The notes below the pieces were generated by a model that worked only from the letters and a program-made list of their open reading frames with translations, was not told where the DNA came from and made no database searches. Of a DNA stretch of 64,000 bases, positions 1 to 64,000 are shown piece by piece. This DNA comes from a virus (lineage: Duplodnaviria > Caudoviricetes): positions 28,136 to 92,135 of the IMG/VR virus record IMGVR_UViG_2825563536_000001; one strand, given 5' to 3'. The translations under genes and the position numbers were made by a program. Position 1 is the first letter of the stretch. Each line of letters begins with the position of its first letter.

Positions 1-14
1 TGGGCGGCGTTCGG

Positions 15-206
15 ATGAGCCGCCGCGACACCGCAGTCGACGCCGCGGCCGCGTACACGTACGACGCCGCCGTCGGCAGCATCGACCGGTTCCCGCCGTG
101 GCCCGAGCTGACCGAGGGCGAACGCGATGTGTGGCGCAACGAGATTGCGCCGATTGTCGACGTCGTGCTCGCCTCGATCGGCGACGCCGCAGCTGCTGCC
201 GCGTGA
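15..206 (+). CDS. hypothetical phage protein
   Basis: 63-aa ORF; stop overlaps next start (GTGA). Confidence 0.55.
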   Translation: MSRRDTAVDAAAAYTYDAAVGSIDRFPPWPELTEGERDVWRNEIAPIVDVVLASIGDAAAAAA

Positions 207-525
207 GCGGGTACACGCCGTGGCACCCGTCGATGCAAACCGACGAAGCCCGAGCGGCAGTGCAGGAGTGGGCGGCCCGCGCCACCTTCCACGACCCGCA
301 CGACCCCGAGATGCTGATGTGCCTCGACAAGGGCGACATTGTGTCCCGCTACCTGCTGCTCCTGCACCAGCGTGACCACGAGCGGCGCAGCACTGCCGAG
401 CATCACGCCGCCGAGCTGCGGCGCCTGCGCGAGACGGTCGCGGCCGCGGGGCGGTGGTGGGACCACTGCCGCAGCCTGCGCCGGCGCGGACGCAAGACAG
501 CCAACCTGACTGACATGGAGACGAA

Positions 526-529
<4 letters not shown>
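203..529 (+). CDS. hypothetical phage protein
   Basis: GTG start coupled to upstream stop; 3' part of ORF 98..529; stop overlaps next start. Confidence 0.6.
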
Positions 530-2325
<1,796 letters not shown>

Positions 2326-2326
<1 letters not shown>

Positions 2327-2679
2327 TGGATCAGCAGGAGCGAATCGAGGTTCGGGCGCAGGCGCGTCGGGAGGCGTTCGAGGAAGCCGCGCAGGTGCTG
2401 CGGCAGGAAGCTCGGGAGCAGTGGGAGCGGGACGCGGGCAGGGCGCCGGGCGCGCAGCTGATCGCGCAGCGCATGGACGTCGTGGAGAAGGTGCTGCTGT
2501 CGTTCGCGGGCGCCGAACCCGGCGAGCGGAAGCGGGCCACCGATGCTGCTGCGCTGGACCGGATCGCGGAGGTGATCGCGCTCGACGAGGACGGCACGTG
2601 GTGCGACCACGACGGCATCCTCGAGTCAGTCGGGAACGCGGTGCGCGCGACCGGCCGCACGATCGAGAACTGGGAGTGA
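2326..2679 (+). CDS. hypothetical protein
   Basis: 117-aa ORF with TGATG overlap to nrdF. Confidence 0.65.
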
Positions 2680-2681
2680 GC

Positions 2682-3101
2682 ATGGCGGGCAAAGTGATCG
2701 ACTGGCAGCGCAATGAGTTCGGGTTCGCGCCCGCCGAGCCGATCTGGAAGAACTTGTTCGTCGACGACGACCGGCCCGCCCCGGAAGGCTGGATGCTGTT
2801 CGGCACGGCCGAGGAAGCGATCGGCGGTCTCGAATCCCTCCGCGGCCGCGGCGAGACGGTGCACCGGCTGTCCCTCGACTTCGACCTCGGGGTCCGGGGC
2901 GGTACGACCCTGCCGGTGCTGGAATGGATGCGCGACAACGCGTTCTGGCCGCGCGAGCTGTACGTGCACACCGCGAGCTACGACGGCGAGGCGCTGCTAC
3001 TCGAAATCATCCGGGAGGACGCGCCGGCGGGCACGCTCCGCGGGTGGGGCTGCAACTACTGGGGCACCGGCCCCGACTCCGTCGAGAGGAATCACCCGTG
3101 A
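2682..3101 (+). CDS. cyclic-phosphate-processing receiver (cREC)-like domain protein
   Basis: LFVDDDRPAPEGW...LSLDFDLG...LEWM...YVHTAS pattern. Confidence 0.7.
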   Translation: MAGKVIDWQRNEFGFAPAEPIWKNLFVDDDRPAPEGWMLFGTAEEAIGGLESLRGRGETVHRLSLDFDLGVRGGTTLPVLEWMRDNAFWPRELYVHTASYDGEALLLEIIREDAPAGTLRGWGCNYWGTGPDSVERNHP

Positions 3102-3649
3102 GCGTCGAGCCGTCACCGTTCACACGCCGCCCCGTGCCCGCGCGCTCACCGTTCTGGCTGTACGTCGACGACACACGCCGAGCACCCGAACGGTGGGCGC
3201 AGCCGACCGACATCACCAAGACACTGGATTCGCACCGCGCGCTGCGCATCGCGATCGACCGTATGACGCTCGGCGACGGCCGTAGTGTCGCCGACGCGCT
3301 CGCCTGGATGCGGGACAATCGCTGGTGGCCGACGGCCGTCTACGTGCACGAGACACACCCCGGCGTGTCCCGGTTCATCCGTAGCTTCGTGCGCGAGCAC
3401 TCGCCCGCGGGCACGTTCGGCGGGGCCGGGCTGCACTGGGGGCCACCCGCTCAGCTTGAACGCGAGCAGCCCGAGTTCAAGGAAACGGCCGAACACCTGA
3501 ACCTGCGCCCGGACGAGGTCGTGCGCCTCGCGGCCGAGCTGCGCGCCGAGCACGCGGGGCCGGGCGGCCTGCCGTGGTCGAAGCTCACCGACGCGCAGAA
3601 GGTGCCGTGGATCGTCCGCGCCGCTCAGTCGCCTGCACGTACCGCTTGA
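3098..3649 (+). CDS. second, diverged cREC-like receiver domain protein with C-terminal extension
   Basis: LYVDDTRRAPERW...LAWMRDNRWWPTAVYVH, paralogous to upstream gene; GTGA overlap. Confidence 0.6.
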   Translation: MSVEPSPFTRRPVPARSPFWLYVDDTRRAPERWAQPTDITKTLDSHRALRIAIDRMTLGDGRSVADALAWMRDNRWWPTAVYVHETHPGVSRFIRSFVREHSPAGTFGGAGLHWGPPAQLEREQPEFKETAEHLNLRPDEVVRLAAELRAEHAGPGGLPWSKLTDAQKVPWIVRAAQSPARTA

Positions 3650-3794
3650 ACGCAGCCCGCGCGACATCGGTCACCGTCTCGCCGTTCGCCTCCGCGGCAG
3701 CCTTCACAGCCTCCCATTCCTCATCAGGAATGCGGATGGTCCGCTGCTTCGTCTTCGGCTGGTTGGGCACGCGGCCCATCATGCCAGCTGTCAT
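3585..3794 (-). CDS. ribbon-helix-helix DNA-binding protein
   Basis: KTKQRTIRIPDEEWEAVKAAAEANGETVTDVARAAFKRY. Confidence 0.75.
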   Translation of the reverse strand: MTAGMMGRVPNQPKTKQRTIRIPDEEWEAVKAAAEANGETVTDVARAAFKRYVQATERRGRSTAPSARR

Positions 3795-3844
3795 GACAGA
3801 AGCACCCCCTTTCGATCGCTCCGTCCCAGGTCACGGTACAGGCG

Positions 3845-3930
3845 GGTGTCGTGACACCTCGCGGGAATCCAGTTTGCAGGGGTGTCACGACACCTGCTAG
3901 CTTTCACGGCATCGGAGGTGTCACGACACC
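3845..3930 (+). promoter_or_regulatory. three near-palindromic operators GGTGTC(A/G)(C/T)GACACC at 36-bp spacing overlapping a sigmaA promoter
   Basis: copies at 3845, 3881, 3917; -35 TTGCAG 3874, -10 TAGCTT 3898; related TGTCATGACA at 3789. Confidence 0.7.
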
Positions 3931-3968
3931 CCCAGTACCGTTTCCATACTGACGAAGAGGTCCCTACC

Positions 3969-4634
3969 ATGATCAGCTCCATCCGTAAGCCCCTTGTCGG
4001 CGCCGTTGCCGCTGCAGCTCTGGTTGCCGGCGGTGTCGGCGTCGCTACCGCTACAGCCGCCCCGGCTGACGACGTTCAGCTGACCGCGAGCGATGTCGAC
4101 ACCCCCGACACTGACGAGCCTGCCGCCCCGGCCGCGGGTTCGCTGGGTTCGCTGGACCTCGGTTCGCTGCTCGGTTCGCTGGGCAAGAAGCCCGCACCGG
4201 CTCCGGAGCCTGCACCGGCGTTCGCTGCGACCGCGGGCGACGACGTCGACACCGAGGAGCCGGGCACGACCGTTCCGGGCTTCACGGGTTCGCTGGGTTC
4301 GCTCGATGTGGGCGGCTCGCTGTTCCTGATCCTGCAGCCGAAGCCGCAGCAGCCTGCACCGGCCGCTGACATCGCGGACGAGGTCGAGGAGCCGGGCACC
4401 GAGGAGCCTGTCGAGGAGCCGGAGTACATCACCGGTTCGCTGGGTTCGATCGACTTCGGCGGCTCGATCTACAAGGGCGTGCAGGGCGAACTGCACCCGG
4501 CACCGGCCCCGGCGCCGACCGCTGACATCGCGGACGACGTCGACGTCGAGGAGCCGGGCGACGAGGACGACACCGAGGCCCCGGCCACCGGTTCGCTCGG
4601 CTCGCTGGACCTGTTCGGCTCGCTGCTCAAGTAG
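3969..4634 (+). CDS. secreted acidic Pro/Ala-rich protein with repeated GSLGSLD motifs
   Basis: signal peptide (IRKPLVGAVAAAALVAGGVGVATATAA); 4 GSLGS(L/I)D blocks; GAGG RBS. Confidence 0.75.
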   Translation: MISSIRKPLVGAVAAAALVAGGVGVATATAAPADDVQLTASDVDTPDTDEPAAPAAGSLGSLDLGSLLGSLGKKPAPAPEPAPAFAATAGDDVDTEEPGTTVPGFTGSLGSLDVGGSLFLILQPKPQQPAPAADIADEVEEPGTEEPVEEPEYITGSLGSIDFGGSIYKGVQGELHPAPAPAPTADIADDVDVEEPGDEDDTEAPATGSLGSLDLFGSLLK

Positions 4635-4645
4635 CCAGTAACGAC

Positions 4646-4677
4646 GAAGCCCCCGCACCTTCTGGTGCGGGGGCTTT
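4646..4677. terminator. intrinsic terminator between convergent genes
   Basis: GAAGCCCCCGCACC-TTCT-GGTGCGGGGGCTTT hairpin. Confidence 0.8.
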
Positions 4678-4691
4678 CTCGTGTTCGGGGG

Positions 4692-5405
4692 CTACTTCTT
4701 GGTGGCCTTGGCGAGGTCGGCGGTGGCGCTGCCGATCGCGGTCAGCAGGTCGGCGGCCGCGGTCACTGCGTCGGGGTCGGCCGACTGCGCGTTCGTGGCG
4801 ATCGCCTTCCACACCTCATTGATGGCGCGCTTGCCGTTGCGGGCGACCTCTTCGTCGGTCGGGCCGGGTCGGGTCGGGCGCTGCGGGGCGTCGGGGTGGA
4901 TCGCGGGCTTGGCGGTCTGGAACCACTCGGTGAGGTTGATGCGCGGCAGTGCGGCGACGGTTGCCCGCTGCACGTGTGCGGCGTCGAGCTGGCGGCGCAG
5001 GCCGTGCGCGGTGTCGCGCACCTCGTTCAGTTCGCCGTTCAGGCGGCGCAGGCGTTCGAGTCGGCGCTCGGCGCGGTCGGCGTGGGTTTCGCCTTCCTCG
5101 CGGAGCCGCTTGCACGCCTTGCGGGCGTCGAGCAGTGCGGCGCGCAGCTCGGCGACCTGTTCCTCGGCGGCCTCGGCGCGCCTGGCGGCCTCGTTGGCGC
5201 GGTCGAGGCGCGCTGCTGCGAGGTCGTTCGCCGTGCGGGCGCGTTCGACGGCGCGGTCGCGCTGCGCGGCCAGGTCACGCAGGTGCCCGTCCATCAGGCG
5301 CTGCTCGGCAGCCCTCGACGGGCCTTGAAGGTACGGGTTCAGCGGCCGGAAGATCGGGCCGCCGACAGCGAACTCGCGGGCGCCGGTATGTGGATGATCG
5401 AACAA
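4692..5405 (-). CDS. coiled-coil hypothetical protein
   Basis: 237-aa Ala/Arg/Glu heptad-rich ORF with AGGAG RBS. Confidence 0.65.
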   Translation of the reverse strand: MFDHPHTGAREFAVGGPIFRPLNPYLQGPSRAAEQRLMDGHLRDLAAQRDRAVERARTANDLAAARLDRANEAARRAEAAEEQVAELRAALLDARKACKRLREEGETHADRAERRLERLRRLNGELNEVRDTAHGLRRQLDAAHVQRATVAALPRINLTEWFQTAKPAIHPDAPQRPTRPGPTDEEVARNGKRAINEVWKAIATNAQSADPDAVTAAADLLTAIGSATADLAKATKK

Positions 5406-5422
5406 GGGTTATCTCCTGGGTA

Positions 5423-6673
5423 TCAGAGGAAAGCGAAGTCGGACCAGCCGAGCGGGTCCGCGGGGTTAGCGAGGAACGCGAGCACGCCCGAACGGCTGAA
5501 CCGGCCGGTCATGTCGCGCAGCCACTTCGACCCGCCGTCGAGCGACGGGCACTGGAACGCGCTGCAGCTGCCCAAGTCCCAGCAGGCGAAGTGGTGCCGG
5601 TGCGCCGTCACCCACACCTGCACGGCGTGCGCGAGGTCGTCACCGCGGACCTGCCCGTTCAGCCACTTCTCGAACCCGCCGGCGTCGTTGCCTGCGATCT
5701 TGTGGCCGTGGTTGAACCCCATGCGGATTCCACCGGCGGTCGTCGCGTACACGTTCATCTCGTCGTGCGGGATCGTCCACTGCACGTGGTCGAACTCGGC
5801 GCGCTCACGCATGATGCGCTGCAGGGTCTCGGCGAGGAACCCGCCCGCGTTGTCGGCGTCGCCGGTGCGGTTCTTCGGGCCGCCCATGCGCCCGAACTCG
5901 CCGTGGTTGCACAGCACCGACACGAACCGGGCCTTCTCGAACTGCGGGAACAGGGTGCGGGCGTACAGCTCCCACGCGTCGAGCGCGAAGTTCATTTGGC
6001 CGCGGGTGTCGAGTTCGACCTTGAACAGCTGGTTCGCGTAGTTGCCGTCACAGCCTTCGATCGGGTCGCCGTTGTTGACCAGGAACACCTCGGTGATGTT
6101 GTGGTCGAGGCGCTGCCGGTCGAGCCAGCGTTGCGTGTTCTCGAGGCCGTCGGTGAGACGCTGCAGGGTCGCGGCGACACCGGTGTTCCCGCCTTCGGCC
6201 TTGCCGCCCTGGATGTCGGCGAGGTTGACGACGGCGGTCACTTCGGGGCCGTCGGTGCGGGCACCTGAGGTGCGGCGGATGCGGCGGGGCAGTCGCCAGT
6301 CGCGCATTCGGGCCATGTGGGCCTCGACGTCGGCGGCGGGGAGTAGGCCCTCGGGGCGGCGGCGGAACCGGGCGCTGTACGAGTACAGCTGCACGACGTC
6401 GCGCTGCCCGTCGTCGGTGGCCTTCGACTGCTGCCACGTCGACATGCGGACGGTGTCGTCGACGACCTCGAACACGCTCGCGTCGAGCTTGAACAGGGCG
6501 AACACTGGCGTCCAGTCGTCGACGATCGGGGCGTCGACGACGACGTCGCGGACCTCGGCGCCGTCGGGGGTGAGGTCGACCTTGCCCTTACCGGCGACGG
6601 TGGACACTGCGGTCGGCGCGGTCGCGTACGGGCTTTCGCGGCGGGCGGCGTGCAGTGTCGCGGCGATGCTCAC
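5423..6673 (-). CDS. calcineurin-like metallophosphoesterase (Mre11-like exonuclease of actinophages)
   Basis: motifs LADIQ, NGDPIEG, CNHGE, NHGH, AHRHH; GTG start overlaps upstream stop. Confidence 0.8.
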   Translation of the reverse strand: MSIAATLHAARRESPYATAPTAVSTVAGKGKVDLTPDGAEVRDVVVDAPIVDDWTPVFALFKLDASVFEVVDDTVRMSTWQQSKATDDGQRDVVQLYSYSARFRRRPEGLLPAADVEAHMARMRDWRLPRRIRRTSGARTDGPEVTAVVNLADIQGGKAEGGNTGVAATLQRLTDGLENTQRWLDRQRLDHNITEVFLVNNGDPIEGCDGNYANQLFKVELDTRGQMNFALDAWELYARTLFPQFEKARFVSVLCNHGEFGRMGGPKNRTGDADNAGGFLAETLQRIMRERAEFDHVQWTIPHDEMNVYATTAGGIRMGFNHGHKIAGNDAGGFEKWLNGQVRGDDLAHAVQVWVTAHRHHFACWDLGSCSAFQCPSLDGGSKWLRDMTGRFSRSGVLAFLANPADPLGWSDFAFL

Positions 6674-7005
6674 GCGAGGGCCTGCACGATCGCATGGAAC
6701 AGGCGGTCCTTGACGCGCTCGCGCTCGGGTAGGTCGGCGTACGGCACGAGGCACGGATGCGTCCTGAGGCGCTCGTTCTTCTCGGGGCCGAACACCCAGC
6801 CGCGCTCGCGCTTGAACTCGCACCACGACTCGTGCAGCTCCTCGGGGGTGGCGCCGGCGCGCGCCTTCGCGACACCGTCCTCGGCGCTCGCGCGCATCTC
6901 CTTCGACAGGGCGGGCCAGTGCCTATTCGCGAAGCCGTCGCGGTTGATGATCTGGACGGCGCGGTTCGCTTCGTGGCAGACGCGTGCGATCTGCCGGTCG
7001 GTCAT
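6670..7005 (-). CDS. RyR-repeat domain protein
   Basis: HESW...GWVFGPEKN...THPCLVPYADLPERERVKD. Confidence 0.85.
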   Translation of the reverse strand: MTDRQIARVCHEANRAVQIINRDGFANRHWPALSKEMRASAEDGVAKARAGATPEELHESWCEFKRERGWVFGPEKNERLRTHPCLVPYADLPERERVKDRLFHAIVQALA

Positions 7006-7007
7006 GC

Positions 7008-7277
7008 TCAGGGGGTCTCACCTCGAGGGGGGTCGGTGCGGGCGGGGAAGACTCGCCGCTGCAGGTCGATCCATTGGCCGTCGGCGGCGCGGGCGCTCAC
7101 ACGGAGGCGCAGGGCGCCGCTCTCTGCGCGGCAGACGATGTGGGTGCGGGTGCCGACCGGCACGCGGGCCGCCTTCTCGTCGTGCGCGAGCTGCTGCTCG
7201 AGCATCTGGAACAGGCATTCGACGCGCAGGTCGGCGTCGCGGCGGTCGCGGGTCTCGTTCGGGTCAGTCGGGTTCAC
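7008..7277 (-). CDS. hypothetical protein
   Basis: ORF in tightly packed operon. Confidence 0.55.
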   Translation of the reverse strand: MNPTDPNETRDRRDADLRVECLFQMLEQQLAHDEKAARVPVGTRTHIVCRAESGALRLRVSARAADGQWIDLQRRVFPARTDPPRGETP

Positions 7278-7542
7278 TGAACATCGTTTCGTCGAACAGG
7301 CTGCGGCCGTCGAGGACGCGACGCTGCGGGGCGGACCATTCGCCGCCGATCGGTCGGGCCGTGAACACCTCGAGGATCAGGTCGCCCTGCTCGGCCATGC
7401 ACCTGTTGATCGCGAGGCCGTGGTCCTCAGGGATCGGCCGTGAGGCGTTGTCGATCGCGAGCGCGAGGGCCTGCTCGAGCGCGTCGAACTGCCAGGCGAT
7501 CCGGGTGTCGGCGTCGAACCGCGCGTCTTCCGGCTCACCCAT
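7264..7542 (-). CDS. hypothetical protein
   Basis: ORF in tightly packed operon; C-terminus resembles that of 7008..7277 (R..dG.W...QRRV). Confidence 0.55.
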   Translation of the reverse strand: MGEPEDARFDADTRIAWQFDALEQALALAIDNASRPIPEDHGLAINRCMAEQGDLILEVFTARPIGGEWSAPQRRVLDGRSLFDETMFSEPD

Positions 7543-7792
7543 CGGCAGGCTCGGGGTACTCGCAGCCGCACCGCGGGGCGAGGTGGTTGTTCAGGGCGGA
7601 CACGCCGAACGGGAACCGGTGCTTGTCGCGCAGCAGGCGGTGCAGCTGGTTTCGACTGCGGCCCTCGGCAACCCAATCGAGGATGCCGTCGCGGTCGGCG
7701 GGCGTTTGCTTGTCGAGCCACTTCCCGACGGCGCACCGCTTGCGGGCTGCAGGCTCGGCGGCCGCGGCCGCGAGGGTATCGGCGATGCTCAC
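7535..7792 (-). CDS. hypothetical Cys/His protein (possible Zn-binding DNA-binding protein)
   Basis: GTG start overlapping upstream stop; CAVGKWL...NNHLAPRCGC. Confidence 0.6.
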   Translation of the reverse strand: MSIADTLAAAAAEPAARKRCAVGKWLDKQTPADRDGILDWVAEGRSRNQLHRLLRDKHRFPFGVSALNNHLAPRCGCEYPEPADG

Positions 7793-8100
7793 CGAGTCAT
7801 CACCACCTGAGCGTCCGCCGGCGCGGTGATCGTCACGCGCACGGCGTAGTCGCAGTCCTTCGACTGCTCGAGGGCGATGGGCCAGCTCGGCACGGGGTGC
7901 GCCTCGGAAGTCTGGCCGACGGCGACCATCCAGCAACCGGAGTCGTTGTCGAGGTCGAGAGATACCTGCATCTGCCCGTGCTTGGACAGGAGGTGGAACT
8001 GGGCGCCGTTGTAGGCGTCGTACTCGCTCGGGGTGCCGTCGACGATCACCACGGCGGTGTCGTCGCTGGCACCCTCGAACGAAAACAGCTGAGAGGTCAC
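7789..8100 (-). CDS. hypothetical protein
   Basis: 103-aa ORF, GGAAGG RBS. Confidence 0.65.
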   Translation of the reverse strand: MTSQLFSFEGASDDTAVVIVDGTPSEYDAYNGAQFHLLSKHGQMQVSLDLDNDSGCWMVAVGQTSEAHPVPSWPIALEQSKDCDYAVRVTITAPADAQVVMTR

Positions 8101-8134
8101 GCCTTCCGACGCTAAAGGTTTCGGGCGTGGCAGA

Positions 8135-9118
8135 TTATGCAGCGGCGAGCAGGCCCTTGTCGCGCCAGCGGCGGACGGTCTTCTCGTCGCGGCCGACGGC
8201 CTTCGCGATGTGTCGAATCGGGCGGGCCTCGGCGAACAGCTGCGCGGCGGCTTCGACGGATGCCTGGTACTCGCTCAGTTCGCCGTTGCGGGCACGTTCG
8301 CGGTTCTGCTTGAGGGTGCACGCGTTGCAGCGGCCGCGGGAGTTGTGCCGGACGGTGCCTGCGGGCAGTGCGGCGCCTTCGGGGAGGTCGCGGTCGTAGA
8401 CGACGGGGCGCTCACACAGGATGCAGTGGGTGACCTTCTCCACCTTCTCGATCCGTCCGCCGGCGGCTTCGGCTTCGGCCGCGAGGTGGGCGGCTTCGGC
8501 TGCGCGGCGGGCGTCGGCGACGGCCTGGTCGCGTTTCTTCGCGGCTGCTGCTCGGCGGGCGCGTTCCTTCGCGAGCTTGCGCTCGGCGGCGGCCTTCTGC
8601 TTCTTCTCGGTCTCGGCGGCGCGCTCGGCGAGGATCGCGGCCTGCTCGTCGGGGGTGGTGCCGCGCCAGAACGTGCGCGAGGTGTGCCGCTCGTAGCCGA
8701 CCTTCACGATGCGGGCCTGTGCGACAGCGGTGTTCACGAGGCCCTGCAGGTAGTGGTCGCTGTCGGGTGAGGGGACGGCGCCCATGTCGAAGGTGTCGCC
8801 GGACGTGATCAGGCGTTCGAGGGATGCGGCGGCGCGGCGGTCGTTCAGGGGGCGGGGGATGTCGACGTGCGGGGCGACGTGTTCGAGGTAGGTGCCTGCA
8901 GTGCAGCCGATGCGTTTCGCGATGAGGCTCGCTTCGGTGACGCCGCTCGCCACGAGGAAGCGGGCGTCTTCGATCCAGTCGGGGACGCGGTCGGCGACGG
9001 AGTTCGGGCGGGCGAAGCTGACGGAGTCGGCGCGGCGGCGGGGTGCGAGGTCGGCGGTGGCGACATCCTCGTCAGGCTCCCAGGTGCCGGTGAAGAGGGG
9101 GCGGGTGAGGGTTGTCAT
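8135..9118 (-). CDS. DNA-binding protein with Cys (Zn-ribbon-like) motif and C-terminal HTH
   Basis: CILC...RGRCNAC; C-terminal IRHIAKAVGRDEKTVRRW. Confidence 0.7.
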   Translation of the reverse strand: MTTLTRPLFTGTWEPDEDVATADLAPRRRADSVSFARPNSVADRVPDWIEDARFLVASGVTEASLIAKRIGCTAGTYLEHVAPHVDIPRPLNDRRAAASLERLITSGDTFDMGAVPSPDSDHYLQGLVNTAVAQARIVKVGYERHTSRTFWRGTTPDEQAAILAERAAETEKKQKAAAERKLAKERARRAAAAKKRDQAVADARRAAEAAHLAAEAEAAGGRIEKVEKVTHCILCERPVVYDRDLPEGAALPAGTVRHNSRGRCNACTLKQNRERARNGELSEYQASVEAAAQLFAEARPIRHIAKAVGRDEKTVRRWRDKGLLAAA

Positions 9119-9196
9119 GCGGTAGGGGCCTTTCTGGATGCTGGTGGCGGCACAGGCGCCGTTTCTGGGCCTGTGCCGCCGGATGGGTGGGGGGGG

Positions 9197-10765
9197 TTAG
9201 CGGGTGAGGGCGAGCGCGCGGTCCATGCGGTTCGTGGCGCCGACCGTGAACGCGGCCGAGACGTTGCGGTTCGCGTCGAGCAGGCGGCCGGGGTTGAGCA
9301 CCTGCTGCGCGCGGGTGATCGCGACGTACGACAGCATCTGCTCGTCGCGGAGCTTCGCTGCCAGCTCGCGGTTGCTCGGCTCGGTTTCGAGCATGTCCTC
9401 GGCGCGGGTGAGGGTGACGGCGAGGCTGTCGTCGAGCAGCACCCGGTCCCACTCGCGGCCCTTCGACTTGTGCGCGGTGCAGATCGTCAGCTCGGCGTCG
9501 CGTTCGCTGACGGTGCCGCCGAACGCTGCGCGCAGGTCGTCGACGGTGTGGTCCTCGAGCAGGCTGATGAGGGTCTTCCAGTCGGAGGCGTCGCTCGCTT
9601 CTTCGGCGTACTCGACGACCTGCTCCCAGGTATCGAACGCTGCGAAGTCGGCGAAGCTGGGCTTCTCGCCTGCCATCAGCTTCTCGGCGGCGTCGAGGAA
9701 GTTCGACGCGTACTGGGTGTCCGCCATGAGGTGCACGCGCTCGCCGCGCTGCAGCGCCTTGATCACCTGCGCGAGGGCGGCGCCGTTCGTGCGGGTGAGG
9801 ATCGCGTCGAAATCGGCTGCGCCGCGGTCGACGACGGAGTCGAGTCCGGGGTTCCCGGTCAGGCGCAGGTCGTCGCCGAGCGCGCCGAGCATGTGGTTGG
9901 CGGCGTCGGCGATGCGGTCGCCGAACCGCCACGAGCGGCTGAGGTTGCCGGTGTGCTCGGCGGGGAACGTCGACATGAAATCCGTTGCGCCGGTGAACCG
10001 GTAGATCGCCTGGGCGCTGTCGCCGACGCATACGACCTGCAGGTGCTTCTGGTTCTCGATCACGTCGGCGAGGACCGGGCTAATGTCCTGCGCTTCGTCG
10101 ACGAACAGGGCGGCACCTTCGGGGCCGAAGATCGGGTACTGCAGTTGCCACAGCTTGAGGTAGTGCGAGTGCGTGAAGGTGCTGCCGGTGCCGTACGGGC
10201 TGAGCAGGTCGGCCCACATTGCGCGGGCGATCGGGAGGACGACGTCGACGACGCTCATGTGGCCGTCGCGGTGGATGCCGGTCACGCGGGGGACGTGCTT
10301 CGCGGCGATCTGCGGGTCGGCGGTCTTGCAGAACTCGTCGACGGTCTTCGCGGCGTGGCGGCCGAGTACGAACGCGGACAGGTAGCGGCGCTCGCCGTCG
10401 GCGCCGGTGAAGCCTGCGCCGCGGATGTTGAAGCGTTCGCGGGTGATGTGGAACGGGACGCGGCCCGCGTTCAGCTTGTCGATGAGGGGCGCGTGGTCGG
10501 GGTGCTTCGCGATGTAGTTGAACGCGAGGGAGTGCGCGGTGCGGGCGGCGACGCTGCCGGGCAGTTTGCTGCCTGCTTCCTTCGCGATCGAGGAGTTGAA
10601 CGCGATGTAGAGGCCGACGCGCTGCTGCTCCTCGAGGATGCCGCCGAGCTGGACGAGGGTGGAGGTCTTGCCGGTTCCGGCACCGGCGCGGACGCGGAGG
10701 CTGCCGCCGGTGCGGAAGAGTTCGTGGATGTGGGCCTGTTCGGCGGTAGGGGCGAAGCTCGACAT
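9197..10765 (-). CDS. UvrD-like superfamily I DNA helicase
   Basis: AGAGTGKT, VDEAQD, VGDSAQAIYRFTGA, SWRFG, TAHKSKGREWDRV, YVAITRA. Confidence 0.93.
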   Translation of the reverse strand: MSSFAPTAEQAHIHELFRTGGSLRVRAGAGTGKTSTLVQLGGILEEQQRVGLYIAFNSSIAKEAGSKLPGSVAARTAHSLAFNYIAKHPDHAPLIDKLNAGRVPFHITRERFNIRGAGFTGADGERRYLSAFVLGRHAAKTVDEFCKTADPQIAAKHVPRVTGIHRDGHMSVVDVVLPIARAMWADLLSPYGTGSTFTHSHYLKLWQLQYPIFGPEGAALFVDEAQDISPVLADVIENQKHLQVVCVGDSAQAIYRFTGATDFMSTFPAEHTGNLSRSWRFGDRIADAANHMLGALGDDLRLTGNPGLDSVVDRGAADFDAILTRTNGAALAQVIKALQRGERVHLMADTQYASNFLDAAEKLMAGEKPSFADFAAFDTWEQVVEYAEEASDASDWKTLISLLEDHTVDDLRAAFGGTVSERDAELTICTAHKSKGREWDRVLLDDSLAVTLTRAEDMLETEPSNRELAAKLRDEQMLSYVAITRAQQVLNPGRLLDANRNVSAAFTVGATNRMDRALALTR

Positions 10766-10840
10766 GCTGCTGTCCGTCCGTGAGGTGGGCTTGTGGGGGG
10801 CCGGGCCGCGGTGTGCGGCCCGGCCTGGGGGGGTGCGGTA

Positions 10841-11098
10841 CTACGGGCGAATCGCGTCGAAGTAGCGCAGGGCGGCGTCGACCGCCTCCTGCGCGGCGTC
10901 AAGGGCGGCCTCGTCGTTGTCGGCGTCGGCGAAGCGGGCTGCGGCGGCGCGAAACGCGGTCACGTCGGGCTGCGGGCCGTCGATGATGCGGCACGCGGCG
11001 TCGAGTGCGTTACTCGCTGCGGCGGGTGCTACCTCGACGCCTTCGAGTGCGGCGACGGCGGTGCGGAACTCGGCGACTGCGGCGGTGTTGTTGTGCAT
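10841..11098 (-). CDS. small hypothetical protein (cassette gene)
   Basis: GAAAGG RBS, CCCCTACC box and class-A promoter upstream. Confidence 0.65.
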   Translation of the reverse strand: MHNNTAAVAEFRTAVAALEGVEVAPAAASNALDAACRIIDGPQPDVTAFRAAAARFADADNDEAALDAAQEAVDAALRYFDAIRP

Positions 11099-11114
11099 GT
11101 GTATTGCCTTTCGG

Positions 11115-11210
11115 GGTAGGGGTCTTGCCTGCGGGGCGGTGTGCCCTGCTGCCGGTAACGATACGGCGTTTGTGACCCCATGTGCAAACCTGCAGCGTGG
11201 GGTCACAAAC
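11115..11210 (-). promoter_or_regulatory. class-A cassette promoter
   Basis: -35 TTGCAC, -10 TATCGT; perfect 13-bp inverted repeat GTTTGTGACCCCA/TGGGGTCACAAAC around the -35. Confidence 0.7.
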
Positions 11211-11221
11211 TGTGCAATGTG

Positions 11222-12214
11222 TCAGGCTGCGGCCGGGGGCGAATCGGCTGCAGCGATCGCCGCACCGACACGCTCGCCGAGCCACTTCGCGACGTGCACC
11301 GGCACCGCGTTGCCGATCTGCTTCTTCACCTCGTCGGCCCGGCCGGTGAACTGGTACGAGTCCGGGAAGCCCTGCGCGCGGGCGCATTCGCGGTTCGTCA
11401 ACATGCGGAACCGCATCCCCTCGTCAGTGAGGGTGGCGACGCCGTGATGGTTCCCGCCGGCGGTGATGCACGCGAGGGGGTACGAGTCGGCCCGCTTCGC
11501 CTTCGCGTTGCGCCGGTACGTGACCAGGTGCGGCACGTTGCGCTCGGTGATCTGCGCGAGCTGGTTGTCGACGTACAGCGACCGGGTGACGAGCTTGCCG
11601 GGGTTCGGGTCGAGAATCCAGCTCGCGGGCACGCGCGGCATGTCGGGCAGCGTGAGGTCGACGTCGCCGGTGCGGGTGAACACCGCGAAGTACCGGACGC
11701 GGTGCTGCGGCATCGCGAAGTCGGTCGCGTTCAGGATCACGACCTGCTCGACGTAGCCGAGGGCGCGCATCCCGTCGAGCCACCACTGGTAGAGGGTCCA
11801 GTCCTGGAACTCGGGCACGTTCTCGACGATCACGGCGTCGTATTCGTGCACCTCGGTCGCGGCGATCACGGCGAAGGCGGTCGCCCGGTCGACGCTGCCG
11901 GGGTCGTCGCGCTGCAGCTCGACGTCGGCGTCGGGCTTCTTGCGGCCGCCGGACCGGGCGTGCCAGACGCACGACGGGGAGGCCCACAGGATGTTGGTGC
12001 GGGGGAAGGTGCGCCAGTCGACTTCGGACAGGTTCGCGATGCGGTGCTCGGTGTGCGGGTGGTTGGCGCTGTGGGTGGCGACGGCGACGTCCCAGTGGTT
12101 CGCGGCGATGCGGACGTGGATTCCGGCCTGCTCGAGTCCTTCGCTGCTTCCGCCGCCGCCGGCGAACAGGTCAGTGGCCGTGAGGACTTCGGGGCTTCCG
12201 TTGTTCGAGATCAC
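11222..12214 (-). CDS. DNA (cytosine-5) methyltransferase 1
   Basis: DLFAGGGG, WASPSC, VENVPEF, QHRVRYF, RECARAQGFP, KQIGNAVP. Confidence 0.92.
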   Translation of the reverse strand: MISNNGSPEVLTATDLFAGGGGSSEGLEQAGIHVRIAANHWDVAVATHSANHPHTEHRIANLSEVDWRTFPRTNILWASPSCVWHARSGGRKKPDADVELQRDDPGSVDRATAFAVIAATEVHEYDAVIVENVPEFQDWTLYQWWLDGMRALGYVEQVVILNATDFAMPQHRVRYFAVFTRTGDVDLTLPDMPRVPASWILDPNPGKLVTRSLYVDNQLAQITERNVPHLVTYRRNAKAKRADSYPLACITAGGNHHGVATLTDEGMRFRMLTNRECARAQGFPDSYQFTGRADEVKKQIGNAVPVHVAKWLGERVGAAIAAADSPPAAA

Positions 12215-12540
12215 TTCGCACCTGCCAGCGCGGGGAGGGGCAGCCGCCAGTCGCGAGTGTCGTTGTCGTACGGGGCAACCCGCAGGCTGAACGCGAGCGT
12301 GGAGAGTTCGTCGGTCAGGTGGTCGAAGTCGGCGGGCAGCACGTTGGTGCCGTCGGCGTCGAGCAGGCTCGTGACGTAGAACTCGCCGGGGTGGTCGCTG
12401 TCGAGCACGAGCGTGCGAGCGGCCGGGGAGAGCTCTGCAGCGCGCTCGGCGAGTGCGATCGGGAGCAGCGCGTCGAGGCGATCGCCGGTGGCGAGGTGGT
12501 CGGCGATTACCTGCGCGACTTCGGTGCGAGCAGCATTCAT
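12211..12540 (-). CDS. hypothetical protein
   Basis: GAAAGG RBS, coupled to MTase. Confidence 0.65.
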   Translation of the reverse strand: MNAARTEVAQVIADHLATGDRLDALLPIALAERAAELSPAARTLVLDSDHPGEFYVTSLLDADGTNVLPADFDHLTDELSTLAFSLRVAPYDNDTRDWRLPLPALAGAK

Positions 12541-12567
12541 GGCGTGGGCCTTTCAGGTGGTAGGGGG

Positions 12568-12819
12568 CTATTTGCCGGTGTAGGCGACGTACACGACGCC
12601 GTTACGAATCTGGGCGTCGAACCCGCGTCCGAACGCGGCGTCCTTGCCGCGGTTGATGCGGTGCCGCAGGCCGTGCAGGTGCACGACGTCGTGCGGATAC
12701 TCGGCGTAGCGGCCGGGGTTCGCGCGCAGCTCGTCGGCGAACGCGCGGTTCTCGGCGTGCCGGGCACGGGTCTGCGGCGGGGCCGCGTGGGCGGGGAGGG
12801 CGTTTACGAACGTGGTCAT
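12568..12819 (-). CDS. hypothetical protein
   Basis: AGGA RBS before MTTFVNALP; family-like ending GFDAQIRNGVVYVAY. Confidence 0.65.
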   Translation of the reverse strand: MTTFVNALPAHAAPPQTRARHAENRAFADELRANPGRYAEYPHDVVHLHGLRHRINRGKDAAFGRGFDAQIRNGVVYVAYTGK

Positions 12820-12892
12820 GGTGGGTTCCTGCGGTAGGGGCGGGACCGGACCGGCCGGGGGGCGAGGGCACCGCCCCCCGACTCGGCTCAGA

Positions 12893-13396
12893 TCAGAACG
12901 GAGGCTCGTCGCCGCCCGCGAAGCCGCCCGCCTGCGGGGCCGAACCCCACGGGTCGGACTGCGACTGCTGGCCCTGCGACGGGCGGTTGAACTGGCCGTT
13001 CGAGCCGCCACCGTTGCCGCCACCGCCGCCGCGGCCCGCCTTGTTGACGCGGGCGGTCGCGTACTTGAGCGACGGCGCGACCTCGTCGACCTCGAGTTCG
13101 ACGACGGTGCGCTTCTCGCCTTCCTTCGTCTCATAGCTGCGCTGCTTGAGCTTGCCGGACACGATCACGCGGGTGCCCTTGGTCAGCGACTCGGCGGCGT
13201 TCTCGGCCTGCTCGCGCCAGATGTTGCAGCGCAGGAAGAGGGCCTCGCCGTCCTTCCACTCGTTCGTGTTGCTGTCGAAGTTGCGGGGGGTCGACGCCAC
13301 GGTGAAGTTGCAGACCGCGGCACCGGCCGGGGTGAACCGCAGCTCGGGGTCGGCGGTCAGGTTGCCAATGACGGTGATGATGGTTTCGCCAGCCAT
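12893..13396 (-). CDS. ssb: single-stranded DNA-binding protein
   Basis: [23 protein letters not shown]...acidic tail DEPPF. Confidence 0.96.
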
Positions 13397-13407
13397 GCTG
13401 GTTCCTT

Positions 13408-13698
13408 TCAGTTGGTGAGCGCCGGGGTGTCCGGCGTCCAGTTGGTGAGCGCCTGCTCGAGTTCGTCGATCCTGTTCTCGCGGTAGCCGTCCCAGTGCAT
13501 GTCGCCGCAGATGGTGACGGGTGCGCCGAGGTAGCCGAGGGCCTTCGCGCGGTCGCCCCATTCGGTGTCGACGGTGCCGTCGACCTTGTCGAACGGGATG
13601 CCGCGCTTCGTCATGTCGCGGGCGGCGACGTTGCAGCGGCCACAGCCGGGCGCGGAGACGAGGGTGACGCGGGGGGCGTCGGGGTGGATGTCGAGCAT
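13408..13698 (-). CDS. nrdH: NrdH-like glutaredoxin
   Basis: CGRC redox motif, GYLGAPV, HWDGYR. Confidence 0.85.
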
Positions 13699-13733
13699 TG
13701 GGGTGAATCTCCTTGGTGCGCCGCGACGCTCGG

Positions 13734-14075
13734 TTACGCGCCGCGGAGGGGTTCGGGGAGCATCCGCGCCGAGATGGTGACTTCGACGGGGCCTTCCTCG
13801 TAGCGGTCGGCGCTCGCGAGGATGTCGTCGAGGCGGGGGGAGAGGCCCGTGATGTGGCGGCCGCGCCGCCGTCGCGGGAAGGTGCGGATGTTCTCGTCGG
13901 GGAGGGGGCCGTAGTCGGTCCAGCGGCAGCCGGTCGTGACTTCGGCGCACGTGTACTCGATTTCCCATCCGCTGCGCGGGTCGGGGTTGATCCAGTACGT
14001 GAGGTCTGCCGCCGGCGCGGGGAGGCCGAGGTCGACGAGGGCGGCGGACTGCGCGGGCGTTGCGAGTGCGTACAT
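13734..14075 (-). CDS. hypothetical protein
   Basis: AGGA RBS; promoter upstream. Confidence 0.6.
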
Positions 14076-14094
14076 GCGCGTTTCCTATGGTCGT

Positions 14095-14174
14095 GGTAGG
14101 GGCGTCGGGGCCTTCCGGCCTGACGTGACGCAATATTACGCACGGTTACGCACTATTACAAACGGCCTGCGTAA
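14095..14174 (-). promoter_or_regulatory. class-B promoter with TTACGCA/TGCGTAA boxes
   Basis: TTACGCA at 14136 and 14146, inverted copy at 14168; downstream GTCAGGCC hairpin and CCCCTACC box. Confidence 0.65.
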
Positions 14175-14255
14175 CGGTCATGTTCGGGCGTCGGCGGCGC
14201 GTTGCGCGGAGTACGCGCGCGATACGCAGTCGGCGCGCAGCCCGGTACGCGGGCG

Positions 14256-15521
14256 TCACGCCGCCACCTCGAGCGTCGGGCGCTTCGCCGCGGCCGCGAG
14301 GACCGGGCCGAGGACCGCGGCCGCGAGCAGCGGCGGCACCGCGTCACCCACCTGCCGGTACTGCGCCGTCTTGTTCCCCTGGAACGGGTAGTCGGGCGGG
14401 AACGACTGCAGCACGGCCGCTTCTGCGATCGACACGCGCTTGCCCTGCGGGTCGCGGGACTTCGGGCCGGGCGCACGGGTGGTCCGCTCGCCCCACTCCG
14501 CGGTGCCCTTCCCGGTGATCGTCGGCGCCGGGAAGTCGAGCGGCCGGGGGTCGACCATCGTCGAGCTGGTGCCCGCCGGCGCGAGCACGCGCAGCCGCCG
14601 GAACGGCCGGTTCCAGTGCTCGGGGGCGTCGTCCCAGTCCTTCTCGATCCAGCGTCCGGCCTCGCGTTCGGCCTGCACGGTCGCGCGGGCACCCGAGCCG
14701 CCGAGGGCCTGCGCGTCGGTGCCGCCCTGGCCGGTGCCGGGCGCGATGGTCGGGTAGGGGCGTTCGGTCATGCCCCAGGTGAGGGCCTGCGCCATGCTCA
14801 CCCAGCGGGGGAATCCGGCGTCGATCTTGCCGGGGTTCGTCGAGTGGAACCGGGAGTGCACCGGCCGGGGGAGCTGCGCCGGGGTCGTGATCCAGGGGGC
14901 GTGCGCGACGAGGATCGCGCGCTTGCGGGTCTGGGGGACGCCGTACTGCTCGGCCTGCAGGATGCCGGTGTCGACGGTGTACCCGAACCGACGCAGGACG
15001 ACGGCGCAGGCCTCCCAGATCGGGAGGACGGCGGGCACCTGCTCCCACGCGACCCAGCTCGGCGCGGTGTAGAGCGCGTACCGGAGCGGTTCGAGGGCGA
15101 GCAGGGACCGGTCGTCGGTCATGGAGTCGTGCAGCTCGGCGATTGCGGCGTCGAGGTCGGTGCCGCAGGTGACGCGGGTGAGGGCGTCGAGCAGCAGGTG
15201 CGCGTCGGCGCGGCCGCGGCCCTTGCCTGCGGGGGAGAAGCCCTGGCAGGGCGGGGAGCAGATGTGGCCCTCGACGCGGCCGAAGATGCGGGGGTCGAGC
15301 TTGCTGACGTCGGCCTGCAGGCGGTGGTGTCCGGCGGCGACGGCGGTCGCGCAGGCGTCTTTGTCGTACTCGACGCCGAGGGCGGTGCCGGTGAAGCCTG
15401 CTCGGCGGAGGCCGGTGGACCAGCCGCCGGGGCCTGCGAACAGTTCGAGCACTTCGGGGGTGGGCATCCCGGCCGCCATGAAGTCGGCGACCGTGAGCAC
15501 GGCGAGGGGCTGCGTCAGCAC
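14256..15521 (-). CDS. DNA (cytosine-5) methyltransferase 2
   Basis: ELFAGPGGW, SPPCQGFS, WEQVP, QTRKRA, AVLQSFP, QVGDAVPP. Confidence 0.92.
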   Translation of the reverse strand: MLTQPLAVLTVADFMAAGMPTPEVLELFAGPGGWSTGLRRAGFTGTALGVEYDKDACATAVAAGHHRLQADVSKLDPRIFGRVEGHICSPPCQGFSPAGKGRGRADAHLLLDALTRVTCGTDLDAAIAELHDSMTDDRSLLALEPLRYALYTAPSWVAWEQVPAVLPIWEACAVVLRRFGYTVDTGILQAEQYGVPQTRKRAILVAHAPWITTPAQLPRPVHSRFHSTNPGKIDAGFPRWVSMAQALTWGMTERPYPTIAPGTGQGGTDAQALGGSGARATVQAEREAGRWIEKDWDDAPEHWNRPFRRLRVLAPAGTSSTMVDPRPLDFPAPTITGKGTAEWGERTTRAPGPKSRDPQGKRVSIAEAAVLQSFPPDYPFQGNKTAQYRQVGDAVPPLLAAAVLGPVLAAAAKRPTLEVAA

Positions 15522-15545
15522 GCGGGGCCTTCCGGGTGTGGTGAC

Positions 15546-15587
15546 ACGAAAGCCCCGGCCGGAGGGTGCCCGGTCGGGGCTTTCGTG
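15546..15587 (-). terminator. intrinsic terminator
   Basis: CACGAAAGCCCCGGCCGG...CCGGTCGGGGCTTTCGTG hairpin. Confidence 0.7.
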
Positions 15588-15702
15588 CCTGGGGGGGGTG
15601 GTGGGCGGCAGCCTGGGGGAGTTTGCCGCTCGATTCGGTACGTTACGCGATGTTGCGCATCATGTCCAGTCGGTACGCGGTTCGGTGCGCGTAACGGGCG
15701 CG

Positions 15703-15969
15703 TTAGGCGGCGTCGACGAGGTCGGCGAGCTGCGGTGCAGGGCGGGCGCCGTCGACACCGCGGAGCTGGTTCAGCTTCTCGATGTGCTCGGCTTCCATGC
15801 GCAGCTCGGTCGTGATGTCGTGCCCGTCGCGCTTGCGGCCGACGATCAGGTCGGCGATGAGCTGCGAGTGGTCGGCGGCGGCGTCCTGCCGTTCGAGTCG
15901 GCGGGCGAGGCCCAGGACGCTGATCTGCGGGACGTTGCGGGGGCGGCGCTTGAACGCGTGTCGTGCCAT
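15703..15969 (-). CDS. hypothetical protein
   Basis: GAAAGG RBS; 88 aa. Confidence 0.6.
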   Translation of the reverse strand: MARHAFKRRPRNVPQISVLGLARRLERQDAAADHSQLIADLIVGRKRDGHDITTELRMEAEHIEKLNQLRGVDGARPAPQLADLVDAA

Positions 15970-15982
15970 GTCGGGGGGCCTT

Positions 15983-16414
15983 TCAGGGTCGGGCGAGATG
16001 CGCGGGGAGGTTGACGGCGAAGCGACTCATGGCGTCCCGCCGGCGGGCGGCCTGCCAGGCGGGGAACATGCCGTGCCCGGTCGAACTCGGGTGCAGGCTG
16101 AGGTACCAGCCGGGGTCGCAAGCGGGGCCGTTGTCGTACGTGAGGGTGTACTGCCTGCGGTCACGGAAGGTCTCGCCGAACACGGCGTGCCACTGCACGT
16201 CGTGGCGGTTACGGAGGGTGGTGCCGGGGCGCAGGAGCGGGTACCAATGCACGCCGCCGACGACGAGGGGGAGGCCGAGGGTGTCGTCGACGGACTGGAT
16301 GCAGATGTCGCGGGTGACGCCGCCGTGAGTGACGCGCTGTGCGTGGTAGCTGCTGAGGCGGTAGACGAACAGGGAGGCGTCAGGGGGTGCGGGGTTGTAG
16401 ACGGCGGCGGTCAT
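15983..16414 (-). CDS. hypothetical protein
   Basis: ATGA overlap with upstream gene; MTAAVYNP start. Confidence 0.6.
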   Translation of the reverse strand: MTAAVYNPAPPDASLFVYRLSSYHAQRVTHGGVTRDICIQSVDDTLGLPLVVGGVHWYPLLRPGTTLRNRHDVQWHAVFGETFRDRRQYTLTYDNGPACDPGWYLSLHPSSTGHGMFPAWQAARRRDAMSRFAVNLPAHLARP

Positions 16415-16662
16415 GCTGCGGCCCCGAGCATGTGACGCAGGCCCGGTTCGCGGGCGGGGTCCTGCGCGATCGCGTCGAGGGCGTACAGCTCGCGGGCGGT
16501 GTGCAGGAAGTCGCGGGCGTCGGCGCACTTCGGGCAGGAGCGGCAGCCGCATTCCTGCCGCTGCTCGACGTGGCGTCCGGCGGCGAGGTTCAGGCGCATC
16601 CAGGAGTTCCGGCGCCGGTAGTCGGCGGTGGATTCGTTCTTGCGCTGGCGAATTGCGTCCAT
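16411..16662 (-). CDS. small Cys-containing hypothetical protein
   Basis: GAAGGG RBS; CGCRSCPKC. Confidence 0.6.
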   Translation of the reverse strand: MDAIRQRKNESTADYRRRNSWMRLNLAAGRHVEQRQECGCRSCPKCADARDFLHTARELYALDAIAQDPAREPGLRHMLGAAA

Positions 16663-16724
16663 CGGGGTTCCCTTCGGGGTCGGGGGGCGGGGCCGGGCAG
16701 TCGGCCCCGCCGCCGGGGTGTCGA

Positions 16725-17303
16725 TCAGTTGGAGAAGGCGAAGACCTTGCCGTTGTGTTCGGCGAACGTATAGCCCCAGTTCACTTCGGCGATCAGCGCG
16801 AGTGCTTCGCCGTCGATCTGCAGGGCGTGGCGGATGTCGCGCAGGTTCGTGCGGTCGTCCACGGAGACCGGAACGCGCTTGCTGCGGCCCCAGGCGGCGA
16901 CGGTCGCGCCGAGCAGCGGCAGCAGGCCGTCGGTGACGTCTTCGGCCCATGCCTCGAGGTCGTCGTACTCGCCGATGAACCGGACCGGCTCGTAGGCGTA
17001 GGGGTCGTCACTGCCGCCGAGTGCGTAGCGCACGAAGGCGGCGTAGGGGGCGCCGTGCGTGCGGAGGCGTTCGCCGACCTTGGCGACCTGGTCGAGGGGC
17101 ATGGACTCGTGGATGTCGATGCCCTGGAAGTTCTCGGTGTCGAGGATGATCAGCTCCTCGGGGTCGGCGCAGTACGAGCGGGCGCGGAGTTCGGCGACCT
17201 GCGCGTCGAGCGGCTCGTCGGGGTGGAGTTCGAGCCATGCGGAGTTCACGTGGCCGTTGGTGTAGTCGGCCAGGGTTGCGACGTGGATTTCGGGGATGCT
17301 CAT
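16725..17303 (-). CDS. ardA: ArdA-family antirestriction protein (type I RM DNA mimic)
   Basis: acidic; IHVATLADYTNGHVNSAWLEL, EELIILDTENF, FIGEYDD, C-terminal NGKVF. Confidence 0.85.
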   Translation of the reverse strand: MSIPEIHVATLADYTNGHVNSAWLELHPDEPLDAQVAELRARSYCADPEELIILDTENFQGIDIHESMPLDQVAKVGERLRTHGAPYAAFVRYALGGSDDPYAYEPVRFIGEYDDLEAWAEDVTDGLLPLLGATVAAWGRSKRVPVSVDDRTNLRDIRHALQIDGEALALIAEVNWGYTFAEHNGKVFAFSN

Positions 17304-17335
17304 TGTGTGCCTTTCGCCGTGGCAGGGGGCTTGTT

Positions 17336-17396
17336 TGACGTGTTGAACATTAGGTCATAAACGACCCCATGACAAACGCAGAGGTCAGGGGGTCGA
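17336..17396 (-). promoter_or_regulatory. class-A cassette promoter of ardA
   Basis: TTGTCA-17-TAATGT with CGACCCC...GGGGTCG inverted repeat. Confidence 0.75.
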
Positions 17397-17416
17397 ATAT
17401 GACGCAACGTGCGGCG

Positions 17417-17728
17417 CTAGTCGAGGGTGCGACAGAACTTGCTCGGCGCGTAGTTCACGACGACGTCGCGCGACACGAGCCGGTACTGGCGGCGAAACTC
17501 CGTCGGGTTGAGGTGCAGCTTCTCGGCGAACTGACTCAGGCGCTGCTCGATCGAGTGCAGGCCGTTCCCGCGAATCTCGAACGTGAAGCCGTCGATCGAG
17601 ATGCGGTCCCAGTGGAAGTCGCCGTCGGGCGACTGGATGCCCCACTGCTTGAGCGTCTGGATGTCGGCGGGCGAGGGGGCGACCGGGTCGCCGTCGGCGG
17701 GCGAGGATGCGGGGCGAGTGTCAGTCAT
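17417..17728 (-). CDS. hypothetical protein
   Basis: AAGGA RBS before MTDTRP. Confidence 0.6.
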   Translation of the reverse strand: MTDTRPASSPADGDPVAPSPADIQTLKQWGIQSPDGDFHWDRISIDGFTFEIRGNGLHSIEQRLSQFAEKLHLNPTEFRRQYRLVSRDVVVNYAPSKFCRTLD

Positions 17729-17745
17729 GGCGGTGTCCTTGCAGG

Positions 17746-18135
17746 TCAGAAGCGGGGGCGGGACCAGCGGTCGTGCTGGTTCGCGAACGGGACGACGTGG
17801 GCGGCGCGGGCGAACCCGCAGAGCTGGCACTTGCAATCGAGGTCGGTCCGGCGGTCGCCGTCGACGTAGACCTCGGTCGGGTGCCCGGCGAGCTGCGCCT
17901 CGAGGACGGCCCGGAGCGTGCGCCACTCAGACCGCAGCTCGTTGAGGGCTTCGTTCTGCTCGGCTTCGCGGCAGTCGCAGGCGAGGTGGTGGTCGGTGCA
18001 GTTGTTCCAGCGCGGGTCGCTGGTGTCCTGCGGCGCGCTGCGGTCGACGGCGACCGGCTGCCCGCGGAAGCGCAGGACCGGGCCGACGAGGGTGCCCTTG
18101 CGGGGCATGTGGGGCGGGTAGTCGATGCGCTCCAT
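17746..18135 (-). CDS. Cys/His-rich hypothetical protein
   Basis: CTDHHLACDCRE and CKCQLC motifs. Confidence 0.65.
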   Translation of the reverse strand: MERIDYPPHMPRKGTLVGPVLRFRGQPVAVDRSAPQDTSDPRWNNCTDHHLACDCREAEQNEALNELRSEWRTLRAVLEAQLAGHPTEVYVDGDRRTDLDCKCQLCGFARAAHVVPFANQHDRWSRPRF

Positions 18136-18136
18136 G

Positions 18137-18295
18137 TCAGGCCGCCGCGAGCATGACGTCGATGATGTCGGCGTCGACGACGTCGCCGTTCTCGAGGACG
18201 ACGGTTGCGAAGCTCTGACCTGCGTCGTCGGTGTGGTAGGCGGAGATTTCGAAGATGCCGGCGACGAGGTCGGGTTCGGTGACGGTTGCAGTCAT
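18137..18295 (-). CDS. small acidic hypothetical protein
   Basis: GAAAGG RBS and CCCCTACC box before MTATVTE. Confidence 0.55.
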   Translation of the reverse strand: MTATVTEPDLVAGIFEISAYHTDDAGQSFATVVLENGDVVDADIIDVMLAAA

Positions 18296-18314
18296 TTCGA
18301 GGGCCTTTCGGTGC

Positions 18315-18380
18315 GGTAGGGGCGGTGCGTTGCGCATCACGTTACGCACAATTACGCAACATTGCAAACTGCCTGCGTAA
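18315..18380 (-). promoter_or_regulatory. class-B promoter with TTACGCA/TGCGTAA boxes
   Basis: TTACGCA 18342 and 18352, inverted copy 18374; -35 TTGCAA, -10 TAACGT. Confidence 0.7.
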
Positions 18381-18493
18381 CGGACTCACCGAGCGGAATC
18401 GGGCGACTCGCGGCGGATCAGGCTCGCTCAGCTACGCGAAAACAGGCCCCAGCCGGGCCGTGAGCGCACGAACACCCCCGGCCCGGCATAAGT

Positions 18494-19045
18494 TCACACC
18501 TGGCGCCCGCTGAACGCGCCAGAGGGGCCGTCAGAGCCGTTACGCGTCATTGCGCGCAACCGGGTGCGGGCGGCGTCGAGGTCGACCGGCGCCGCGGGCA
18601 GCGCAGCCGGGGCGTCGACGTCCGGCAGCACCCGGTCCGCGTCCCACGCCGGTTTCCGGGCCTGGACCCGCGATCGCACCCCGCGCGCTTCGAGTTCGGC
18701 CGCGACGCCAGCCAGCAGACGGCGACGATGCTCGGGCGACGACCCGGTCCCGGCGGGCTGCCGCGCGCGCAGCTCGGCGACCGACCGCGGGCCGCTGCCG
18801 CCCGGCCGGGCCTGTCGCATCGCGGTCGTCACGTGGCCGGGCACGATGCGCGGCAGGTTCTCGTCCGGCGCAAGCGGCCGGGTGTAAATCCGCTGCACAG
18901 CCTCGAGCGCAGCCTTGAAGTCCCAGCCGCCCGCGTTCGCCGCGATCCGCCAGGCCGTCGTCGTCGGCGTGCCCGTCTCGAACCGCTGATCGAAGCCTGC
19001 GATGAGCGCGCACAGGGCCTCGGCCATCGCGTCGTTCCACGTCAT
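18494..19045 (-). CDS. replication-associated protein (possible helicase loader/inhibitor)
   Basis: coupled directly downstream of Rep gene; function inferred from position only. Confidence 0.5.
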   Translation of the reverse strand: MTWNDAMAEALCALIAGFDQRFETGTPTTTAWRIAANAGGWDFKAALEAVQRIYTRPLAPDENLPRIVPGHVTTAMRQARPGGSGPRSVAELRARQPAGTGSSPEHRRRLLAGVAAELEARGVRSRVQARKPAWDADRVLPDVDAPAALPAAPVDLDAARTRLRAMTRNGSDGPSGAFSGRQV

Positions 19046-20238
19046 GCGACACCGCCGATCGCCTGCTGGTCGCCGCTGAGGACGGCGTCGATCAGCGCCA
19101 GCGGGTTCGGTGCGCCGCCGGCGACCGCGGCCGCGATGCGGTCGCCCGCTTCGGCGAACTGCCGCTCACGGCGCGACTGCAGCGCGACCGGCGCCGCTTC
19201 CGGCTCGTCGTCCCAGCGGCCCTCGTTCAGCCACGTGGACGGGTGCGGGATGAACTTCTTCTCGGGCAGGTTCGGGTCCGCGGCGTACCGGCGCACCGCC
19301 AGCAGCAGCTGCGCCCCCGTGTGCGTCTTGCGGGCCGTCGCGTACGCCTTCGCGGCAGCCTTGCGGCCGACCTTGCGCGGGTAGGCCGCGTACCAGTCGG
19401 CGAACCCGGCCGGTTCGGTCGCGGGCATCGGTGCCGGTTCGGGTTCGGTCGGCTGCAGCAGGTCGGCGGGGTACGCGTAGCCGTCCTCGTCGACGACCTC
19501 CGCGTCGATCGGCTCGCACTCGCTCGACGGAGTCGAGCATGTTTTTTGAAGTACCTCGTTAGAGGTACTTGGAGTAGGAGCAGGAGTAGGAGCAGGGGAA
19601 GTGGACCCGTAAACCTTGGGGTAAACGTTAGGGGTGGGTTTAGGGTAAACCGACCCCTTAACCTGGGGGTTAACCTCGGGGGAAACCGACCCGGAAACCT
19701 CGGGGTTAACCGACCCCGAAACCTCGGGGGAAACGGCACGGAAACCGGTGGGGTAATCGGCCGGGTCGATCGAGTCGCGGCGCAGCATCTGCCGCAGCTT
19801 CTCGCCGCTGTACTTCGATTCCCAGCACGCCAGATCGGGCTGGTTCGCGCGCAGCTTCGCGACCTCGAACACGACCACGCCGCGGAGTTCCTTCGACTCC
19901 ACGCCGGCGTACGCGAGCATCATCGACACGGCCATGCGCGGGTTCTTCATCAGCCCGTCGTGCTTGATGAACGACCGCACCAGGACTTCCTCGACTGCCT
20001 CGTCGACGACGACGAACAGGCCCTCAGCGAGTTCGCGGGCGGCCGCGACGACGTCTTCCGGGGTCCAGCCTTTCGCGCGCGCTGCGATGCGCTTCGGCCG
20101 CCAGTCAGTGACGCCGCAGTAGGACAGCTTCGCGTCGATGAGCAGCAGAAAGTAGAGGTGCTGGGCGGCCGGGGTCAGGTCGCGGAAGTCGTCGTCGCCC
20201 ATGATGTCGAGACGGAGCGGGGCATGTTCGCGAGCCAT
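19042..20238 (-). CDS. phage replication initiator (RepA-like)
   Basis: N-terminal DFRDLTPAAQHLYFLLL wHTH-like region, internal iterons, C-terminal FADWYAAYPRKVG...HPSTWLNEGRWDDE. Confidence 0.85.
   Translation of the reverse strand: MAREHAPLRLDIMGDDDFRDLTPAAQHLYFLLLIDAKLSYCGVTDWRPKRIAARAKGWTPEDVVAAARELAEGLFVVVDEAVEEVLVRSFIKHDGLMKNPRMAVSMMLAYAGVESKELRGVVVFEVAKLRANQPDLACWESKYSGEKLRQMLRRDSIDPADYPTGFRAVSPEVSGSVNPEVSGSVSPEVNPQVKGSVYPKPTPNVYPKVYGSTSPAPTPAPTPSTSNEVLQKTCSTPSSECEPIDAEVVDEDGYAYPADLLQPTEPEPAPMPATEPAGFADWYAAYPRKVGRKAAAKAYATARKTHTGAQLLLAVRRYAADPNLPEKKFIPHPSTWLNEGRWDDEPEAAPVALQSRRERQFAEAGDRIAAAVAGGAPNPLALIDAVLSGDQQAIGGVA
19611..19754. repeat. 12-bp-period iterons, probable origin of replication
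   Basis: (A/T)AACC(TCGGGG or GACCC) units in 12-bp register inside rep. Confidence 0.75.
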
Positions 20239-20243
20239 TGTGT

Positions 20244-20816
20244 CTAGGCGGGCTTCCGGTCGGAGGGGCGGTTGGCGGGCAGCTGCAGGCGCTCACGGAT
20301 GCGCACAACCGTGTGGTAGCTGAGCTTGGTCAGGGATGCGACCTGCTGATCGGTCCAGGCGAAGTGCTCGACGAGCAGCTTTACGAGCAGGGCGCGGTCG
20401 CGCTGCGTGAGCGCGTCGGCGGGGTCGAACCCGCGGAGCGCCCGCAGGAACCGGAACGCGTTGTCGGCGTACTTGCCCGAGATGAGGCCCTGTTCGTCGA
20501 GGTGCGCCGGGATGTCGCGGGCGTCGCCTTCCTCGTGCTGCAGCAGGTGCGGGGCGTGCACCTGCAGGATCGCGTCGAGGTGCTCGGAGCCGAGTTCGGC
20601 GGCGACGCGATCGCGGATGGTTGCCGGCGCGCTCTCGAGCAGCTTCGCGAGGGTGCCGTATCCGAGGCGGGTGCTGGTCGTCTTGCCGGTGCGGATGCGG
20701 TGGTCGCGCATGTAGGCCGTGCGGGCGTCGTTGCAGGCGTCGCAGGGCTTCTCGCCGTTCTTGATGTGCGCCGCTGCGCCACGGTAGGTGCCGTGGGCGA
20801 TCGTGTCGTCGGTCAT
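20244..20816 (-). CDS. Zn-binding / HTH DNA-binding protein
   Basis: HGTYRG...PCDAC motif; C-terminal WTDQQVASLTKLSYHTVVRIRERL HTH. Confidence 0.65.
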   Translation of the reverse strand: MTDDTIAHGTYRGAAAHIKNGEKPCDACNDARTAYMRDHRIRTGKTTSTRLGYGTLAKLLESAPATIRDRVAAELGSEHLDAILQVHAPHLLQHEEGDARDIPAHLDEQGLISGKYADNAFRFLRALRGFDPADALTQRDRALLVKLLVEHFAWTDQQVASLTKLSYHTVVRIRERLQLPANRPSDRKPA

Positions 20817-20894
20817 GGGGGCCTCCGGGTTGCGTGTGGGGCGGGGCCGGTGCGTCGGCAGTGACGCACCGGCCCCGTGGGGGTGGGGGGAGGG

Positions 20895-21884
20895 CTACGC
20901 CTCGGCTGCGGCGGCGTTCGGCAGGTCGACGGTCTCGGCGTCCTGGATGTTCTCGGCGCCCAGCTCCTGCTGGACGGCCTGCTGCGCGTTCTCGGCGGCC
21001 TTCGCCTCAGCGGCCTCCCACGCCTTCTTGACGTCCTCGACGCGGGCGGCGGCGAGCTGCTGCGCGGCCGGGCCGTGCTCGGGGCCGAGGAGCGCGGCCT
21101 CGCGCCACATGTCGCGCAGTTCGTCGACGTCGTTCGACTCCTCGATGCGCTTCATCAGGGCGGCGGCGGCGGCCTCGACGGCGGCAGGGTCTTCTGCGGC
21201 GGCCTGGTCGCCCAGTGCGGCGCCCAGGGCCTCGTTGCCGGACTTGTGGACCTCCCGCTCACGCTGGGGCTGCTGCTGGCGCTGCTGGGGCTGCGCCTGC
21301 TGCTGCGGGCTGTCGGTGCGCTCGGCGACGGCCTGCACCATCTGCACCGTGCCGGTGTTGGCGTCGAGCACAGCCTCGCCGGACTCGTCGATCACCGCGC
21401 CCAGCTCCTCGGGGGTGTAGATCATGCCCATGAGCACGTCGGACGCACCCATGCGGCCGATTTCGCTGATCGCGCGGGAGCGCAGCATCGCGGCCGGGTA
21501 CTTCTTCCACATCGCCTTGCCGGTGAGCTGGGCAGCCTGCGCGCGGGCCATCGTCCACTCGACCTTGAACGTGAAGTCGGGGTCGTCGGCGCGGATCAGC
21601 TCGGCGACGGCGCGGTGGTCGTCGCCGCTGACGCGGAGCCGGTGCCCGGCGCGGCGGATCAGCGCGGCGATCAGGTCGGCCGACGCGGACGGCTTGCCCT
21701 CGATCACGTGGATGCTGGTCAGGGCGGACATGCGGGAGACGCCGAGTGCGTCGGCGTACTCGAGGGCGAACAGCAGGTTGGCGGGCTGCTCCTGGTACTG
21801 GCGGGGCAGCATGGACGACTTCGCCATGTTCGTGCACCAGCGGATGTTCTCGTCGAGGGTGGCGGGGAGGTTCGGGGTCGTCAT
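20895..21884 (-). CDS. recT: RecT-like ssDNA annealing protein
   Basis: QPANLLFALEYA...IHVIEGKP...WKKYPAAMLRSRAISE; adjacent to exonuclease. Confidence 0.8.
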   Translation of the reverse strand: MTTPNLPATLDENIRWCTNMAKSSMLPRQYQEQPANLLFALEYADALGVSRMSALTSIHVIEGKPSASADLIAALIRRAGHRLRVSGDDHRAVAELIRADDPDFTFKVEWTMARAQAAQLTGKAMWKKYPAAMLRSRAISEIGRMGASDVLMGMIYTPEELGAVIDESGEAVLDANTGTVQMVQAVAERTDSPQQQAQPQQRQQQPQREREVHKSGNEALGAALGDQAAAEDPAAVEAAAAALMKRIEESNDVDELRDMWREAALLGPEHGPAAQQLAAARVEDVKKAWEAAEAKAAENAQQAVQQELGAENIQDAETVDLPNAAAAEA

Positions 21885-21928
21885 GGCAGTGCCTTTCGGG
21901 GTAGTGGTGAGGGTTTCGGGGCAGCCGG

Positions 21929-22990
21929 TCAGGCTGCGGATTCCTGCGCTTCGGCAGCGGCGCGCAGGGCCTGCAGTTCGCGGAGCTTCTCGAGGGTGAC
22001 CGGGGTCTTCGGCCGGACGATCGACGCCGTGCCGCCCTTGATCTGCCGCGACGCGATGATCAGGTTCTTCGCCTTGAGCGGCTTCCCCGACTTGCCGATT
22101 TCGGGGGGCAGCTTCACTACCAGGCGCTTCGCCTTGCCCGCGATCTTGAGGGCGTCGGCGCGGCCGCGGAACAGCTCGGCCTCCGCGAGGTCGAAGCTCA
22201 GCAGGCGGGTGGTGAAGTCGATCGCGAAGTCGAGGCTGACTTCCCAGTCCTCGTCGGCCTTCAACAGCGCCGTGTCGGTGTAGACGCGTTGCATTGCCTT
22301 GTAAGAGGATTCGAGACCGTCGTTCTCGGGTTCGACGTCGTCGGCGAGCGACTGCATGAACGCGGTGACACCGGCGAGAATCTTCGCGGCGATCGCCTCG
22401 TCGTAGACGATGACGTACGTGTGCAGGTCGTCGATGAACGGGCCGTACCGGACGACGAAGGCGCGGCGGTCGCCGCTGACGATCATCTGCCAGTACACCT
22501 GGATCAGGTAGTACAGCGGCACCTGGTCGGTGCCCGGTTCGCCCCATGCCTCGCGGTCGCCGTTGCCGCCGAGCGTCTTCCCCTCGAGGTTCAGTTCCTC
22601 GCCGGTGACGCGGTTCTTCGCGCGGAAGTCGGGCGTCGCTGCAGCCGGGAAGCCGAGGTCGTCGCGGGTGAAGGTGATTTCGCCGTCGCTGATCGGCTCC
22701 CAGTCAGGGTTCTGCTCGAACCACATCGCGAAGAACGCCGCCTCGAGGTAGTTCCCGCGCTTCTGCGAGGCGTTGCTCTTGCGGGGGAACTTGCGGGCGT
22801 GCTGCATCTTGAGCCAGGTCGCCTTGCGCTGGTCCCATCCTGGCTTGTTCAGGCCGAGCATTCCGGGGATCTTCGAGGCGGTCGCGGTCGCAGCCCACGA
22901 GTCGGTGCCGACCCAGCGGCCGTCTTCGCCGACCTCCGGGACGTCGCCGGCGGATGCGTCCGCATCCTCGGTATGTGTAAGCTGAGGCAA
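21929..22990 (-). CDS. RecE/YqaJ-like exonuclease
   Basis: TASK, RGNYLE, AATPD, LEGKT, VPLYYLIQVYWQM. Confidence 0.85.
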   Translation of the reverse strand: MPQLTHTEDADASAGDVPEVGEDGRWVGTDSWAATATASKIPGMLGLNKPGWDQRKATWLKMQHARKFPRKSNASQKRGNYLEAAFFAMWFEQNPDWEPISDGEITFTRDDLGFPAAATPDFRAKNRVTGEELNLEGKTLGGNGDREAWGEPGTDQVPLYYLIQVYWQMIVSGDRRAFVVRYGPFIDDLHTYVIVYDEAIAAKILAGVTAFMQSLADDVEPENDGLESSYKAMQRVYTDTALLKADEDWEVSLDFAIDFTTRLLSFDLAEAELFRGRADALKIAGKAKRLVVKLPPEIGKSGKPLKAKNLIIASRQIKGGTASIVRPKTPVTLEKLRELQALRAAAEAQESAA

Positions 22991-23099
22991 CGCACGTTCC
23001 TTTCGGGTTGCGTAGTAGTCCGGTTCCGTCGGCAGTCCCTTGGCAGTAGGGCGGCGGGGCCGGACTTCTTTCGTTTCGGGGGGCCTGCGCTACGCGGTG

Positions 23100-23370
23100 T
23101 TACGCGTTGTTGCGCGGCTGACGGAGTCATCATATGCACGTGACGCACTGTTACGCAACTACAGACGGGTAATAGCGCGTAACCTCTGTCCCAAGCTCTG
23201 AGGATGCGCGCCGCGACACGCGGACCGGCGCCCGAGCTGCACCCCGCGAAGGCCCCCGACGACCCTGCGCACCCCCGCGTACTGACAGGCGTCAAATGCG
23301 TAATACCGACCGGCGGGGATGCCCAATTGCACAGTTCGCGCGCGTACTATGTGCGCATAAATGCGTTACA
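23100..23370. promoter_or_regulatory. divergent immunity control region with TTACGC(A/G) boxes
   Basis: boxes at 23100, 23151, 23176 (inverted), 23297 (inverted); TTGCAC...TACTAT promoter for repressor. Confidence 0.55.
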
Positions 23371-23378
23371 GTTTGTCC

Positions 23379-23801
23379 ATGAACACAAGGCAGGAGCACG
23401 TCGGAGACCTGATACGGGCCGCCCGTGAAGGGCGTGGCATGTCCAGAAGAAAGGCTTCGGCCAAATCAGGGGTTAGTGAAGCGCGCCTTCGTCAGATCGA
23501 GAATGGCGTTCAATACCGCGACGGTGTCGCCTCTCCTGTGAACCCGAAGCCGGACAAACTAGTGATGATCGCAACAGCGGTCGGGCTAGACCCCAAGGTT
23601 GTCCTCGAGGCTGCAGGCTACGACCCCGGCATCGCCGACCACATCGAAACAGACCTACCGCCCGCTGAGCAGGCCGTCGGCCGCATCACGACAGGCTCGA
23701 AGGGTGCTCGGTTCCTCCGCATCGACGATCTCGACGACCGGGAAGTCGAGTTGATCGAGACCTTCCTAGCCGGGCTAGAATTGGGGCGAAAATCCGGCTA
23801 G
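23379..23801 (+). CDS. immunity repressor (XRE-family HTH)
   Basis: LIRAAREGRGMSRRKASAKSGVSEARLRQIENG; divergent from lytic genes, near integrase. Confidence 0.8.
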   Translation: MNTRQEHVGDLIRAAREGRGMSRRKASAKSGVSEARLRQIENGVQYRDGVASPVNPKPDKLVMIATAVGLDPKVVLEAAGYDPGIADHIETDLPPAEQAVGRITTGSKGARFLRIDDLDDREVELIETFLAGLELGRKSG

Positions 23802-23868
23802 ACGAACCCACCTCTGCCTGCGCGGGGGTGGGTTCTCCTGCCTAGACGAGGGAGGGGCCTGACCCTTG

Positions 23869-24501
23869 ATGCGAGGTGTCCACACTGCTCGGGGGTTACA
23901 GCCGCTCGGCTATGACCCGTTCAGCGATGCTGTCGAGCGCGGTATCGAAGTCGGGTACCTCGGCATCTCGTCTGCCGCCGGTATGTGGCTGCCGAGCCGC
24001 AACGCGATCATCATCAGCTCGGCGATCACCAACGCGGCGGACCGGGCCGACATGCTCGCCCACATGCTCGGCCACGCCGACCTCGAGGGGGGCCGCGCGA
24101 TCGCCCGCTACCACAGCGGCAGTTGCGACGCGCACGACATCGACCGGCGCATCAACAATCGGGTCTCCCGCCGGCGCATCACCCCGGCCGCGCTCGAGGC
24201 TGCGGTACGCGTAACGACGTGCGCAGGCATCGTTGCGCACCTGCTCGGGGTATCGCTGCGCACCCTGCAGCACCGCGTGCAGGCGCTCAGCTACGACGAG
24301 CGCCTGACGCTCGGGCGCCCCTGCAGTCGTCTCGACTGGCCCGCGGAGGCCCGGCAGCCGATCGCGCTGCCCGGCCCGTGCCTGCACGAGCCGAGCGAGC
24401 GCGAGCAGCGCCTCACCCGCGCGCGGATCACCGCGAGCCTGACCGTCCTGCCGCTCGCGATCGCGACGTTCACGCTGGCGGCGCAGGCTCCGTTCCCCTA
24501 A
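23869..24501 (+). CDS. ImmA/IrrE-like metallopeptidase with degenerate HExxH (HMLGH)
   Basis: GMWLP...IIIS...LAHMLGH; C-terminal HTH AHLLGVSLRTLQHR; directly after repressor. Confidence 0.65.
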   Translation: MRGVHTARGLQPLGYDPFSDAVERGIEVGYLGISSAAGMWLPSRNAIIISSAITNAADRADMLAHMLGHADLEGGRAIARYHSGSCDAHDIDRRINNRVSRRRITPAALEAAVRVTTCAGIVAHLLGVSLRTLQHRVQALSYDERLTLGRPCSRLDWPAEARQPIALPGPCLHEPSEREQRLTRARITASLTVLPLAIATFTLAAQAPFP

Positions 24502-25757
24502 CCGGTCAGCCCGAGGGCCGCGCCGTAGCTGTCGAGGGCTGCGCGGGCCAGCCCCTGGTCGACGTGCGCGTAGATGCGGTGCGTCGCCTTGGAGTTGTGC
24601 CCGAGCAGCTGCATCCGCACATCTTCGGGCACGTTCATCGACTGCAGCACGGTCGCGGCGGTGTGCCGGGCCGAGTGGATGTTCACCGCCGGCAGGCCCG
24701 CGCGCACGAGCGCCCGGTGCCAGTTGCGGTGGTCGCTCGCCGGGTGGATCGGGGTGTTCGTGCGCGGGTTCGTCCACACCAGGCCCCACGGGTTCGTCGG
24801 CGTCGAGGCGAGGTGTTCGCGCAGGCCGTCGGCGATTGGGCCGATCAGGGGGATGAGCCGCTTGCTGCCCTTCGTCTTCGGGCGGCCGAGCGCGAGCGCG
24901 CCGAGCAGCGGCCGGTGTGCGTACCCGCGCGCGACGTTCAGCCGCACCATCGGGCACAGGCGCGGCCGGTTCCGCGGGTGCCCGCAGCTCGGGTCACCGG
25001 TGCGCGTGTCGCCGCAGCCGTGTACCTGCCCGGCCGAGACGAGCGCCCACGACAGGTCGAGGTAGCCGTCGGCGAAGTTGATCCGATCCGCCTGCAGGCC
25101 AATGACTTCGCCTTGCCGCTGCCCGGTGAGCAGCGCGACGGCGTACCGCAGCCACATTGGGTCGCCCGCGCGGTACGAGGTTTCGATCAGGTGCCGGGCC
25201 TGCCCGAGGTCGAGGGGCGGCAGGCCGTCGTCGGCGTCGGCGTCGTTGCGCGGCAGCGTGATCCGGGCGGTGGGGTTCTTCGCGAGCAGGTCGTCGGCGA
25301 CGGCGTCGTCGAGGGCCTGGCTGAGTACGACGTGCACGAGTCGCGCGGTGCCGATCGACAGCCCGCGCGCGGCGAGTTCGGTGTGCATCCGGCGCACGTG
25401 CAGCGGTTCGAGCTTCGCGAGCTGCAGGTGCCCGATGGTCGGGACGATCGAGTTCTTCACGCGAGACCGGTAGCTGCGCAACGTGTTCGGCGTGAGGCCG
25501 CGCGCGGTCGCGACGTTGTCGAGCCAGTAGTTCATCCAGGCTTCGACGGTCGTCGGCCCGCCCTTGACGACGGTGCCGTTCTGCAGCTCGGTCAGCTTGT
25601 CCTGTGCAGCGGAGTTTGCGTCGCGCTTGAGCTTCCGGGCGACGGTCACGCGCCGGCGTTTGCCGTCGGGGCCGGTGCCGAGGCTGATGGGGACGACCCA
25701 GAGGCCATCTGAGGCCCGTTTGTACGCCTTGCCGAGTGTCGGGCCGGGTGCGGTCAA
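24498..25757 (-). CDS. int: tyrosine integrase
   Basis: TGQRQGE, PKTKGS, HSARH, LLGH, IYAH catalytic set; N-terminal arm-binding region. Confidence 0.95.
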   Translation of the reverse strand: MTAPGPTLGKAYKRASDGLWVVPISLGTGPDGKRRRVTVARKLKRDANSAAQDKLTELQNGTVVKGGPTTVEAWMNYWLDNVATARGLTPNTLRSYRSRVKNSIVPTIGHLQLAKLEPLHVRRMHTELAARGLSIGTARLVHVVLSQALDDAVADDLLAKNPTARITLPRNDADADDGLPPLDLGQARHLIETSYRAGDPMWLRYAVALLTGQRQGEVIGLQADRINFADGYLDLSWALVSAGQVHGCGDTRTGDPSCGHPRNRPRLCPMVRLNVARGYAHRPLLGALALGRPKTKGSKRLIPLIGPIADGLREHLASTPTNPWGLVWTNPRTNTPIHPASDHRNWHRALVRAGLPAVNIHSARHTAATVLQSMNVPEDVRMQLLGHNSKATHRIYAHVDQGLARAALDSYGAALGLTG

Positions 25758-25982
25758 TTCGTGCTCCTGGTGGGGAATGGGAAGGGGCAGCGTTACGCAG
25801 TGTTTCGCGTATCCGCTGCCCCTCGTTCTACCACACGGTAATTACTCATAACCGTGTGTTTACACCCCGATTCAGGCGGCAAATGACCTCCGTAATGATC
25901 CCAACCTGCAGGTACGCATCCGGTGCGCACGACGTCGCCGGACGGCCGTTTCGGGCACTGTAGCCACAGGTGTAGCCGCTGG

Positions 25983-26333
25983 TTAGGAGTTGGTGGCCGT
26001 TACCGTGGTCGCGGGCCTGGTCGCGCCCTTGGCGGCCGCTACGGCCTTCCGGCGGGCGGCGTCCGCGCGCTGCTCCTCGGTGGTCCGCTGGCGCAGCGTG
26101 AGCCGCTTCTCCTTCGCCTTGACGGCCTTCGGGTCCATGTCGGTGCGAGCGCCGCGGCCCGGTCGCGAGTCGTTCCACTTCAAGACGGTGTCCTCGGACC
26201 AGCCCTTCGCGCGGCCGACGATCACGTCCGGCTCGGGCAGTAGACCGCGCTCGTCGTAGCCGTTCACGGTGTTGACCGACAGGCCGAGCAGTTCGCCGAT
26301 TTCGCGGCGGGTGAGGTATCGCTTCGTAGTCAT
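25983..26333 (-). CDS. excisionase-like HTH protein
   Basis: RYLTRREIGELLGLSVNTV...LPEPDVIVG...GW; upstream of int. Confidence 0.7.
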   Translation of the reverse strand: MTTKRYLTRREIGELLGLSVNTVNGYDERGLLPEPDVIVGRAKGWSEDTVLKWNDSRPGRGARTDMDPKAVKAKEKRLTLRQRTTEEQRADAARRKAVAAAKGATRPATTVTATNS

Positions 26334-26478
26334 GGGAGTGTCCTTCGTTCGGGGGTTCGGGTTCCCCGCAGTCGGGGCGCCGTATGCCGGTCACGTTACG
26401 TCACATCCTGTGCAATGTGCAAGCTACCCGGCCGGGCACCCGTCCCACCAGGCAGTTTCGTCACTGTGACACCCTGAC

Positions 26479-26517
26479 TTGCTAAATGACAAGGGCTGCG
26501 GTAAATTGATCTTGTCA
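26479..26517 (+). promoter_or_regulatory. TA promoter with inverted-repeat operator
   Basis: TTGCTA-17-TAAATT; TGACAAG (26488) / CTTGTCA (26511). Confidence 0.6.
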
Positions 26518-26538
26518 AACGGAAAGGAGGTGGTAACA

Positions 26539-26739
26539 ATGGACAAGAAGACGATCAAGGCGATCCTCAAGGAGGCCGAGGCTCAGGGGTTCACCCTCAA
26601 GGTGCACACCAACGGGCACATCAGCGCCTACAAGGACGGCGTGTACGCGGCGACCTTCGCCGGTACCGGTAGCGACTACCGGGGCGCGAAGAACTCGCTG
26701 GCGGCACTACGCCGAGCCGGGTTCATCTGGCCCCGGTAA
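26539..26739 (+). CDS. hicA: HicA-like toxin
   Basis: 66-aa basic protein, AEAQGF...NGH...T..D.R..KN.LAALRRAG. Confidence 0.75.
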   Translation: MDKKTIKAILKEAEAQGFTLKVHTNGHISAYKDGVYAATFAGTGSDYRGAKNSLAALRRAGFIWPR

Positions 26740-26812
26740 GCACACGGGGGGCGGGGCGGGGGTGCCGCCCCGCCCCCCATGACCGCACAACAACAGAACA
26801 GGACACACCGAC

Positions 26813-27238
26813 ATGACCGACTACAACATCATCGCGAGGCTGGCCGCCGCCCCGGACGAACCGATCGAAGACCGGGCGCTCGCGCTCGTCGAAGCCTTCG
26901 CCGAGTACGGCCCGTCCGTCGGCCCGCTCGGCAACGGCACCGCCGAACTGACGATCACCGTGCCCGCCGACACCATCCGGCAGGCGATCGACACCGGGTT
27001 CGCGCTGCTCGCCGACCGGGGCGTTCAGCCGACGTCGATCGAGGCTATGACCACCGACGACTGGGACCGCCAGCACGCGATCGACAACTCTGACGACATG
27101 CTGTCCGTCACCCAGGCCGCCGACCTGCTCGGCGTCTCCCGCCAGCGGGTGCTGCAGCGCATCAGCGAGGGCACGATCGCGGCCCGCAAGGTCGGCCGGG
27201 CGTGGGCGATCCCGCGCGGCGCGCTGCAGGCCGCGTGA
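26813..27238 (+). CDS. HicB-like antitoxin with C-terminal excisionase-type HTH
   Basis: acidic N-domain; MLSVTQAADLLGVSRQRVLQRI...KVGRAWAIP; follows hicA. Confidence 0.65.
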   Translation: MTDYNIIARLAAAPDEPIEDRALALVEAFAEYGPSVGPLGNGTAELTITVPADTIRQAIDTGFALLADRGVQPTSIEAMTTDDWDRQHAIDNSDDMLSVTQAADLLGVSRQRVLQRISEGTIAARKVGRAWAIPRGALQAA

Positions 27239-27465
27239 TGTCGAAGATCAACCCGCGCCTGGTGTCGATCGGCATCCGCGAGAGCGCCGACACCGTGACC
27301 GAGGTCGGCGCTCTCGTCGACTACCTGACGAAGTGCGCGCGCACGATCGACGGCCACGACGTTGCCGGCGGGCACCTCTCACGGGCGGCCGAGCTGCTGG
27401 ATGCAGTTCAGGTCTCGCTCGACGACGCCATGCAGGCGCTCCCGCCGCTCCCCGAGTCCCCCTGA
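27238..27465 (+). CDS. hypothetical protein
   Basis: TGATG overlap with antitoxin. Confidence 0.55.
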   Translation: MSKINPRLVSIGIRESADTVTEVGALVDYLTKCARTIDGHDVAGGHLSRAAELLDAVQVSLDDAMQALPPLPESP

Positions 27466-27534
27466 GGCGCGTAACGGCCCCCCTCCCGGCAGGCAGGGGG
27501 GCGGCGCCATGTTCGGCGCCCACACAGGACGCCA

Positions 27535-27568
27535 GAAGGCCCCCTCCCGGTCGGGTAGGGGGCCTTCT
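27535..27568. terminator. bidirectional terminator
   Basis: AGAAGGCCCCCT...AGGGGGCCTTCT between convergent genes. Confidence 0.75.
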
Positions 27569-27580
27569 CGTGTTCGGGGG

Positions 27581-27874
27581 CTAGAAGCCGAGGCGGCGCA
27601 GGTCGGCGTACAGGGTGCGGCCGCCGCGGATGAGCGTCGTCGGCCTGACGTACGTCTTGCCGTCGACGTTCGTGAGGACTTTGGGGTCGACGAGCGCGAC
27701 ACCGGCGAGCATCGCGTTCTTGACGCGCTCCGCGGTGGGGTAGTGGTCGACGGCAACTCTGTGCATGTCGGGCACGTCGACGCCGGACCAGATCGGGGTC
27801 ACGTCGTAGAGGCCAAGGCTGCGCACGTGCACGATGTCGACGCGGACGAGGTTGGGGGCGGTGGAGTCGGCCAC
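27581..27874 (-). CDS. cassette gene, hypothetical
   Basis: GAAAGG RBS, two CCCCTACC boxes, class-A promoter. Confidence 0.65.
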   Translation of the reverse strand: MADSTAPNLVRVDIVHVRSLGLYDVTPIWSGVDVPDMHRVAVDHYPTAERVKNAMLAGVALVDPKVLTNVDGKTYVRPTTLIRGGRTLYADLRRLGF

Positions 27875-27987
27875 GGTAGGGGCCTTTCGGGTGGTAGGGG
27901 GCTTGCGCGGGGCGCCAGGCCCGGTCGGCCTGACATGAAGAACATTACGTCATATCCGACCCCTTGACAAGTCGGCAGGTCGGGGAC

Positions 27988-28263
27988 TCAGGCGCGGTCT
28001 TGCGCGGCGGTGATGTCGGCGGCGGTGGCGCCGTGCTGGCGGGCCTGCTCGATGAAGTGCTGCAGGCGGGCGGCGGTGTCGACACCCTTCGCGCCGGGGG
28101 TGTCGCGGTGAATCGCGGTGAACCGGGTGACCATGAGCAGCGCGCGGCGGCGCAGGTCGTTCTCGGTGTCGGCGTCGGCGAGGTCGGCGGCCGGGGCCGG
28201 GGTCGTGCCGCGGACGAGGCGGTTGAGCGCGGCGCGGGCGTCGGGGCCGAGGATGTCGTTCAC
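27988..28263 (-). CDS. cassette gene, hypothetical
   Basis: AGGAAAGGA RBS + GTG; class-A promoter; C-terminal ARQHGATAADITAA resembles 34540..34698. Confidence 0.6.
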   Translation of the reverse strand: MNDILGPDARAALNRLVRGTTPAPAADLADADTENDLRRRALLMVTRFTAIHRDTPGAKGVDTAARLQHFIEQARQHGATAADITAAQDRA

Positions 28264-28383
28264 GGTGTCCTTTCCTGTCAGGCCCGGTCGGCCTGGCATG
28301 AAGAACAATAGGTCATATTCGACCCTATGACAAACAGGCTGGCCAGGAGTCATAAACGCCCCTGACCAGCCCGTGCGGCGGTC

Positions 28384-29160
28384 CTACAGGTTCAGATCGG
28401 CCAGTGCTTCGCGAGCCAGATCGAGGTGTGCGAGTTTGTCGTCGAGCCGACGGTGCAGGATGTCCATAATCTCCGCGTTCTCCCGCGCGCGGGCGATCAG
28501 GTCGACCGTCGACCACGCCTCGAACCCTGCAGGCGCCTCGTCGGTCTCCGCGGTTTCCGGCCCAGCGGCCACCTGCAGGACCGACGGGACCGGGGCGGGC
28601 ACATGCACCGGCAACGACGGCGCCGTGTCCGTGGTGGCGACCACAGGCTCCGCCGGCGCGACGTCCCGCGCGGGCGTGTCCGACAGCTGCAGCTCGTCCT
28701 CATGCCCGCGCATGTGCCGCGAGTACGCGGGCGTGCTCGCGAACTTGCGGTCACACAGGACGCACAGGCGGTCCGGGCCGTGACTGTTCGACAGGTGCGA
28801 GACCATCGCCATGCGCTTGTCGGTGAGGTACCCGCCGCACTCGGCAGGGTTCGGGCACACGTACGTCCCGCCGACCGGCTCGGGAAGCGTGATCTTCGAC
28901 TTCCGCTCCCACGCCTTGATCGGCTTCTCTGCGTTCTCGCGAACACGCGGGGCCGACATGTCGCGGCTGATCGACGTCGTCGTCTTGCCGTCGGGCGCGT
29001 ACAGCAGCATGTGCCCTTTCGCCGACCGGCGAGCGAGCCACCCCGCCTTGATCGCGCGCCGGACGAGAGATTTTGCGAAGTCGTCGAATCCGCCGAGATT
29101 GGGGTTCTTCGTGAACGCGCCGTTCGATTCGGGTTCTGAATGCTTGGCAGTTGCAGTCAT
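28384..29160 (-). CDS. HicA-like domain fused to C2H2 zinc fingers
   Basis: AIKAGWLARRSAKGHMLLYAPDG; CPNPAEC...HLSNSH and CVLC...HMRGH. Confidence 0.65.
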   Translation of the reverse strand: MTATAKHSEPESNGAFTKNPNLGGFDDFAKSLVRRAIKAGWLARRSAKGHMLLYAPDGKTTTSISRDMSAPRVRENAEKPIKAWERKSKITLPEPVGGTYVCPNPAECGGYLTDKRMAMVSHLSNSHGPDRLCVLCDRKFASTPAYSRHMRGHEDELQLSDTPARDVAPAEPVVATTDTAPSLPVHVPAPVPSVLQVAAGPETAETDEAPAGFEAWSTVDLIARARENAEIMDILHRRLDDKLAHLDLAREALADLNL

Positions 29161-29274
29161 AAGAGACTCGATTCTAAGTAGTCCAGGGTTTCACCATTTC
29201 GCCTGGTAGCGGGGCCTGTTTGGGACTTTAGTCCCGAACCAGACGAACGGTCGGTCAACGCTACCGAGGGGTGA

Positions 29275-29314
29275 ACGGCCCCCGCCCACGTGCAGAAACG
29301 TGAGCGGGGGCCGT
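29275..29314. terminator. intrinsic terminator
   Basis: ACGGCCCCCGCCCACGT...ACGTGAGCGGGGGCCGT. Confidence 0.65.
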
Positions 29315-29323
29315 AGTTGTGGA

Positions 29324-30070
29324 CTAGGCGGTCAGCGCGCGGCGGCCGTTCAGGGCGGTGTCGCCGACGTTCGCGCGGTTGCCCGCCTCCTTGCCTGCGT
29401 CGCCCGCGCCGGGGTCGTAGCCGCCCCGGTAGCGGTTCGAGATAACGCGGGTGCGAGGCCCGAGCAGGTCGGCGCGGAGCTGCTCATTCGCCCGCTTCGC
29501 CTCGTCGACGAGCACGAGCGCAGCGCCCGGCCCGGCCGCTTCGGTCGCCTGCGTTTCGGCCTGGCCGAGCCGCTCGGAGATCGTCTGGTAGAAGCCGAGC
29601 ATCCAGGAGCGGCGGAAGGTCGCCGTGGCGGTGCGCGACCCGGCGGGCGGCTTCACGCGGGAGGCCCCGACGAGCATCTGCGAGTTGAGCATCGAGAACA
29701 GCACCCGCACCCGGTCGACGTTCAGCTCGGTCCCGTACAGGTAGTCCGTCGCGTCGGGGCTGCTGAACGTGCCACCGGCGGTGATCGCGGAGCAGTGCAG
29801 CGATTCCGCGATCATCTGCAGGAGCGACCGCTGCACGGTGAGGTACTTGCCGCTCAGGTTGAACGTCGTGTGCACGATCGGGGCGGGGCCGTCGCTGTCG
29901 CGGCGCAGGGCCTCCGCTTCGTCGATGCCGTACTTCGCCAGCAGCGCGATCGCCTTCTCGTTGAACACGTCGGCTTCCGGGGTTCCGGCGACGTCCTGGG
30001 CCTTGCGGAACAGGCCGCGGATCGTTTCGAGCTTCTTGGCGCGGCGCTCGGCGGTGATGTTGTCAGTCAT
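29324..30070 (-). CDS. DUF2786-family protein (cassette gene)
   Basis: LETIRGLFRKAQ...TPEADVFNEKAIALLAKYGIDEA; FRRSWMLGF; G..AG.RANVG. Confidence 0.8.
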   Translation of the reverse strand: MTDNITAERRAKKLETIRGLFRKAQDVAGTPEADVFNEKAIALLAKYGIDEAEALRRDSDGPAPIVHTTFNLSGKYLTVQRSLLQMIAESLHCSAITAGGTFSSPDATDYLYGTELNVDRVRVLFSMLNSQMLVGASRVKPPAGSRTATATFRRSWMLGFYQTISERLGQAETQATEAAGPGAALVLVDEAKRANEQLRADLLGPRTRVISNRYRGGYDPGAGDAGKEAGNRANVGDTALNGRRALTA

Positions 30071-30198
30071 GTGAGCTGACCTTTCTGTCGTGGTAGGGGC
30101 TGCCCGGCCTGTCGGCCTGACGGGTTGAACTTTACGTCATATCCTGTGCCTAGTGCAAACCGGGGGTGGTTCGCCCTGACCAGGGAGTGAAGGGGGGT

Positions 30199-30229
30199 GC
30201 CCCCGGCCGCGTGCCCTGCGGCCGGGGGC
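30199..30229 (-). terminator. repeated terminator hairpin with AGGGCAC loop
   Basis: GCCCCCGGCCGC-loop-GCGGCCGGGGGC just after stop. Confidence 0.7.
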
Positions 30230-30235
30230 GGTGAG

Positions 30236-30457
30236 CTAGCCGAGCAGGCAAATCTCACCGGGCGGGTTCGGGGTGGTGCCGGTGCAGCAACCGGTGCAGT
30301 AGCACTGGGTGCGGCGGTCGTGCAGGCACTTCACGCCGGGCGGGTTGTCGTGCAGGCCCTGCGAGAGGCAGTTGATGCAACCGCACTCGCGATCGGGTCC
30401 GTGCTCGACGTTCTCGAAGAACTCCCAGTCCTGCGCGGAGAAACCCTGGACGCGCAT
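30236..30457 (-). CDS. small Cys-rich cassette gene
   Basis: GAAGGGAG RBS; ECGCINC, KCLH, QCYCTGCC. Confidence 0.6.
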   Translation of the reverse strand: MRVQGFSAQDWEFFENVEHGPDRECGCINCLSQGLHDNPPGVKCLHDRRTQCYCTGCCTGTTPNPPGEICLLG

Positions 30458-30776
30458 GTTGCGCTCCCTTCACTCTGTTGACTTGTACTGCCTGCCAGGC
30501 CCGGTCGGCCTGACATGAAGAACATTACGTCACAAACAACCCCTTGTGCAAACCCGCAGGCCAGGGGTCATAAATTGCCTCATGTCCACGTCGGGCGGCC
30601 GCGGTCGCGCGGTGCAGGCGCCCCGCCCCGGTGATCGGGCCACGCTGCGCGCCGAACCGGGACGCCCGCGCCCGATGTAGCCGGGACACCCCTTCGGGCG
30701 CCCAGTGGGCAGCCAGGCCCCAGGAACGCGGAAACCCCAGCTCGTAGCGAACTGGGGTCTCGGCCGGGCGACGGGG

Positions 30777-31100
30777 TCAGGCGCGTGGGCGCACCTCGAA
30801 CCCGAGCGCGTCCGCGAGTAGGCGCATCAGGGCCTCGGCGGTCGGGTACGGCGTCGACAGTGTCGCGTGCCCGACGGCGCGCGCGTGCCCCACCTGATCG
30901 GTGCACTCGCACTCCCCTGCGTCGACGCCGATGCCGGTCAGTGGGCGGCCGTCGACGATCGACTCGTCCAGCTGCCACCCGGTCCCGGCCTCGTTCACGT
31001 GCACGAAGACCTGCAGGACGTCGTCGACCCGGTGCCACCGGTCCGACCCAAGCTGCGCGGCCGGGCGGTCTTCCGCCGGCGTCGCAGAGCAAGCGATCAT
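30777..31100 (-). CDS. hypothetical protein
   Basis: GAGGGAGG upstream of MIACSA; hairpin 30731-30760 downstream; start uncertain. Confidence 0.5.
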   Translation of the reverse strand: MIACSATPAEDRPAAQLGSDRWHRVDDVLQVFVHVNEAGTGWQLDESIVDGRPLTGIGVDAGECECTDQVGHARAVGHATLSTPYPTAEALMRLLADALGFEVRPRA

Positions 31101-31309
31101 CCCCGCTGCCTCCCTCGTGTGTCGCGGCTGCTGAACCGCGGTTGAACAGTAGTCCGGGTTGACTTGTGCGCATCGCCGTGTCAGCGAAATGACCGCCAAC
31201 CTCTCGGTTTGTCTAGGGGTAGTTTCCTGCGTATTGTTCATGGTGTTCGGCCGACCGGCCGGGCGCCCCGCGGGGGGCATCCCCGCACAACCCGAAAGGG
31301 GTGGTCAAC

Positions 31310-31591
31310 ATGACCGCAACGTTCAACCTCGTCACCGCCGATGAGGCGGACTTCGCCGCCCTGCGCGAGCAGGCGGACGCGGACCAGGCCGAGCTGGTGC
31401 GCATCGGCGCCGAGGGCACCGACGCCGAGGTGCGCGCCGCACGGCTCCCCGAGTCGGTCGCGACCCTCGCGGTTGCGCTGGATTCGTCCCGCCCGGCGGC
31501 GGCGATCCGGCGTGAGCTGGACGACCGCCTCGAGCTGTCGAAGCTCGTCACCCTGCTGCGCCGCAGCGGGGAACTCGACGGGATCGCGTAG
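31310..31591 (+). CDS. cassette gene, hypothetical
   Basis: class-A promoter 31209, RBS. Confidence 0.65.
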   Translation: MTATFNLVTADEADFAALREQADADQAELVRIGAEGTDAEVRAARLPESVATLAVALDSSRPAAAIRRELDDRLELSKLVTLLRRSGELDGIA

Positions 31592-31741
31592 GCGATCGGG
31601 GGCGTCCCGAGGGTGCCGGGACGCCCCCCACCGGGGGTAGCAAACAACCCCCAGCCTGCAGGTTTGTCCCAGGGTCATATACGGCCTACAGTTCATCACG
31701 TCGGGCAACAGCGCCCGACACTCACAGCAAGGAGTCAGCAA

Positions 31742-32170
31742 ATGACCGCCCCTACCACCGCCGCCCAGCTCGCCACCGCCACCGAGGGGCGCGCTGCCGA
31801 GGTCCGCGCCGCCCACGCCCGCGCGATCGTGGAGCCGTACGTCGACCCGCTCGTGACCCTGTTCTCGGACCGCTACGACGCCGAGCTGACCGCCCTGACC
31901 GAGCGCGGCGGCATGGCGGGCATCCGCTGCACCGGCGGGAACTTCCTCGCGATCGAGGGCACCGCCGGGCTGTCGCCGGATAACCGCGTGATGTTCTTCC
32001 TCGCCACCAACACGATCGAGGGCGGCCTCGCCGACACCCCCGACGAGGGCAACGGGTGGGCCGTCGGTCTGTACGACGCCGACACGGACGAGATGCTGGC
32101 GCACGGCGACGACGCCGACATCACGGTCGCGCACTCGGCGGCGTTCGCGCGCCTTCGCGGCCGCAAGTAG
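31742..32170 (+). CDS. cassette gene, acidic hypothetical
   Basis: AAGGAG RBS, promoter 31664, terminator 32181-32217. Confidence 0.7.
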   Translation: MTAPTTAAQLATATEGRAAEVRAAHARAIVEPYVDPLVTLFSDRYDAELTALTERGGMAGIRCTGGNFLAIEGTAGLSPDNRVMFFLATNTIEGGLADTPDEGNGWAVGLYDADTDEMLAHGDDADITVAHSAAFARLRGRK

Positions 32171-32360
32171 AAGCCCGACCGGAAAGGCCCCGACGCACCG
32201 CGCGCCGGGGCCTTTCCCGTGTTCGAACCATAGGCGGTTTATGACCCCTGGCCTCTTGGTTTGTCAAGGGGTTGTTTCTGACCTACAGTTCTTCATGTCA
32301 GGCCGACAGGGCCTGGCCCCCGGCGGGGGGTTCCCGCCCCAGTCCCCACAGGAGGACGAC

Positions 32361-32633
32361 ATGCTCGCAACCATCACCCGCAAGGCACGCTTCGCCGATG
32401 CCGAGCGTTACTCCGCGGCCGTCGCCGACGCCGACCTCGCGGACCAGCTCGCTCAGCTCGTCGAGGGCTACTGGCACTTCCAGGCCCGCCTCGACGCCCT
32501 GCAGGGTCCGGCCGGAAAGGCGCTCCCGTGGCGCACTCGCCGCCGCCACATCCGGGCGGCCCGGTTCGTCGCGGAGACGACCTACGCGCGGGCTGCGGTG
32601 CTCAGCGACCGCATCGCGAAGCTGATCTACTGA
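32361..32633 (+). CDS. cassette gene, hypothetical
   Basis: AGGAGG RBS, promoter 32261. Confidence 0.7.
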   Translation: MLATITRKARFADAERYSAAVADADLADQLAQLVEGYWHFQARLDALQGPAGKALPWRTRRRHIRAARFVAETTYARAAVLSDRIAKLIY

Positions 32634-32649
32634 CAGCCGAGCAACACAC

Positions 32650-32686
32650 GAACCCCCCGACCACAGGGCACGCGGTCGGGGGGTTC
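32650..32686 (+). terminator. repeated terminator hairpin with AGGGCAC loop
   Basis: GAACCCCCCGACC...GGTCGGGGGGTTC. Confidence 0.7.
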
Positions 32687-32714
32687 CCCATATTCGCTGG
32701 GGGTTCACTGCGAG

Positions 32715-33180
32715 GCGCGGCGCGGTGCGGCGGCTGCGGTGCGGCGCGCCCGTCCGCCCGGTGGGCCGTGGGGGGCGGCGATCGCCCGGTGCCGCGGGTG
32801 CCGCGGGTGCCGCGCGGCGTGCGGCGGGGGTGCGGCGCCAGTTCCCCACCAGCCGGACCGGGGTGCGGCACCGGTGCGGCGGGGCCGACGCCGGCGGGCC
32901 GGGTCCACACGTGGGGAGCTGGGGCTGAGTTCCGGGTGCGGCGGGGTGCGGCATGGCTGTGACCTGCGGTTGCCGCACGTGCCGCAGTCTGCGCCGCAGG
33001 CGCGGCGGCTGGGTGCCGCAGGCGCGGCGAGGGTGCGGCACCGGTGCGGCGGGCGGGGTGCGGCGCCCTGCAAGACGGTGCGGCACCGGTGCGGCGGCGA
33101 TCGCGAGGGGCGACGGCCGACCGGGGCGCCGCGCGGCGTGCGGCGGGGCGCGGCGGCGGTGCGGCGGGGTGCGGCACGAG
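32715..33180. repeat. non-coding block 1 of GTGC(G/C)GC(A/G)C repeats
   Basis: about 22 TGCSGC copies by hand count; TGACCTGCGGTTGCCGCAC at 32960. Confidence 0.85.
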
Positions 33181-33305
33181 GGGCAATATCCGGCCCAACC
33201 TGCACGGTTGCCCCCGATTTGCACAAGGGGTCGTGTCGTGCGTATAGTTCATCTCGTCAGGCCGACCGGCCGAGACGCCCCTACCGCAACAGAAAGCAGG
33301 CCGAC

Positions 33306-33716
33306 ATGATCTCCGACAGCAAGACCGAGGCCCCGACGATCACCGGCGAGATGGTCCGGTACGCGTACAGCTGCGCCGGCGGCGCCGCCCGCGTCACGCT
33401 CCCGCAGGTGACCCAGCGCCTGCACGGCTTCCCGGTTCGCTACACCCTGTCGATTGACCAGACCTACGCCTACCAGTCGTCCTTCGCCGTCGAAGTGTTC
33501 TCCCTGTCGACGAAGTCGTGGGGCGAGCTGTGGACCCTTCCCGGCAAGGACTTCGCGCCGTCGATCCTGGGGGCCGACAAGCCCACCGGGCAGATCGGCC
33601 TGCAGCTCGCCCCGACCCCCGCCTCCCGCGGAGGGACCGACTACGAGGCGATCGCGCGGTCGTGGCAGCAGGTGTTCAACCGGCTGTTCGAACACGCGGA
33701 GTTCGTGCTCCGGTAG
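33306..33716 (+). CDS. cassette gene, hypothetical
   Basis: promoter 33219, CCCCTACC, RBS. Confidence 0.7.
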   Translation: MISDSKTEAPTITGEMVRYAYSCAGGAARVTLPQVTQRLHGFPVRYTLSIDQTYAYQSSFAVEVFSLSTKSWGELWTLPGKDFAPSILGADKPTGQIGLQLAPTPASRGGTDYEAIARSWQQVFNRLFEHAEFVLR

Positions 33717-33864
33717 TGAGCGCGGGGGCGGGGTCGCGAGGCCCCGCCCTCGAAGGGTCGTTTATGACCCCCGACCTCTCGGTTTGTCAAGGGGTCGTTT
33801 CCTGTGTAATGTTCTTCATGTCGGGCAGCCCGCCCGGCGCCCCTACCGCCCCCTTGGAGGAATC

Positions 33865-34203
33865 ATGCCGAAGCCGACCACGATCACCGTCGAACTCCCG
33901 GTCTGCGTCACCATCGCCAACTCGATCGCCGCCGCCGGGCGCGTCGCCCGCCGCACCGCCCGCGACCTCGAGCGCAACGCCCGGCAGGCAATCGAAGACC
34001 TCGAACGCGGGATTCTGCCGCGCGACGCGGACAACGGCCGCCTGACCGAGGAGTACGCGGGGGCTATCGAGAACCTCTCCCAGCTCTCGATCCTCGCCCG
34101 CTCGGTGAACCTGCCCGAGACCCACGTCGACGCCCTGATCCGGGACAACGCCGACGACTGGTTCCGGTACGTCCTCGCCGACGGGACCGAGGTTCACGGG
34201 TAG
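33865..34203 (+). CDS. cassette gene, hypothetical
   Basis: promoter 33784, CCCCTACC, GGAGG RBS. Confidence 0.7.
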   Translation: MPKPTTITVELPVCVTIANSIAAAGRVARRTARDLERNARQAIEDLERGILPRDADNGRLTEEYAGAIENLSQLSILARSVNLPETHVDALIRDNADDWFRYVLADGTEVHG

Positions 34204-34539
34204 CAAGCAACCGGTCCGCAACCGGACCTGACGCCCCACCAGACGGCCGCGTGCACCCCCGCCGGGACACGCGGCCGTTGCCGTACGCGCGGGGAGCCTG
34301 GTGGGCGCCTGGGGGTGGGCCGCCGACGAGGCGGCGGGGCATCGGCCGGCAGGCGGACGCCAGCGGACCACCAGGGCCACCACGGGGCCGCGCTCGGGCG
34401 TCGACCCGGTCGAGCTACACGCGGACGGCCAGTGGGGACTGGGGCCTCGACAACGCAGAAGGCCCGCCCCTCGGGTGAGGGGCGGGCCTATGATGAGCGG
34501 GCGTCGGGGGGCGGCACCCACGCCCCCCGCCGCACCTGC

Positions 34540-34698
34540 CTACCGGGCGGACTCGATCTGCGCTTCGGTCGCGCCGAGGTTGCGAGCTTCGGCCTCCCAG
34601 GCGGCGAGCGCACCGGCGACGGCCGGGTCGGTCTTCGCGCGGGCGACCATCGCGAGGGCGCGGGTCAGGCGGTAGGTGGTAGGGGCGGTGTTCGACAT
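34540..34698 (-). CDS. cassette gene, small hypothetical
   Basis: GGAGG RBS, promoter 34791(-), hairpin 34457-34488 downstream. Confidence 0.6.
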   Translation of the reverse strand: MSNTAPTTYRLTRALAMVARAKTDPAVAGALAAWEAEARNLGATEAQIESAR

Positions 34699-34840
34699 GC
34701 CGTCCTCCGTAGGACTCGGGCGGGAACCCCCCGCCGGGGTGTCGGGCCGGTCGGCCTGACATGACCAACTATAGGTCATTACCTACCCCTAGACAACCCT
34801 GCAGGCCAGGGTCATAAACTGCCCCCAGTTGGGGGTACGG

Positions 34841-34877
34841 GAACACCCCGGCCGCGTGCCCTGCGGCCGGGGTGTTC
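34841..34877 (-). terminator. repeated terminator hairpin with AGGGCAC loop
   Basis: GAACACCCCGGCCGC...GCGGCCGGGGTGTTC. Confidence 0.75.
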
Positions 34878-34884
34878 GCGTCGA

Positions 34885-35244
34885 CTAGTACCAGCGCCAG
34901 ACGCTCGGCGCGTCGCCGTACTGCGGCAGCACGTCGACGAACTTCGCGGCGACGAGGCCGTCCGGGCGGGCCTCGATCGCGCATCCGGTCGACAGAGTCG
35001 CCACGAAGTGCAGGAACTCGACGTCCAGCGCGTCGGCCTGGTCCGCCGCGAGCGCCGCGACGAACACCGGCACGTCGGAGGCGTGTTCGGCGACGAGCAG
35101 CAGGCAGTTCTGCCCGTCCTCGCGGATGCCGGTCTCGACGGCGAGCCGGGCGTCCCGCATCGACCGCGACATCGCGAGGGCGGTGTCGGCGGCGTCGGCG
35201 GCCGCCTCGAGGGCCGAGGTGGCGATGTGGAGGCTGTAGGTCAT
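34885..35244 (-). CDS. cassette gene, acidic hypothetical
   Basis: GAAGG RBS, promoter 35320(-). Confidence 0.65.
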   Translation of the reverse strand: MTYSLHIATSALEAAADAADTALAMSRSMRDARLAVETGIREDGQNCLLLVAEHASDVPVFVAALAADQADALDVEFLHFVATLSTGCAIEARPDGLVAAKFVDVLPQYGDAPSVWRWY

Positions 35245-35531
35245 GTGGTGCACCTTCGTTCGAAGTGTGTCGAAGCCGGTCGGCCTGACGAGATGAACAT
35301 TACGTCATATCCGACCCCTTGACAAATCACCTGACCAGGGGTTGCAACCGACCCCTTTAGGGTGGCGCCGCCCGCCGGTAGCGCGGCCCGTTTCGATGCG
35401 CCAACAAGGGGCAGAATCAGACCCCAGCCTCGCGGTTTGTCAAGGGGTCGTTTCCTGCGTATCGTTCACTCGGTCAGGCCGGGCCGCAGGTGTCGGCCGC
35501 CGGCAACCGAGACCCCACCACGGAGGAAGTC

Positions 35532-35798
35532 ATGCACGAAGGAACCCGCCCGACCCCGGCCGAGTTCGAGGCCACCAACTCGCGGGGCCTGTTCGCGAAC
35601 CTCGACCGCGCGACGTCGACGAAGTGCGCTTACGAGGCGTCCGGGTACACCGCCCGCGCTCGCGTCGTCGGCGCCGAGATCGAGGTGAAGGTCACCGACG
35701 GCGAGGGCAATCAGCTCATGCACGTGCTGTGGCCCTATCGGGGGCAGCCGTACGCCTACGCCCGCACGCTCGACGCGATGCTTCGGCACTGGGCCTGA
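35532..35798 (+). CDS. cassette gene, hypothetical
   Basis: GGAGG RBS, promoter 35437. Confidence 0.65.
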   Translation: MHEGTRPTPAEFEATNSRGLFANLDRATSTKCAYEASGYTARARVVGAEIEVKVTDGEGNQLMHVLWPYRGQPYAYARTLDAMLRHWA

Positions 35799-35974
35799 CG
35801 GTCGACCGGCAAGGCGCGCGCCTGGATTGCACCGAAACAAGGGGTAGAAACTGACCCCACGCTGCGGAGTTGTCAAGGGGTCGTTTCCTGTGTAATGTTC
35901 TTCATGTCAGGCCGACCGGCCCGACACCCCCGCCGGGGGCTGCCACCCCCGGCACAACCCGAAGGGAGCGCACG

Positions 35975-36154
35975 ATGGGCGCAGAAAGCCTCAGCAACGA
36001 GGGCCTGGCCGAACGGCTCGCAAAGACCAAGCGTCAGCGCGAGCGGCTGGTCCTCGAGGGTCGGTTCCGCACCGACTCGGACCGCCGCCTCATGGAGGTC
36101 TGCTGCAGGGCGATCGACGAGCTGACCGGCGAGACCCGCCGCCGCAGCGAGTAG
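35975..36154 (+). CDS. cassette gene, small hypothetical
   Basis: GAAGGGAG RBS, promoter 35870, terminator 36163-36196. Confidence 0.65.
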   Translation: MGAESLSNEGLAERLAKTKRQRERLVLEGRFRTDSDRRLMEVCCRAIDELTGETRRRSE

Positions 36155-36214
36155 CCCCGAAGCGAAGCCCCGCCCCTCACGAAGGGGCGGGGCTTCCCCC
36201 GTTTCAGGGGCTGA

Positions 36215-36410
36215 CGCACCACGTGCGGCGCGGGGTGCCGCAGGGTGCGGCACAGGGTGCGGCACGCGGCCCCGGTCCGGCTGGTGGTCCACTGGGGTCC
36301 GCGGCGGTGCGGCGCGGGTGCCGCACCCCCTGACCTGCGGCTGCCGCACCTGCCGCAGCCGACGCCGCACCGGCTGCCGCACCGCGCCGCAGTGCCGCAG
36401 TGCCGCATAC
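36215..36410. repeat. non-coding block 2 of GTGCSGCRC repeats
   Basis: about 12 TGCSGC copies; TGACCTGCGGCTGCCGCAC at 36331. Confidence 0.85.
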
Positions 36411-36512
36411 GACCCCCGATCTGCGGAGTTGCACCAGGGGTCGTGTCATGCGTATAGTTCACCCCGTCAGGCCGACCGGCTCGACGCCCCACACGACAGC
36501 AAGGAGCCGATC

Positions 36513-36737
36513 ATGGCATGGGACTTCCAGGACGTACTGCTCGGCGCAGCGGAGGCCGAGGTGCCCCGCCTCGAGCGCGAGTTGCAGGACAAGTTCGCTG
36601 CACTGCGCAAGTGCACCACCCCGGACGCCGTCGAGCGCGTCGCCCGCGAACTGCGCCGGGTCGCCGACGGCCTCGCGACCGCGCACACGCACCGCGTGAC
36701 CGCAGCCGCACACATCGCGGCCCGCGACGGCGCGTAG
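36513..36737 (+). CDS. cassette gene, helical hypothetical
   Basis: AAGGAG RBS, promoter 36429. Confidence 0.65.
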   Translation: MAWDFQDVLLGAAEAEVPRLERELQDKFAALRKCTTPDAVERVARELRRVADGLATAHTHRVTAAAHIAARDGA

Positions 36738-36750
36738 CCCCGACACATGG

Positions 36751-36783
36751 ACCCCCCGACCGCAGGGCACGCGGTCGGGGGGT
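36751..36783 (+). terminator. repeated terminator hairpin with AGGGCAC loop
   Basis: ACCCCCCGACCGC-AGGGCAC-GCGGTCGGGGGGT. Confidence 0.75.
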
Positions 36784-36998
36784 TCTGTCGTTCGCGGAGT
36801 CCCAGCTCCCCACCAGCCCGCGTGGCGCAGCTCGACCAGGCGCGGGTAGGCGGGCGGGCCGATCGTCCGCCCAGTGGGTACCCAGGCCCCCGCCGGCGGA
36901 AAACCTGGATTGACCTGCAGAAACCGTTGACCTCAAGAGGTCTATGTCGTATAGTTGAAGGCATGTCGCCGCAGGTCAAAGCCCAAAAGGAGGCCCCG

Positions 36999-37271
36999 AT
37001 GCGCGCACCGGTCGACAGCCTGGTCCGGTCGGTCGCGATCGCGGCACGCGGGGGAGACGTGCGCGTCGTGTGCGTCGACCGGTACGTCGTGCGCGCCTTC
37101 GGTCGCCCGCCCGCGATCGAGCACGCGGTGACCGTGTGCGACGGCGACGGGAACCCGATCGGCTCGCACGTGCGGCGGTGCCCGGCCGAGCTGGACGCCC
37201 TTGAGTACGCGCGGGCGGTGTGGCGCGAGCTGCGCGCGACGGCCGACGGGCAGCCTTGGTTTCGGGCGTAA
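36999..37271 (+). CDS. cassette gene, hypothetical
   Basis: AAGGAGG RBS; TTGACC-17-TATAGT promoter; alternative in-frame leaderless ATG at 36963. Confidence 0.65.
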   Translation: MRAPVDSLVRSVAIAARGGDVRVVCVDRYVVRAFGRPPAIEHAVTVCDGDGNPIGSHVRRCPAELDALEYARAVWRELRATADGQPWFRA

Positions 37272-37376
37272 AGGAGTCCCAGCCTGCAGAGTTGCACTAG
37301 GGGTCATTACCTGTGTAATGTTCATCATGTCAGGGCAGCAGCCCCGACGCCCCTACCGCAACAGAAAGGCCCCGAC

Positions 37377-37586
37377 ATGGCCTCCGTAATCGTCGTCCGC
37401 GCCGCCGGCGTCGGCTCTCCCGAGCGCGTCCTCGCCACCACCTTCGGCGAGACCAGCCGCGAGACCGTCGCCCGCCACTTCCCCGGCGCGATCTTCGACA
37501 GCGAGGGCGGGTTCGACCTGCCCGACACCGCCGAGAACGGCATCGGCGGCGGCTACGTGTTCGACTGCGTCCGCGTCGACGAGTAG
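37377..37586 (+). CDS. cassette gene, small hypothetical
   Basis: promoter 37292, CCCCTACC, GAAAGG RBS. Confidence 0.65.
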   Translation: MASVIVVRAAGVGSPERVLATTFGETSRETVARHFPGAIFDSEGGFDLPDTAENGIGGGYVFDCVRVDE

Positions 37587-37661
37587 CCCCGACCGGTCGG
37601 GGCCGTCGCGATCGGCGGCCCCGGCACTGCGCCCCTACCGCAACCCCGAGAGGAACCCGTC

Positions 37662-37970
37662 ATGCCTGAAATCGAAATCCCCGCGAAGTACATCCGCATC
37701 ATCGTCGAGGCCGCCGCGGACCTTCACGAGGCCGCCACCGTCCGCGACCGGACCCGCCATGCGGACATCCTCGCCGCTGTCGCCGAGTCCGGGTGCGCGT
37801 TCACCGGCGTGCCCCTGCCGAGCTTGCTCTCCGGCCCCGCCCACGAACTGGTTGCCGAGCGGCCCCGGCCGTCGTTCCTCACCTCCACCGTGATCCAGCG
37901 GCGCGAGTGGGAGACCGGCCTCGAGGCCGACTACCGCTCCCGCCTCGAGGCCGCCCTCGCCGCAGTCTGA
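37662..37970 (+). CDS. hypothetical protein
   Basis: CCCCTACC 37632, GAGGA RBS. Confidence 0.65.
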   Translation: MPEIEIPAKYIRIIVEAAADLHEAATVRDRTRHADILAAVAESGCAFTGVPLPSLLSGPAHELVAERPRPSFLTSTVIQRREWETGLEADYRSRLEAALAAV

Positions 37971-37974
37971 CCCA

Positions 37975-38125
37975 CCCCCTGCCGCACCCCCTGCCGCACC
38001 CTGCGGCGGGGGGTGCTGTCGTTGTGCGGCGCGAGTGCGGCGCGGGTGCGGCACGAGAGTGCGGCACCCGGAATGACCTGCGCGGCAGCACGCCGCAGCT
38101 GGTGCGGCACAGGTGCCGCAGTAGG
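37975..38125. repeat. non-coding block 3 of GTGCSGCRC repeats
   Basis: about 9 TGCSGC copies; TGACCTGCG at 38074. Confidence 0.8.
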
Positions 38126-38237
38126 GGCAGTTTATGACCCCCAGCCTGCGGGTTTGTCAAGGCGTCGTAAATGACCTATCGTTCTTCATGTCAAGCCGAC
38201 CGGGCCTGGCGCCCTTGCCGCACCGAAGGAACCCGAC

Positions 38238-39077
38238 ATGCCGAAGCTCACCGCCGCACAGTCCGCCGCACTCGACATCATCAACCGCGACGGCGCCCTG
38301 TACGCCGGCAACAAGGTCAGCATCAAGACGGTGCGAGTCCTCGAACGACTCGGCCTGGCCACCGTCGAGGCGAAGGTCGCATGGACCAACCCGACGATGA
38401 ACGCCCGCGCTCGCGGCGCCTACCCCAAGCCCTACCTCGACTGGGTCGCGAAGCGCGTCGAGGCCCCCGCCGGCGAGGCCACCGCCGAGCAGCCCGCCCA
38501 GGACGCCCAGGCGGATCGAGATATGGGCACCATCCACGACCGCGTCGTCAAGGTCGCCAGCGCCGCACCTGCCGATCAGGTCAAGGCCGCCTACCTCGCC
38601 GCCCTCGCAGCTATCGACACCCCGAACGCTCGAGCACGGGCCGCGCGGACCCGCAAGGCTGAGCGCCTGCTCGCCGAGCTGCTGGGTGACCTGTTCGAGA
38701 AGCGCCGCTACCTCGCCGCCTACGTCCGCGCCCTCGACGGCGTCATCTATGGCGATGACGAGCCCACCCAGGACGCCCAGGCGGACCACACCCCGGACCC
38801 CGCCGCCGCAACCTCCGAGTGGGCCACCGAGGAGTCCACGGAGGAGCTGGACGCCTGCGAGGCCCGCGCCATGCACACCCTGCAGATCGGCGGGTACCGG
38901 GCGAAGGTCGTCGAGTTCACGTGGGACACCGGCGCGCGGCTGCTGATCTGGCACGAGGACCACGGCCGGGTGCCGCTCGCCGACGACGACGCCGACGGGT
39001 TCGGGGTCCGGTTCGACAGCCTCGACGAAGCGCAGGACGCCGCGGGGGCGACGCTGTACGACCTCGTGCCGATGTAG
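38238..39077 (+). CDS. cassette gene, multi-domain hypothetical (N-terminal wHTH-like)
   Basis: promoter 38154; KLTAAQ...TVRVLERLGLA; internal 25-bp direct repeat. Confidence 0.7.
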   Translation: MPKLTAAQSAALDIINRDGALYAGNKVSIKTVRVLERLGLATVEAKVAWTNPTMNARARGAYPKPYLDWVAKRVEAPAGEATAEQPAQDAQADRDMGTIHDRVVKVASAAPADQVKAAYLAALAAIDTPNARARAARTRKAERLLAELLGDLFEKRRYLAAYVRALDGVIYGDDEPTQDAQADHTPDPAAATSEWATEESTEELDACEARAMHTLQIGGYRAKVVEFTWDTGARLLIWHEDHGRVPLADDDADGFGVRFDSLDEAQDAAGATLYDLVPM

Positions 39078-39216
39078 CTGAGCGCCGGTCGGCCGGCGGA
39101 TTCCTCTCCCAACCAGGGGGATTCCGCCGGTTTGTCAAGGGGTCGTTTATGACGTAATGTTCTTCATGTCAGGCCGACCGGGCCTGACGCCCCTACCGCC
39201 CCGAAAGGCAGGCATC

Positions 39217-39549
39217 ATGCCCGCGACCGCCACCCACCCCCTCACCTTCCGCCGCAACACCGAAGGCATCTACCGCGCCGAACTCGACGGCCTCCGCTAC
39301 GACATCAGCCGACACGGCAGCAGCTGGGTTCTCCGGGTCCGCAAGCTCACCGAGACCGCCGGTGTCACCCACGCGCTCGGTCAGCCCGTCATTGACGCCG
39401 ACCGCGCCGACCGCCTCGGCGACTGCAAGGCCGTAGCGCAGGAATACCACGCCCTCGCCGACGACTATCGCACCGATTCCAGCCCCGCGATCCACGGCCA
39501 CAAGTCCCGCATGACGACCGCGATCTGCAAGGCGTACGCCCGCCTCTGA
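39217..39549 (+). CDS. cassette gene, hypothetical
   Basis: promoter 39132, CCCCTACC, RBS. Confidence 0.7.
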   Translation: MPATATHPLTFRRNTEGIYRAELDGLRYDISRHGSSWVLRVRKLTETAGVTHALGQPVIDADRADRLGDCKAVAQEYHALADDYRTDSSPAIHGHKSRMTTAICKAYARL

Positions 39550-39568
39550 CCCCCACCGAAACGACGAC

Positions 39569-39603
39569 AGACCCCCGACCGCAGGGCACGCGGTCGGGGG
39601 TCT
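39569..39603 (+). terminator. repeated terminator hairpin with AGGGCAC loop
   Basis: AGACCCCCGACCGC-AGGGCAC-GCGGTCGGGGGTCT. Confidence 0.8.
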
Positions 39604-39609
39604 TCTCGT

Positions 39610-39895
39610 ATGTGCCGCAGGTGCCGCAGCAGGTGCGGCGCGCGGTGCCGCAGCCGCGGCGTAGGTGCGGCGCGCGGTGCGGCGCGACCCCGGTGTGAGC
39701 GCGGCGCTGGGGGCCTGCCGCACCGGGTGCCGCAGCTGCGGCGGGGGTGCGGCACCCCCTGCGGCATGGGGGTGCGGCAGTGCGGCAACCGCAGGTCAGA
39801 GGGTGCGGCGCGGGTGCGGCGCGCAGTGCCGCGCCCCGGTCGGCCCGCCGGATGTGCCGCAGTGCGGCACCGTGCCACGCCGCAGCTGCGGCGCT
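39610..39895. repeat. non-coding block 4 of GTGCSGCRC repeats
   Basis: about 19 TGCSGC copies; reverse TGACCTGCGGTTGCCGCAC at 39780-39798. Confidence 0.85.
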
Positions 39896-39963
39896 GACTG
39901 CCATTCGCAGACCGGATATGCGAACCTGGTGAGACAGGACACTCATGGATCGAGGTGGGAACG

Positions 39964-40218
39964 ATGCCACGCGAAGGCGACTGGTGGACGGCGCAGGACT
40001 GCGCCGACTACCTCGGCATCAAGCCGCGAACCTGGCACGCCTACGTACGTCGGCCGGGCGTCCAGAACCCGGTGCCGCAGCCCGTCGCGAAGTTCGGCGC
40101 GACACCGATCTGGAACTCCGACGCCGTCCGCGAGTACGCCGCGAACCGGCAACGCAAGACGAAGACACAGCACCACCCGCAGCCCCTACCGCAACCCACA
40201 CTCAGAAAGCGCGCCTAG
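39964..40218 (+). CDS. AlpA/excisionase-like HTH protein
   Basis: WTAQDCADYLGIKPRTWHAYV...PQPVAKFGATPIW. Confidence 0.7.
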   Translation: MPREGDWWTAQDCADYLGIKPRTWHAYVRRPGVQNPVPQPVAKFGATPIWNSDAVREYAANRQRKTKTQHHPQPLPQPTLRKRA

Positions 40219-41132
40219 TGAAGGTCTCAAGAGTCGATGCCGCCATCACCTACGTACTCGCCGCCGTCGGCCTGTGGCTGTCGTACACCGCCCTGGCCGA
40301 CCTCGCGCTGCGCGCCGGACTCGGCGAACTGCAGTCGCGGGCGTGGCCGCTCGTCGTCGACGGGCTGATCCTCGTCGCGACCCGGTCGGTGTTCACGTTC
40401 GGGAAGCACCCGTCGAAGCGGTACGCGTGGGGGCTGCTCGTCGCGGCCGCGGCGGTGTCGATCGTCGGCAACGCGGCGCACATCCTGCTCCCGCCCGGAC
40501 CGGTGCACCCGTTCATCGCGGTAGGCGTCGGCGTCGTGCCGCCCGTCACCGCGCTCGCCCTGACGCACCTCGTGATGGTGCGCGCGCGGGTGCGGGAGGA
40601 GCTGGAAGCGGCCGCGCCGGCGGAAGCGCCGACGGTGGCGGCACCGGCTGCCGAACCGGTCCCGGCTGCCCACGTGCCGGACGAACCGGCTGCGCCCGAG
40701 GCGACGCCCGAGCCGACCCCGGCGGACGCGCCCACGGAGGAACTGGCGGCACCGGTGCCTGAGCCGGAACCCGCGCCCGAACCTGTCCGCGTGAGCGCGC
40801 CCGCACCCGAGCCTGCCCGCGCGCCCGCGCCCGCGCCCGCGCCCGCGCGCGAACCCGTGACCGTCACCGCGTCCACGAACCGGTACTCCACCGCCGGGGC
40901 GACCGCGCTCAGGCAGGAGCCAGAAGGCCGCGTGTTCGAGCTGCGCCGCCCGCAACCGACGGCCGCGCCCGAACCTGTCGCCGACAGCAGCGAACTGAGC
41001 GAGGAAGAAGCGATCGCGACGGCGGCCCGCCTGCTCGCCGAAGGGATGTCCATGCGCGCGATCGGCCGCGAACTCAATCGCGACGAGAAGAAGATTCGCC
41101 GCTGGAAGAAGGAAGGACTTCTCACCGCATGA
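40218..41132 (+). CDS. DUF2637-like membrane protein with Pro/Ala linker and C-terminal HTH
   Basis: LSYTALADLA...AWPLVVDGLI...SIVGNAAH...VPP; four TM segments; HTH RAIGRELNRDEKKIRRW. Confidence 0.8.
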   Translation: MKVSRVDAAITYVLAAVGLWLSYTALADLALRAGLGELQSRAWPLVVDGLILVATRSVFTFGKHPSKRYAWGLLVAAAAVSIVGNAAHILLPPGPVHPFIAVGVGVVPPVTALALTHLVMVRARVREELEAAAPAEAPTVAAPAAEPVPAAHVPDEPAAPEATPEPTPADAPTEELAAPVPEPEPAPEPVRVSAPAPEPARAPAPAPAPAREPVTVTASTNRYSTAGATALRQEPEGRVFELRRPQPTAAPEPVADSSELSEEEAIATAARLLAEGMSMRAIGRELNRDEKKIRRWKKEGLLTA

Positions 41133-41404
41133 ACGAAACCCATATGTCCGACTTCGTCGCCTACCTAGACCCGCAGCCCGAGGTCTCCTGGACTGACGAC
41201 AGCCTCGACATACTCGACTCGGCGTGCGCCGTCGCACGCATCCGCGTCGTTCAGGAGTCGACTGGCGAGGAGGTCGGCAACGCAGACCACACCGACGTGC
41301 TCGGCTGGCACCCCGACAGCTGCGACAACGCGCTAGCGGCTGCAGGCTGGAAGCGGATAGGCGACTGGCGGCACCGCCTGTTCTGCGCCGTCGAACCTGC
41401 CTAG
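41129..41404 (+). CDS. acidic hypothetical protein
   Basis: ATGA overlap; followed by terminator. Confidence 0.55.
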   Translation: MNETHMSDFVAYLDPQPEVSWTDDSLDILDSACAVARIRVVQESTGEEVGNADHTDVLGWHPDSCDNALAAAGWKRIGDWRHRLFCAVEPA

Positions 41405-41408
41405 ACAC

Positions 41409-41458
41409 AAAAAATCCCCCGGTCCCGTTTTTTTTCGAAACGGGACCGGGGGATTTTT
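41409..41458. terminator. bidirectional intrinsic terminator
   Basis: AAAAATCCCCCGGTCCCGTTT...AAACGGGACCGGGGGATTTTT. Confidence 0.85.
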
Positions 41459-41510
41459 GAGGGCGTGCCCCTACCACAGGTCATGCGCTCGGGTTACAGC
41501 TTACAGGCAT

Positions 41511-41684
41511 TCAGTTGGGGTGCGGCCCCCTGCGGCGCTCAAGCTCGGCGCGGGCGGCCCGGACGATCCGCTCCTGAGTGTCCTCGGATATGGCGCCGGC
41601 GGGTTCGATGGTGAGTTCGTCGAGCAGCCACGCGAGGTCGTTGGTGTGCCAGCTGTCGAACCGCATCTCGGGTTCCGGGTCCAT
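41511..41684 (-). CDS. small hypothetical protein (possibly leaderless)
   Basis: ATG 7 nt after TACACT; plausible composition. Confidence 0.4.
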   Translation of the reverse strand: MDPEPEMRFDSWHTNDLAWLLDELTIEPAGAISEDTQERIVRAARAELERRRGPHPN

Positions 41685-41981
41685 GTCGCGGAGTGTAGGG
41701 GCGGGCACCGACACGCGCCCCAACCTGCAGGGTTGTCAGGCCGCTCACCTGCGGGCATATGCTGATCGGCAGCGCCGACCAACCGGTTCGGCCGTAGAAA
41801 AGAGAGAAGCCCCAGACCTTGCCGGGTCTGAGGCTTCGAGGTGGAGGGCATTCCACCCAACGTCTCGGCACTGATGCTACATGATCGGCGCCGCGGGAAC
41901 GCAAGTGCGACACACGAGCACCCGCACCTTCTTGGACGGTTCAGCCCTCACCTCGCATCTCGCGACTGAGAGAGGGCACCT

Positions 41982-43013
41982 GTGTCCACCACCATCCAGC
42001 GCGGCTATTCGCTGCCGCAGGACAATTTCACGATCGTGCCGAATGCGTGGCTTCGCGACGGCCGACTCACCCACAAGGCTCGCGGCATCCTGATCGAGCT
42101 GATGTCCCACCGGCCCGGCTGGTCGACGTCGGTCGAACGGCTCGCGGAGATTGGCCCCGACGGCGAGGCTGCGATCAAGTCCGGACTCAAGGAACTCGAG
42201 AAGTGCGGCTACCTGCAGCGCGCGCAGGTGCGCGGCGAGCGCGGCCGCATGGGCCAGACGGTCTACACGATCGTCGATCCCGCGATGAATCCGAGCGCGG
42301 AGGAAGCACCGTCGGTCGAAAATCGCCCGGCGGAAAACCTGCAGGTCGGACCGTCGGTCGAAAATCGCCCCACGGAGAACCCGCAGGTCGGACCGTCGGT
42401 CGATTTTCCGCTGGCGGATAAACCGCTGGCGGAAAATCGCGGGCTTAAGAAGATGAAAACCAAGAAGAAGAGAGAAGAAGAAAAAGGGGGGGTACGTAAG
42501 TCGGGAACGTCACCTGCGCGCGACGCGGCCGCCGCATCGACCCCCCTCGAGCAGAATCTCGAGAGCACCCTCGAGCCGCGGGAGCCTTCGGCCCCCAGCG
42601 CCCACCAGACGGCCCAGCAGCCCGATCCGGCACCCGTTCCCCGCCTGAGCCTTGTTCGCCCCGCCAGTGGGGAGCTGGCCACCGAAACGCCCCACACGTC
42701 GCGGCACTGCCCCCGCCACCCCGGCGGCACCTCGGAACCGTGCGGCCCCTGCAAGGACGCCCGCATCGCACACGACACCGCCGAACAGGCCGCCGTCGAA
42801 GCCGCCAAGGCCGCCCGCCTGCAGTCCGAACGCGACACCCTCGTCGCGGCCCGCCTCGCGATCGCCGACTGCACGCACTGCGACAACCTCGGCAAGCGGC
42901 ACGACGCCCCGTTCGTCGACTGCGACCACACCCCCGACCAGATGGAGCGCCGCCGCAACGGTGCCGCCCGCGTCCGGGCCGCCCTCGCAGCCAAGCAGCG
43001 CGCCGCCAACTAG
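41982..43013 (+). CDS. second replication-initiator-like HTH protein
   Basis: FTIVPNAWLRDGRLTHKARGILIELMSH...LKELEKCGYL; internal repeats; C-terminal CPRHP..PCGPC and CTHCD..CDH. Confidence 0.8.
   Translation: MSTTIQRGYSLPQDNFTIVPNAWLRDGRLTHKARGILIELMSHRPGWSTSVERLAEIGPDGEAAIKSGLKELEKCGYLQRAQVRGERGRMGQTVYTIVDPAMNPSAEEAPSVENRPAENLQVGPSVENRPTENPQVGPSVDFPLADKPLAENRGLKKMKTKKKREEEKGGVRKSGTSPARDAAAASTPLEQNLESTLEPREPSAPSAHQTAQQPDPAPVPRLSLVRPASGELATETPHTSRHCPRHPGGTSEPCGPCKDARIAHDTAEQAAVEAAKAARLQSERDTLVAARLAIADCTHCDNLGKRHDAPFVDCDHTPDQMERRRNGAARVRAALAAKQRAAN
42309..42439. repeat. 42-bp tandem repeats plus inverted repeat (iteron-like)
   Basis: CCGTCGGTCGA at 42309, 42351, 42393; CGATTTTCCGC/GCGGAAAATCG. 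Confidence 0.75.
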
Positions 43014-43042
43014 CCTCGACACCACCCCCAGGAAGGCCACAC

Positions 43043-43267
43043 ATGAGCATCATCGAGTCGATGGACGGCAACCTCCACCACATCGGCGTCGTCGACACCG
43101 CCGACGGCAAGCGCATCCGCATCGCCCACCAGGACGGCACCTTCGACGACCTCACCCCCGAACAGGCAGGCGACTTCGTCGAGCAGATCAAGAGCGAGAT
43201 GGCCGACTTCCTCGCGAAGCACGGCCGCCAGCCCGCGTTCGTGCGCATCCTCGGCCGCCGCCCCTGA
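43043..43267 (+). CDS. hypothetical protein
   Basis: AGGAAGG RBS; bidirectional hairpin 43277-43309 downstream. Confidence 0.65.
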   Translation: MSIIESMDGNLHHIGVVDTADGKRIRIAHQDGTFDDLTPEQAGDFVEQIKSEMADFLAKHGRQPAFVRILGRRP

Positions 43268-43313
43268 AACGACCGAAGGCCCCCGCACCGGTGAGGGGTG
43301 CGGGGGCCTGCAG

Positions 43314-44837
43314 TCAGCCGACGGCGAAGAAGTTGTCCGTGTCCGGGCCGTAGTAGTTCGAGAAGAACGCGCGCGCCGACCACGACACCACACCCGCGTA
43401 CGTATAGCTCGCGTTGTACGGGTACTCACCCGCCGAGTCGGTCCACGAGCCGAGCAGCGTGCCGTTCAGGTAGAGCTGGTACGTCGCGCCCGTCGCGATC
43501 ATCGTCACCTGATCGCCGACCGCGTACCCGCTGCCGCCGCCACCGACGCCGCGCTGCTTGAGACTGCCGTTGATGCACGTCCAAATCTGCCAGCCGTCAC
43601 CGCCGACCGAACCCGACACGTACGACGACGTCGCCATGCTGCCGCGCACGAGCGCGCCGGCACCGAAGTTCTGCGCCGACTTCTTCGCGATCGTCACCCC
43701 GGCCTGGTGGTCGGTCGACAGCAGCGGCGTCCGATGCCACGCAACGCCGATGAACTGGCCGTCCGAGGTGCCGGGGTTCGGCGGGCCGATGATGCCGCTC
43801 GCCTTCACCACCGGCGACTTGTTCGAGTAGACGTTCCACACGTTCGACGGCAGCGCGCCGGGGGAGTACGCGTCGAAGTCGTCGGCGATCTGCACGTACG
43901 CGTGTTGCCACGCCACACCGAGGTTTCCCTCGCTGCCCGCTGCGCCGCGGATCGCGGCCGACACTCGGCCCGTCGCGGTGCCGGCGCCCTCCCACGTCGG
44001 CTTCCCGAGCGCCCGCATCATCGCCGACGCCGTCAGCGATCCGAGGCCCGACATCTGCGGCGACATCGCCAGGATCGCCTTCACCTGCGCGCCGAACGAA
44101 CCCTCGGCCGAACCCTGCGGCGACTGCAGGCCGCGCGCCGACGTCGCCGAGTTCAGCAGGCCCGCACCACGGAAGATCGTGTCGGCGACCTTGCTCGTCG
44201 CGAGGACCGACGCCGTCAGCGACGCCCCGCCCTTGAACGACGCGTTCGCCCAGCCGACGAGCAGCGCGAGCGCCGCCGTCAGTGTCGCCCCGCCGGACAG
44301 TCGCGCGTCCGCGTAGGCGAGCGCCCGGTCGAGCATCGACGTCGTGCCGCGCCCGCTGAACGCGGCCTTGCCTGCGGATACGCCGATGCCGCCCTTGCGG
44401 CCCATCGAGCCAACGCCCTTGAACTGCGCCGTCTTCACGACCGGCCCCTTGGCCTTGAGCGACGCCGTCAGCGTGCCGAGACCGCCGAGCGCCATGACAG
44501 CGAACATGCGGGGGATCGCGACCGCGACCATGCCGCCCGTGCTGCCCAGCTCGGCGTCGGCCGTCGACCGGGCGCGCAGCTGCGCCCCGAGCGTGCCCTC
44601 GCCGTTCAGTGCGGCGACCCAGTGCTGCGTGATGATCGGAATCAGTTCGCCGTCGATCAGCACGCGCGGCATCTGCGGCAGCGCGGCCGCGATCAGCGGT
44701 GTGCGCGGCAGGTCGATCACGTACACCGGTTCGGTGGGCAGGTCGGCCAGCCATACCGGCACGTCGGGGATGTCGACCCGGCGCACCGGCATGTCGGGCA
44801 TCGGTGCGTCGATGGTGCGAATCGGCGACGGCAGCAA
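43314..44837 (-). CDS. minor tail protein (Gly/Ala-rich repeats + C-terminal lectin-like domain)
   Basis: G.G.L.A repeats; IADDFD...DNF domain; position after lysis cassette. Confidence 0.7.
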   Translation of the reverse strand: MLPSPIRTIDAPMPDMPVRRVDIPDVPVWLADLPTEPVYVIDLPRTPLIAAALPQMPRVLIDGELIPIITQHWVAALNGEGTLGAQLRARSTADAELGSTGGMVAVAIPRMFAVMALGGLGTLTASLKAKGPVVKTAQFKGVGSMGRKGGIGVSAGKAAFSGRGTTSMLDRALAYADARLSGGATLTAALALLVGWANASFKGGASLTASVLATSKVADTIFRGAGLLNSATSARGLQSPQGSAEGSFGAQVKAILAMSPQMSGLGSLTASAMMRALGKPTWEGAGTATGRVSAAIRGAAGSEGNLGVAWQHAYVQIADDFDAYSPGALPSNVWNVYSNKSPVVKASGIIGPPNPGTSDGQFIGVAWHRTPLLSTDHQAGVTIAKKSAQNFGAGALVRGSMATSSYVSGSVGGDGWQIWTCINGSLKQRGVGGGGSGYAVGDQVTMIATGATYQLYLNGTLLGSWTDSAGEYPYNASYTYAGVVSWSARAFFSNYYGPDTDNFFAVG

Positions 44838-44861
44838 CGGAACTCCTCGGGGCCGTGGGGA

Positions 44862-45206
44862 TTACGTCTGGACGTAGGTGGGGGTGATGAGCAGCTGGCC
44901 CTGGCCGCCGAGCGTCGTCGAGCTGATCGCGACCTTGTCGAGGAACGTGCCGCCCGACGCCGCCGACCACAGGCCCGCCCACGCGTACGTACCCGCCGGG
45001 AGGTCGATCACGACCTGCGAACCGTTCAGCACGCCACCGGTGCCCGACGTCCAGGTCGTCGGCTTCCGCGCGTAGCCGGGCGAACCGCCCGCGGCCTCGT
45101 TCGCGCCGGTCGTGCCGGGGTCGGCAGTGTGCACGCTGATGTGCGCGCCGAGCGCCTTGTACGCGTCGGCGAGTGCCTGCCGAGTCGTCGCCACAGCGAT
45201 CGCCAT
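44862..45206 (-). CDS. minor tail / tail fibre-associated protein
   Basis: SVHTADPGTTGANEAAGGSPGYARK motif. Confidence 0.75.
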   Translation of the reverse strand: MAIAVATTRQALADAYKALGAHISVHTADPGTTGANEAAGGSPGYARKPTTWTSGTGGVLNGSQVVIDLPAGTYAWAGLWSAASGGTFLDKVAISSTTLGGQGQLLITPTYVQT

Positions 45207-45250
45207 GTGAGTCTCCTATGAAGTTGTGGGGGAATGGGATTCGCGCCGAA

Positions 45251-45589
45251 CTACGGCGCAGGCACAGCGACGGGGCCGACCCGCACGACACGGCCGACGA
45301 ACAGGGCGTACTCCGTCGACGGGGTCGTCGCGTACGAGACCATGCACCGGTAGTGGGCGCCGGCGGGGATCAGATCGGCGAGACCGGACTGCACGACCCA
45401 GGTCGCCGACCGCGGCTGCACGTCGGCATCCCACTTCGCGAGCTGCTCGCCGCGCGGGCCGAGCAGGTCAATCCAGATGCTCGTGTTGTTCGGGAACACC
45501 GCGTGCCCGCTCGGCTCGATCATCTGCACGAAGTCGGCGCCCGAAGTGAGGGTCAGGGGTTCGGTGCGGGGCTGAAAGCCGAGGCTCAC
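45251..45589 (-). CDS. minor tail protein (actinophage family)
   Basis: LGFQP...LTLTSGADFVQ...GRVVR. Confidence 0.65.
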   Translation of the reverse strand: MSLGFQPRTEPLTLTSGADFVQMIEPSGHAVFPNNTSIWIDLLGPRGEQLAKWDADVQPRSATWVVQSGLADLIPAGAHYRCMVSYATTPSTEYALFVGRVVRVGPVAVPAP

Positions 45590-46011
45590 AGAGGCCGTCC
45601 AATCTCCGCCCGCAGCTCAGGCGACATTTCCGGTGTCGGTACGCCGCGGGCGATTGCAGTGTCGACGAGGTCGCGGAGCGCGCGGATCGCCTGCTCGAAC
45701 AGGCCAGCGATACGCGAGTGCTCAGCTCGCGTCTCGGCGAGTTCGGTTCGGGTTTCCTTGAGTTCGGCGCAGGTTTCGTCGAGCTGCGTCTGCATCGCGA
45801 CCTGCCGCGTCTGAACCTCGGTGAGTTCCTTGCGGCACTGCGTCAGCGTGTCGAGCGCCATTTCATTGACGGTCTTCGCGGCCTTCACGTCTTCGCGCGC
45901 AGAAGCTGCCGGGGCGGCGCGGCGGTCGGTCCACCACCGCAGCAGCGCGGCCGCGCCACCTCCCGAAACGAAGGTGATCGCGGCCGCGCCGATCGTCGTC
46001 GCGGAGGACAT
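45586..46011 (-). CDS. membrane-anchored coiled-coil protein (second lysis membrane protein)
   Basis: N-terminal TM then coiled coil; in lysis cassette. Confidence 0.65.
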   Translation of the reverse strand: MSSATTIGAAAITFVSGGGAAALLRWWTDRRAAPAASAREDVKAAKTVNEMALDTLTQCRKELTEVQTRQVAMQTQLDETCAELKETRTELAETRAEHSRIAGLFEQAIRALRDLVDTAIARGVPTPEMSPELRAEIGRPL

Positions 46012-46397
46012 CAGGTCTCCTCCGCGCGGTGCTTGCCGACGTACTCGGGTTCGGGTGCGGGCGGGTCCGGGTCTTCACCGCGGAACACCCGGTCCCATGC
46101 GTCGAACGCGTCGTTCACCAGCTCGTCGCCCTTCGCCGCAGCGAGGTCGAGCGCGGCCTGGTTCTTCACCGCCCACACGTTCCAGGTGCGCACGACCTCG
46201 AGGAACGCGAGCACGCCGGCGATCACACCGGCAGTCGGGCGGGCGTTGTCGGGCACGAGCGTGAGAATCGTTGCCGCAACCGTGGACACAGCGACCAGGC
46301 CATGCACGGCCGTCGTCACCGTCTTCGCGTTACGGCGGACGAACGCACGGGGGCCGGTGCGGGTCTCAGTGCTCGGGGCTGCCCCCTGCTGCGTCAT
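46011..46397 (-). CDS. holin
   Basis: two TM helices, NVWAVKN, C-terminal YVGKHR; downstream of endolysin. Confidence 0.7.
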   Translation of the reverse strand: MTQQGAAPSTETRTGPRAFVRRNAKTVTTAVHGLVAVSTVAATILTLVPDNARPTAGVIAGVLAFLEVVRTWNVWAVKNQAALDLAAAKGDELVNDAFDAWDRVFRGEDPDPPAPEPEYVGKHRAEET

Positions 46398-46603
46398 GCG
46401 ACCGCCCGAGCAATACCCGCGTTCGACCAGAACATGGCCTCTTCGATCTTCGTCATGGCCGTTGCCTTCTCGCGGCCGTCGGGCACGCGGGCGTCGACGT
46501 AGTCGGCGACGAGCCGGAACGCCTCGCGGATCGCCTCGTGTGCCTGCACCTGCTCGGGGCCGGGCCGGTGGTAGTCGAACCGGCGGCCGAGGTCGGGGGT
46601 CAC
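46394..46603 (-). CDS. Acb2/Tad1-like hairpin protein (putative immune-signal sponge)
   Basis: RFDYHRP...HEAIR...PDGREKATAMTKIEEAMFWSNAGIAR; coupled on both sides. Confidence 0.7.
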   Translation of the reverse strand: MTPDLGRRFDYHRPGPEQVQAHEAIREAFRLVADYVDARVPDGREKATAMTKIEEAMFWSNAGIARAVA

Positions 46604-47463
46604 TTCGCGCCCCCGCACTTGCCGGCGCAGCACTGGCCGCACGTCTTGCGCAGCTCTGCGACGGCGTCGACGAGCGACAGGTCTTCGCCCTTCTCGTTCT
46701 TGCCGAGCTGCGCCCAGCCCTTCGCATCCGGGCCGCGCAGCTGCGTGAAAACGTCCACGAGCATTGCACGGTCAGCCTCGGTGAAAGCCATGTCGTCGTC
46801 CTCCTGGGGAGCGGGGATAGGTGCCGGGTTCAGCCCGAGCAGTTCGCGAACCTGGTTGGAATCCAGGCCGTTTGCGGCGTTCATGTCGCAGTTACCGAAC
46901 GGGGCCGCGCCCTCGGGCAGGCCGCCGCCGAAGCCCTGACCGTCGGTGTACTGGTGCGCGAACATGCCGGTCCGCACGTCGTCGAGGCCCGGACCGAAGC
47001 GGGGGAGCGCGCCGTACGACGGCACGACGTACCGCAGGCCCTCCGGGCGGGTGCGCCAGATGTGCGCGTCGTTCGGGTTCAGGTACGCGCAGACGCGGCG
47101 CTTGTCGCCGAACCAGTCGGCGAACGCCCAGTAGGCGCGATTGATGCCGTCGGACTGGTCGCCGCTGATCTGCCCGCCCCACGTCTCGATATCGAGCATC
47201 ACGGAGACACCGGCGCGCGGGGCGCCGAGCATGTCCTTGACGGTGTCGACGGTGGCCTGCCAGTTCGGCCGCCACACGAAGTACACGATCAGCGCCTTGA
47301 GTCGGCCGGAATCGAGAGCGCGGCAGGCCCAGTCGTAGTTCTTCCGCCAGTTCTTGTCGCGGTAGGTGCCGTCCGAGGCGCGGATGCAGAGGACGTCGTA
47401 CGGGTACGAGTCGTCCACCGGTCGCTGCCACTCCGAGACGTCAGCCCACAGTGTGTCGGCCAT
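46600..47463 (-). CDS. endolysin (GH25-like muramidase)
   Basis: ADVSEWQ, MLDIE, HQYTDG, CDMN; C-terminal QLRGP..GWAQLG...LVDAVA. Confidence 0.85.
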   Translation of the reverse strand: MADTLWADVSEWQRPVDDSYPYDVLCIRASDGTYRDKNWRKNYDWACRALDSGRLKALIVYFVWRPNWQATVDTVKDMLGAPRAGVSVMLDIETWGGQISGDQSDGINRAYWAFADWFGDKRRVCAYLNPNDAHIWRTRPEGLRYVVPSYGALPRFGPGLDDVRTGMFAHQYTDGQGFGGGLPEGAAPFGNCDMNAANGLDSNQVRELLGLNPAPIPAPQEDDDMAFTEADRAMLVDVFTQLRGPDAKGWAQLGKNEKGEDLSLVDAVAELRKTCGQCCAGKCGGAK

Positions 47464-47483
47464 GCGGCCTCCTATTCAGTTGT

Positions 47484-49151
47484 CTAGCTTGAGAGTTCAA
47501 TGTCCTGGCCGGTCCAGTTGTCGATCGACGCCGAGTTCACGAAGAACGACCGGCGCAGGCTGAACCCGGCGTAGCGGGCCGCGGTGCCGATCGGAACCGC
47601 GGCGTTCCCGGTGTCGACCCAGAAGCACACCTCCTGGCTGTTGACCAGGACCGAGTACCGTTCACCGGCCGCGATGAACTCGACCACGTCGCCCTTGCGG
47701 ATAACCCAGCCTGAGGACTTCCGCGACGTGCGGTCGCCGAGGCCCCGCGCGCTGCCGATCTCGACACCGCCGTCCCACCAGTTCGCGTAGGCGAAGCTCG
47801 AGAAGTCCGAGCGCGCCCGCAGGAGCACCGACGTGCCAACGTTCGTTGGGTCGGAGCCGGGTACGACGGTGACCTTCTGCTGGTCGGTGTTCAGCGGCTT
47901 CGTGTAGATCGCGCCGCGGTAGCCGTCCGAGTTGCCGCGAACCACTGCCGCGAAACCGTTCGTGCCCTGGTCGGCGCCGCGCGTGAGCCAGCCCGGACCG
48001 AACCCGGAACCGGTACTGCGGTTGAAGTTCTCGTCGTAGACGAACAGGGCGCTCGGGTCGTACTGCACCGACGGCTGACCGAGGCACGCCCACACCTGCC
48101 AGCCGAGGTCACCCTTCACCGCGTTCGGGTCGATCGTTTCGGGCAGGCCCGTCTGGCCGTCGATGTAGACGGTCGCCGCCGGCGGGAACGTGCCGGGCGG
48201 GGGAGTGATCGCCGGGGCCTTCGTTGCACCGAGTGCGGCCATCGTGCCGCCGACCTGCAGCAGTGCGACGTAGCAGTTCTCGCCGGTGTTGACGAGCGTG
48301 TCTGCGTTGCCGCCCTCAGGGTCGGGGTTCTGTGCGACGAGGCGCTGGTCGAACATCTGCGACCCGGTGCGCAGGTTGCCGCGCTGGTCGGTCTTCGGGA
48401 ACATCTGCACCCGCCTGAGCTGCCCGTCGATCAGCCGGTAGAAGCCCGCGTAGAAGGCGTTCATGCCCGCGGCGCGGGACACGAACCCGAGCGTGGAGTA
48501 GGGGCGGTCCTGCAGGGCTGTGACCGGGACGAGCAGCAGCCGCCCGGACGGCGGGGTGTACTCCGGCTGAGCGATGTCCATCGTGACCTTGTGGTCGTGG
48601 AAGTCGCCGCCCGTGCCAGAGTCGGTCTTGCCGGTCGTTGCCGTCGTGGGGATGAGGTTCGCGCGCGGGAACGACACGTCCTCGTACGGGTTCGGGGACA
48701 TCCAGTACGGCACCGCCGCGACCAGGCGCGTCTCGCTCTGCAGCGTCACGAAGTTCGCGCGGGCCGTCGCCGCCGTCGTCACCGCTTCCTTCGCGGTGTT
48801 CTGTGCGGTCTGCGCCTTGCCGTCGGCGCCGATCGCCTGCTGCATCGCCGCGTCGGCCCGCTCGCGCAGCGCCTTCGACCAACTCTGCAGGCCGATGAAC
48901 CCGTTCGTGGCGCCGGTGATCGCATCGCACAGGTCCGCGAGGAAGTTGTTGAACATCGCCGACAGGAACGCGCCGATGTTGACCTGCGTGCCGCCGAGCT
49001 GCCCGATCACCTGCTGCTTCTGCCGGTTCTTCCACGCCGTCTCGGTGAGCTGCTGCAGCCCCGCGATACCGCCGGCGCCGCCACTCGTTCCTGGTGGCGC
49101 CCAGGTGTCTTCACCATTGACGCCGCCGATAGTGCTGGAATTGCCGCTCAC
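47484..49151 (-). CDS. minor tail protein
   Basis: position; C-terminal YDENFNR...DNW lectin-like domain. Confidence 0.75.
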   Translation of the reverse strand: MSGNSSTIGGVNGEDTWAPPGTSGGAGGIAGLQQLTETAWKNRQKQQVIGQLGGTQVNIGAFLSAMFNNFLADLCDAITGATNGFIGLQSWSKALRERADAAMQQAIGADGKAQTAQNTAKEAVTTAATARANFVTLQSETRLVAAVPYWMSPNPYEDVSFPRANLIPTTATTGKTDSGTGGDFHDHKVTMDIAQPEYTPPSGRLLLVPVTALQDRPYSTLGFVSRAAGMNAFYAGFYRLIDGQLRRVQMFPKTDQRGNLRTGSQMFDQRLVAQNPDPEGGNADTLVNTGENCYVALLQVGGTMAALGATKAPAITPPPGTFPPAATVYIDGQTGLPETIDPNAVKGDLGWQVWACLGQPSVQYDPSALFVYDENFNRSTGSGFGPGWLTRGADQGTNGFAAVVRGNSDGYRGAIYTKPLNTDQQKVTVVPGSDPTNVGTSVLLRARSDFSSFAYANWWDGGVEIGSARGLGDRTSRKSSGWVIRKGDVVEFIAAGERYSVLVNSQEVCFWVDTGNAAVPIGTAARYAGFSLRRSFFVNSASIDNWTGQDIELSS

Positions 49152-49603
49152 GCTGCCTCCTCCGGGAGTCGCAGGACCACACGCTTCGCCACCACCGACG
49201 GCGGCGGCTCGGGCGGCGCGTCGGACGGGGGAGCGGGCGCAACGTTCACCAGCTCCCCCGACTCGACGAGCTGCCGGGCCAGCTCGGCCCGGACCACCGG
49301 CGACATCTGAGTGACGATCGGCTGTTCCGGCGGCGTGATCACCTCAGACTCCGTCGGCACCCAGTCGCCGGGATTCAGCCAGTGCTGACCCCCCTCGAGG
49401 CCCGGCTGGTACTGCAGCGTCTGCTCGTCGTGGTGGTGCCGGAACCCGAGATTCCACAGGTGCTCGGACCAGAGTTCGAGCATCGGCGTCGGGAAGGGCA
49501 GCGACGCGCTGCGGCCCTTCGGCCCCGGCAGGTCGCGCAGCGCCCACACGAACGCCTTGCGCGGATCGCTGCCGTCGCATTCGTGCTGCAGGGGGACCGT
49601 CAC
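49148..49603 (-). CDS. DUF2744-like minor tail protein
   Basis: PLQHECD...FVWAL...WSEHLWNLGFRH...NPGDWVP. Confidence 0.8.
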   Translation of the reverse strand: MTVPLQHECDGSDPRKAFVWALRDLPGPKGRSASLPFPTPMLELWSEHLWNLGFRHHHDEQTLQYQPGLEGGQHWLNPGDWVPTESEVITPPEQPIVTQMSPVVRAELARQLVESGELVNVAPAPPSDAPPEPPPSVVAKRVVLRLPEEAA

Positions 49604-49633
49604 TGGAAACTCCTAGAGGGGAACGGGTGTGGA

Positions 49634-51298
49634 TCAGAGGACGCCCATGTCGTGCGCGGTGGACATGAGCTTCTGGACGTACGACAGCGCGCGGACGGCG
49701 CCGTCCTCCATGTCTCGGGTCGAGCCGATCGTGATCGACCACGTCGCCGGGACGCCGCGCTTCCACGACAGGTCGAGCTGCGTAACCTGGTCGACGTAGA
49801 TCGCGCCGTCGTCCATCCCGGCGACGGTCGAGCCGACCCTGTCGCCGAGGAAGAAATGGCCCTGGCCGTTCTCTCCGACGAGATACGGTGCGCCGTCGGA
49901 CACTTCGAGCTTGTGCGTGAAGTAACTTCGTGTCGCCCACAGGCCCGCGCGCAGCGCGACGAGCGACGACAGCGTGTAGGCCCGGTCACCGCCGGACTGG
50001 AAATACTCGAAGTAGTGCGACCAGCCGAGCCGCGCCTTCCGCGAGTCGGACATGTAGCTCATCCAGGCGGCGACGGTGTCGGTGTAGAGCGGCTCGAGCA
50101 CCGCGTCCGCGACCGAGCCGAGACCCGACTGGGTGAAGATCGTGCCAATCAGGTTGCCCGCCATGATGACCGACGCCTTGATCGCCTGATTCACGCCCGG
50201 AGCCGAGTGCCCACCGGTGTTGATCTGCACCGCGGTCGCGGGGTTGATCGTGAACTCCGACGTGCGGATGCCGGTGCACACGCCCTCGCGGAACACCACC
50301 CACGGCTGCGTCGGCGTCGTACCGAGCCAGCCCTTCTCGAAATACTTCGGGTCCGCGGTCGGGTCGATGATGTCCTGCGTCGACTCGTAGAAGTCGCCGA
50401 AGAACCGGCCCACCGAACGGACCAGGCCCGTTGCGATGTTGCCGCCGGTCGACGTGCCGGTGTAGTACCCGGACTTATCGACGACGTCGACGACGAGCGC
50501 GCCGTGCCGCAGGTTCGCACCCTTCCACGGCGGCGGATCGCCGCGCAGGTACCGGCGCGTTTCGACCATCAGCTGCGCGTCGTCGAGGGTGTCGGCCGCC
50601 ATGTCGTGCCAGTTCTTGAACCGGGACGAGATCAGGCCCCACTGCGAGCCGTCCTCCCAGAACGAACCCGGCTTGACGACCACCGACCAGTTCGCCTGCG
50701 ACAGACCGGCCCACGACGCGAGGTTGAGCGGATCGTCCGGCAGGTGCCAGCCGAGCAGCGTTTCGCGGCGAAGAATCTGCAGGTGGAGGCTCAGCTTGAG
50801 AATCCAGGCAGCAGGCCCGGCCAGCGTGAACACCCGCGGCACCTGCAGCGCGGCCGGAAGGAACGGGTTGCACCACGCCTGGAAATACTTGAGTTCCTCG
50901 TACGAGTGCATGAACGTGACGACGACCGTCAGCTGCCCGGTCGCCGACTTCTTGATCGTCGCCGACCGCATCCGGCCGTCCCACCGGCTACCGTCCTTGT
51001 CGACGGTGACGTGCACGTTCTCGGTGGATCGCTTCTGCGGGTTCATCACCCACTTCGCGAGGTAGTAGTCCGCCGGCAGTTCGAGCGTTCCGGTGGACGA
51101 CTCGTTCATCACGCGCTTGAAGTCGCCCGACAGCTCGGCGCCGCAGCGGCCACGCAGGTTCCAGTCGCCGTCCCACAGCCGCACCAGCGGACGTTCGAGC
51201 CGCTTCTCGCGCCGCTCCCGGCGCTTGCGGATCGCGTCCTGGTAGATGCGTTCGAGGTCCGCTACCGACGTCGGTGCGACGTCCGGGATCGCCGTCAT
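49634..51298 (-). CDS. minor tail (hub) protein
   Basis: PLVRLWDGDW, WCNPFLP, GHFFLGDRVG typical of actinophage minor tails. Confidence 0.85.
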   Translation of the reverse strand: MTAIPDVAPTSVADLERIYQDAIRKRRERREKRLERPLVRLWDGDWNLRGRCGAELSGDFKRVMNESSTGTLELPADYYLAKWVMNPQKRSTENVHVTVDKDGSRWDGRMRSATIKKSATGQLTVVVTFMHSYEELKYFQAWCNPFLPAALQVPRVFTLAGPAAWILKLSLHLQILRRETLLGWHLPDDPLNLASWAGLSQANWSVVVKPGSFWEDGSQWGLISSRFKNWHDMAADTLDDAQLMVETRRYLRGDPPPWKGANLRHGALVVDVVDKSGYYTGTSTGGNIATGLVRSVGRFFGDFYESTQDIIDPTADPKYFEKGWLGTTPTQPWVVFREGVCTGIRTSEFTINPATAVQINTGGHSAPGVNQAIKASVIMAGNLIGTIFTQSGLGSVADAVLEPLYTDTVAAWMSYMSDSRKARLGWSHYFEYFQSGGDRAYTLSSLVALRAGLWATRSYFTHKLEVSDGAPYLVGENGQGHFFLGDRVGSTVAGMDDGAIYVDQVTQLDLSWKRGVPATWSITIGSTRDMEDGAVRALSYVQKLMSTAHDMGVL

Positions 51299-52179
51299 TC
51301 CAGACCCCACGGCCGCGACCAGTTGCGCCGCGAACGAACCATCACCGCGGCGCCCGCCGGCGCACCGGTCACAGCGACCGGGATGCGCGTCGGCGGCGTG
51401 TACGGCGGCACCGCGTACTGGAAGAACTGCCCGTCCATCCGCGCCCACACGAGCGAGTCGTCGGCGGCGACGATCATCTCTTCCATCGGGTCGGTGTCGA
51501 CCGTGACGTCCTGCCCGACAATGAGAGTCGGCAGCTTGATCGCCCCGTACCGCTCATCCTCGGGATCGTCCGGGTTCCACGAGTGATCGGGCAGCGTCCA
51601 GCGGCCCGGCGCCGTCGCGACCCACTGCAGCCACATCGGGCGGTCCGTCGGGTTGCTGACGACCACCGAGCCGATCTGCAGGGTGCCGTCGGCCGTCGAC
51701 ACCGGCGACTTCCATGTGTCGACGACGTCGTCCTCGACCCACCACGGCACGCCGGCCGTGCAGATCATCGTGACCTTGCCCGAACGCCGCAGGTGCGGGT
51801 CCACGTCCGGCTTGAACTCGGGCTGCTGCGTCAGCCGCAGCTTGAGCCGGCGCGTGCCGTACGACGTCGTGATCGAGAGGGTGGAGTCCTCTTCGTACGA
51901 CCACGCCTTGCGCCACGCCGAATCGACGTCCTGCCAGGAGAACTGCTGCGTCTCGAAGATGTTCACCGCGAACGTGACATCGCGCTTGAGCCAGTTCGCG
52001 ACGCCCGGACGGGCGCCGTACTCGAACGCCGACGAACTCCACGACACCTGCACGGGCGCGTCGTAGATACCCGCCGGTGCGGTCGCGAACTCGACGCCCC
52101 CTGACCCCATACCGGGGCCAGAGAGCGTCCAGTGCGAACCGTCCACACCATCGAGTTCGATGAGGGCGGCTTCTGCCAT
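51295..52179 (-). CDS. distal tail protein
   Basis: IELDGVDGSHWTL, NPTDRPMWLQW, VPPYT, WSRPWG; directly after tape measure. Confidence 0.85.
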   Translation of the reverse strand: MAEAALIELDGVDGSHWTLSGPGMGSGGVEFATAPAGIYDAPVQVSWSSSAFEYGARPGVANWLKRDVTFAVNIFETQQFSWQDVDSAWRKAWSYEEDSTLSITTSYGTRRLKLRLTQQPEFKPDVDPHLRRSGKVTMICTAGVPWWVEDDVVDTWKSPVSTADGTLQIGSVVVSNPTDRPMWLQWVATAPGRWTLPDHSWNPDDPEDERYGAIKLPTLIVGQDVTVDTDPMEEMIVAADDSLVWARMDGQFFQYAVPPYTPPTRIPVAVTGAPAGAAVMVRSRRNWSRPWGLE

Positions 52180-52200
52180 ATTCAGTTGTCTCCGTTCGGA

Positions 52201-55200
52201 TTACCGCCAGCGGCCGGTGTAGGCGAGACCGCGAGCGGTCTCCCAGGACTTCGCCCGCTGGAATGCGTCGTCGAGGTCCGGCGTCGAGATGTGCACCTGC
52301 ATCGAGTTGTCGACCCGCGTCGACGAGCTGCCCCCAGCGCCCGACATCGGCGCACGGAGCGCCGCCTGCGGGGTGAACAGGCTGTCGAGCACGTTGGCGT
52401 CGCGGTTCATCGCCTCGAGGAGCGGACGGTTGGCGTCGGCCGACTTCGCGTTCACGACGAACTCGCGGTCCGACAGCCACGCCGGAATGGAGTCCGACGT
52501 CGTCGTGCCCGGACCCCACACCGAGCCGCCCGTCGCGTAGCCCGCGCGGGTCGGCCAGATGTTCGCCAGCGAGCCGTACCGGTCGATCGCGTAGTTGATG
52601 CCCGCGAACAGGTTGTTCGCCGGATCGGTCTGCGAGTCGAGCAGGTTCGGCGACTTGTACGCGTTGTACGTGCCGCCGATCACCTGCAGCAGGCCCTTCG
52701 ACGGATCACCGTTGACCGCGTTGATGTCCCAGTTGTTCACCGCCTCCGGGTCACCCCCGGACTCGATGTCCACCTGATCGACCGTGCGGTCGGTGTCCGC
52801 GCGGGACCAGCCGCCGAAGTCGAGCACCGCCTCGATCACGCCACGCCACTGCTCGGCGCCGTCGCCCGGCACGTACTGGTGCACGAACGGGTTCTCCTGG
52901 AACGAAGAAACACCGGCGTCGAAGTTGGTCGTGGACGGAACCGACTGGTTCAGGGCCGCGTCCGCCGCCTGCTGCCGTGCGAGCGCATCGGCCTGCGCCT
53001 GCTCTGCAGCGGCTACAGCCTGCGCCTCACGCTCGCGCTTGCCGGCGGCGAGCATCTGCCCCGCCTTCATCAGCGGGGGCAGCTCGTCGGGCATACCGAA
53101 CACGCCGAGCGCGTCCGAGACGTACCCGGTCGCCGCGTCCGTCGCCGCAAGCTTCGCGACGTCGGACCACGACTTCGGGTCGTCGTTGTCGCCCGCCGGC
53201 GCGACCGCCTGATTGGCGAGCGCGTCGGTCGTGGCGTCGAGGCCCGAACCGCCCGCGGCAGCCGGGTCGTCGACCAGGCCGCCCTGCGCGAACGCAGTCG
53301 GGTTGACGTAATCGAGGCCGAGTTCCGGGACACCGTTCGGCAGCAGATCGCGGAACTGCTGGTCGAAGCCGGTCGGCAGCGTCGGCACGTCAGCCGTGCC
53401 CAGGTGCTCCTTCACGGCGTCGCCTGCAGCGGTACCCGCAGCCTTGCCCGCGAGGGCCGACCACGACGTCGGGTCCGACTCCTGCGCGGCAGCCGGGGCG
53501 ATCGCCTGATTGGCGAGCGCGTCCGTCTTCGAGTTCAGCCCCGACGGCGAGTCGCCCCAGTCGGGGGAGTCGAAGCTCGCCACCTCGCCGCCGCCGCCGT
53601 CGTCCGCGCTGTACGCCGGAACGAAGACGGCCGGGTCGATGTGACCGCGCGTCGTGAACTGCGGCGCAAACGGCGAATCAGCGGCCGGGCCGATCAGTGC
53701 ACCGACACCGCCGCGGGACTCGATGTTCACGCCCATGACGGACGCGACCATGTGGCCCTCGTTGGCGCCGATGATGATCGCCTCTTCGCCGGTCGTGCCG
53801 GGCACGAAGCCGGGCCACGAACCGTCGAGGACGTTGTACGTCGTGCCGAGGCGGGCAGTCGGGTTCGCGACACCCATCGCGACCTGTTGCACCAGGCCCA
53901 CCCAGCCCGAGCAGTCGGCGCCGTCGACACTCGTACCGCCCCACACGTACGGGAAGTTCGAGTGTTCGTGCGCGAACTCGAGCGCATTGACCGGGCCACC
54001 CGTCGCGAACTTCGGGAGGGTGTCGTTGTTGATCGCGTCGATCAGCGGGCCGTGCTTCGCGACCGCAGCCGCGTTGATCACGTACTCGCCGTTCGACAGC
54101 CACGCCGGGATCACGTCATCGGTCGGGCCACCGGGGCCGACGATCGGGCCGCCGGACGCCTTCTTGTTGGCGTCAGCCCAGGCCACGAGGTTGTCACCCA
54201 GGTTGCGGATCGTGCCCGCAGCCGGCACCCACTGGACCTTCTGCATCATCTTGCCGATCGCGCCGACAGCGGTCGCGATCGTGTTGACGATGTTCTTCCA
54301 AACGTCCTTCACGCCGTCGGCCAGGCCGGTGAAGAAGCCCTTCATGCCGTCGATGAAGCCGCCGATCCGCTCCTTCGCTCCACGGATGAACTCGGCTGCA
54401 GCATCGAACTTCTCGCCGACCGTGTTCGCCCATTCGCGAATGACGTCGATCAGCGGCGGCATGACGTACTTCGCCAGGAACTCGATCGCCGTCGTCAGCG
54501 GCGGCAGCACCGTCTCGATGATCGCCATGAACAGGTTGATCAGCGGCGGCAGCAGCGCCATAGAGATTTCCAGGAGCTGCGGCAGCAGCGGCGCAATCGC
54601 CAGGACGATACGGCTGAACGAATCGAACAGGACCGGCAGCAGCGGGGCGAGCTGCTGCATCGCGCCAGCGAGTGCCGTGCCGACCTGCATCGCAACGTCG
54701 GCCAGGATCGGCTTGAGCTGCTCGAGGACCGGCTTGAACGCCTCCGTCATGGACGCGATCACCGGCGAAAGCGCCTGGGCGATAACGGTAATCGCGGGCG
54801 CGAGAGCCTCGACGAACGTCGCGATCAGCTCTGCGATCAGCGGCAGGATCGGGGCCAGCGCCGAGACGATCGACGCGAACGCCTCAGACAGCGGACCCAT
54901 CGCGGGCTGCAGGGCCTGCAGCGCCTGGATCAGGGCGGTACCGACGACCTGTGCGACCGTCGACAGCGACGGCAGGATCGGCGTGAGCGCCTGCACCAGC
55001 GCGCCGAACAGGCCGGCAACCACCGGCAGGACCGGGGCGAGGTTGTCCGAGAGCGCCGTGATGAAGGTGCCGAGGTACGGCATCATCGTCGCGAGGCTGT
55101 CGGCGAACACCGCGCCGACCTGCCCGAGGGACGGGCCGATCTGAGCGAACAGGCCACCGATGGACCCGGCGAGGTTGCCGAGCGAGGGCATCACTTCGGC

Positions 55201-56952
55201 GCCCATCGACGTAAGGCCCTCGACGAGACCGTTCACCAGCGGCGACAGCCCGGTCATGGCCTCCGACATGCCGTCGACGAACTGCTGCATGGTGCCGTTC
55301 TCGACGAGACCCGTCAGGGTGCCGTCGAGGTCGGACAGCGTCTGCTTGAGGCCGGTGTTGATACCGGTCGCAACCTGCGACAGACCGTCCTTGAGGCCGG
55401 GGAGCTGGTTGTTCGCGAGCGTGGTGACCGAATCGCCCAGGCCCGCAAACATGTTCTCCTGCACCGCGAGGCGCAGGTCGGTCCATGCGGGGCCGAGCGC
55501 GACCATCTGCTCGAAGAAGTCACGCGCCGCGGGGGACAGCTTCTCGAGCGCCTTCGCGAGTTCGTCCTGCGAGCCGCCGGCGGTGGCGCCCGCCTGCGCG
55601 AGCTGGAACTCCGCGGCAGCGACAGCCGACGTCGCCTGCGCGACCTGGTGCTCGGCGTCCACCACGCCCGCGTTGGCGTCCGCGACGCCCTGCTTGGCCT
55701 GCTGAACCTTGTCCGAACCCTCGACGCCCTTCGTGTTCGCGACGGCGGTGTCGGTGCGCAGGTCGGCCGTCTTCGTCTTCGACTGCTCGTAGCGCGACTG
55801 GGCCTGGCGCAGCGCGAGGTCGGCTTCCTGCCGGTCGATCGCCGACGCCTTCGGGTCGGCCTTCACCTGCGCGAGACGCTGGCGGGCGCGAGCGACCGCG
55901 ATAGCGGCGCCTTCCTGCGACAGCTCGGCGTCGTTCAGCTGAGCGTTCATGTCGCGCAGCTCGCGGCCCGCGTCGCGGTAGGCGTCGTTCAGGGCCTGCT
56001 GCGCCGACTGGGCCTGTCGCTGCGCGTCACCGACGCCGTCCTCAGCCTTCGCGAGGTTGTACTTCGCGTCAGCCAGGGCTTCGGTCGCGGCGCGCTGCTG
56101 CTCGGCTGCCTGCGCGGCCTGCTCGCCGCCGTCGGCCGTGACAGCCTTCTGCGCGGTGAACACGTCGCCCATGCCCTGCGCGCCGATGAATCCGACGGCG
56201 CCGATGCCTGCGAGGCCCGCAGCGGCACCGCCTGCCGCACCGGCGAGGCCGACGACCGCGGCCGACAGCGCCGCGACACCGGCGAGCACGCTGGTGAACT
56301 TGACGCCATTGATGCCGCCGAGCTTCTGCTGGGCCTGGCCGGTGCCCTTGACGTCGACGTCGATAGTCGACGTGCGGTCGCGGGCTAGGTGATTGAGCTG
56401 CTGCTCGGCGCCGGCAATGTCGGTCAGCTCGACGCGGACCGGGATGTGGTAGTCCCTCGCGGTCGCGATCGCAGTCAGCCGGGCCTGGAAGTCCGGTCCG
56501 AAATCCGGATTGATCTGGATGTCGGCCTTGAGGTCTCGCGCCTGCGCCATCGAGTTGACGCGCTGCGTGAACTCGTCGAAATCCGGGTTGATGCGGATGT
56601 CGGCGTTCAGGTCCTTCGTCGCCGCGATCGCATTGACGCGCTGCTGAAACTCGGTGAAGTCCGGGTTGACCCGGATGTCGACGTTCAGGTCCTTCGAGGC
56701 TGCGATCGCGTTGGTGCGCTGCTGGAACTCGTCGAAGTCGGGATTGACCTTGATGTCGACGTGGAAGTTCCCGGCCTTGAGCCGATCGCGCACGTCCTGC
56801 GCGAACCCGTCCATGTCGATGTCGGGGGAGACCGTGAACGTCGCGTGCTCGGCGGCGAGCTTCGCCTCGAGCTGTGCGCGAAAGTCCTTCGCCAGCTCAG
56901 GCTCCACAGTGAGGTACGCAGTACCGGCGTCAAACGACGAGTAGTCGGCCAC
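52201..56952 (-). CDS. tape measure protein with NlpC/P60-like and lytic transglycosylase motifs
   Basis: 1583 aa; AGTAYLTVEP start; amphipathic repeats; YVWGG..DCSG; ESGGDP..NNWDINA..SKGLLQ. Confidence 0.93.
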   Translation of the reverse strand: MADYSSFDAGTAYLTVEPELAKDFRAQLEAKLAAEHATFTVSPDIDMDGFAQDVRDRLKAGNFHVDIKVNPDFDEFQQRTNAIAASKDLNVDIRVNPDFTEFQQRVNAIAATKDLNADIRINPDFDEFTQRVNSMAQARDLKADIQINPDFGPDFQARLTAIATARDYHIPVRVELTDIAGAEQQLNHLARDRTSTIDVDVKGTGQAQQKLGGINGVKFTSVLAGVAALSAAVVGLAGAAGGAAAGLAGIGAVGFIGAQGMGDVFTAQKAVTADGGEQAAQAAEQQRAATEALADAKYNLAKAEDGVGDAQRQAQSAQQALNDAYRDAGRELRDMNAQLNDAELSQEGAAIAVARARQRLAQVKADPKASAIDRQEADLALRQAQSRYEQSKTKTADLRTDTAVANTKGVEGSDKVQQAKQGVADANAGVVDAEHQVAQATSAVAAAEFQLAQAGATAGGSQDELAKALEKLSPAARDFFEQMVALGPAWTDLRLAVQENMFAGLGDSVTTLANNQLPGLKDGLSQVATGINTGLKQTLSDLDGTLTGLVENGTMQQFVDGMSEAMTGLSPLVNGLVEGLTSMGAEVMPSLGNLAGSIGGLFAQIGPSLGQVGAVFADSLATMMPYLGTFITALSDNLAPVLPVVAGLFGALVQALTPILPSLSTVAQVVGTALIQALQALQPAMGPLSEAFASIVSALAPILPLIAELIATFVEALAPAITVIAQALSPVIASMTEAFKPVLEQLKPILADVAMQVGTALAGAMQQLAPLLPVLFDSFSRIVLAIAPLLPQLLEISMALLPPLINLFMAIIETVLPPLTTAIEFLAKYVMPPLIDVIREWANTVGEKFDAAAEFIRGAKERIGGFIDGMKGFFTGLADGVKDVWKNIVNTIATAVGAIGKMMQKVQWVPAAGTIRNLGDNLVAWADANKKASGGPIVGPGGPTDDVIPAWLSNGEYVINAAAVAKHGPLIDAINNDTLPKFATGGPVNALEFAHEHSNFPYVWGGTSVDGADCSGWVGLVQQVAMGVANPTARLGTTYNVLDGSWPGFVPGTTGEEAIIIGANEGHMVASVMGVNIESRGGVGALIGPAADSPFAPQFTTRGHIDPAVFVPAYSADDGGGGEVASFDSPDWGDSPSGLNSKTDALANQAIAPAAAQESDPTSWSALAGKAAGTAAGDAVKEHLGTADVPTLPTGFDQQFRDLLPNGVPELGLDYVNPTAFAQGGLVDDPAAAGGSGLDATTDALANQAVAPAGDNDDPKSWSDVAKLAATDAATGYVSDALGVFGMPDELPPLMKAGQMLAAGKREREAQAVAAAEQAQADALARQQAADAALNQSVPSTTNFDAGVSSFQENPFVHQYVPGDGAEQWRGVIEAVLDFGGWSRADTDRTVDQVDIESGGDPEAVNNWDINAVNGDPSKGLLQVIGGTYNAYKSPNLLDSQTDPANNLFAGINYAIDRYGSLANIWPTRAGYATGGSVWGPGTTTSDSIPAWLSDREFVVNAKSADANRPLLEAMNRDANVLDSLFTPQAALRAPMSGAGGSSSTRVDNSMQVHISTPDLDDAFQRAKSWETARGLAYTGRWR
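56460..56790 (-). repeat. about 66-bp tandem repeats in tape-measure N-terminus
   Basis: 4-5 copies of DI(K/R/Q)(V/I)NPDF.EFQQR.NAIA..KDL. Confidence 0.8.
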
Positions 56953-56987
56953 AAGGCCCCCTGTATTCAGTTGTTATGCAATAGCTT

Positions 56988-57467
56988 TCAAGCCGCGAAA
57001 GTGTCGCGGTACACGTCGTCGGCGAACAGGTTGACGAGGTCGTTCATTCGCCCGCGCCAGCGTTCGTCCTTGACCAGGTCGGCTGCGGTGACGGGCCGTT
57101 CCATCGGCTTGACCTCGGGAGGGTCGGCGCCAGCACCGGCGATCACCGCGGCCTGCACGCCCTGCAGGCAGTCGACAATCGTCATCAGCAGGTAGGTGTC
57201 GAGGGTGTACTCGAGCGGGGTGGGAGGCTCCGTGGATTCGGGGAGTTCGAGCATCTGCTCGGCCAGGCGCCGGTTCATCAGCACCGCGGTCTTGTAGTGC
57301 GAACCGCGAGGCAGCTTGTCCTTCCAGCGCCACACGCGCCGCCAGTCGAGCGTGCGCATGTCGGCCGGGCCGAAACAGTGATGAATGTCGATGCCGCGCT
57401 CGATCAGGTCGTACTCGAGCGCGTCACCGAACTCATCCCAGAAACTCAGGAGCCCTGCGACCCCCCC
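56988..57467 (-). CDS. tail assembly chaperone, -1 frameshift extension
   Basis: open -1 frame from G7 run: VAGLLSFWDEFGDALEYDL...LDWRR..LPRGS. Confidence 0.8.
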   Translation of the reverse strand, partial: GGVAGLLSFWDEFGDALEYDLIERGIDIHHCFGPADMRTLDWRRVWRWKDKLPRGSHYKTAVLMNRRLAEQMLELPESTEPPTPLEYTLDTYLLMTIVDCLQGVQAAVIAGAGADPPEVKPMERPVTAADLVKDERWRGRMNDLVNLFADDVYRDTFAA

Positions 57468-57772
57468 GGCAGGCCCGTGACGCCGGCGCCGTAGTAGTGC
57501 TCCTGCAGGTCACGCTGGAACGCCACCCATTCGGTCAGCGGGCGCTCGTCGTACAGAGCTTCGATCGCCTCGCGCTGATCGCCGAGCATGATGTCCAGCT
57601 GCTCGTCCTCGTTCTTCGCCAGACGCATCTTCTTGGCCTGGCCGCGCGTCATTTCCGGGATCACGATGTCCGCGGTCAGCACGTACGGGCCGCGCCGCTT
57701 CGCTTCCAGCTCGGCGCGAATCTCGTGAAGGCGGCCGACGTCCGACATGCCCTTGGTCTCCTTGGTGCTCAT
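57446..57772 (-). CDS. tail assembly chaperone
   Basis: between major tail and tape measure; AGGAG RBS. Confidence 0.85.
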   Translation of the reverse strand: MSTKETKGMSDVGRLHEIRAELEAKRRGPYVLTADIVIPEMTRGQAKKMRLAKNEDEQLDIMLGDQREAIEALYDERPLTEWVAFQRDLQEHYYGAGVTGLPGGSQGS

Positions 57773-57830
57773 GGGTGTTGTTCTCCTGGGGGGTTCGTTG
57801 CTGGTGTGGTGTGTGTGGGGTGGTGCCCGG

Positions 57831-57974
57831 TTACTGCGGGCGGAAGGTGACCGGCTTCGACGTCGCGGGCTTCATCTGCGCGCTGCCGCCGGACGGGAAG
57901 TTGCCCGAGGGCTTCGGGTTCGCCTTCGGGGCGGTGGCGACGATCGTCGGGCCGAGAGTTACGCCGTTGCTCAT
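57831..57974 (-). CDS. 47-aa hypothetical protein (not in ORF track)
   Basis: AAGGAG RBS, ATGA overlap; MSNGVTLGPTIVATAPK... Confidence 0.5.
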   Translation of the reverse strand: MSNGVTLGPTIVATAPKANPKPSGNFPSGGSAQMKPATSKPVTFRPQ

Positions 57975-58189
57975 GCGGATGCTCCTTCGGTGGCTGCGCG
58001 GCCCGTGGACCGCTTCGGGGTCGGGGCGGGGGCCTTCTCTGCGGCCTCGCCTGCTGCGTCCTCCACGGACGGCTGGGGGGCCGCGACGGCATAGCCGAGG
58101 CCGAACTGCGCATTGACCAGCTCGGCGGGCGTGTGCGCGACGTACTCGTGATCGCCCTTGACGAGGGTGACGGGGGTGAAGTCAGACAT
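57971..58189 (-). CDS. small virion-associated hypothetical protein
   Basis: GGAG RBS; YVAHTPAELVNAQFGLGY. Confidence 0.65.
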   Translation of the reverse strand: MSDFTPVTLVKGDHEYVAHTPAELVNAQFGLGYAVAAPQPSVEDAAGEAAEKAPAPTPKRSTGRAATEGASA

Positions 58190-58267
58190 GGGGGTATCGC
58201 TCCAAGTGGGGGGTGGGGCCGGTCGGGCGGGGGCGAGCGTGTGCCCGCCCCCGCGCTCAGGACCGGA

Positions 58268-58948
58268 TCAGACGAGGGCCTTCTGGAAGCCGACGTCCTC
58301 GAGGATGTCGAGCCAGCCCTCGCCGCCGAAGCCGTGGCCGACAGCGAAGCCCGCGGTCGCGTCGTTGAACGCCGTCAGCGTCAGCTTCTGGCTGCCGACC
58401 AGCGTGTCCTTGTTCCAGGACTCGCCGTCGTACTTCGACACGGCGACCTTCGGCATGACCTTGAAGATGTAGATCGGCTTCGTCTCGTCGCCGTCGCGGC
58501 CGATCGCGATAGCCGAGTAGTACCGGATGCGCGGGGTCGTCGACTGAGCGAAGAACACCTCGCCGTTGTCCTTGCCCGCCTTGACCGCGGCAAGGTCGAC
58601 GTTGTTCGCCAGCTCGAGGTTGAGCTTGGTCGTCTGCTGCGGCGTGAACGACATCGTCGTCGTGTCCGCGGTGACGTCCAGGCGCGTTGCCTGCAGCTCG
58701 CCGTAGGACTCGGTCGGCGTCGTCTCGACGTTGCGAGCGAACGACACGCCGTCCTTGGCGGCGATCAGGCCGACCGGCGCGTACAGCGCGGGCAGCTTGA
58801 GCAGCTTCGCGCCCGTGTCGGTGAAGGCGGACGGGTGCGGGGTGTAGTGCGGGGCCAGGAAGATCGCGACGTCGAGCGCCTTGATCAGAAGGTGGTCCTT
58901 CGCGGCCTTGATGGAGGTGAAGGTCGTGGGGGTCAGTTCGCCAGCCAT
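58268..58948 (-). CDS. major tail protein
   Basis: VGLIAAKDGVSFAR, ESYGE, GFGGEGW; position. Confidence 0.85.
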   Translation of the reverse strand: MAGELTPTTFTSIKAAKDHLLIKALDVAIFLAPHYTPHPSAFTDTGAKLLKLPALYAPVGLIAAKDGVSFARNVETTPTESYGELQATRLDVTADTTTMSFTPQQTTKLNLELANNVDLAAVKAGKDNGEVFFAQSTTPRIRYYSAIAIGRDGDETKPIYIFKVMPKVAVSKYDGESWNKDTLVGSQKLTLTAFNDATAGFAVGHGFGGEGWLDILEDVGFQKALV

Positions 58949-59023
58949 GCGGCATCTCCAAACTGGATAGATGAACGAGAAACGGCACCGCCGAAAGGCG
59001 ATGCCGCAGAAAGGGAAAGGTGA

Positions 59024-59419
59024 CTACCGCTGTCGTCGGGCGGCGACGACATAGCCGACGTCGATCACGCGGTTCAGGGGGTCGATGTCGGCGCGTTCGA
59101 GCAGGCCCGACATTTCATCGGTCCAGTCGATCAGCACGCCGTTCACACGGGTACCACCGGCAGCCTCGAGCAGCTCGCGGGCGTCGTCGGCGAGACGCTG
59201 CGACGCGGCCCGCTTGTGCGAGAACACCGACAGCTGCACGAACGCGTGATCGGTGATGCCGTCGGACTTCCCGCCGACACGCCGCGCCCAGATCAGCGGA
59301 AGGTGCTCCTCGAGGTCGCCGTCGGGGAGCGTGCCGCACGTGTACGCGAGCGGCGTCAGCAGATCGACCAGCACCTGTTCGAAGTCGGGGAACCTGCCCC
59401 GAACCGGGTACTCGGTCAC
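59024..59419 (-). CDS. tail terminator
   Basis: FPDFEQVLVDLL, LPLI..RRVGG; position. Confidence 0.8.
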   Translation of the reverse strand: MTEYPVRGRFPDFEQVLVDLLTPLAYTCGTLPDGDLEEHLPLIWARRVGGKSDGITDHAFVQLSVFSHKRAASQRLADDARELLEAAGGTRVNGVLIDWTDEMSGLLERADIDPLNRVIDVGYVVAARRQR

Positions 59420-59721
59420 GACGCCGCCCGAATCGCTGCGATCGACTGCCGCAGCACACGCTCAGGCGCGTTGTACCGGGTGCCAATCTCTCGCCACTTC
59501 GCGTAGTAGCCGTCCGCGTACACCGTCGACACACGCGCGGTACCGGCAGCGTTGCGGCCGTCGAGAACTCGCACGTGCGAGGCGTTGTAGCCGGTACGGA
59601 TGCGCGAGTTCGCCGTCCAGAAGTCGGCGCCCGCCTGCGCCTTGCGGTGAGTCAGCCGCGCGAGCGGCTCCGACCGGAGCGGCACCTCGTGCAGGTTGTT
59701 CGAGCCGGGCGAGTAGCGCAC
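59416..59721 (-). CDS. neck protein (HK97 gp10-like)
   Basis: IRTGYNAS...YAKWREIGT. Confidence 0.65.
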   Translation of the reverse strand: MRYSPGSNNLHEVPLRSEPLARLTHRKAQAGADFWTANSRIRTGYNASHVRVLDGRNAAGTARVSTVYADGYYAKWREIGTRYNAPERVLRQSIAAIRAAS

Positions 59722-60056
59722 TACTTCACCTCCTTGAGCGTGAACGTCGTGAACGGCGACCAGCCCGTCCACGGATTGCGCGGGGTGTCGACCTCGGATG
59801 CGAGCGCGACCGTGCGGCCGTCGGGCAGCCGCACGCGGTCGCCGTCTCGGATGTCTGACCCGGTCGGGGCCTGCACGCTGATCGTGGTCACGCTGCGCTT
59901 GTCGCCGACCTCGTCCTTCTTCCCCGATGCGCGGGCCTGCGCGCACGGGCCGATCTTGTGCTCGGAATCGGCGTCGCCGTCGCCGAACGCGTCGCGCTTG
60001 CCCCCGCGCACCACGGTCAGCATCGAACCGGCGGGGAACTCCATCGGCGCGTTCAC
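59721..60056 (-). CDS. head-to-tail stopper
   Basis: DAFGD, DIRDGDRVRL, NPWTGW. Confidence 0.75.
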   Translation of the reverse strand: MNAPMEFPAGSMLTVVRGGKRDAFGDGDADSEHKIGPCAQARASGKKDEVGDKRSVTTISVQAPTGSDIRDGDRVRLPDGRTVALASEVDTPRNPWTGWSPFTTFTLKEVK

Positions 60057-60469
60057 AGCAGCTCGGGCCGGGCCGACAGCAGCCCGGCGTTCCGCAGGAT
60101 CGTCCACGCGCCGGGGTGCAGCTTCGTGGCCGCGGCCGCGATCTGCTGCTGCGACTGCCCGGTCGCGTACGTGACGGAACCGCCTGGCACCGTCTGCGAT
60201 GCGACGATCGGCTCCTGCCCGGCCGCGCCGGCGTCGGGGTCGATCTTCGCGTTCGCCCACATCGCGACCTGCGAGCACGTCGCGTCGCGGAACGCCGCGG
60301 CAACCTTCGGCGCGGTGGGCAGTTCGGTCGCCGGGTCGGCGTCGTACCGGGCGAGCAGCGTGGCCTCACGCACGAGCGCGGACGCGGCCCGGATCAGTCG
60401 GTGCGCGCCCTTCGGCTCGTCGTCGAGCCACAGCGGCACCAGGTCGCCGGGTTCGGCATAGGCGAGCAC
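60053..60469 (-). CDS. head-to-tail adaptor
   Basis: YAEPGDL...AASALV...DATCSQV...LRNAGL. Confidence 0.75.
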   Translation of the reverse strand: MLAYAEPGDLVPLWLDDEPKGAHRLIRAASALVREATLLARYDADPATELPTAPKVAAAFRDATCSQVAMWANAKIDPDAGAAGQEPIVASQTVPGGSVTYATGQSQQQIAAAATKLHPGAWTILRNAGLLSARPELL

Positions 60470-60481
60470 GGGGCCTCCTGA

Positions 60482-60850
60482 CTACGCGTCGCCGAGGAAC
60501 CAGGCGGCGATGGTTGCGGCCTTGTGGCCCTTGAGTTCTGCGTCGGTCTTGCCGTGGGCCTTCGCGTACTTGACCCACTCGGCGCGGGGCGCGGTGCGGG
60601 CAGGTGCGTCGACCTCGACGGCCGCGGCAGCGAGCGCGTCGTTCATGGAATCGAGTGCGTCCGTGGCGGCCGCCTGGGCGGCAGCGAGGTCAGCCTGGGC
60701 CGACTCCGCTGCCGCTGCAGCTACCTCGACGCGCTCGGCGGGAGCGCGAAGCTCCTCCGCAATGCGTTCCCACCGGGCCAGACCGTCGAAGCGGAGCGGG
60801 TCCGCGTCCTCGACGATCTGGCCGGTGAATACCTCACGGAAGACGGGCAT
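60482..60850 (-). CDS. head-associated hypothetical protein
   Basis: coupled to MCP; C-terminal PARTAPRAEWVKYA motif. Confidence 0.65.
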   Translation of the reverse strand: MPVFREVFTGQIVEDADPLRFDGLARWERIAEELRAPAERVEVAAAAAESAQADLAAAQAAATDALDSMNDALAAAAVEVDAPARTAPRAEWVKYAKAHGKTDAELKGHKAATIAAWFLGDA

Positions 60851-61785
60851 CAGGCGTGGTTGTCGCCCTTGATCAGGACGGCACGCTTCGGGTCGAGCAC
60901 CTTCGTGCCGTACAGCGTGTCCAGCGAGACGACCGTCTGCTTCTTGTCGATGCTGTACTGGTACGCGACGCGGATCGACACACCGCGGTACGTCTCGACA
61001 GCAGCGAACGAGCCGGGCGCGACCTCGAGCGGGGCCGAGGTGAACGCCAGCGCCGACTTGTGGAAGGCGAGGCCGACCTCGGTCGTCGGGTCGCCGACAG
61101 CCGGGGAGACCTTCGGCTGGCCGACGTTCTGCGTCTGGTACGCGTCGAAGCCGAACAGGCCGTTACCGAGCGAGGCCCGGCGCAGGGCGTCGGTGGTGCC
61201 CGACTGGTTCGCCGTCTTGAGCAGCGGCGAGTTCAGCCAGTGGGCCTTGGTCGTCGGGCCGGTGATGACGACGCGCTGGTCGCTCGGCACGTTGTTGACG
61301 TCGAGCTGGCGACCGGCCTCGATCAGAACCTCGGGCTTGTTCCAGGCGAAGTCCGCCGGGTTCGTGACGCCGGGCTGGTTCGACAGGCCCGCCTGCTGCG
61401 TGATGCCGTTGCGCATCGCGAGAATCTCACGGTCGATCTTCTGCGCGAGCGCCATCATGGCCGGGGCCAGGAGCTGCGTGTTGAAGTCCGTGATTTCCTG
61501 CGTCAGCTGCTCGGTCGTGACCGCGAACGAGACGTCCGCGATCTTGTCGAGCTTGACCGGGATCGACGACTCGACGGCATCCTGCAGTTCGATGCCGCGG
61601 GCGCGGTCGAAGTCCTTCGCCTCGAAGACGGCGGGCTTCCGCACGTTGACGGTGTCGCCGATCTTCTGCGTGGTGAACTCGGTCGACAGGTCGGTGTAGA
61701 CCAGCGGCAGCATGACCATCGACTCGTAGAGGGTCGCGAGGGCCTGGCGGGCGATCAGGTCGGGGGTGAGCAGCGTGTTTGCCAC
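60850..61785 (-). CDS. major capsid protein (P22 coat-like, HK97 fold)
   Basis: MANTLLTPDLIARQAL, KIGDTVNVRKP, LAPAMMALAQKID, SLDTLYG. Confidence 0.92.
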   Translation of the reverse strand: MANTLLTPDLIARQALATLYESMVMLPLVYTDLSTEFTTQKIGDTVNVRKPAVFEAKDFDRARGIELQDAVESSIPVKLDKIADVSFAVTTEQLTQEITDFNTQLLAPAMMALAQKIDREILAMRNGITQQAGLSNQPGVTNPADFAWNKPEVLIEAGRQLDVNNVPSDQRVVITGPTTKAHWLNSPLLKTANQSGTTDALRRASLGNGLFGFDAYQTQNVGQPKVSPAVGDPTTEVGLAFHKSALAFTSAPLEVAPGSFAAVETYRGVSIRVAYQYSIDKKQTVVSLDTLYGTKVLDPKRAVLIKGDNHA

Positions 61786-61810
61786 TTAGTTCTCCTATGG
61801 AGTTGTGAAA

Positions 61811-62596
61811 TCAGTTGCCGCCGCGGGACTTCCGATACGACGCGCGGAGCGAGTCGATCGAGGTGTCACCGGCGTTGGCTGTGGGATCGCCGTTGCCGGC
61901 GGAGAAGTCCGCACCGCTGCGGGGTGCAGCGACGGGGGTGCGGGTCTTGCGGAAGCGGGGGTTCGCCTCCACGGCTGCCGCGACAGCGGCGTCGACCTGG
62001 GTGCCGAAGTCGGCCGCGGTCGGGTCCAGGCCCTCGACGGCCGACATGAACGCTCGGGAGTCGAGCAGTTCGTCGGAGTCGGCGCCCGCCTTCGCTGCGG
62101 CCCGGTACAGGGCCAGCTCGCGCTGGGCGGCCTGCGCCTGCGCGTCGGCCGCCTGCTGCGCGGCCGCGGACTGTGCCGCGGTGGCCTGCGCCTGAGCGAT
62201 CAGCTCCTCGGGCGTCGGTGCGGCCTCTTCGGGCTTCACGACGCCGAGGGCCTGCGCGATCGACTGCGCGAGTTCGTCGCGAGCCTTCGACGCCGCCTGT
62301 TCGGCAATCTCTCGGGCCTCGCGGGCGGCGATCCGGTTCTTGGCGTTCTCGTCGCGCAGCGAGGCGACCAGGGCCTCCATGTCGACCGGCTTCTTGGTGT
62401 CGGTCTCGCTCGACGGGGCAGCCTCAGCGGGCGCGGCCGGGGCGGCAGGCGCTGCCGGGGCAGCCGGGGCAGCAGGCTCGGCGGGCGCTGCCGGGGCGGC
62501 AGGCTCGGCCGGTGCTACCGGTGCGGCGGGCGGGGTGACGAAACCGGACAGGCTCGCATCGGGCGCGGCAGTCGGGTCGACGACAGTGTCGGACAA
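61811..62596 (-). CDS. scaffolding protein
   Basis: PA-rich N-terminus, LRDENAKNR, LLDSRAF, SGADF; upstream of MCP. Confidence 0.85.
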   Translation of the reverse strand: MSDTVVDPTAAPDASLSGFVTPPAAPVAPAEPAAPAAPAEPAAPAAPAAPAAPAAPAEAAPSSETDTKKPVDMEALVASLRDENAKNRIAAREAREIAEQAASKARDELAQSIAQALGVVKPEEAAPTPEELIAQAQATAAQSAAAQQAADAQAQAAQRELALYRAAAKAGADSDELLDSRAFMSAVEGLDPTAADFGTQVDAAVAAAVEANPRFRKTRTPVAAPRSGADFSAGNGDPTANAGDTSIDSLRASYRKSRGGN

Positions 62597-62760
62597 TGTG
62601 TGCTCCTCTGGCCGCGCCAGGCGGCATGGGGCGAACCCCGACGCCACCAGGGCCTTCGGGGTGTGAACTGATGTGGGAATGCCGCGGCGCCAGGCCGGGG
62701 CGGACACCACCCCCGACCGGCGCCAGGCCGACCTGAAAGGGGTGGAAACTCTTGGGGCGC

Positions 62761-63948
62761 TTAGAGCGCCGTGCCGTACTGCTCGCGGTGCGGCTTACGT
62801 ACGACGGTGTCGTGCGCGGCGACGTGCGCGACGATCTGCTTCCGCAGCTCGGCCACGCGGGCGGCGGCCTTGCGGCGGGCGTCATCGTCGAGGGCGACAG
62901 CCTGTCGTCGACGCGCGGCGCGCAGGTTTCGTTCGAGGCCGCGGAGCTGCTGCTCGGCCTTGTAGTGCGCGGGGTCGACCTCGGGGGCCGACGGCAGCGG
63001 ATCGCCCGGAACCCAAAGCTGTACGAAGTGCTTGCAGTTCGGATGGTTGAAGCCGCGCGCACGGGCGTCGGCGAGCGAGGTGACCACGCGCCGGCGCCAC
63101 GGCTCGGGGCCGTTCGACGTCGTCGCGCCGGTCACCGACAGCAGGTGGCCCTGAAACGGGGCGCACAGGTTCGAGCAGTTCGGATGCACCGACACGCGCA
63201 CGAGGTCGAAGCCGTTCGCGGCGATCAGGGCGGTATGGGCGTCGATCGCGGACTGTGCGGCCGCGGTGCGCGTCGCCATTTCGACGTACGAGACCATCGA
63301 CCACTTCCGCTCGCGGCCGTCGATGTAGCCAGTCAGGCCCTTCGTGGCGGCCCGGTCGAGCAGCTGCTGAGCGAGGCGTAGACGCTGCGCGTCCGAACGC
63401 ATCGGGTCAGCGAGCACCTGCGCGAGCACCTGCTGATACAGGCCCTCCGCTGCGCGAATCATCTGCGGCTCCATCGCCCGCAGCTGGGGGAGCAGCGCGT
63501 TCGGGGTGCGGATCGTGACACCGCGGGGGCCGCGCGGGCCACGGGGCGCGGTCGCGCGCAGGTCCGCGAGGGACATGCCCATTCCGAGCGACAGCGACGG
63601 CGGCAGGCCCGAACCGGGCAGCGTCGGATCGAACGCGGGGCGGCCGGTGCGCTGCGTGACCGTCGCCTTCGCCTTGCGGCGGCCGACCTTCGCGGCGGCG
63701 TCGAGTGCGCGGCGAGCGGCGGACGAGCCGCGGTTCACGATCCGGGACACCTGCTGGCGCACCTTGCGGCGGAACGTTCGCAGCCCGGTCAGCCGGTCGG
63801 CGGCCGTGCCTGTGATGCCTGCGAGCACCGCGCCGGCAACGATGCCGAGCAGCGCGGCCTCACCGGTGGAGAACTCGTCAGCGACGCCCTGTTCGAGGCC
63901 CGCCGTGTCCGCAGCGGACACCGCGCCGGACGTCAGATCATCCGGCAC
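62761..63948 (-). CDS. phage minor capsid protein (MuF-like)
   Basis: RKWSMVSYVEMATRT, CAPFQG, GFNHPNCKH, QLRGLERNLR. Confidence 0.85.
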   Translation of the reverse strand: MPDDLTSGAVSAADTAGLEQGVADEFSTGEAALLGIVAGAVLAGITGTAADRLTGLRTFRRKVRQQVSRIVNRGSSAARRALDAAAKVGRRKAKATVTQRTGRPAFDPTLPGSGLPPSLSLGMGMSLADLRATAPRGPRGPRGVTIRTPNALLPQLRAMEPQMIRAAEGLYQQVLAQVLADPMRSDAQRLRLAQQLLDRAATKGLTGYIDGRERKWSMVSYVEMATRTAAAQSAIDAHTALIAANGFDLVRVSVHPNCSNLCAPFQGHLLSVTGATTSNGPEPWRRRVVTSLADARARGFNHPNCKHFVQLWVPGDPLPSAPEVDPAHYKAEQQLRGLERNLRAARRRQAVALDDDARRKAAARVAELRKQIVAHVAAHDTVVRKPHREQYGTAL

Positions 63949-63965
63949 GGTGCCTCACTCTCGGA

Positions 63966-64000
63966 TCAGGCGGCCGCCTTCGCGGCCGGGTCGTTCTGGG
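63966..64000 (-). CDS. 3' end of upstream gene (probably portal), truncated by window
   Basis: ...NDPAAKAAA-stop; identity inferred from gene order only. Confidence 0.35.
   Translation of the reverse strand, partial: QNDPAAKAAA

Follow-up and report, generated by a model that had tools for sequence, protein, structure and literature searches.

A recurrent promoter-leader module before small orphan genes of a Prescottella equi phage-plasmid: a candidate recombination-prone regulon

Why should a temperate actinophage place one and the same promoter region in front of many unrelated small genes? The question is raised by positions 27581-39603 of a 64-kb stretch of viral DNA (64,000 nucleotides, hereafter the window), where an earlier note had described an array of about 18 cassettes sharing one element. 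The DNA belongs to plas1, a 92-kb circular phage-plasmid of Prescottella (Rhodococcus) equi. An nhmmer profile built from 13 copies of the element returned 18 strong matches (E 1e-11 to 1e-24), with 17 in the array (27.9-39.2 kb; 6 leftward, 11 rightward) and the eighteenth upstream of ardA (Table 1). The array and its shared element are thus confirmed. Weaker matches mark three degenerate copies, two listed in Table 1 and the third at record position 10542-10609(+). The core of the element, GTCAGGCCGACCGG, occurs 46 times at ≤3 mismatches, as against 27.8 ± 5.6 in shuffles, and all 12 matches with 0-1 mismatch in 27.9-39.2 kb share one ~90-nt context.

Table 1. Cassettes, other array ORFs and outlying copies of the element, in window positions.
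Feature	Span	Strand	Module	ORF	Other features
Cassette 1	27515..27988	-	27908-27988	27581-27874 (97 aa)	terminator hairpins 27515-27568, -43.6 kcal/mol; nhmmer E 2.4e-23
Cassette 2	27988..28360	-	28276-28360	27988-28263 (91 aa)	no terminator of its own; 73% homologue in provirus G3, behind G3-type promoter
ORF 28384-29160	28384..29323	-		28384-29160 (258 aa)	upstream region non-element; only weak zinc-finger Pfam matches
Cassette 3	29262..30171	-	30094-30171	29324-30070 (DUF2786/DUF7168)	terminator 29262-29314
Cassette 4	30175..30578	-	30490-30578	30236-30457 (73 aa, Cys-rich)	CGCAGGGCACGCG-loop terminator
ORF 30777-31100	30719..31184	-		30777-31100	degenerate promoter TACTGTTCAACC; back to back with module 5
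Cassette 5	31185..31652	+	31185-31269	31310-31591	second leader hairpin; terminator
Cassette 6	31638..32237	+	31638-31706	31742-32170 (142 aa)	terminator
Cassette 7	32234..32701	+	32234-32323	32361-32633	second leader hairpin; terminator
Cassette 8	33205..33770	+	33205-33283	33306-33716 (136 aa)	terminator; 89% homologue GS982_20495
Cassette 9	33757..34292	+	33757-33838	33865-34203	best O1 palindrome, AGGGTCGTTTATGACCCC; terminator
Cassette 10	34450..34821	-	34735-34821	34540-34698 (52 aa)	second leader hairpin; terminator
Cassette 11	34822..35352	-	35263-35352	34885-35244 (119 aa, orphan)	terminator
Cassette 12	35412..35798	+	35412-35481	35532-35798	atypical leader
Cassette 13	35843..36209	+	35843-35932	35975-36154 (59 aa)	second hairpin; terminator
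Cassette 14	36403..36790	+	36403-36491	36513-36737 (74 aa)	CGCAGGGCACGCG-loop terminator
ORF 36999-37271	36927..37271	+		36999-37271	different promoter TTGACC-17-TATAGT, palindrome GACCTCAAGAGGTC in spacer
Cassette 15	37266..38026	+	37266-37349	37377-37586 and 37662-37970	terminator; second ORF with CCCCTACC leader, without promoter
Cassette 16	38126..39131	+	38126-38216	38238-39077 (279 aa)	terminator; C-terminal ~100 aa 80% identical to P. equi GS502 protein, N-termini differ
Cassette 17	39121..39609	+	39121-39195	39217-39549 (110 aa)	CGCAGGGCACGCG-loop terminator
ardA copy outside array	16725..17393	-	17336-17393	16725-17303 (ardA)	nhmmer E 7e-12; Pfam ArdA E 2e-11; 5' hairpin not found
Degenerate copy	10841..11210	-	11157-11210	10841-11098	perfect 12-bp inverted repeat GTTTGTGACCCC / GGGGTCACAAAC around -35; UvrD-type helicase gene downstream
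Hybrid copy	13734..14184	-	14097-14184	13734-14075	backbone and hairpin as in element; three TGCGTMAC sites, 10 bp apart, replace GGGGTC

Every module follows the same order: a GGGG..GACCCC site, the -35 element, GGGGTC in the spacer, the -10 element, a hairpin, a C-rich leader, the RBS and the ATG. Across the 18 copies the -35 is TTGTCA or TTGCAC and the -10 is TAnnGT, with a spacer of 17-18 nt. A near-consensus σA promoter had been proposed; the spacing agrees with this, but TAATGT matches TATAAT at only 3 of 6 positions, yet fits the actinobacterial TANNNT pattern. The half-sites do straddle the -35 as described, with GGGGTC 3' of it in 16 of 18 copies (positions -29 to -24) and GACCCC ~21 nt upstream in ~13 of 18; most copies have an upstream GGGGnn-N6-GACCCC site, at about -68 to -51. 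The near-universal part of these dyads is only the left half-site, GGGGTC, and the dyad geometry is ambiguous. No stand-alone copy of the GGGGTC/GACCCC dyad site was found elsewhere.

The position of the stem-loop had to be revised: rather than a terminator ahead of the promoter, the conserved structure is a 21-nt hairpin downstream of it, at predicted +1 to +21, starting at nucleotide 1 in 16 of 19 copies (mean z -2.6). Its stems vary by compensatory changes (GGCC/GGCC versus GGGC/GCCC), 10 copies contain G-U pairs, and the antisense strand folds less stably than the sense strand (p = 0.03). The leader CCCCTACC occurs 23 times where 7.7 are expected; at 21 of the 23 sites it is sense to the adjacent gene, in most cases 8-35 nt upstream of the start codon, it is absent from virion genes, and the SD GAAAGG is a separate element downstream of it. 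As had been claimed, strong hairpins close most cassettes (mostly -26 to -40 kcal/mol); these terminators are separate from the modules and heterogeneous, with a common loop in only 5.

Homology between pairs of copies spans about -65 to the ATG. It extends beyond ATG+6 in only 7.5% of pair-ends, mostly due to overlapping extraction windows, and we found no ORF-to-ORF similarity among the cassettes. An RBS and an ORF stand behind every copy, the ATG lying 34-69 nt downstream of the predicted +1; the rule of one small ORF per copy holds except that one module drives two ORFs. The ORFs have a GC3 of 0.89-0.97 and agree with the RefSeq CDS calls. The array is less uniform than had been supposed in one respect: three of its 21 ORFs, those without a cassette number in Table 1, use other promoters.

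On this evidence we propose, with a probability of roughly 0.65, that the element is a complete, reusable expression module and that the copies form a promoter regulon that is under common control and prone to recombination. The host's RNA polymerase, carrying its principal sigma factor, would read the -35, spacer and -10 described above and start at the G of GTCAGG. A putative phage-specific regulator, most likely a repressor, would bind the GGGGTC/GACCCC dyads, both around -68 to -51 and within the spacer, switching ~20 transcription units together (17 cassettes, ardA and 2-3 others). The 7-8 bp hairpin, formed from the first nucleotide of the transcript, may shield the short monocistronic mRNAs from 5'-end-dependent RNases, and the C-rich leader with GAAAGG may act as a start-associated translation signal, also on genes that lack the promoter. 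Strong terminators would insulate each unit, which would therefore work in either orientation. Near-identical repeats of 60-130 nt, in both orientations and beside unrelated ORFs, should thus be a natural substrate for homologous recombination. Such recombination, with the phage RecT/YqaJ pair, may keep the modules alike while cassettes are gained, lost, swapped and inverted. Both proteins of the anticipated recombination pair are encoded: a YqaJ exonuclease (Pfam) and a RecT-like annealase (phrog_561, E 4e-49).

Operator-like dyads overlap the core promoter at many of these promoters, as in a repressor-operator regulon; the same operator at the divergent promoter of a repressor gene, and an identified repressor, were not found. 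The intergenic region between the XRE repressor gene and the early genes (23090-23360) has no GGGGTC dyad, and neither does its counterpart in a related provirus, G3. It has instead TGCGTMAC-type sites, which also occur at three other early promoters and in G3. Because the immunity region carries this different site, GGGGTC is probably bound by something other than the prophage repressor, and cassette expression in the carrier state is conceivable. This phage-plasmid puts two or more promoter classes, told apart by their putative operators, on a single promoter backbone.

We consider it unlikely that the units are instead morons, that is, promoter-ORF-terminator inserts expressed constitutively from the resident phage-plasmid (defence or fitness genes, for example), with dyads that shut units off in lytic growth or have no regulatory role. 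Each unit has its own promoter and terminator, as the definition of a moron asks, the operator type of the immunity region differs, and the array is flanked by the tail/replication genes on one side and the integrase/immunity module on the other, beside a HicA-like/HTH pair, which is a usual place for variable genes expressed in lysogeny. However, ArdA is needed at DNA entry and its gene uses this class of promoter in two phages, further copies of the class occur in the replication/recombination region (11157-11210 and record 10542), a set of twenty strong promoters would not normally go unregulated, and the core promoter is overlapped by the dyads.

The dyad is centred near -40, and could in principle be the site of a phage activator or sigma-like factor at middle or activator-dependent promoters; we regard this as improbable. 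The GACCCC-N21-GGGGTC pair does straddle the -35, and phiC31 has a non-σ70 early promoter class and a gene for a sigma-like protein, but here the -35 (5/6 to TTGACA), 17-nt spacer and TANNNT -10 already suffice for the host holoenzyme, half-sites 27 bp apart are unfit for a class II activator dimer, and the 64-kb window yielded no sigma or activator gene. It is very improbable that the repeats are mobile or site-specific recombination elements, either MITE-like with outward promoters or integron-like attC hairpins for a tyrosine recombinase, since, despite their inverted termini, their hairpin and a tyrosine integrase 1.7 kb from the array, every copy precedes an ORF in a fixed orientation and at a fixed spacing, none turned up within genes or at other places in public genomes, we saw no target duplications, and the hairpin is only 21 nt, with a stem that varies with compensation. 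Integrons consist of promoterless cassettes in one orientation, each ending in attC, beside intI/attI/Pc; we rejected this candidate because the present cassettes carry promoters and face both ways, and the integrase is of ordinary phage type, with orthologues at the ends of ordinary proviruses.

A recombination-prone regulon should differ in content between close relatives. P. equi GS982 and GS502 carry backbone proteins 96-99% identical to those of the source phage (~97%), but identity in the cassette slots is 100%, 91-99%, 89% or 58%, and for eight slots no counterpart exceeds 90%. The ORF of cassette 6 has a 58% allele in GS982 whose first 11 residues are identical, and one interval holds 5 genes in a P. 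equi relative versus 4 in the source phage. These close relatives show slot-wise mosaicism, though mosaicism and breakpoints are both drawn from protein identities and locus-tag order, so that breakpoints are placed at the protein level only. A PHI-type test on the 49-nt core gave p = 0.015, a weak signal that could reflect constrained recurrent mutation. These comparisons show a hyperplastic array flanked by conserved anchors and mosaic in close relatives.

More distant true relatives are Streptomyces phage Hiyaa (NC_048139) and the IMG/VR proviruses 2651869698_000005 and 2711768098_000003, with major capsid proteins 50-71% identical. Their modules are laid out as in the source phage: a dyad covers the -35/spacer, the -10 is TAnnnT, a 5' hairpin is often present, and an RBS precedes a single small ORF. 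Yet nhmmer found no similarity between their module sequences and those of the source phage. Hiyaa has 29 copies; of the two proviruses, G2 has 2, and G3 has 6 plus one at ardA, of the form GTGACA / TTACATAC-N3-GTATGTAA / TAATCT; array size across three relatives is about 2-3, 5-6 and 17 units. Orthologous genes (DUF2786, g27988, ardA and the record 10542 position) lie, in each phage, behind the promoter type peculiar to that phage. A single small HTH ORF separates the DUF2786 gene from the DUF2637 gene downstream in G3, where the source phage has 9.8 kb of cassettes in between. Our literature search found no published description of the layout in Hiyaa or the proviruses.

ArdA is what speaks for reading the array as host-takeover or anti-defence genes; no Pfam or PHROG function was found for the other ORFs, and that of cassette 11 has no homologue besides itself among 1.84 billion representatives. 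The claim that ardA shares the array promoter stands, the module lying directly upstream, and in a relative ardA likewise has that phage's own promoter type. Since two phages have ardA under this class of promoter, expression early after entry or induction appears likeliest. Co-regulation with ArdA would make the 20 small orphan proteins candidates for host-interaction or counter-defence functions.

The temperate actinophage phiC31 contains 9-10 conserved early promoter copies and at least 11 palindromic CIR operators (CCTACTCACGTGAGTAGG), repeats that we take to function as early promoters and operators on the strength of the Ingham/Wilson/Smith work. Both phages have near-identical promoters directly upstream of genes and a repeated palindromic operator or operator-like site. 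However, the phiC31 promoter (GGGTTGCCGAC..CCCTTAC) is not σ70-like, operator and promoter are separate elements there, all of its early genes run in one direction, arranged much as in an operon, a 5' hairpin was not noted, and neither promoter nor operator has sequence similarity to our module.

The two analogues that had been named, PeSL and SAS, are apt as analogies. According to the passages of PMC4122927 that cite Arbiol et al. 2010, PeSLs of T4-type phages are σ70-type N17 promoters joined to stem-loops, in hyperplastic regions of small ORFans with insertions, replacements and deletions between close relatives. The 18 copies here are likewise near-identical σ70-like promoters with a ~17-nt spacer, in a hyperplastic region whose neighbouring ORFans differ between close relatives. 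In those passages the PeSL places a terminator stem-loop ahead of the promoter, whereas our hairpin is at +1 and the terminators are separate; our module also adds operator-like dyads and a conserved leader, and host phylum and phage lineage differ. Cluster K SAS are 13-bp sequences (GGGATAGGAGCCC) that contain the SD, lie 3-7 bp before the start and are not promoters (PMC3203893). Like SAS/ESAS, CCCCTACC is a cluster-specific, asymmetric sense motif that precedes the starts of non-structural genes, whether or not an inverted repeat lies upstream; unlike SAS, it is upstream of a separate SD. ESAS repeats lack the RNA-compensating changes seen in our hairpin (PMC3203893). Cluster O mycobacteriophages have >30 17-bp dyad repeats, with indels explained by recombination between repeats (PMC4351075). 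These dyads and Cluster A stoperators resemble our array as thirty or more short, phage-specific, binding-site-like repeats, many in intergenic gaps, but they are bare 13-17 bp sites, many within genes, whereas the source phage repeats whole promoter-leader modules. Hence the view that no such element had been described in a temperate actinophage holds for the sequence family, but not for the kind, given phiC31 and Cluster O. The module is a new sequence family, of an overall design already known from T4, phiC31 and some mycobacteriophages.

The regulon that we propose may have a wider counterpart. The shared architecture with phage-specific sequences in Hiyaa and two proviruses suggests an undescribed lineage-wide design. 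More tentatively, and we hold this as doubtful, the module could be a lineage-wide plug-in socket of actinobacterial phages and phage-plasmids (Hiyaa-like phages, Prescottella/Gordonia proviruses), with, for each phage, its own operator-regulator pair, its own 5' hairpin/leader recognised by a phage RNA-binding factor, and RecT/YqaJ recombination within modules as the main route for acquiring and exchanging counter-defence genes. If so, a gene recombined between two modules would join a transcriptional and a post-transcriptional regulon at once. For Rhodococcus/Prescottella genetics the array is a ready source of strong promoters, operators, terminators and a 5' hairpin that may stabilise mRNA, and it gives a compact, testable model of how a temperate actinophage may wire ~20 orphan genes into one plastic regulon.

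The promoter-operator-stem-loop element that an earlier note had claimed for the small genes of the array is real, and forms a repeated, oriented and complete promoter-leader module. A 14-mer core is over-represented, its near-exact copies have about 90 nt of context in common, and an nhmmer profile made from 13 copies gave 18 matches (E 8e-24 to 2e-11), 17 of them within 27.9-39.2 kb, where 6 copies read leftward and 11 rightward. Aligned copies comprise a variable dyad (GGGGnn-N6-GACCCC, about -68 to -51), a -35 of TTGTCA or TTGCAC, a spacer of 17-18 nt that starts with AGGGGTCG and contains GGGGTC in 16 of 18 copies, a -10 of TAATGT or TATAGT (TANNNT), seven bases that often read TCTTCAT, and a last, hairpin-forming segment, GTCAGGCC-GACC-GGCCTGAC. 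In 16 of 19 copies this hairpin begins at nucleotide 1 of the predicted transcript. Its energies are -10 to -17 kcal/mol (mean z -2.6), its stems vary by compensatory changes, with G-U pairs in ten copies, and folding is more favourable on the sense than on the antisense strand (p = 0.03). The ardA copy lacks the hairpin. A second hairpin or a C-rich motif, CCCCTACC, follows, then GAAAGG or GGAGG, complementary to the 3' end of 16S rRNA, and the ATG lies 34-69 nt from the predicted +1. Homology between copies spans about -65 to the ATG and ends there. Rfam searches (E up to 0.1) returned only spurious miRNA-like matches, at a terminator at 41.4 kb. Transcription by the host SigA holoenzyme would start at the G of GTCAGG. 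5'-terminal stem-loops are established in other systems to block RNase E/J entry, and the 5' hairpin may protect the mRNA.

The motif CCCCTACC has 23 sites in the record against 7.7 expected; 21 of them are sense to the gene beside them, and most lie 8-35 nt upstream of a start codon. Since CCCCTACC with GAAAGG is also found ahead of genes lacking a promoter copy (for example at 12566, 12840, 18322 and 37632), we conclude that it is a separate signal, resembling a start-associated sequence. Of the 21 ORFs in the array, 17 come first after a module, one comes second in its unit and three are on other promoters. The single-gene units are insulated, most ending in hairpins of -26 to -40 kcal/mol; terminators were judged by these energies, a scan requiring a U-tail being uninformative in 70% G+C DNA. 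The loop CGCAGGGCACGCG is common to five terminator hairpins, whose G/C stems are also similar; they constitute a second element repeated within the array. The cassette ORFs have GC3 values of 0.89-0.97 and coincide with RefSeq CDS calls. We found no mutual similarity among them, and a DUF2786/DUF7168 protein (phrog_421) was the only match to Pfam or PHROGs; ORF 34885-35244, the one ORF searched against 1.84 billion representatives, matched itself only.

The window takes in positions 28136-92135 of a 92,135-bp record. This record is NZ_CP027794.1, a circular replicon named 'plasmid plas1' from Prescottella (Rhodococcus) equi DSSKP-R-001. Since it carries a complete siphovirus virion module, a tyrosine integrase and two Rep-like initiators, together with genes for a YqaJ exonuclease, a RecT-like annealase, SSB, two C5-methylases, a UvrD helicase and ArdA, we conclude that plas1 is a temperate phage maintained as a plasmid. 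Among IMG/VR, GTDB representative genomes, JGI metagenomes, cultured phages and PLSDB, the element sequence is present in this record alone: exact and degenerate pattern scans of the first three gave single chance matches and no arrays, megablast and blastn found nothing among cultured phages, and PLSDB returned the record itself only. Run against relatives, as the earlier note had suggested, the nhmmer profile matched nothing in Gordonia phage Aleemily, Streptomyces phage Hiyaa (NC_048139) or the IMG/VR proviruses G2 and G3 (the latter IMGVR 2651869698_000005).

Across the lineage the layout is conserved and the sequences are private. G3, whose capsid is 70% identical, has its own module (GTGACA, a spacer with the palindrome TTACATAC-N3-GTATGTAA, then TAATCT) before each small left-end gene, before its ardA, and at a position matching record 10542; in G2 a CATAC-N3-GTATG type occurs twice. 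Hiyaa (33220-83219) has 29 copies of ACTTGCGC-N6-GCAAG..TGTGATTTAAT before small genes in both orientations, followed by a GGGGG/CCCCC hairpin, RBS and ATG; we found no published description of these promoter/dyad/5' hairpin/RBS modules. Orthologues of the DUF2786 protein (44% identity), of g27988 (ORF 27988-28263; 73%) and of ArdA lie behind different modules, each specific to its resident genome. Modules are homogenised within a genome, and the ORFs are exchanged or passed down independently of them. One small HTH ORF lies between the DUF2786 gene and the DUF2637 gene that comes after it in G3; in plas1 the HTH_17-to-DUF2786 block is inverted relative to DUF2637. Since 9.8 kb of cassettes separate the DUF2786 and DUF2637 genes of plas1 where G3 has that one ORF, the array is a hyperplastic region. 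Adjoining the integrase of plas1, a small basic HicA-like ORF (phrog_2089) precedes an acidic protein that has HTH_17 as its C-terminal domain; the two may be a toxin-antitoxin-like pair, and the arrangement is kept at the left end of G3. In Aleemily (stretch L024, 40158-43748) an intergenic repeat of 6 copies lies between small leftward genes; its reverse complement resembles a tRNA T-arm and acceptor stem (GGTTCGATTCC...), with no tRNA annotated there.

Closer relatives in P. equi were found via ninety-percent clusters, a word-based search and NCBI locus tags. The integrase, XRE, ArdA and YqaJ proteins of GS982 (104.6 kb contig) and GS502 (101.9 kb) are 96-97% identical to those of plas1. 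When gene content and order were compared on proteins, as had also been suggested, the cassettes proved colinear with plas1 and the array mosaic: slots (named by ORF start) range from 100% identity (33865, 35975) through 91-99% (nine slots) and 89% (33306) to 58% (31742), and eight have no counterpart above 90% (27581, 30777, 31310, 32361, 34540, 34885, 37662, 38238). One interval has five genes versus four in plas1. Because the 58% allele is identical over its first 11 residues and diverges thereafter, a junction can be placed about 33 nt inside ORF 31742, adjoining the module. The 279-aa protein of slot 38238 has its C-terminal third alone in common with a GS502 protein. Read from proteins and locus-tag order, this pattern is as would be expected for exchange at modules, and a PHI-type test on the 49-nt core of 18 copies (p = 0.015) hints at recombination among them. 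The proposal that cassettes are shuffled is favoured by slot-wise mosaicism and by the RecT/YqaJ pair present in the genome; recombination at modules would be the route.

An XRE-family HTH gene of low G+C, overlooked by a GC3-based scan, is followed by a 211-aa ORF and the integrase, in an immunity/integration module divergent from the early RecT/YqaJ recombination/replication operon. The 211-aa ORF has no Pfam or PHROG match and may, from its motif alone (HMLGH rather than HEXXH), be ImmA/IrrE-like. The intergenic region between the XRE gene and that operon, the promoter at 18.35 kb and the hybrid copy at 14.1 kb have a different repeated site, TGCGTMAC, at early-operon promoters with the same -35/-10 backbone. 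It numbers 12 sites where 5 would be expected, many spaced by 10 bp, and is also found in the region of G3 that corresponds to the XRE intergenic region, from which the G3 cassette palindrome is absent. The phage thus has at least two operator-coded promoter classes on one backbone, and in addition a third variant, at 36927-36955. Because the immunity region carries TGCGTMAC instead, the reader of GGGGTC is probably not the immunity repressor. Stand-alone dyads (GGGGTC-N6-GACCCC) were not found outside promoters. Small HTH proteins are candidate GGGGTC binders, one of which (25983-26333) has no homolog detected in G2 or G3, and a phage-specific regulator would control the units coordinately. 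The main rival reading, for which the separate operator class of the immunity region leaves room, is that the cassettes are morons with expression in the carrier state. Early timing of the cassettes would be expected, since ArdA is needed as DNA enters and the promoter class is common to ardA in two phages. Integron-like and MITE-like readings were rejected, since copies stand oriented before ORFs and cassettes have their own promoters and run in both directions. Four non-coding blocks inside the array are densely filled with GTGCGGC to one side of a TGACCTGCG core and with GCCGCAC to its other side, the two sets converging; the window has 157 such 7-mers, concentrated in these blocks. On a circular phage-plasmid that also has ParB and a pair of Rep-like genes, the blocks resemble dispersed sites of the centromere or iteron type.

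Coordinates of features in plas1 (window positions unless marked record)
Feature	Position	Strand	Remarks
Array	27581-39603
Eighteenth strong copy	17336-17393	-	upstream of ardA
Weaker copy	11157-11210	-	nhmmer
Weaker copy, hybrid (14.1 kb)	14097-14184	-	nhmmer
Weaker copy	record 10542-10609	+	nhmmer
CGCAGGGCACGCG-loop terminators	30175-30228, 32650-32701, 34822-34875, 36741-36790, 39564-39609
Second gene of its unit	37662-37970
TGCGTMAC sites	23140-23157		XRE intergenic
TGCGTMAC sites	18341-18381		promoter at 18.35 kb
TGCGTMAC sites	14125-14175		hybrid copy at 14.1 kb
Third promoter variant	36927-36955		TTGACC-17-TATAGT, perfect palindrome GACCTCAAGAGGTC in spacer; drives ORF 36999-37271
Immunity/integration module	23361-25841
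XRE-family gene	23361/23379-23801	+
211-aa ORF	23866-24501
Candidate GGGGTC binders	25983-26333 (phrog_597), 26813-27238, 39964-40218, 40218-41132		small HTH proteins
HicA-like and HTH_17 genes	26539-27238
GTGCGGC/GCCGCAC blocks	32700-33190, 36225-36410, 38020-38120, 39610-39880		non-coding
Bidirectional terminator	41411-41457		20 bp, perfect (AAAATCCCCCGGTCCCGTTT / AAACGGGACCGGGGGATTTT); between DUF2637 gene block and Rep-like gene
1,583-aa ORF	52201-56952		position fits tape-measure gene, by location alone
Major capsid protein	60850-61785		62% identity to Aleemily, 50% to Hiyaa

Among known systems, the promoter-early stem-loops (PeSL) of T4-type phages work alike, but their defining composite places a terminator stem-loop before the promoter, which the element here lacks (PMC4122927). 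The likeness to the start-associated sequences (SAS/ESAS) of Cluster K mycobacteriophages is limited to the start-associated leader and does not extend to the rest of the element (PMC3203893). The repeated early promoters and CIR operators of phiC31, whose repeats we confirmed in its sequence, are of the same kind, as are the dyad repeats of Cluster O, which are linked to indels (PMC4351075). The kind of system is already known, and the statement in the earlier note that it knew of no description of this element in a temperate actinophage stands for the sequence family alone. We conclude that the element is a new sequence family, in which operator, sigma70-type promoter, +1 hairpin and leader are united as a single module, functional in either orientation.
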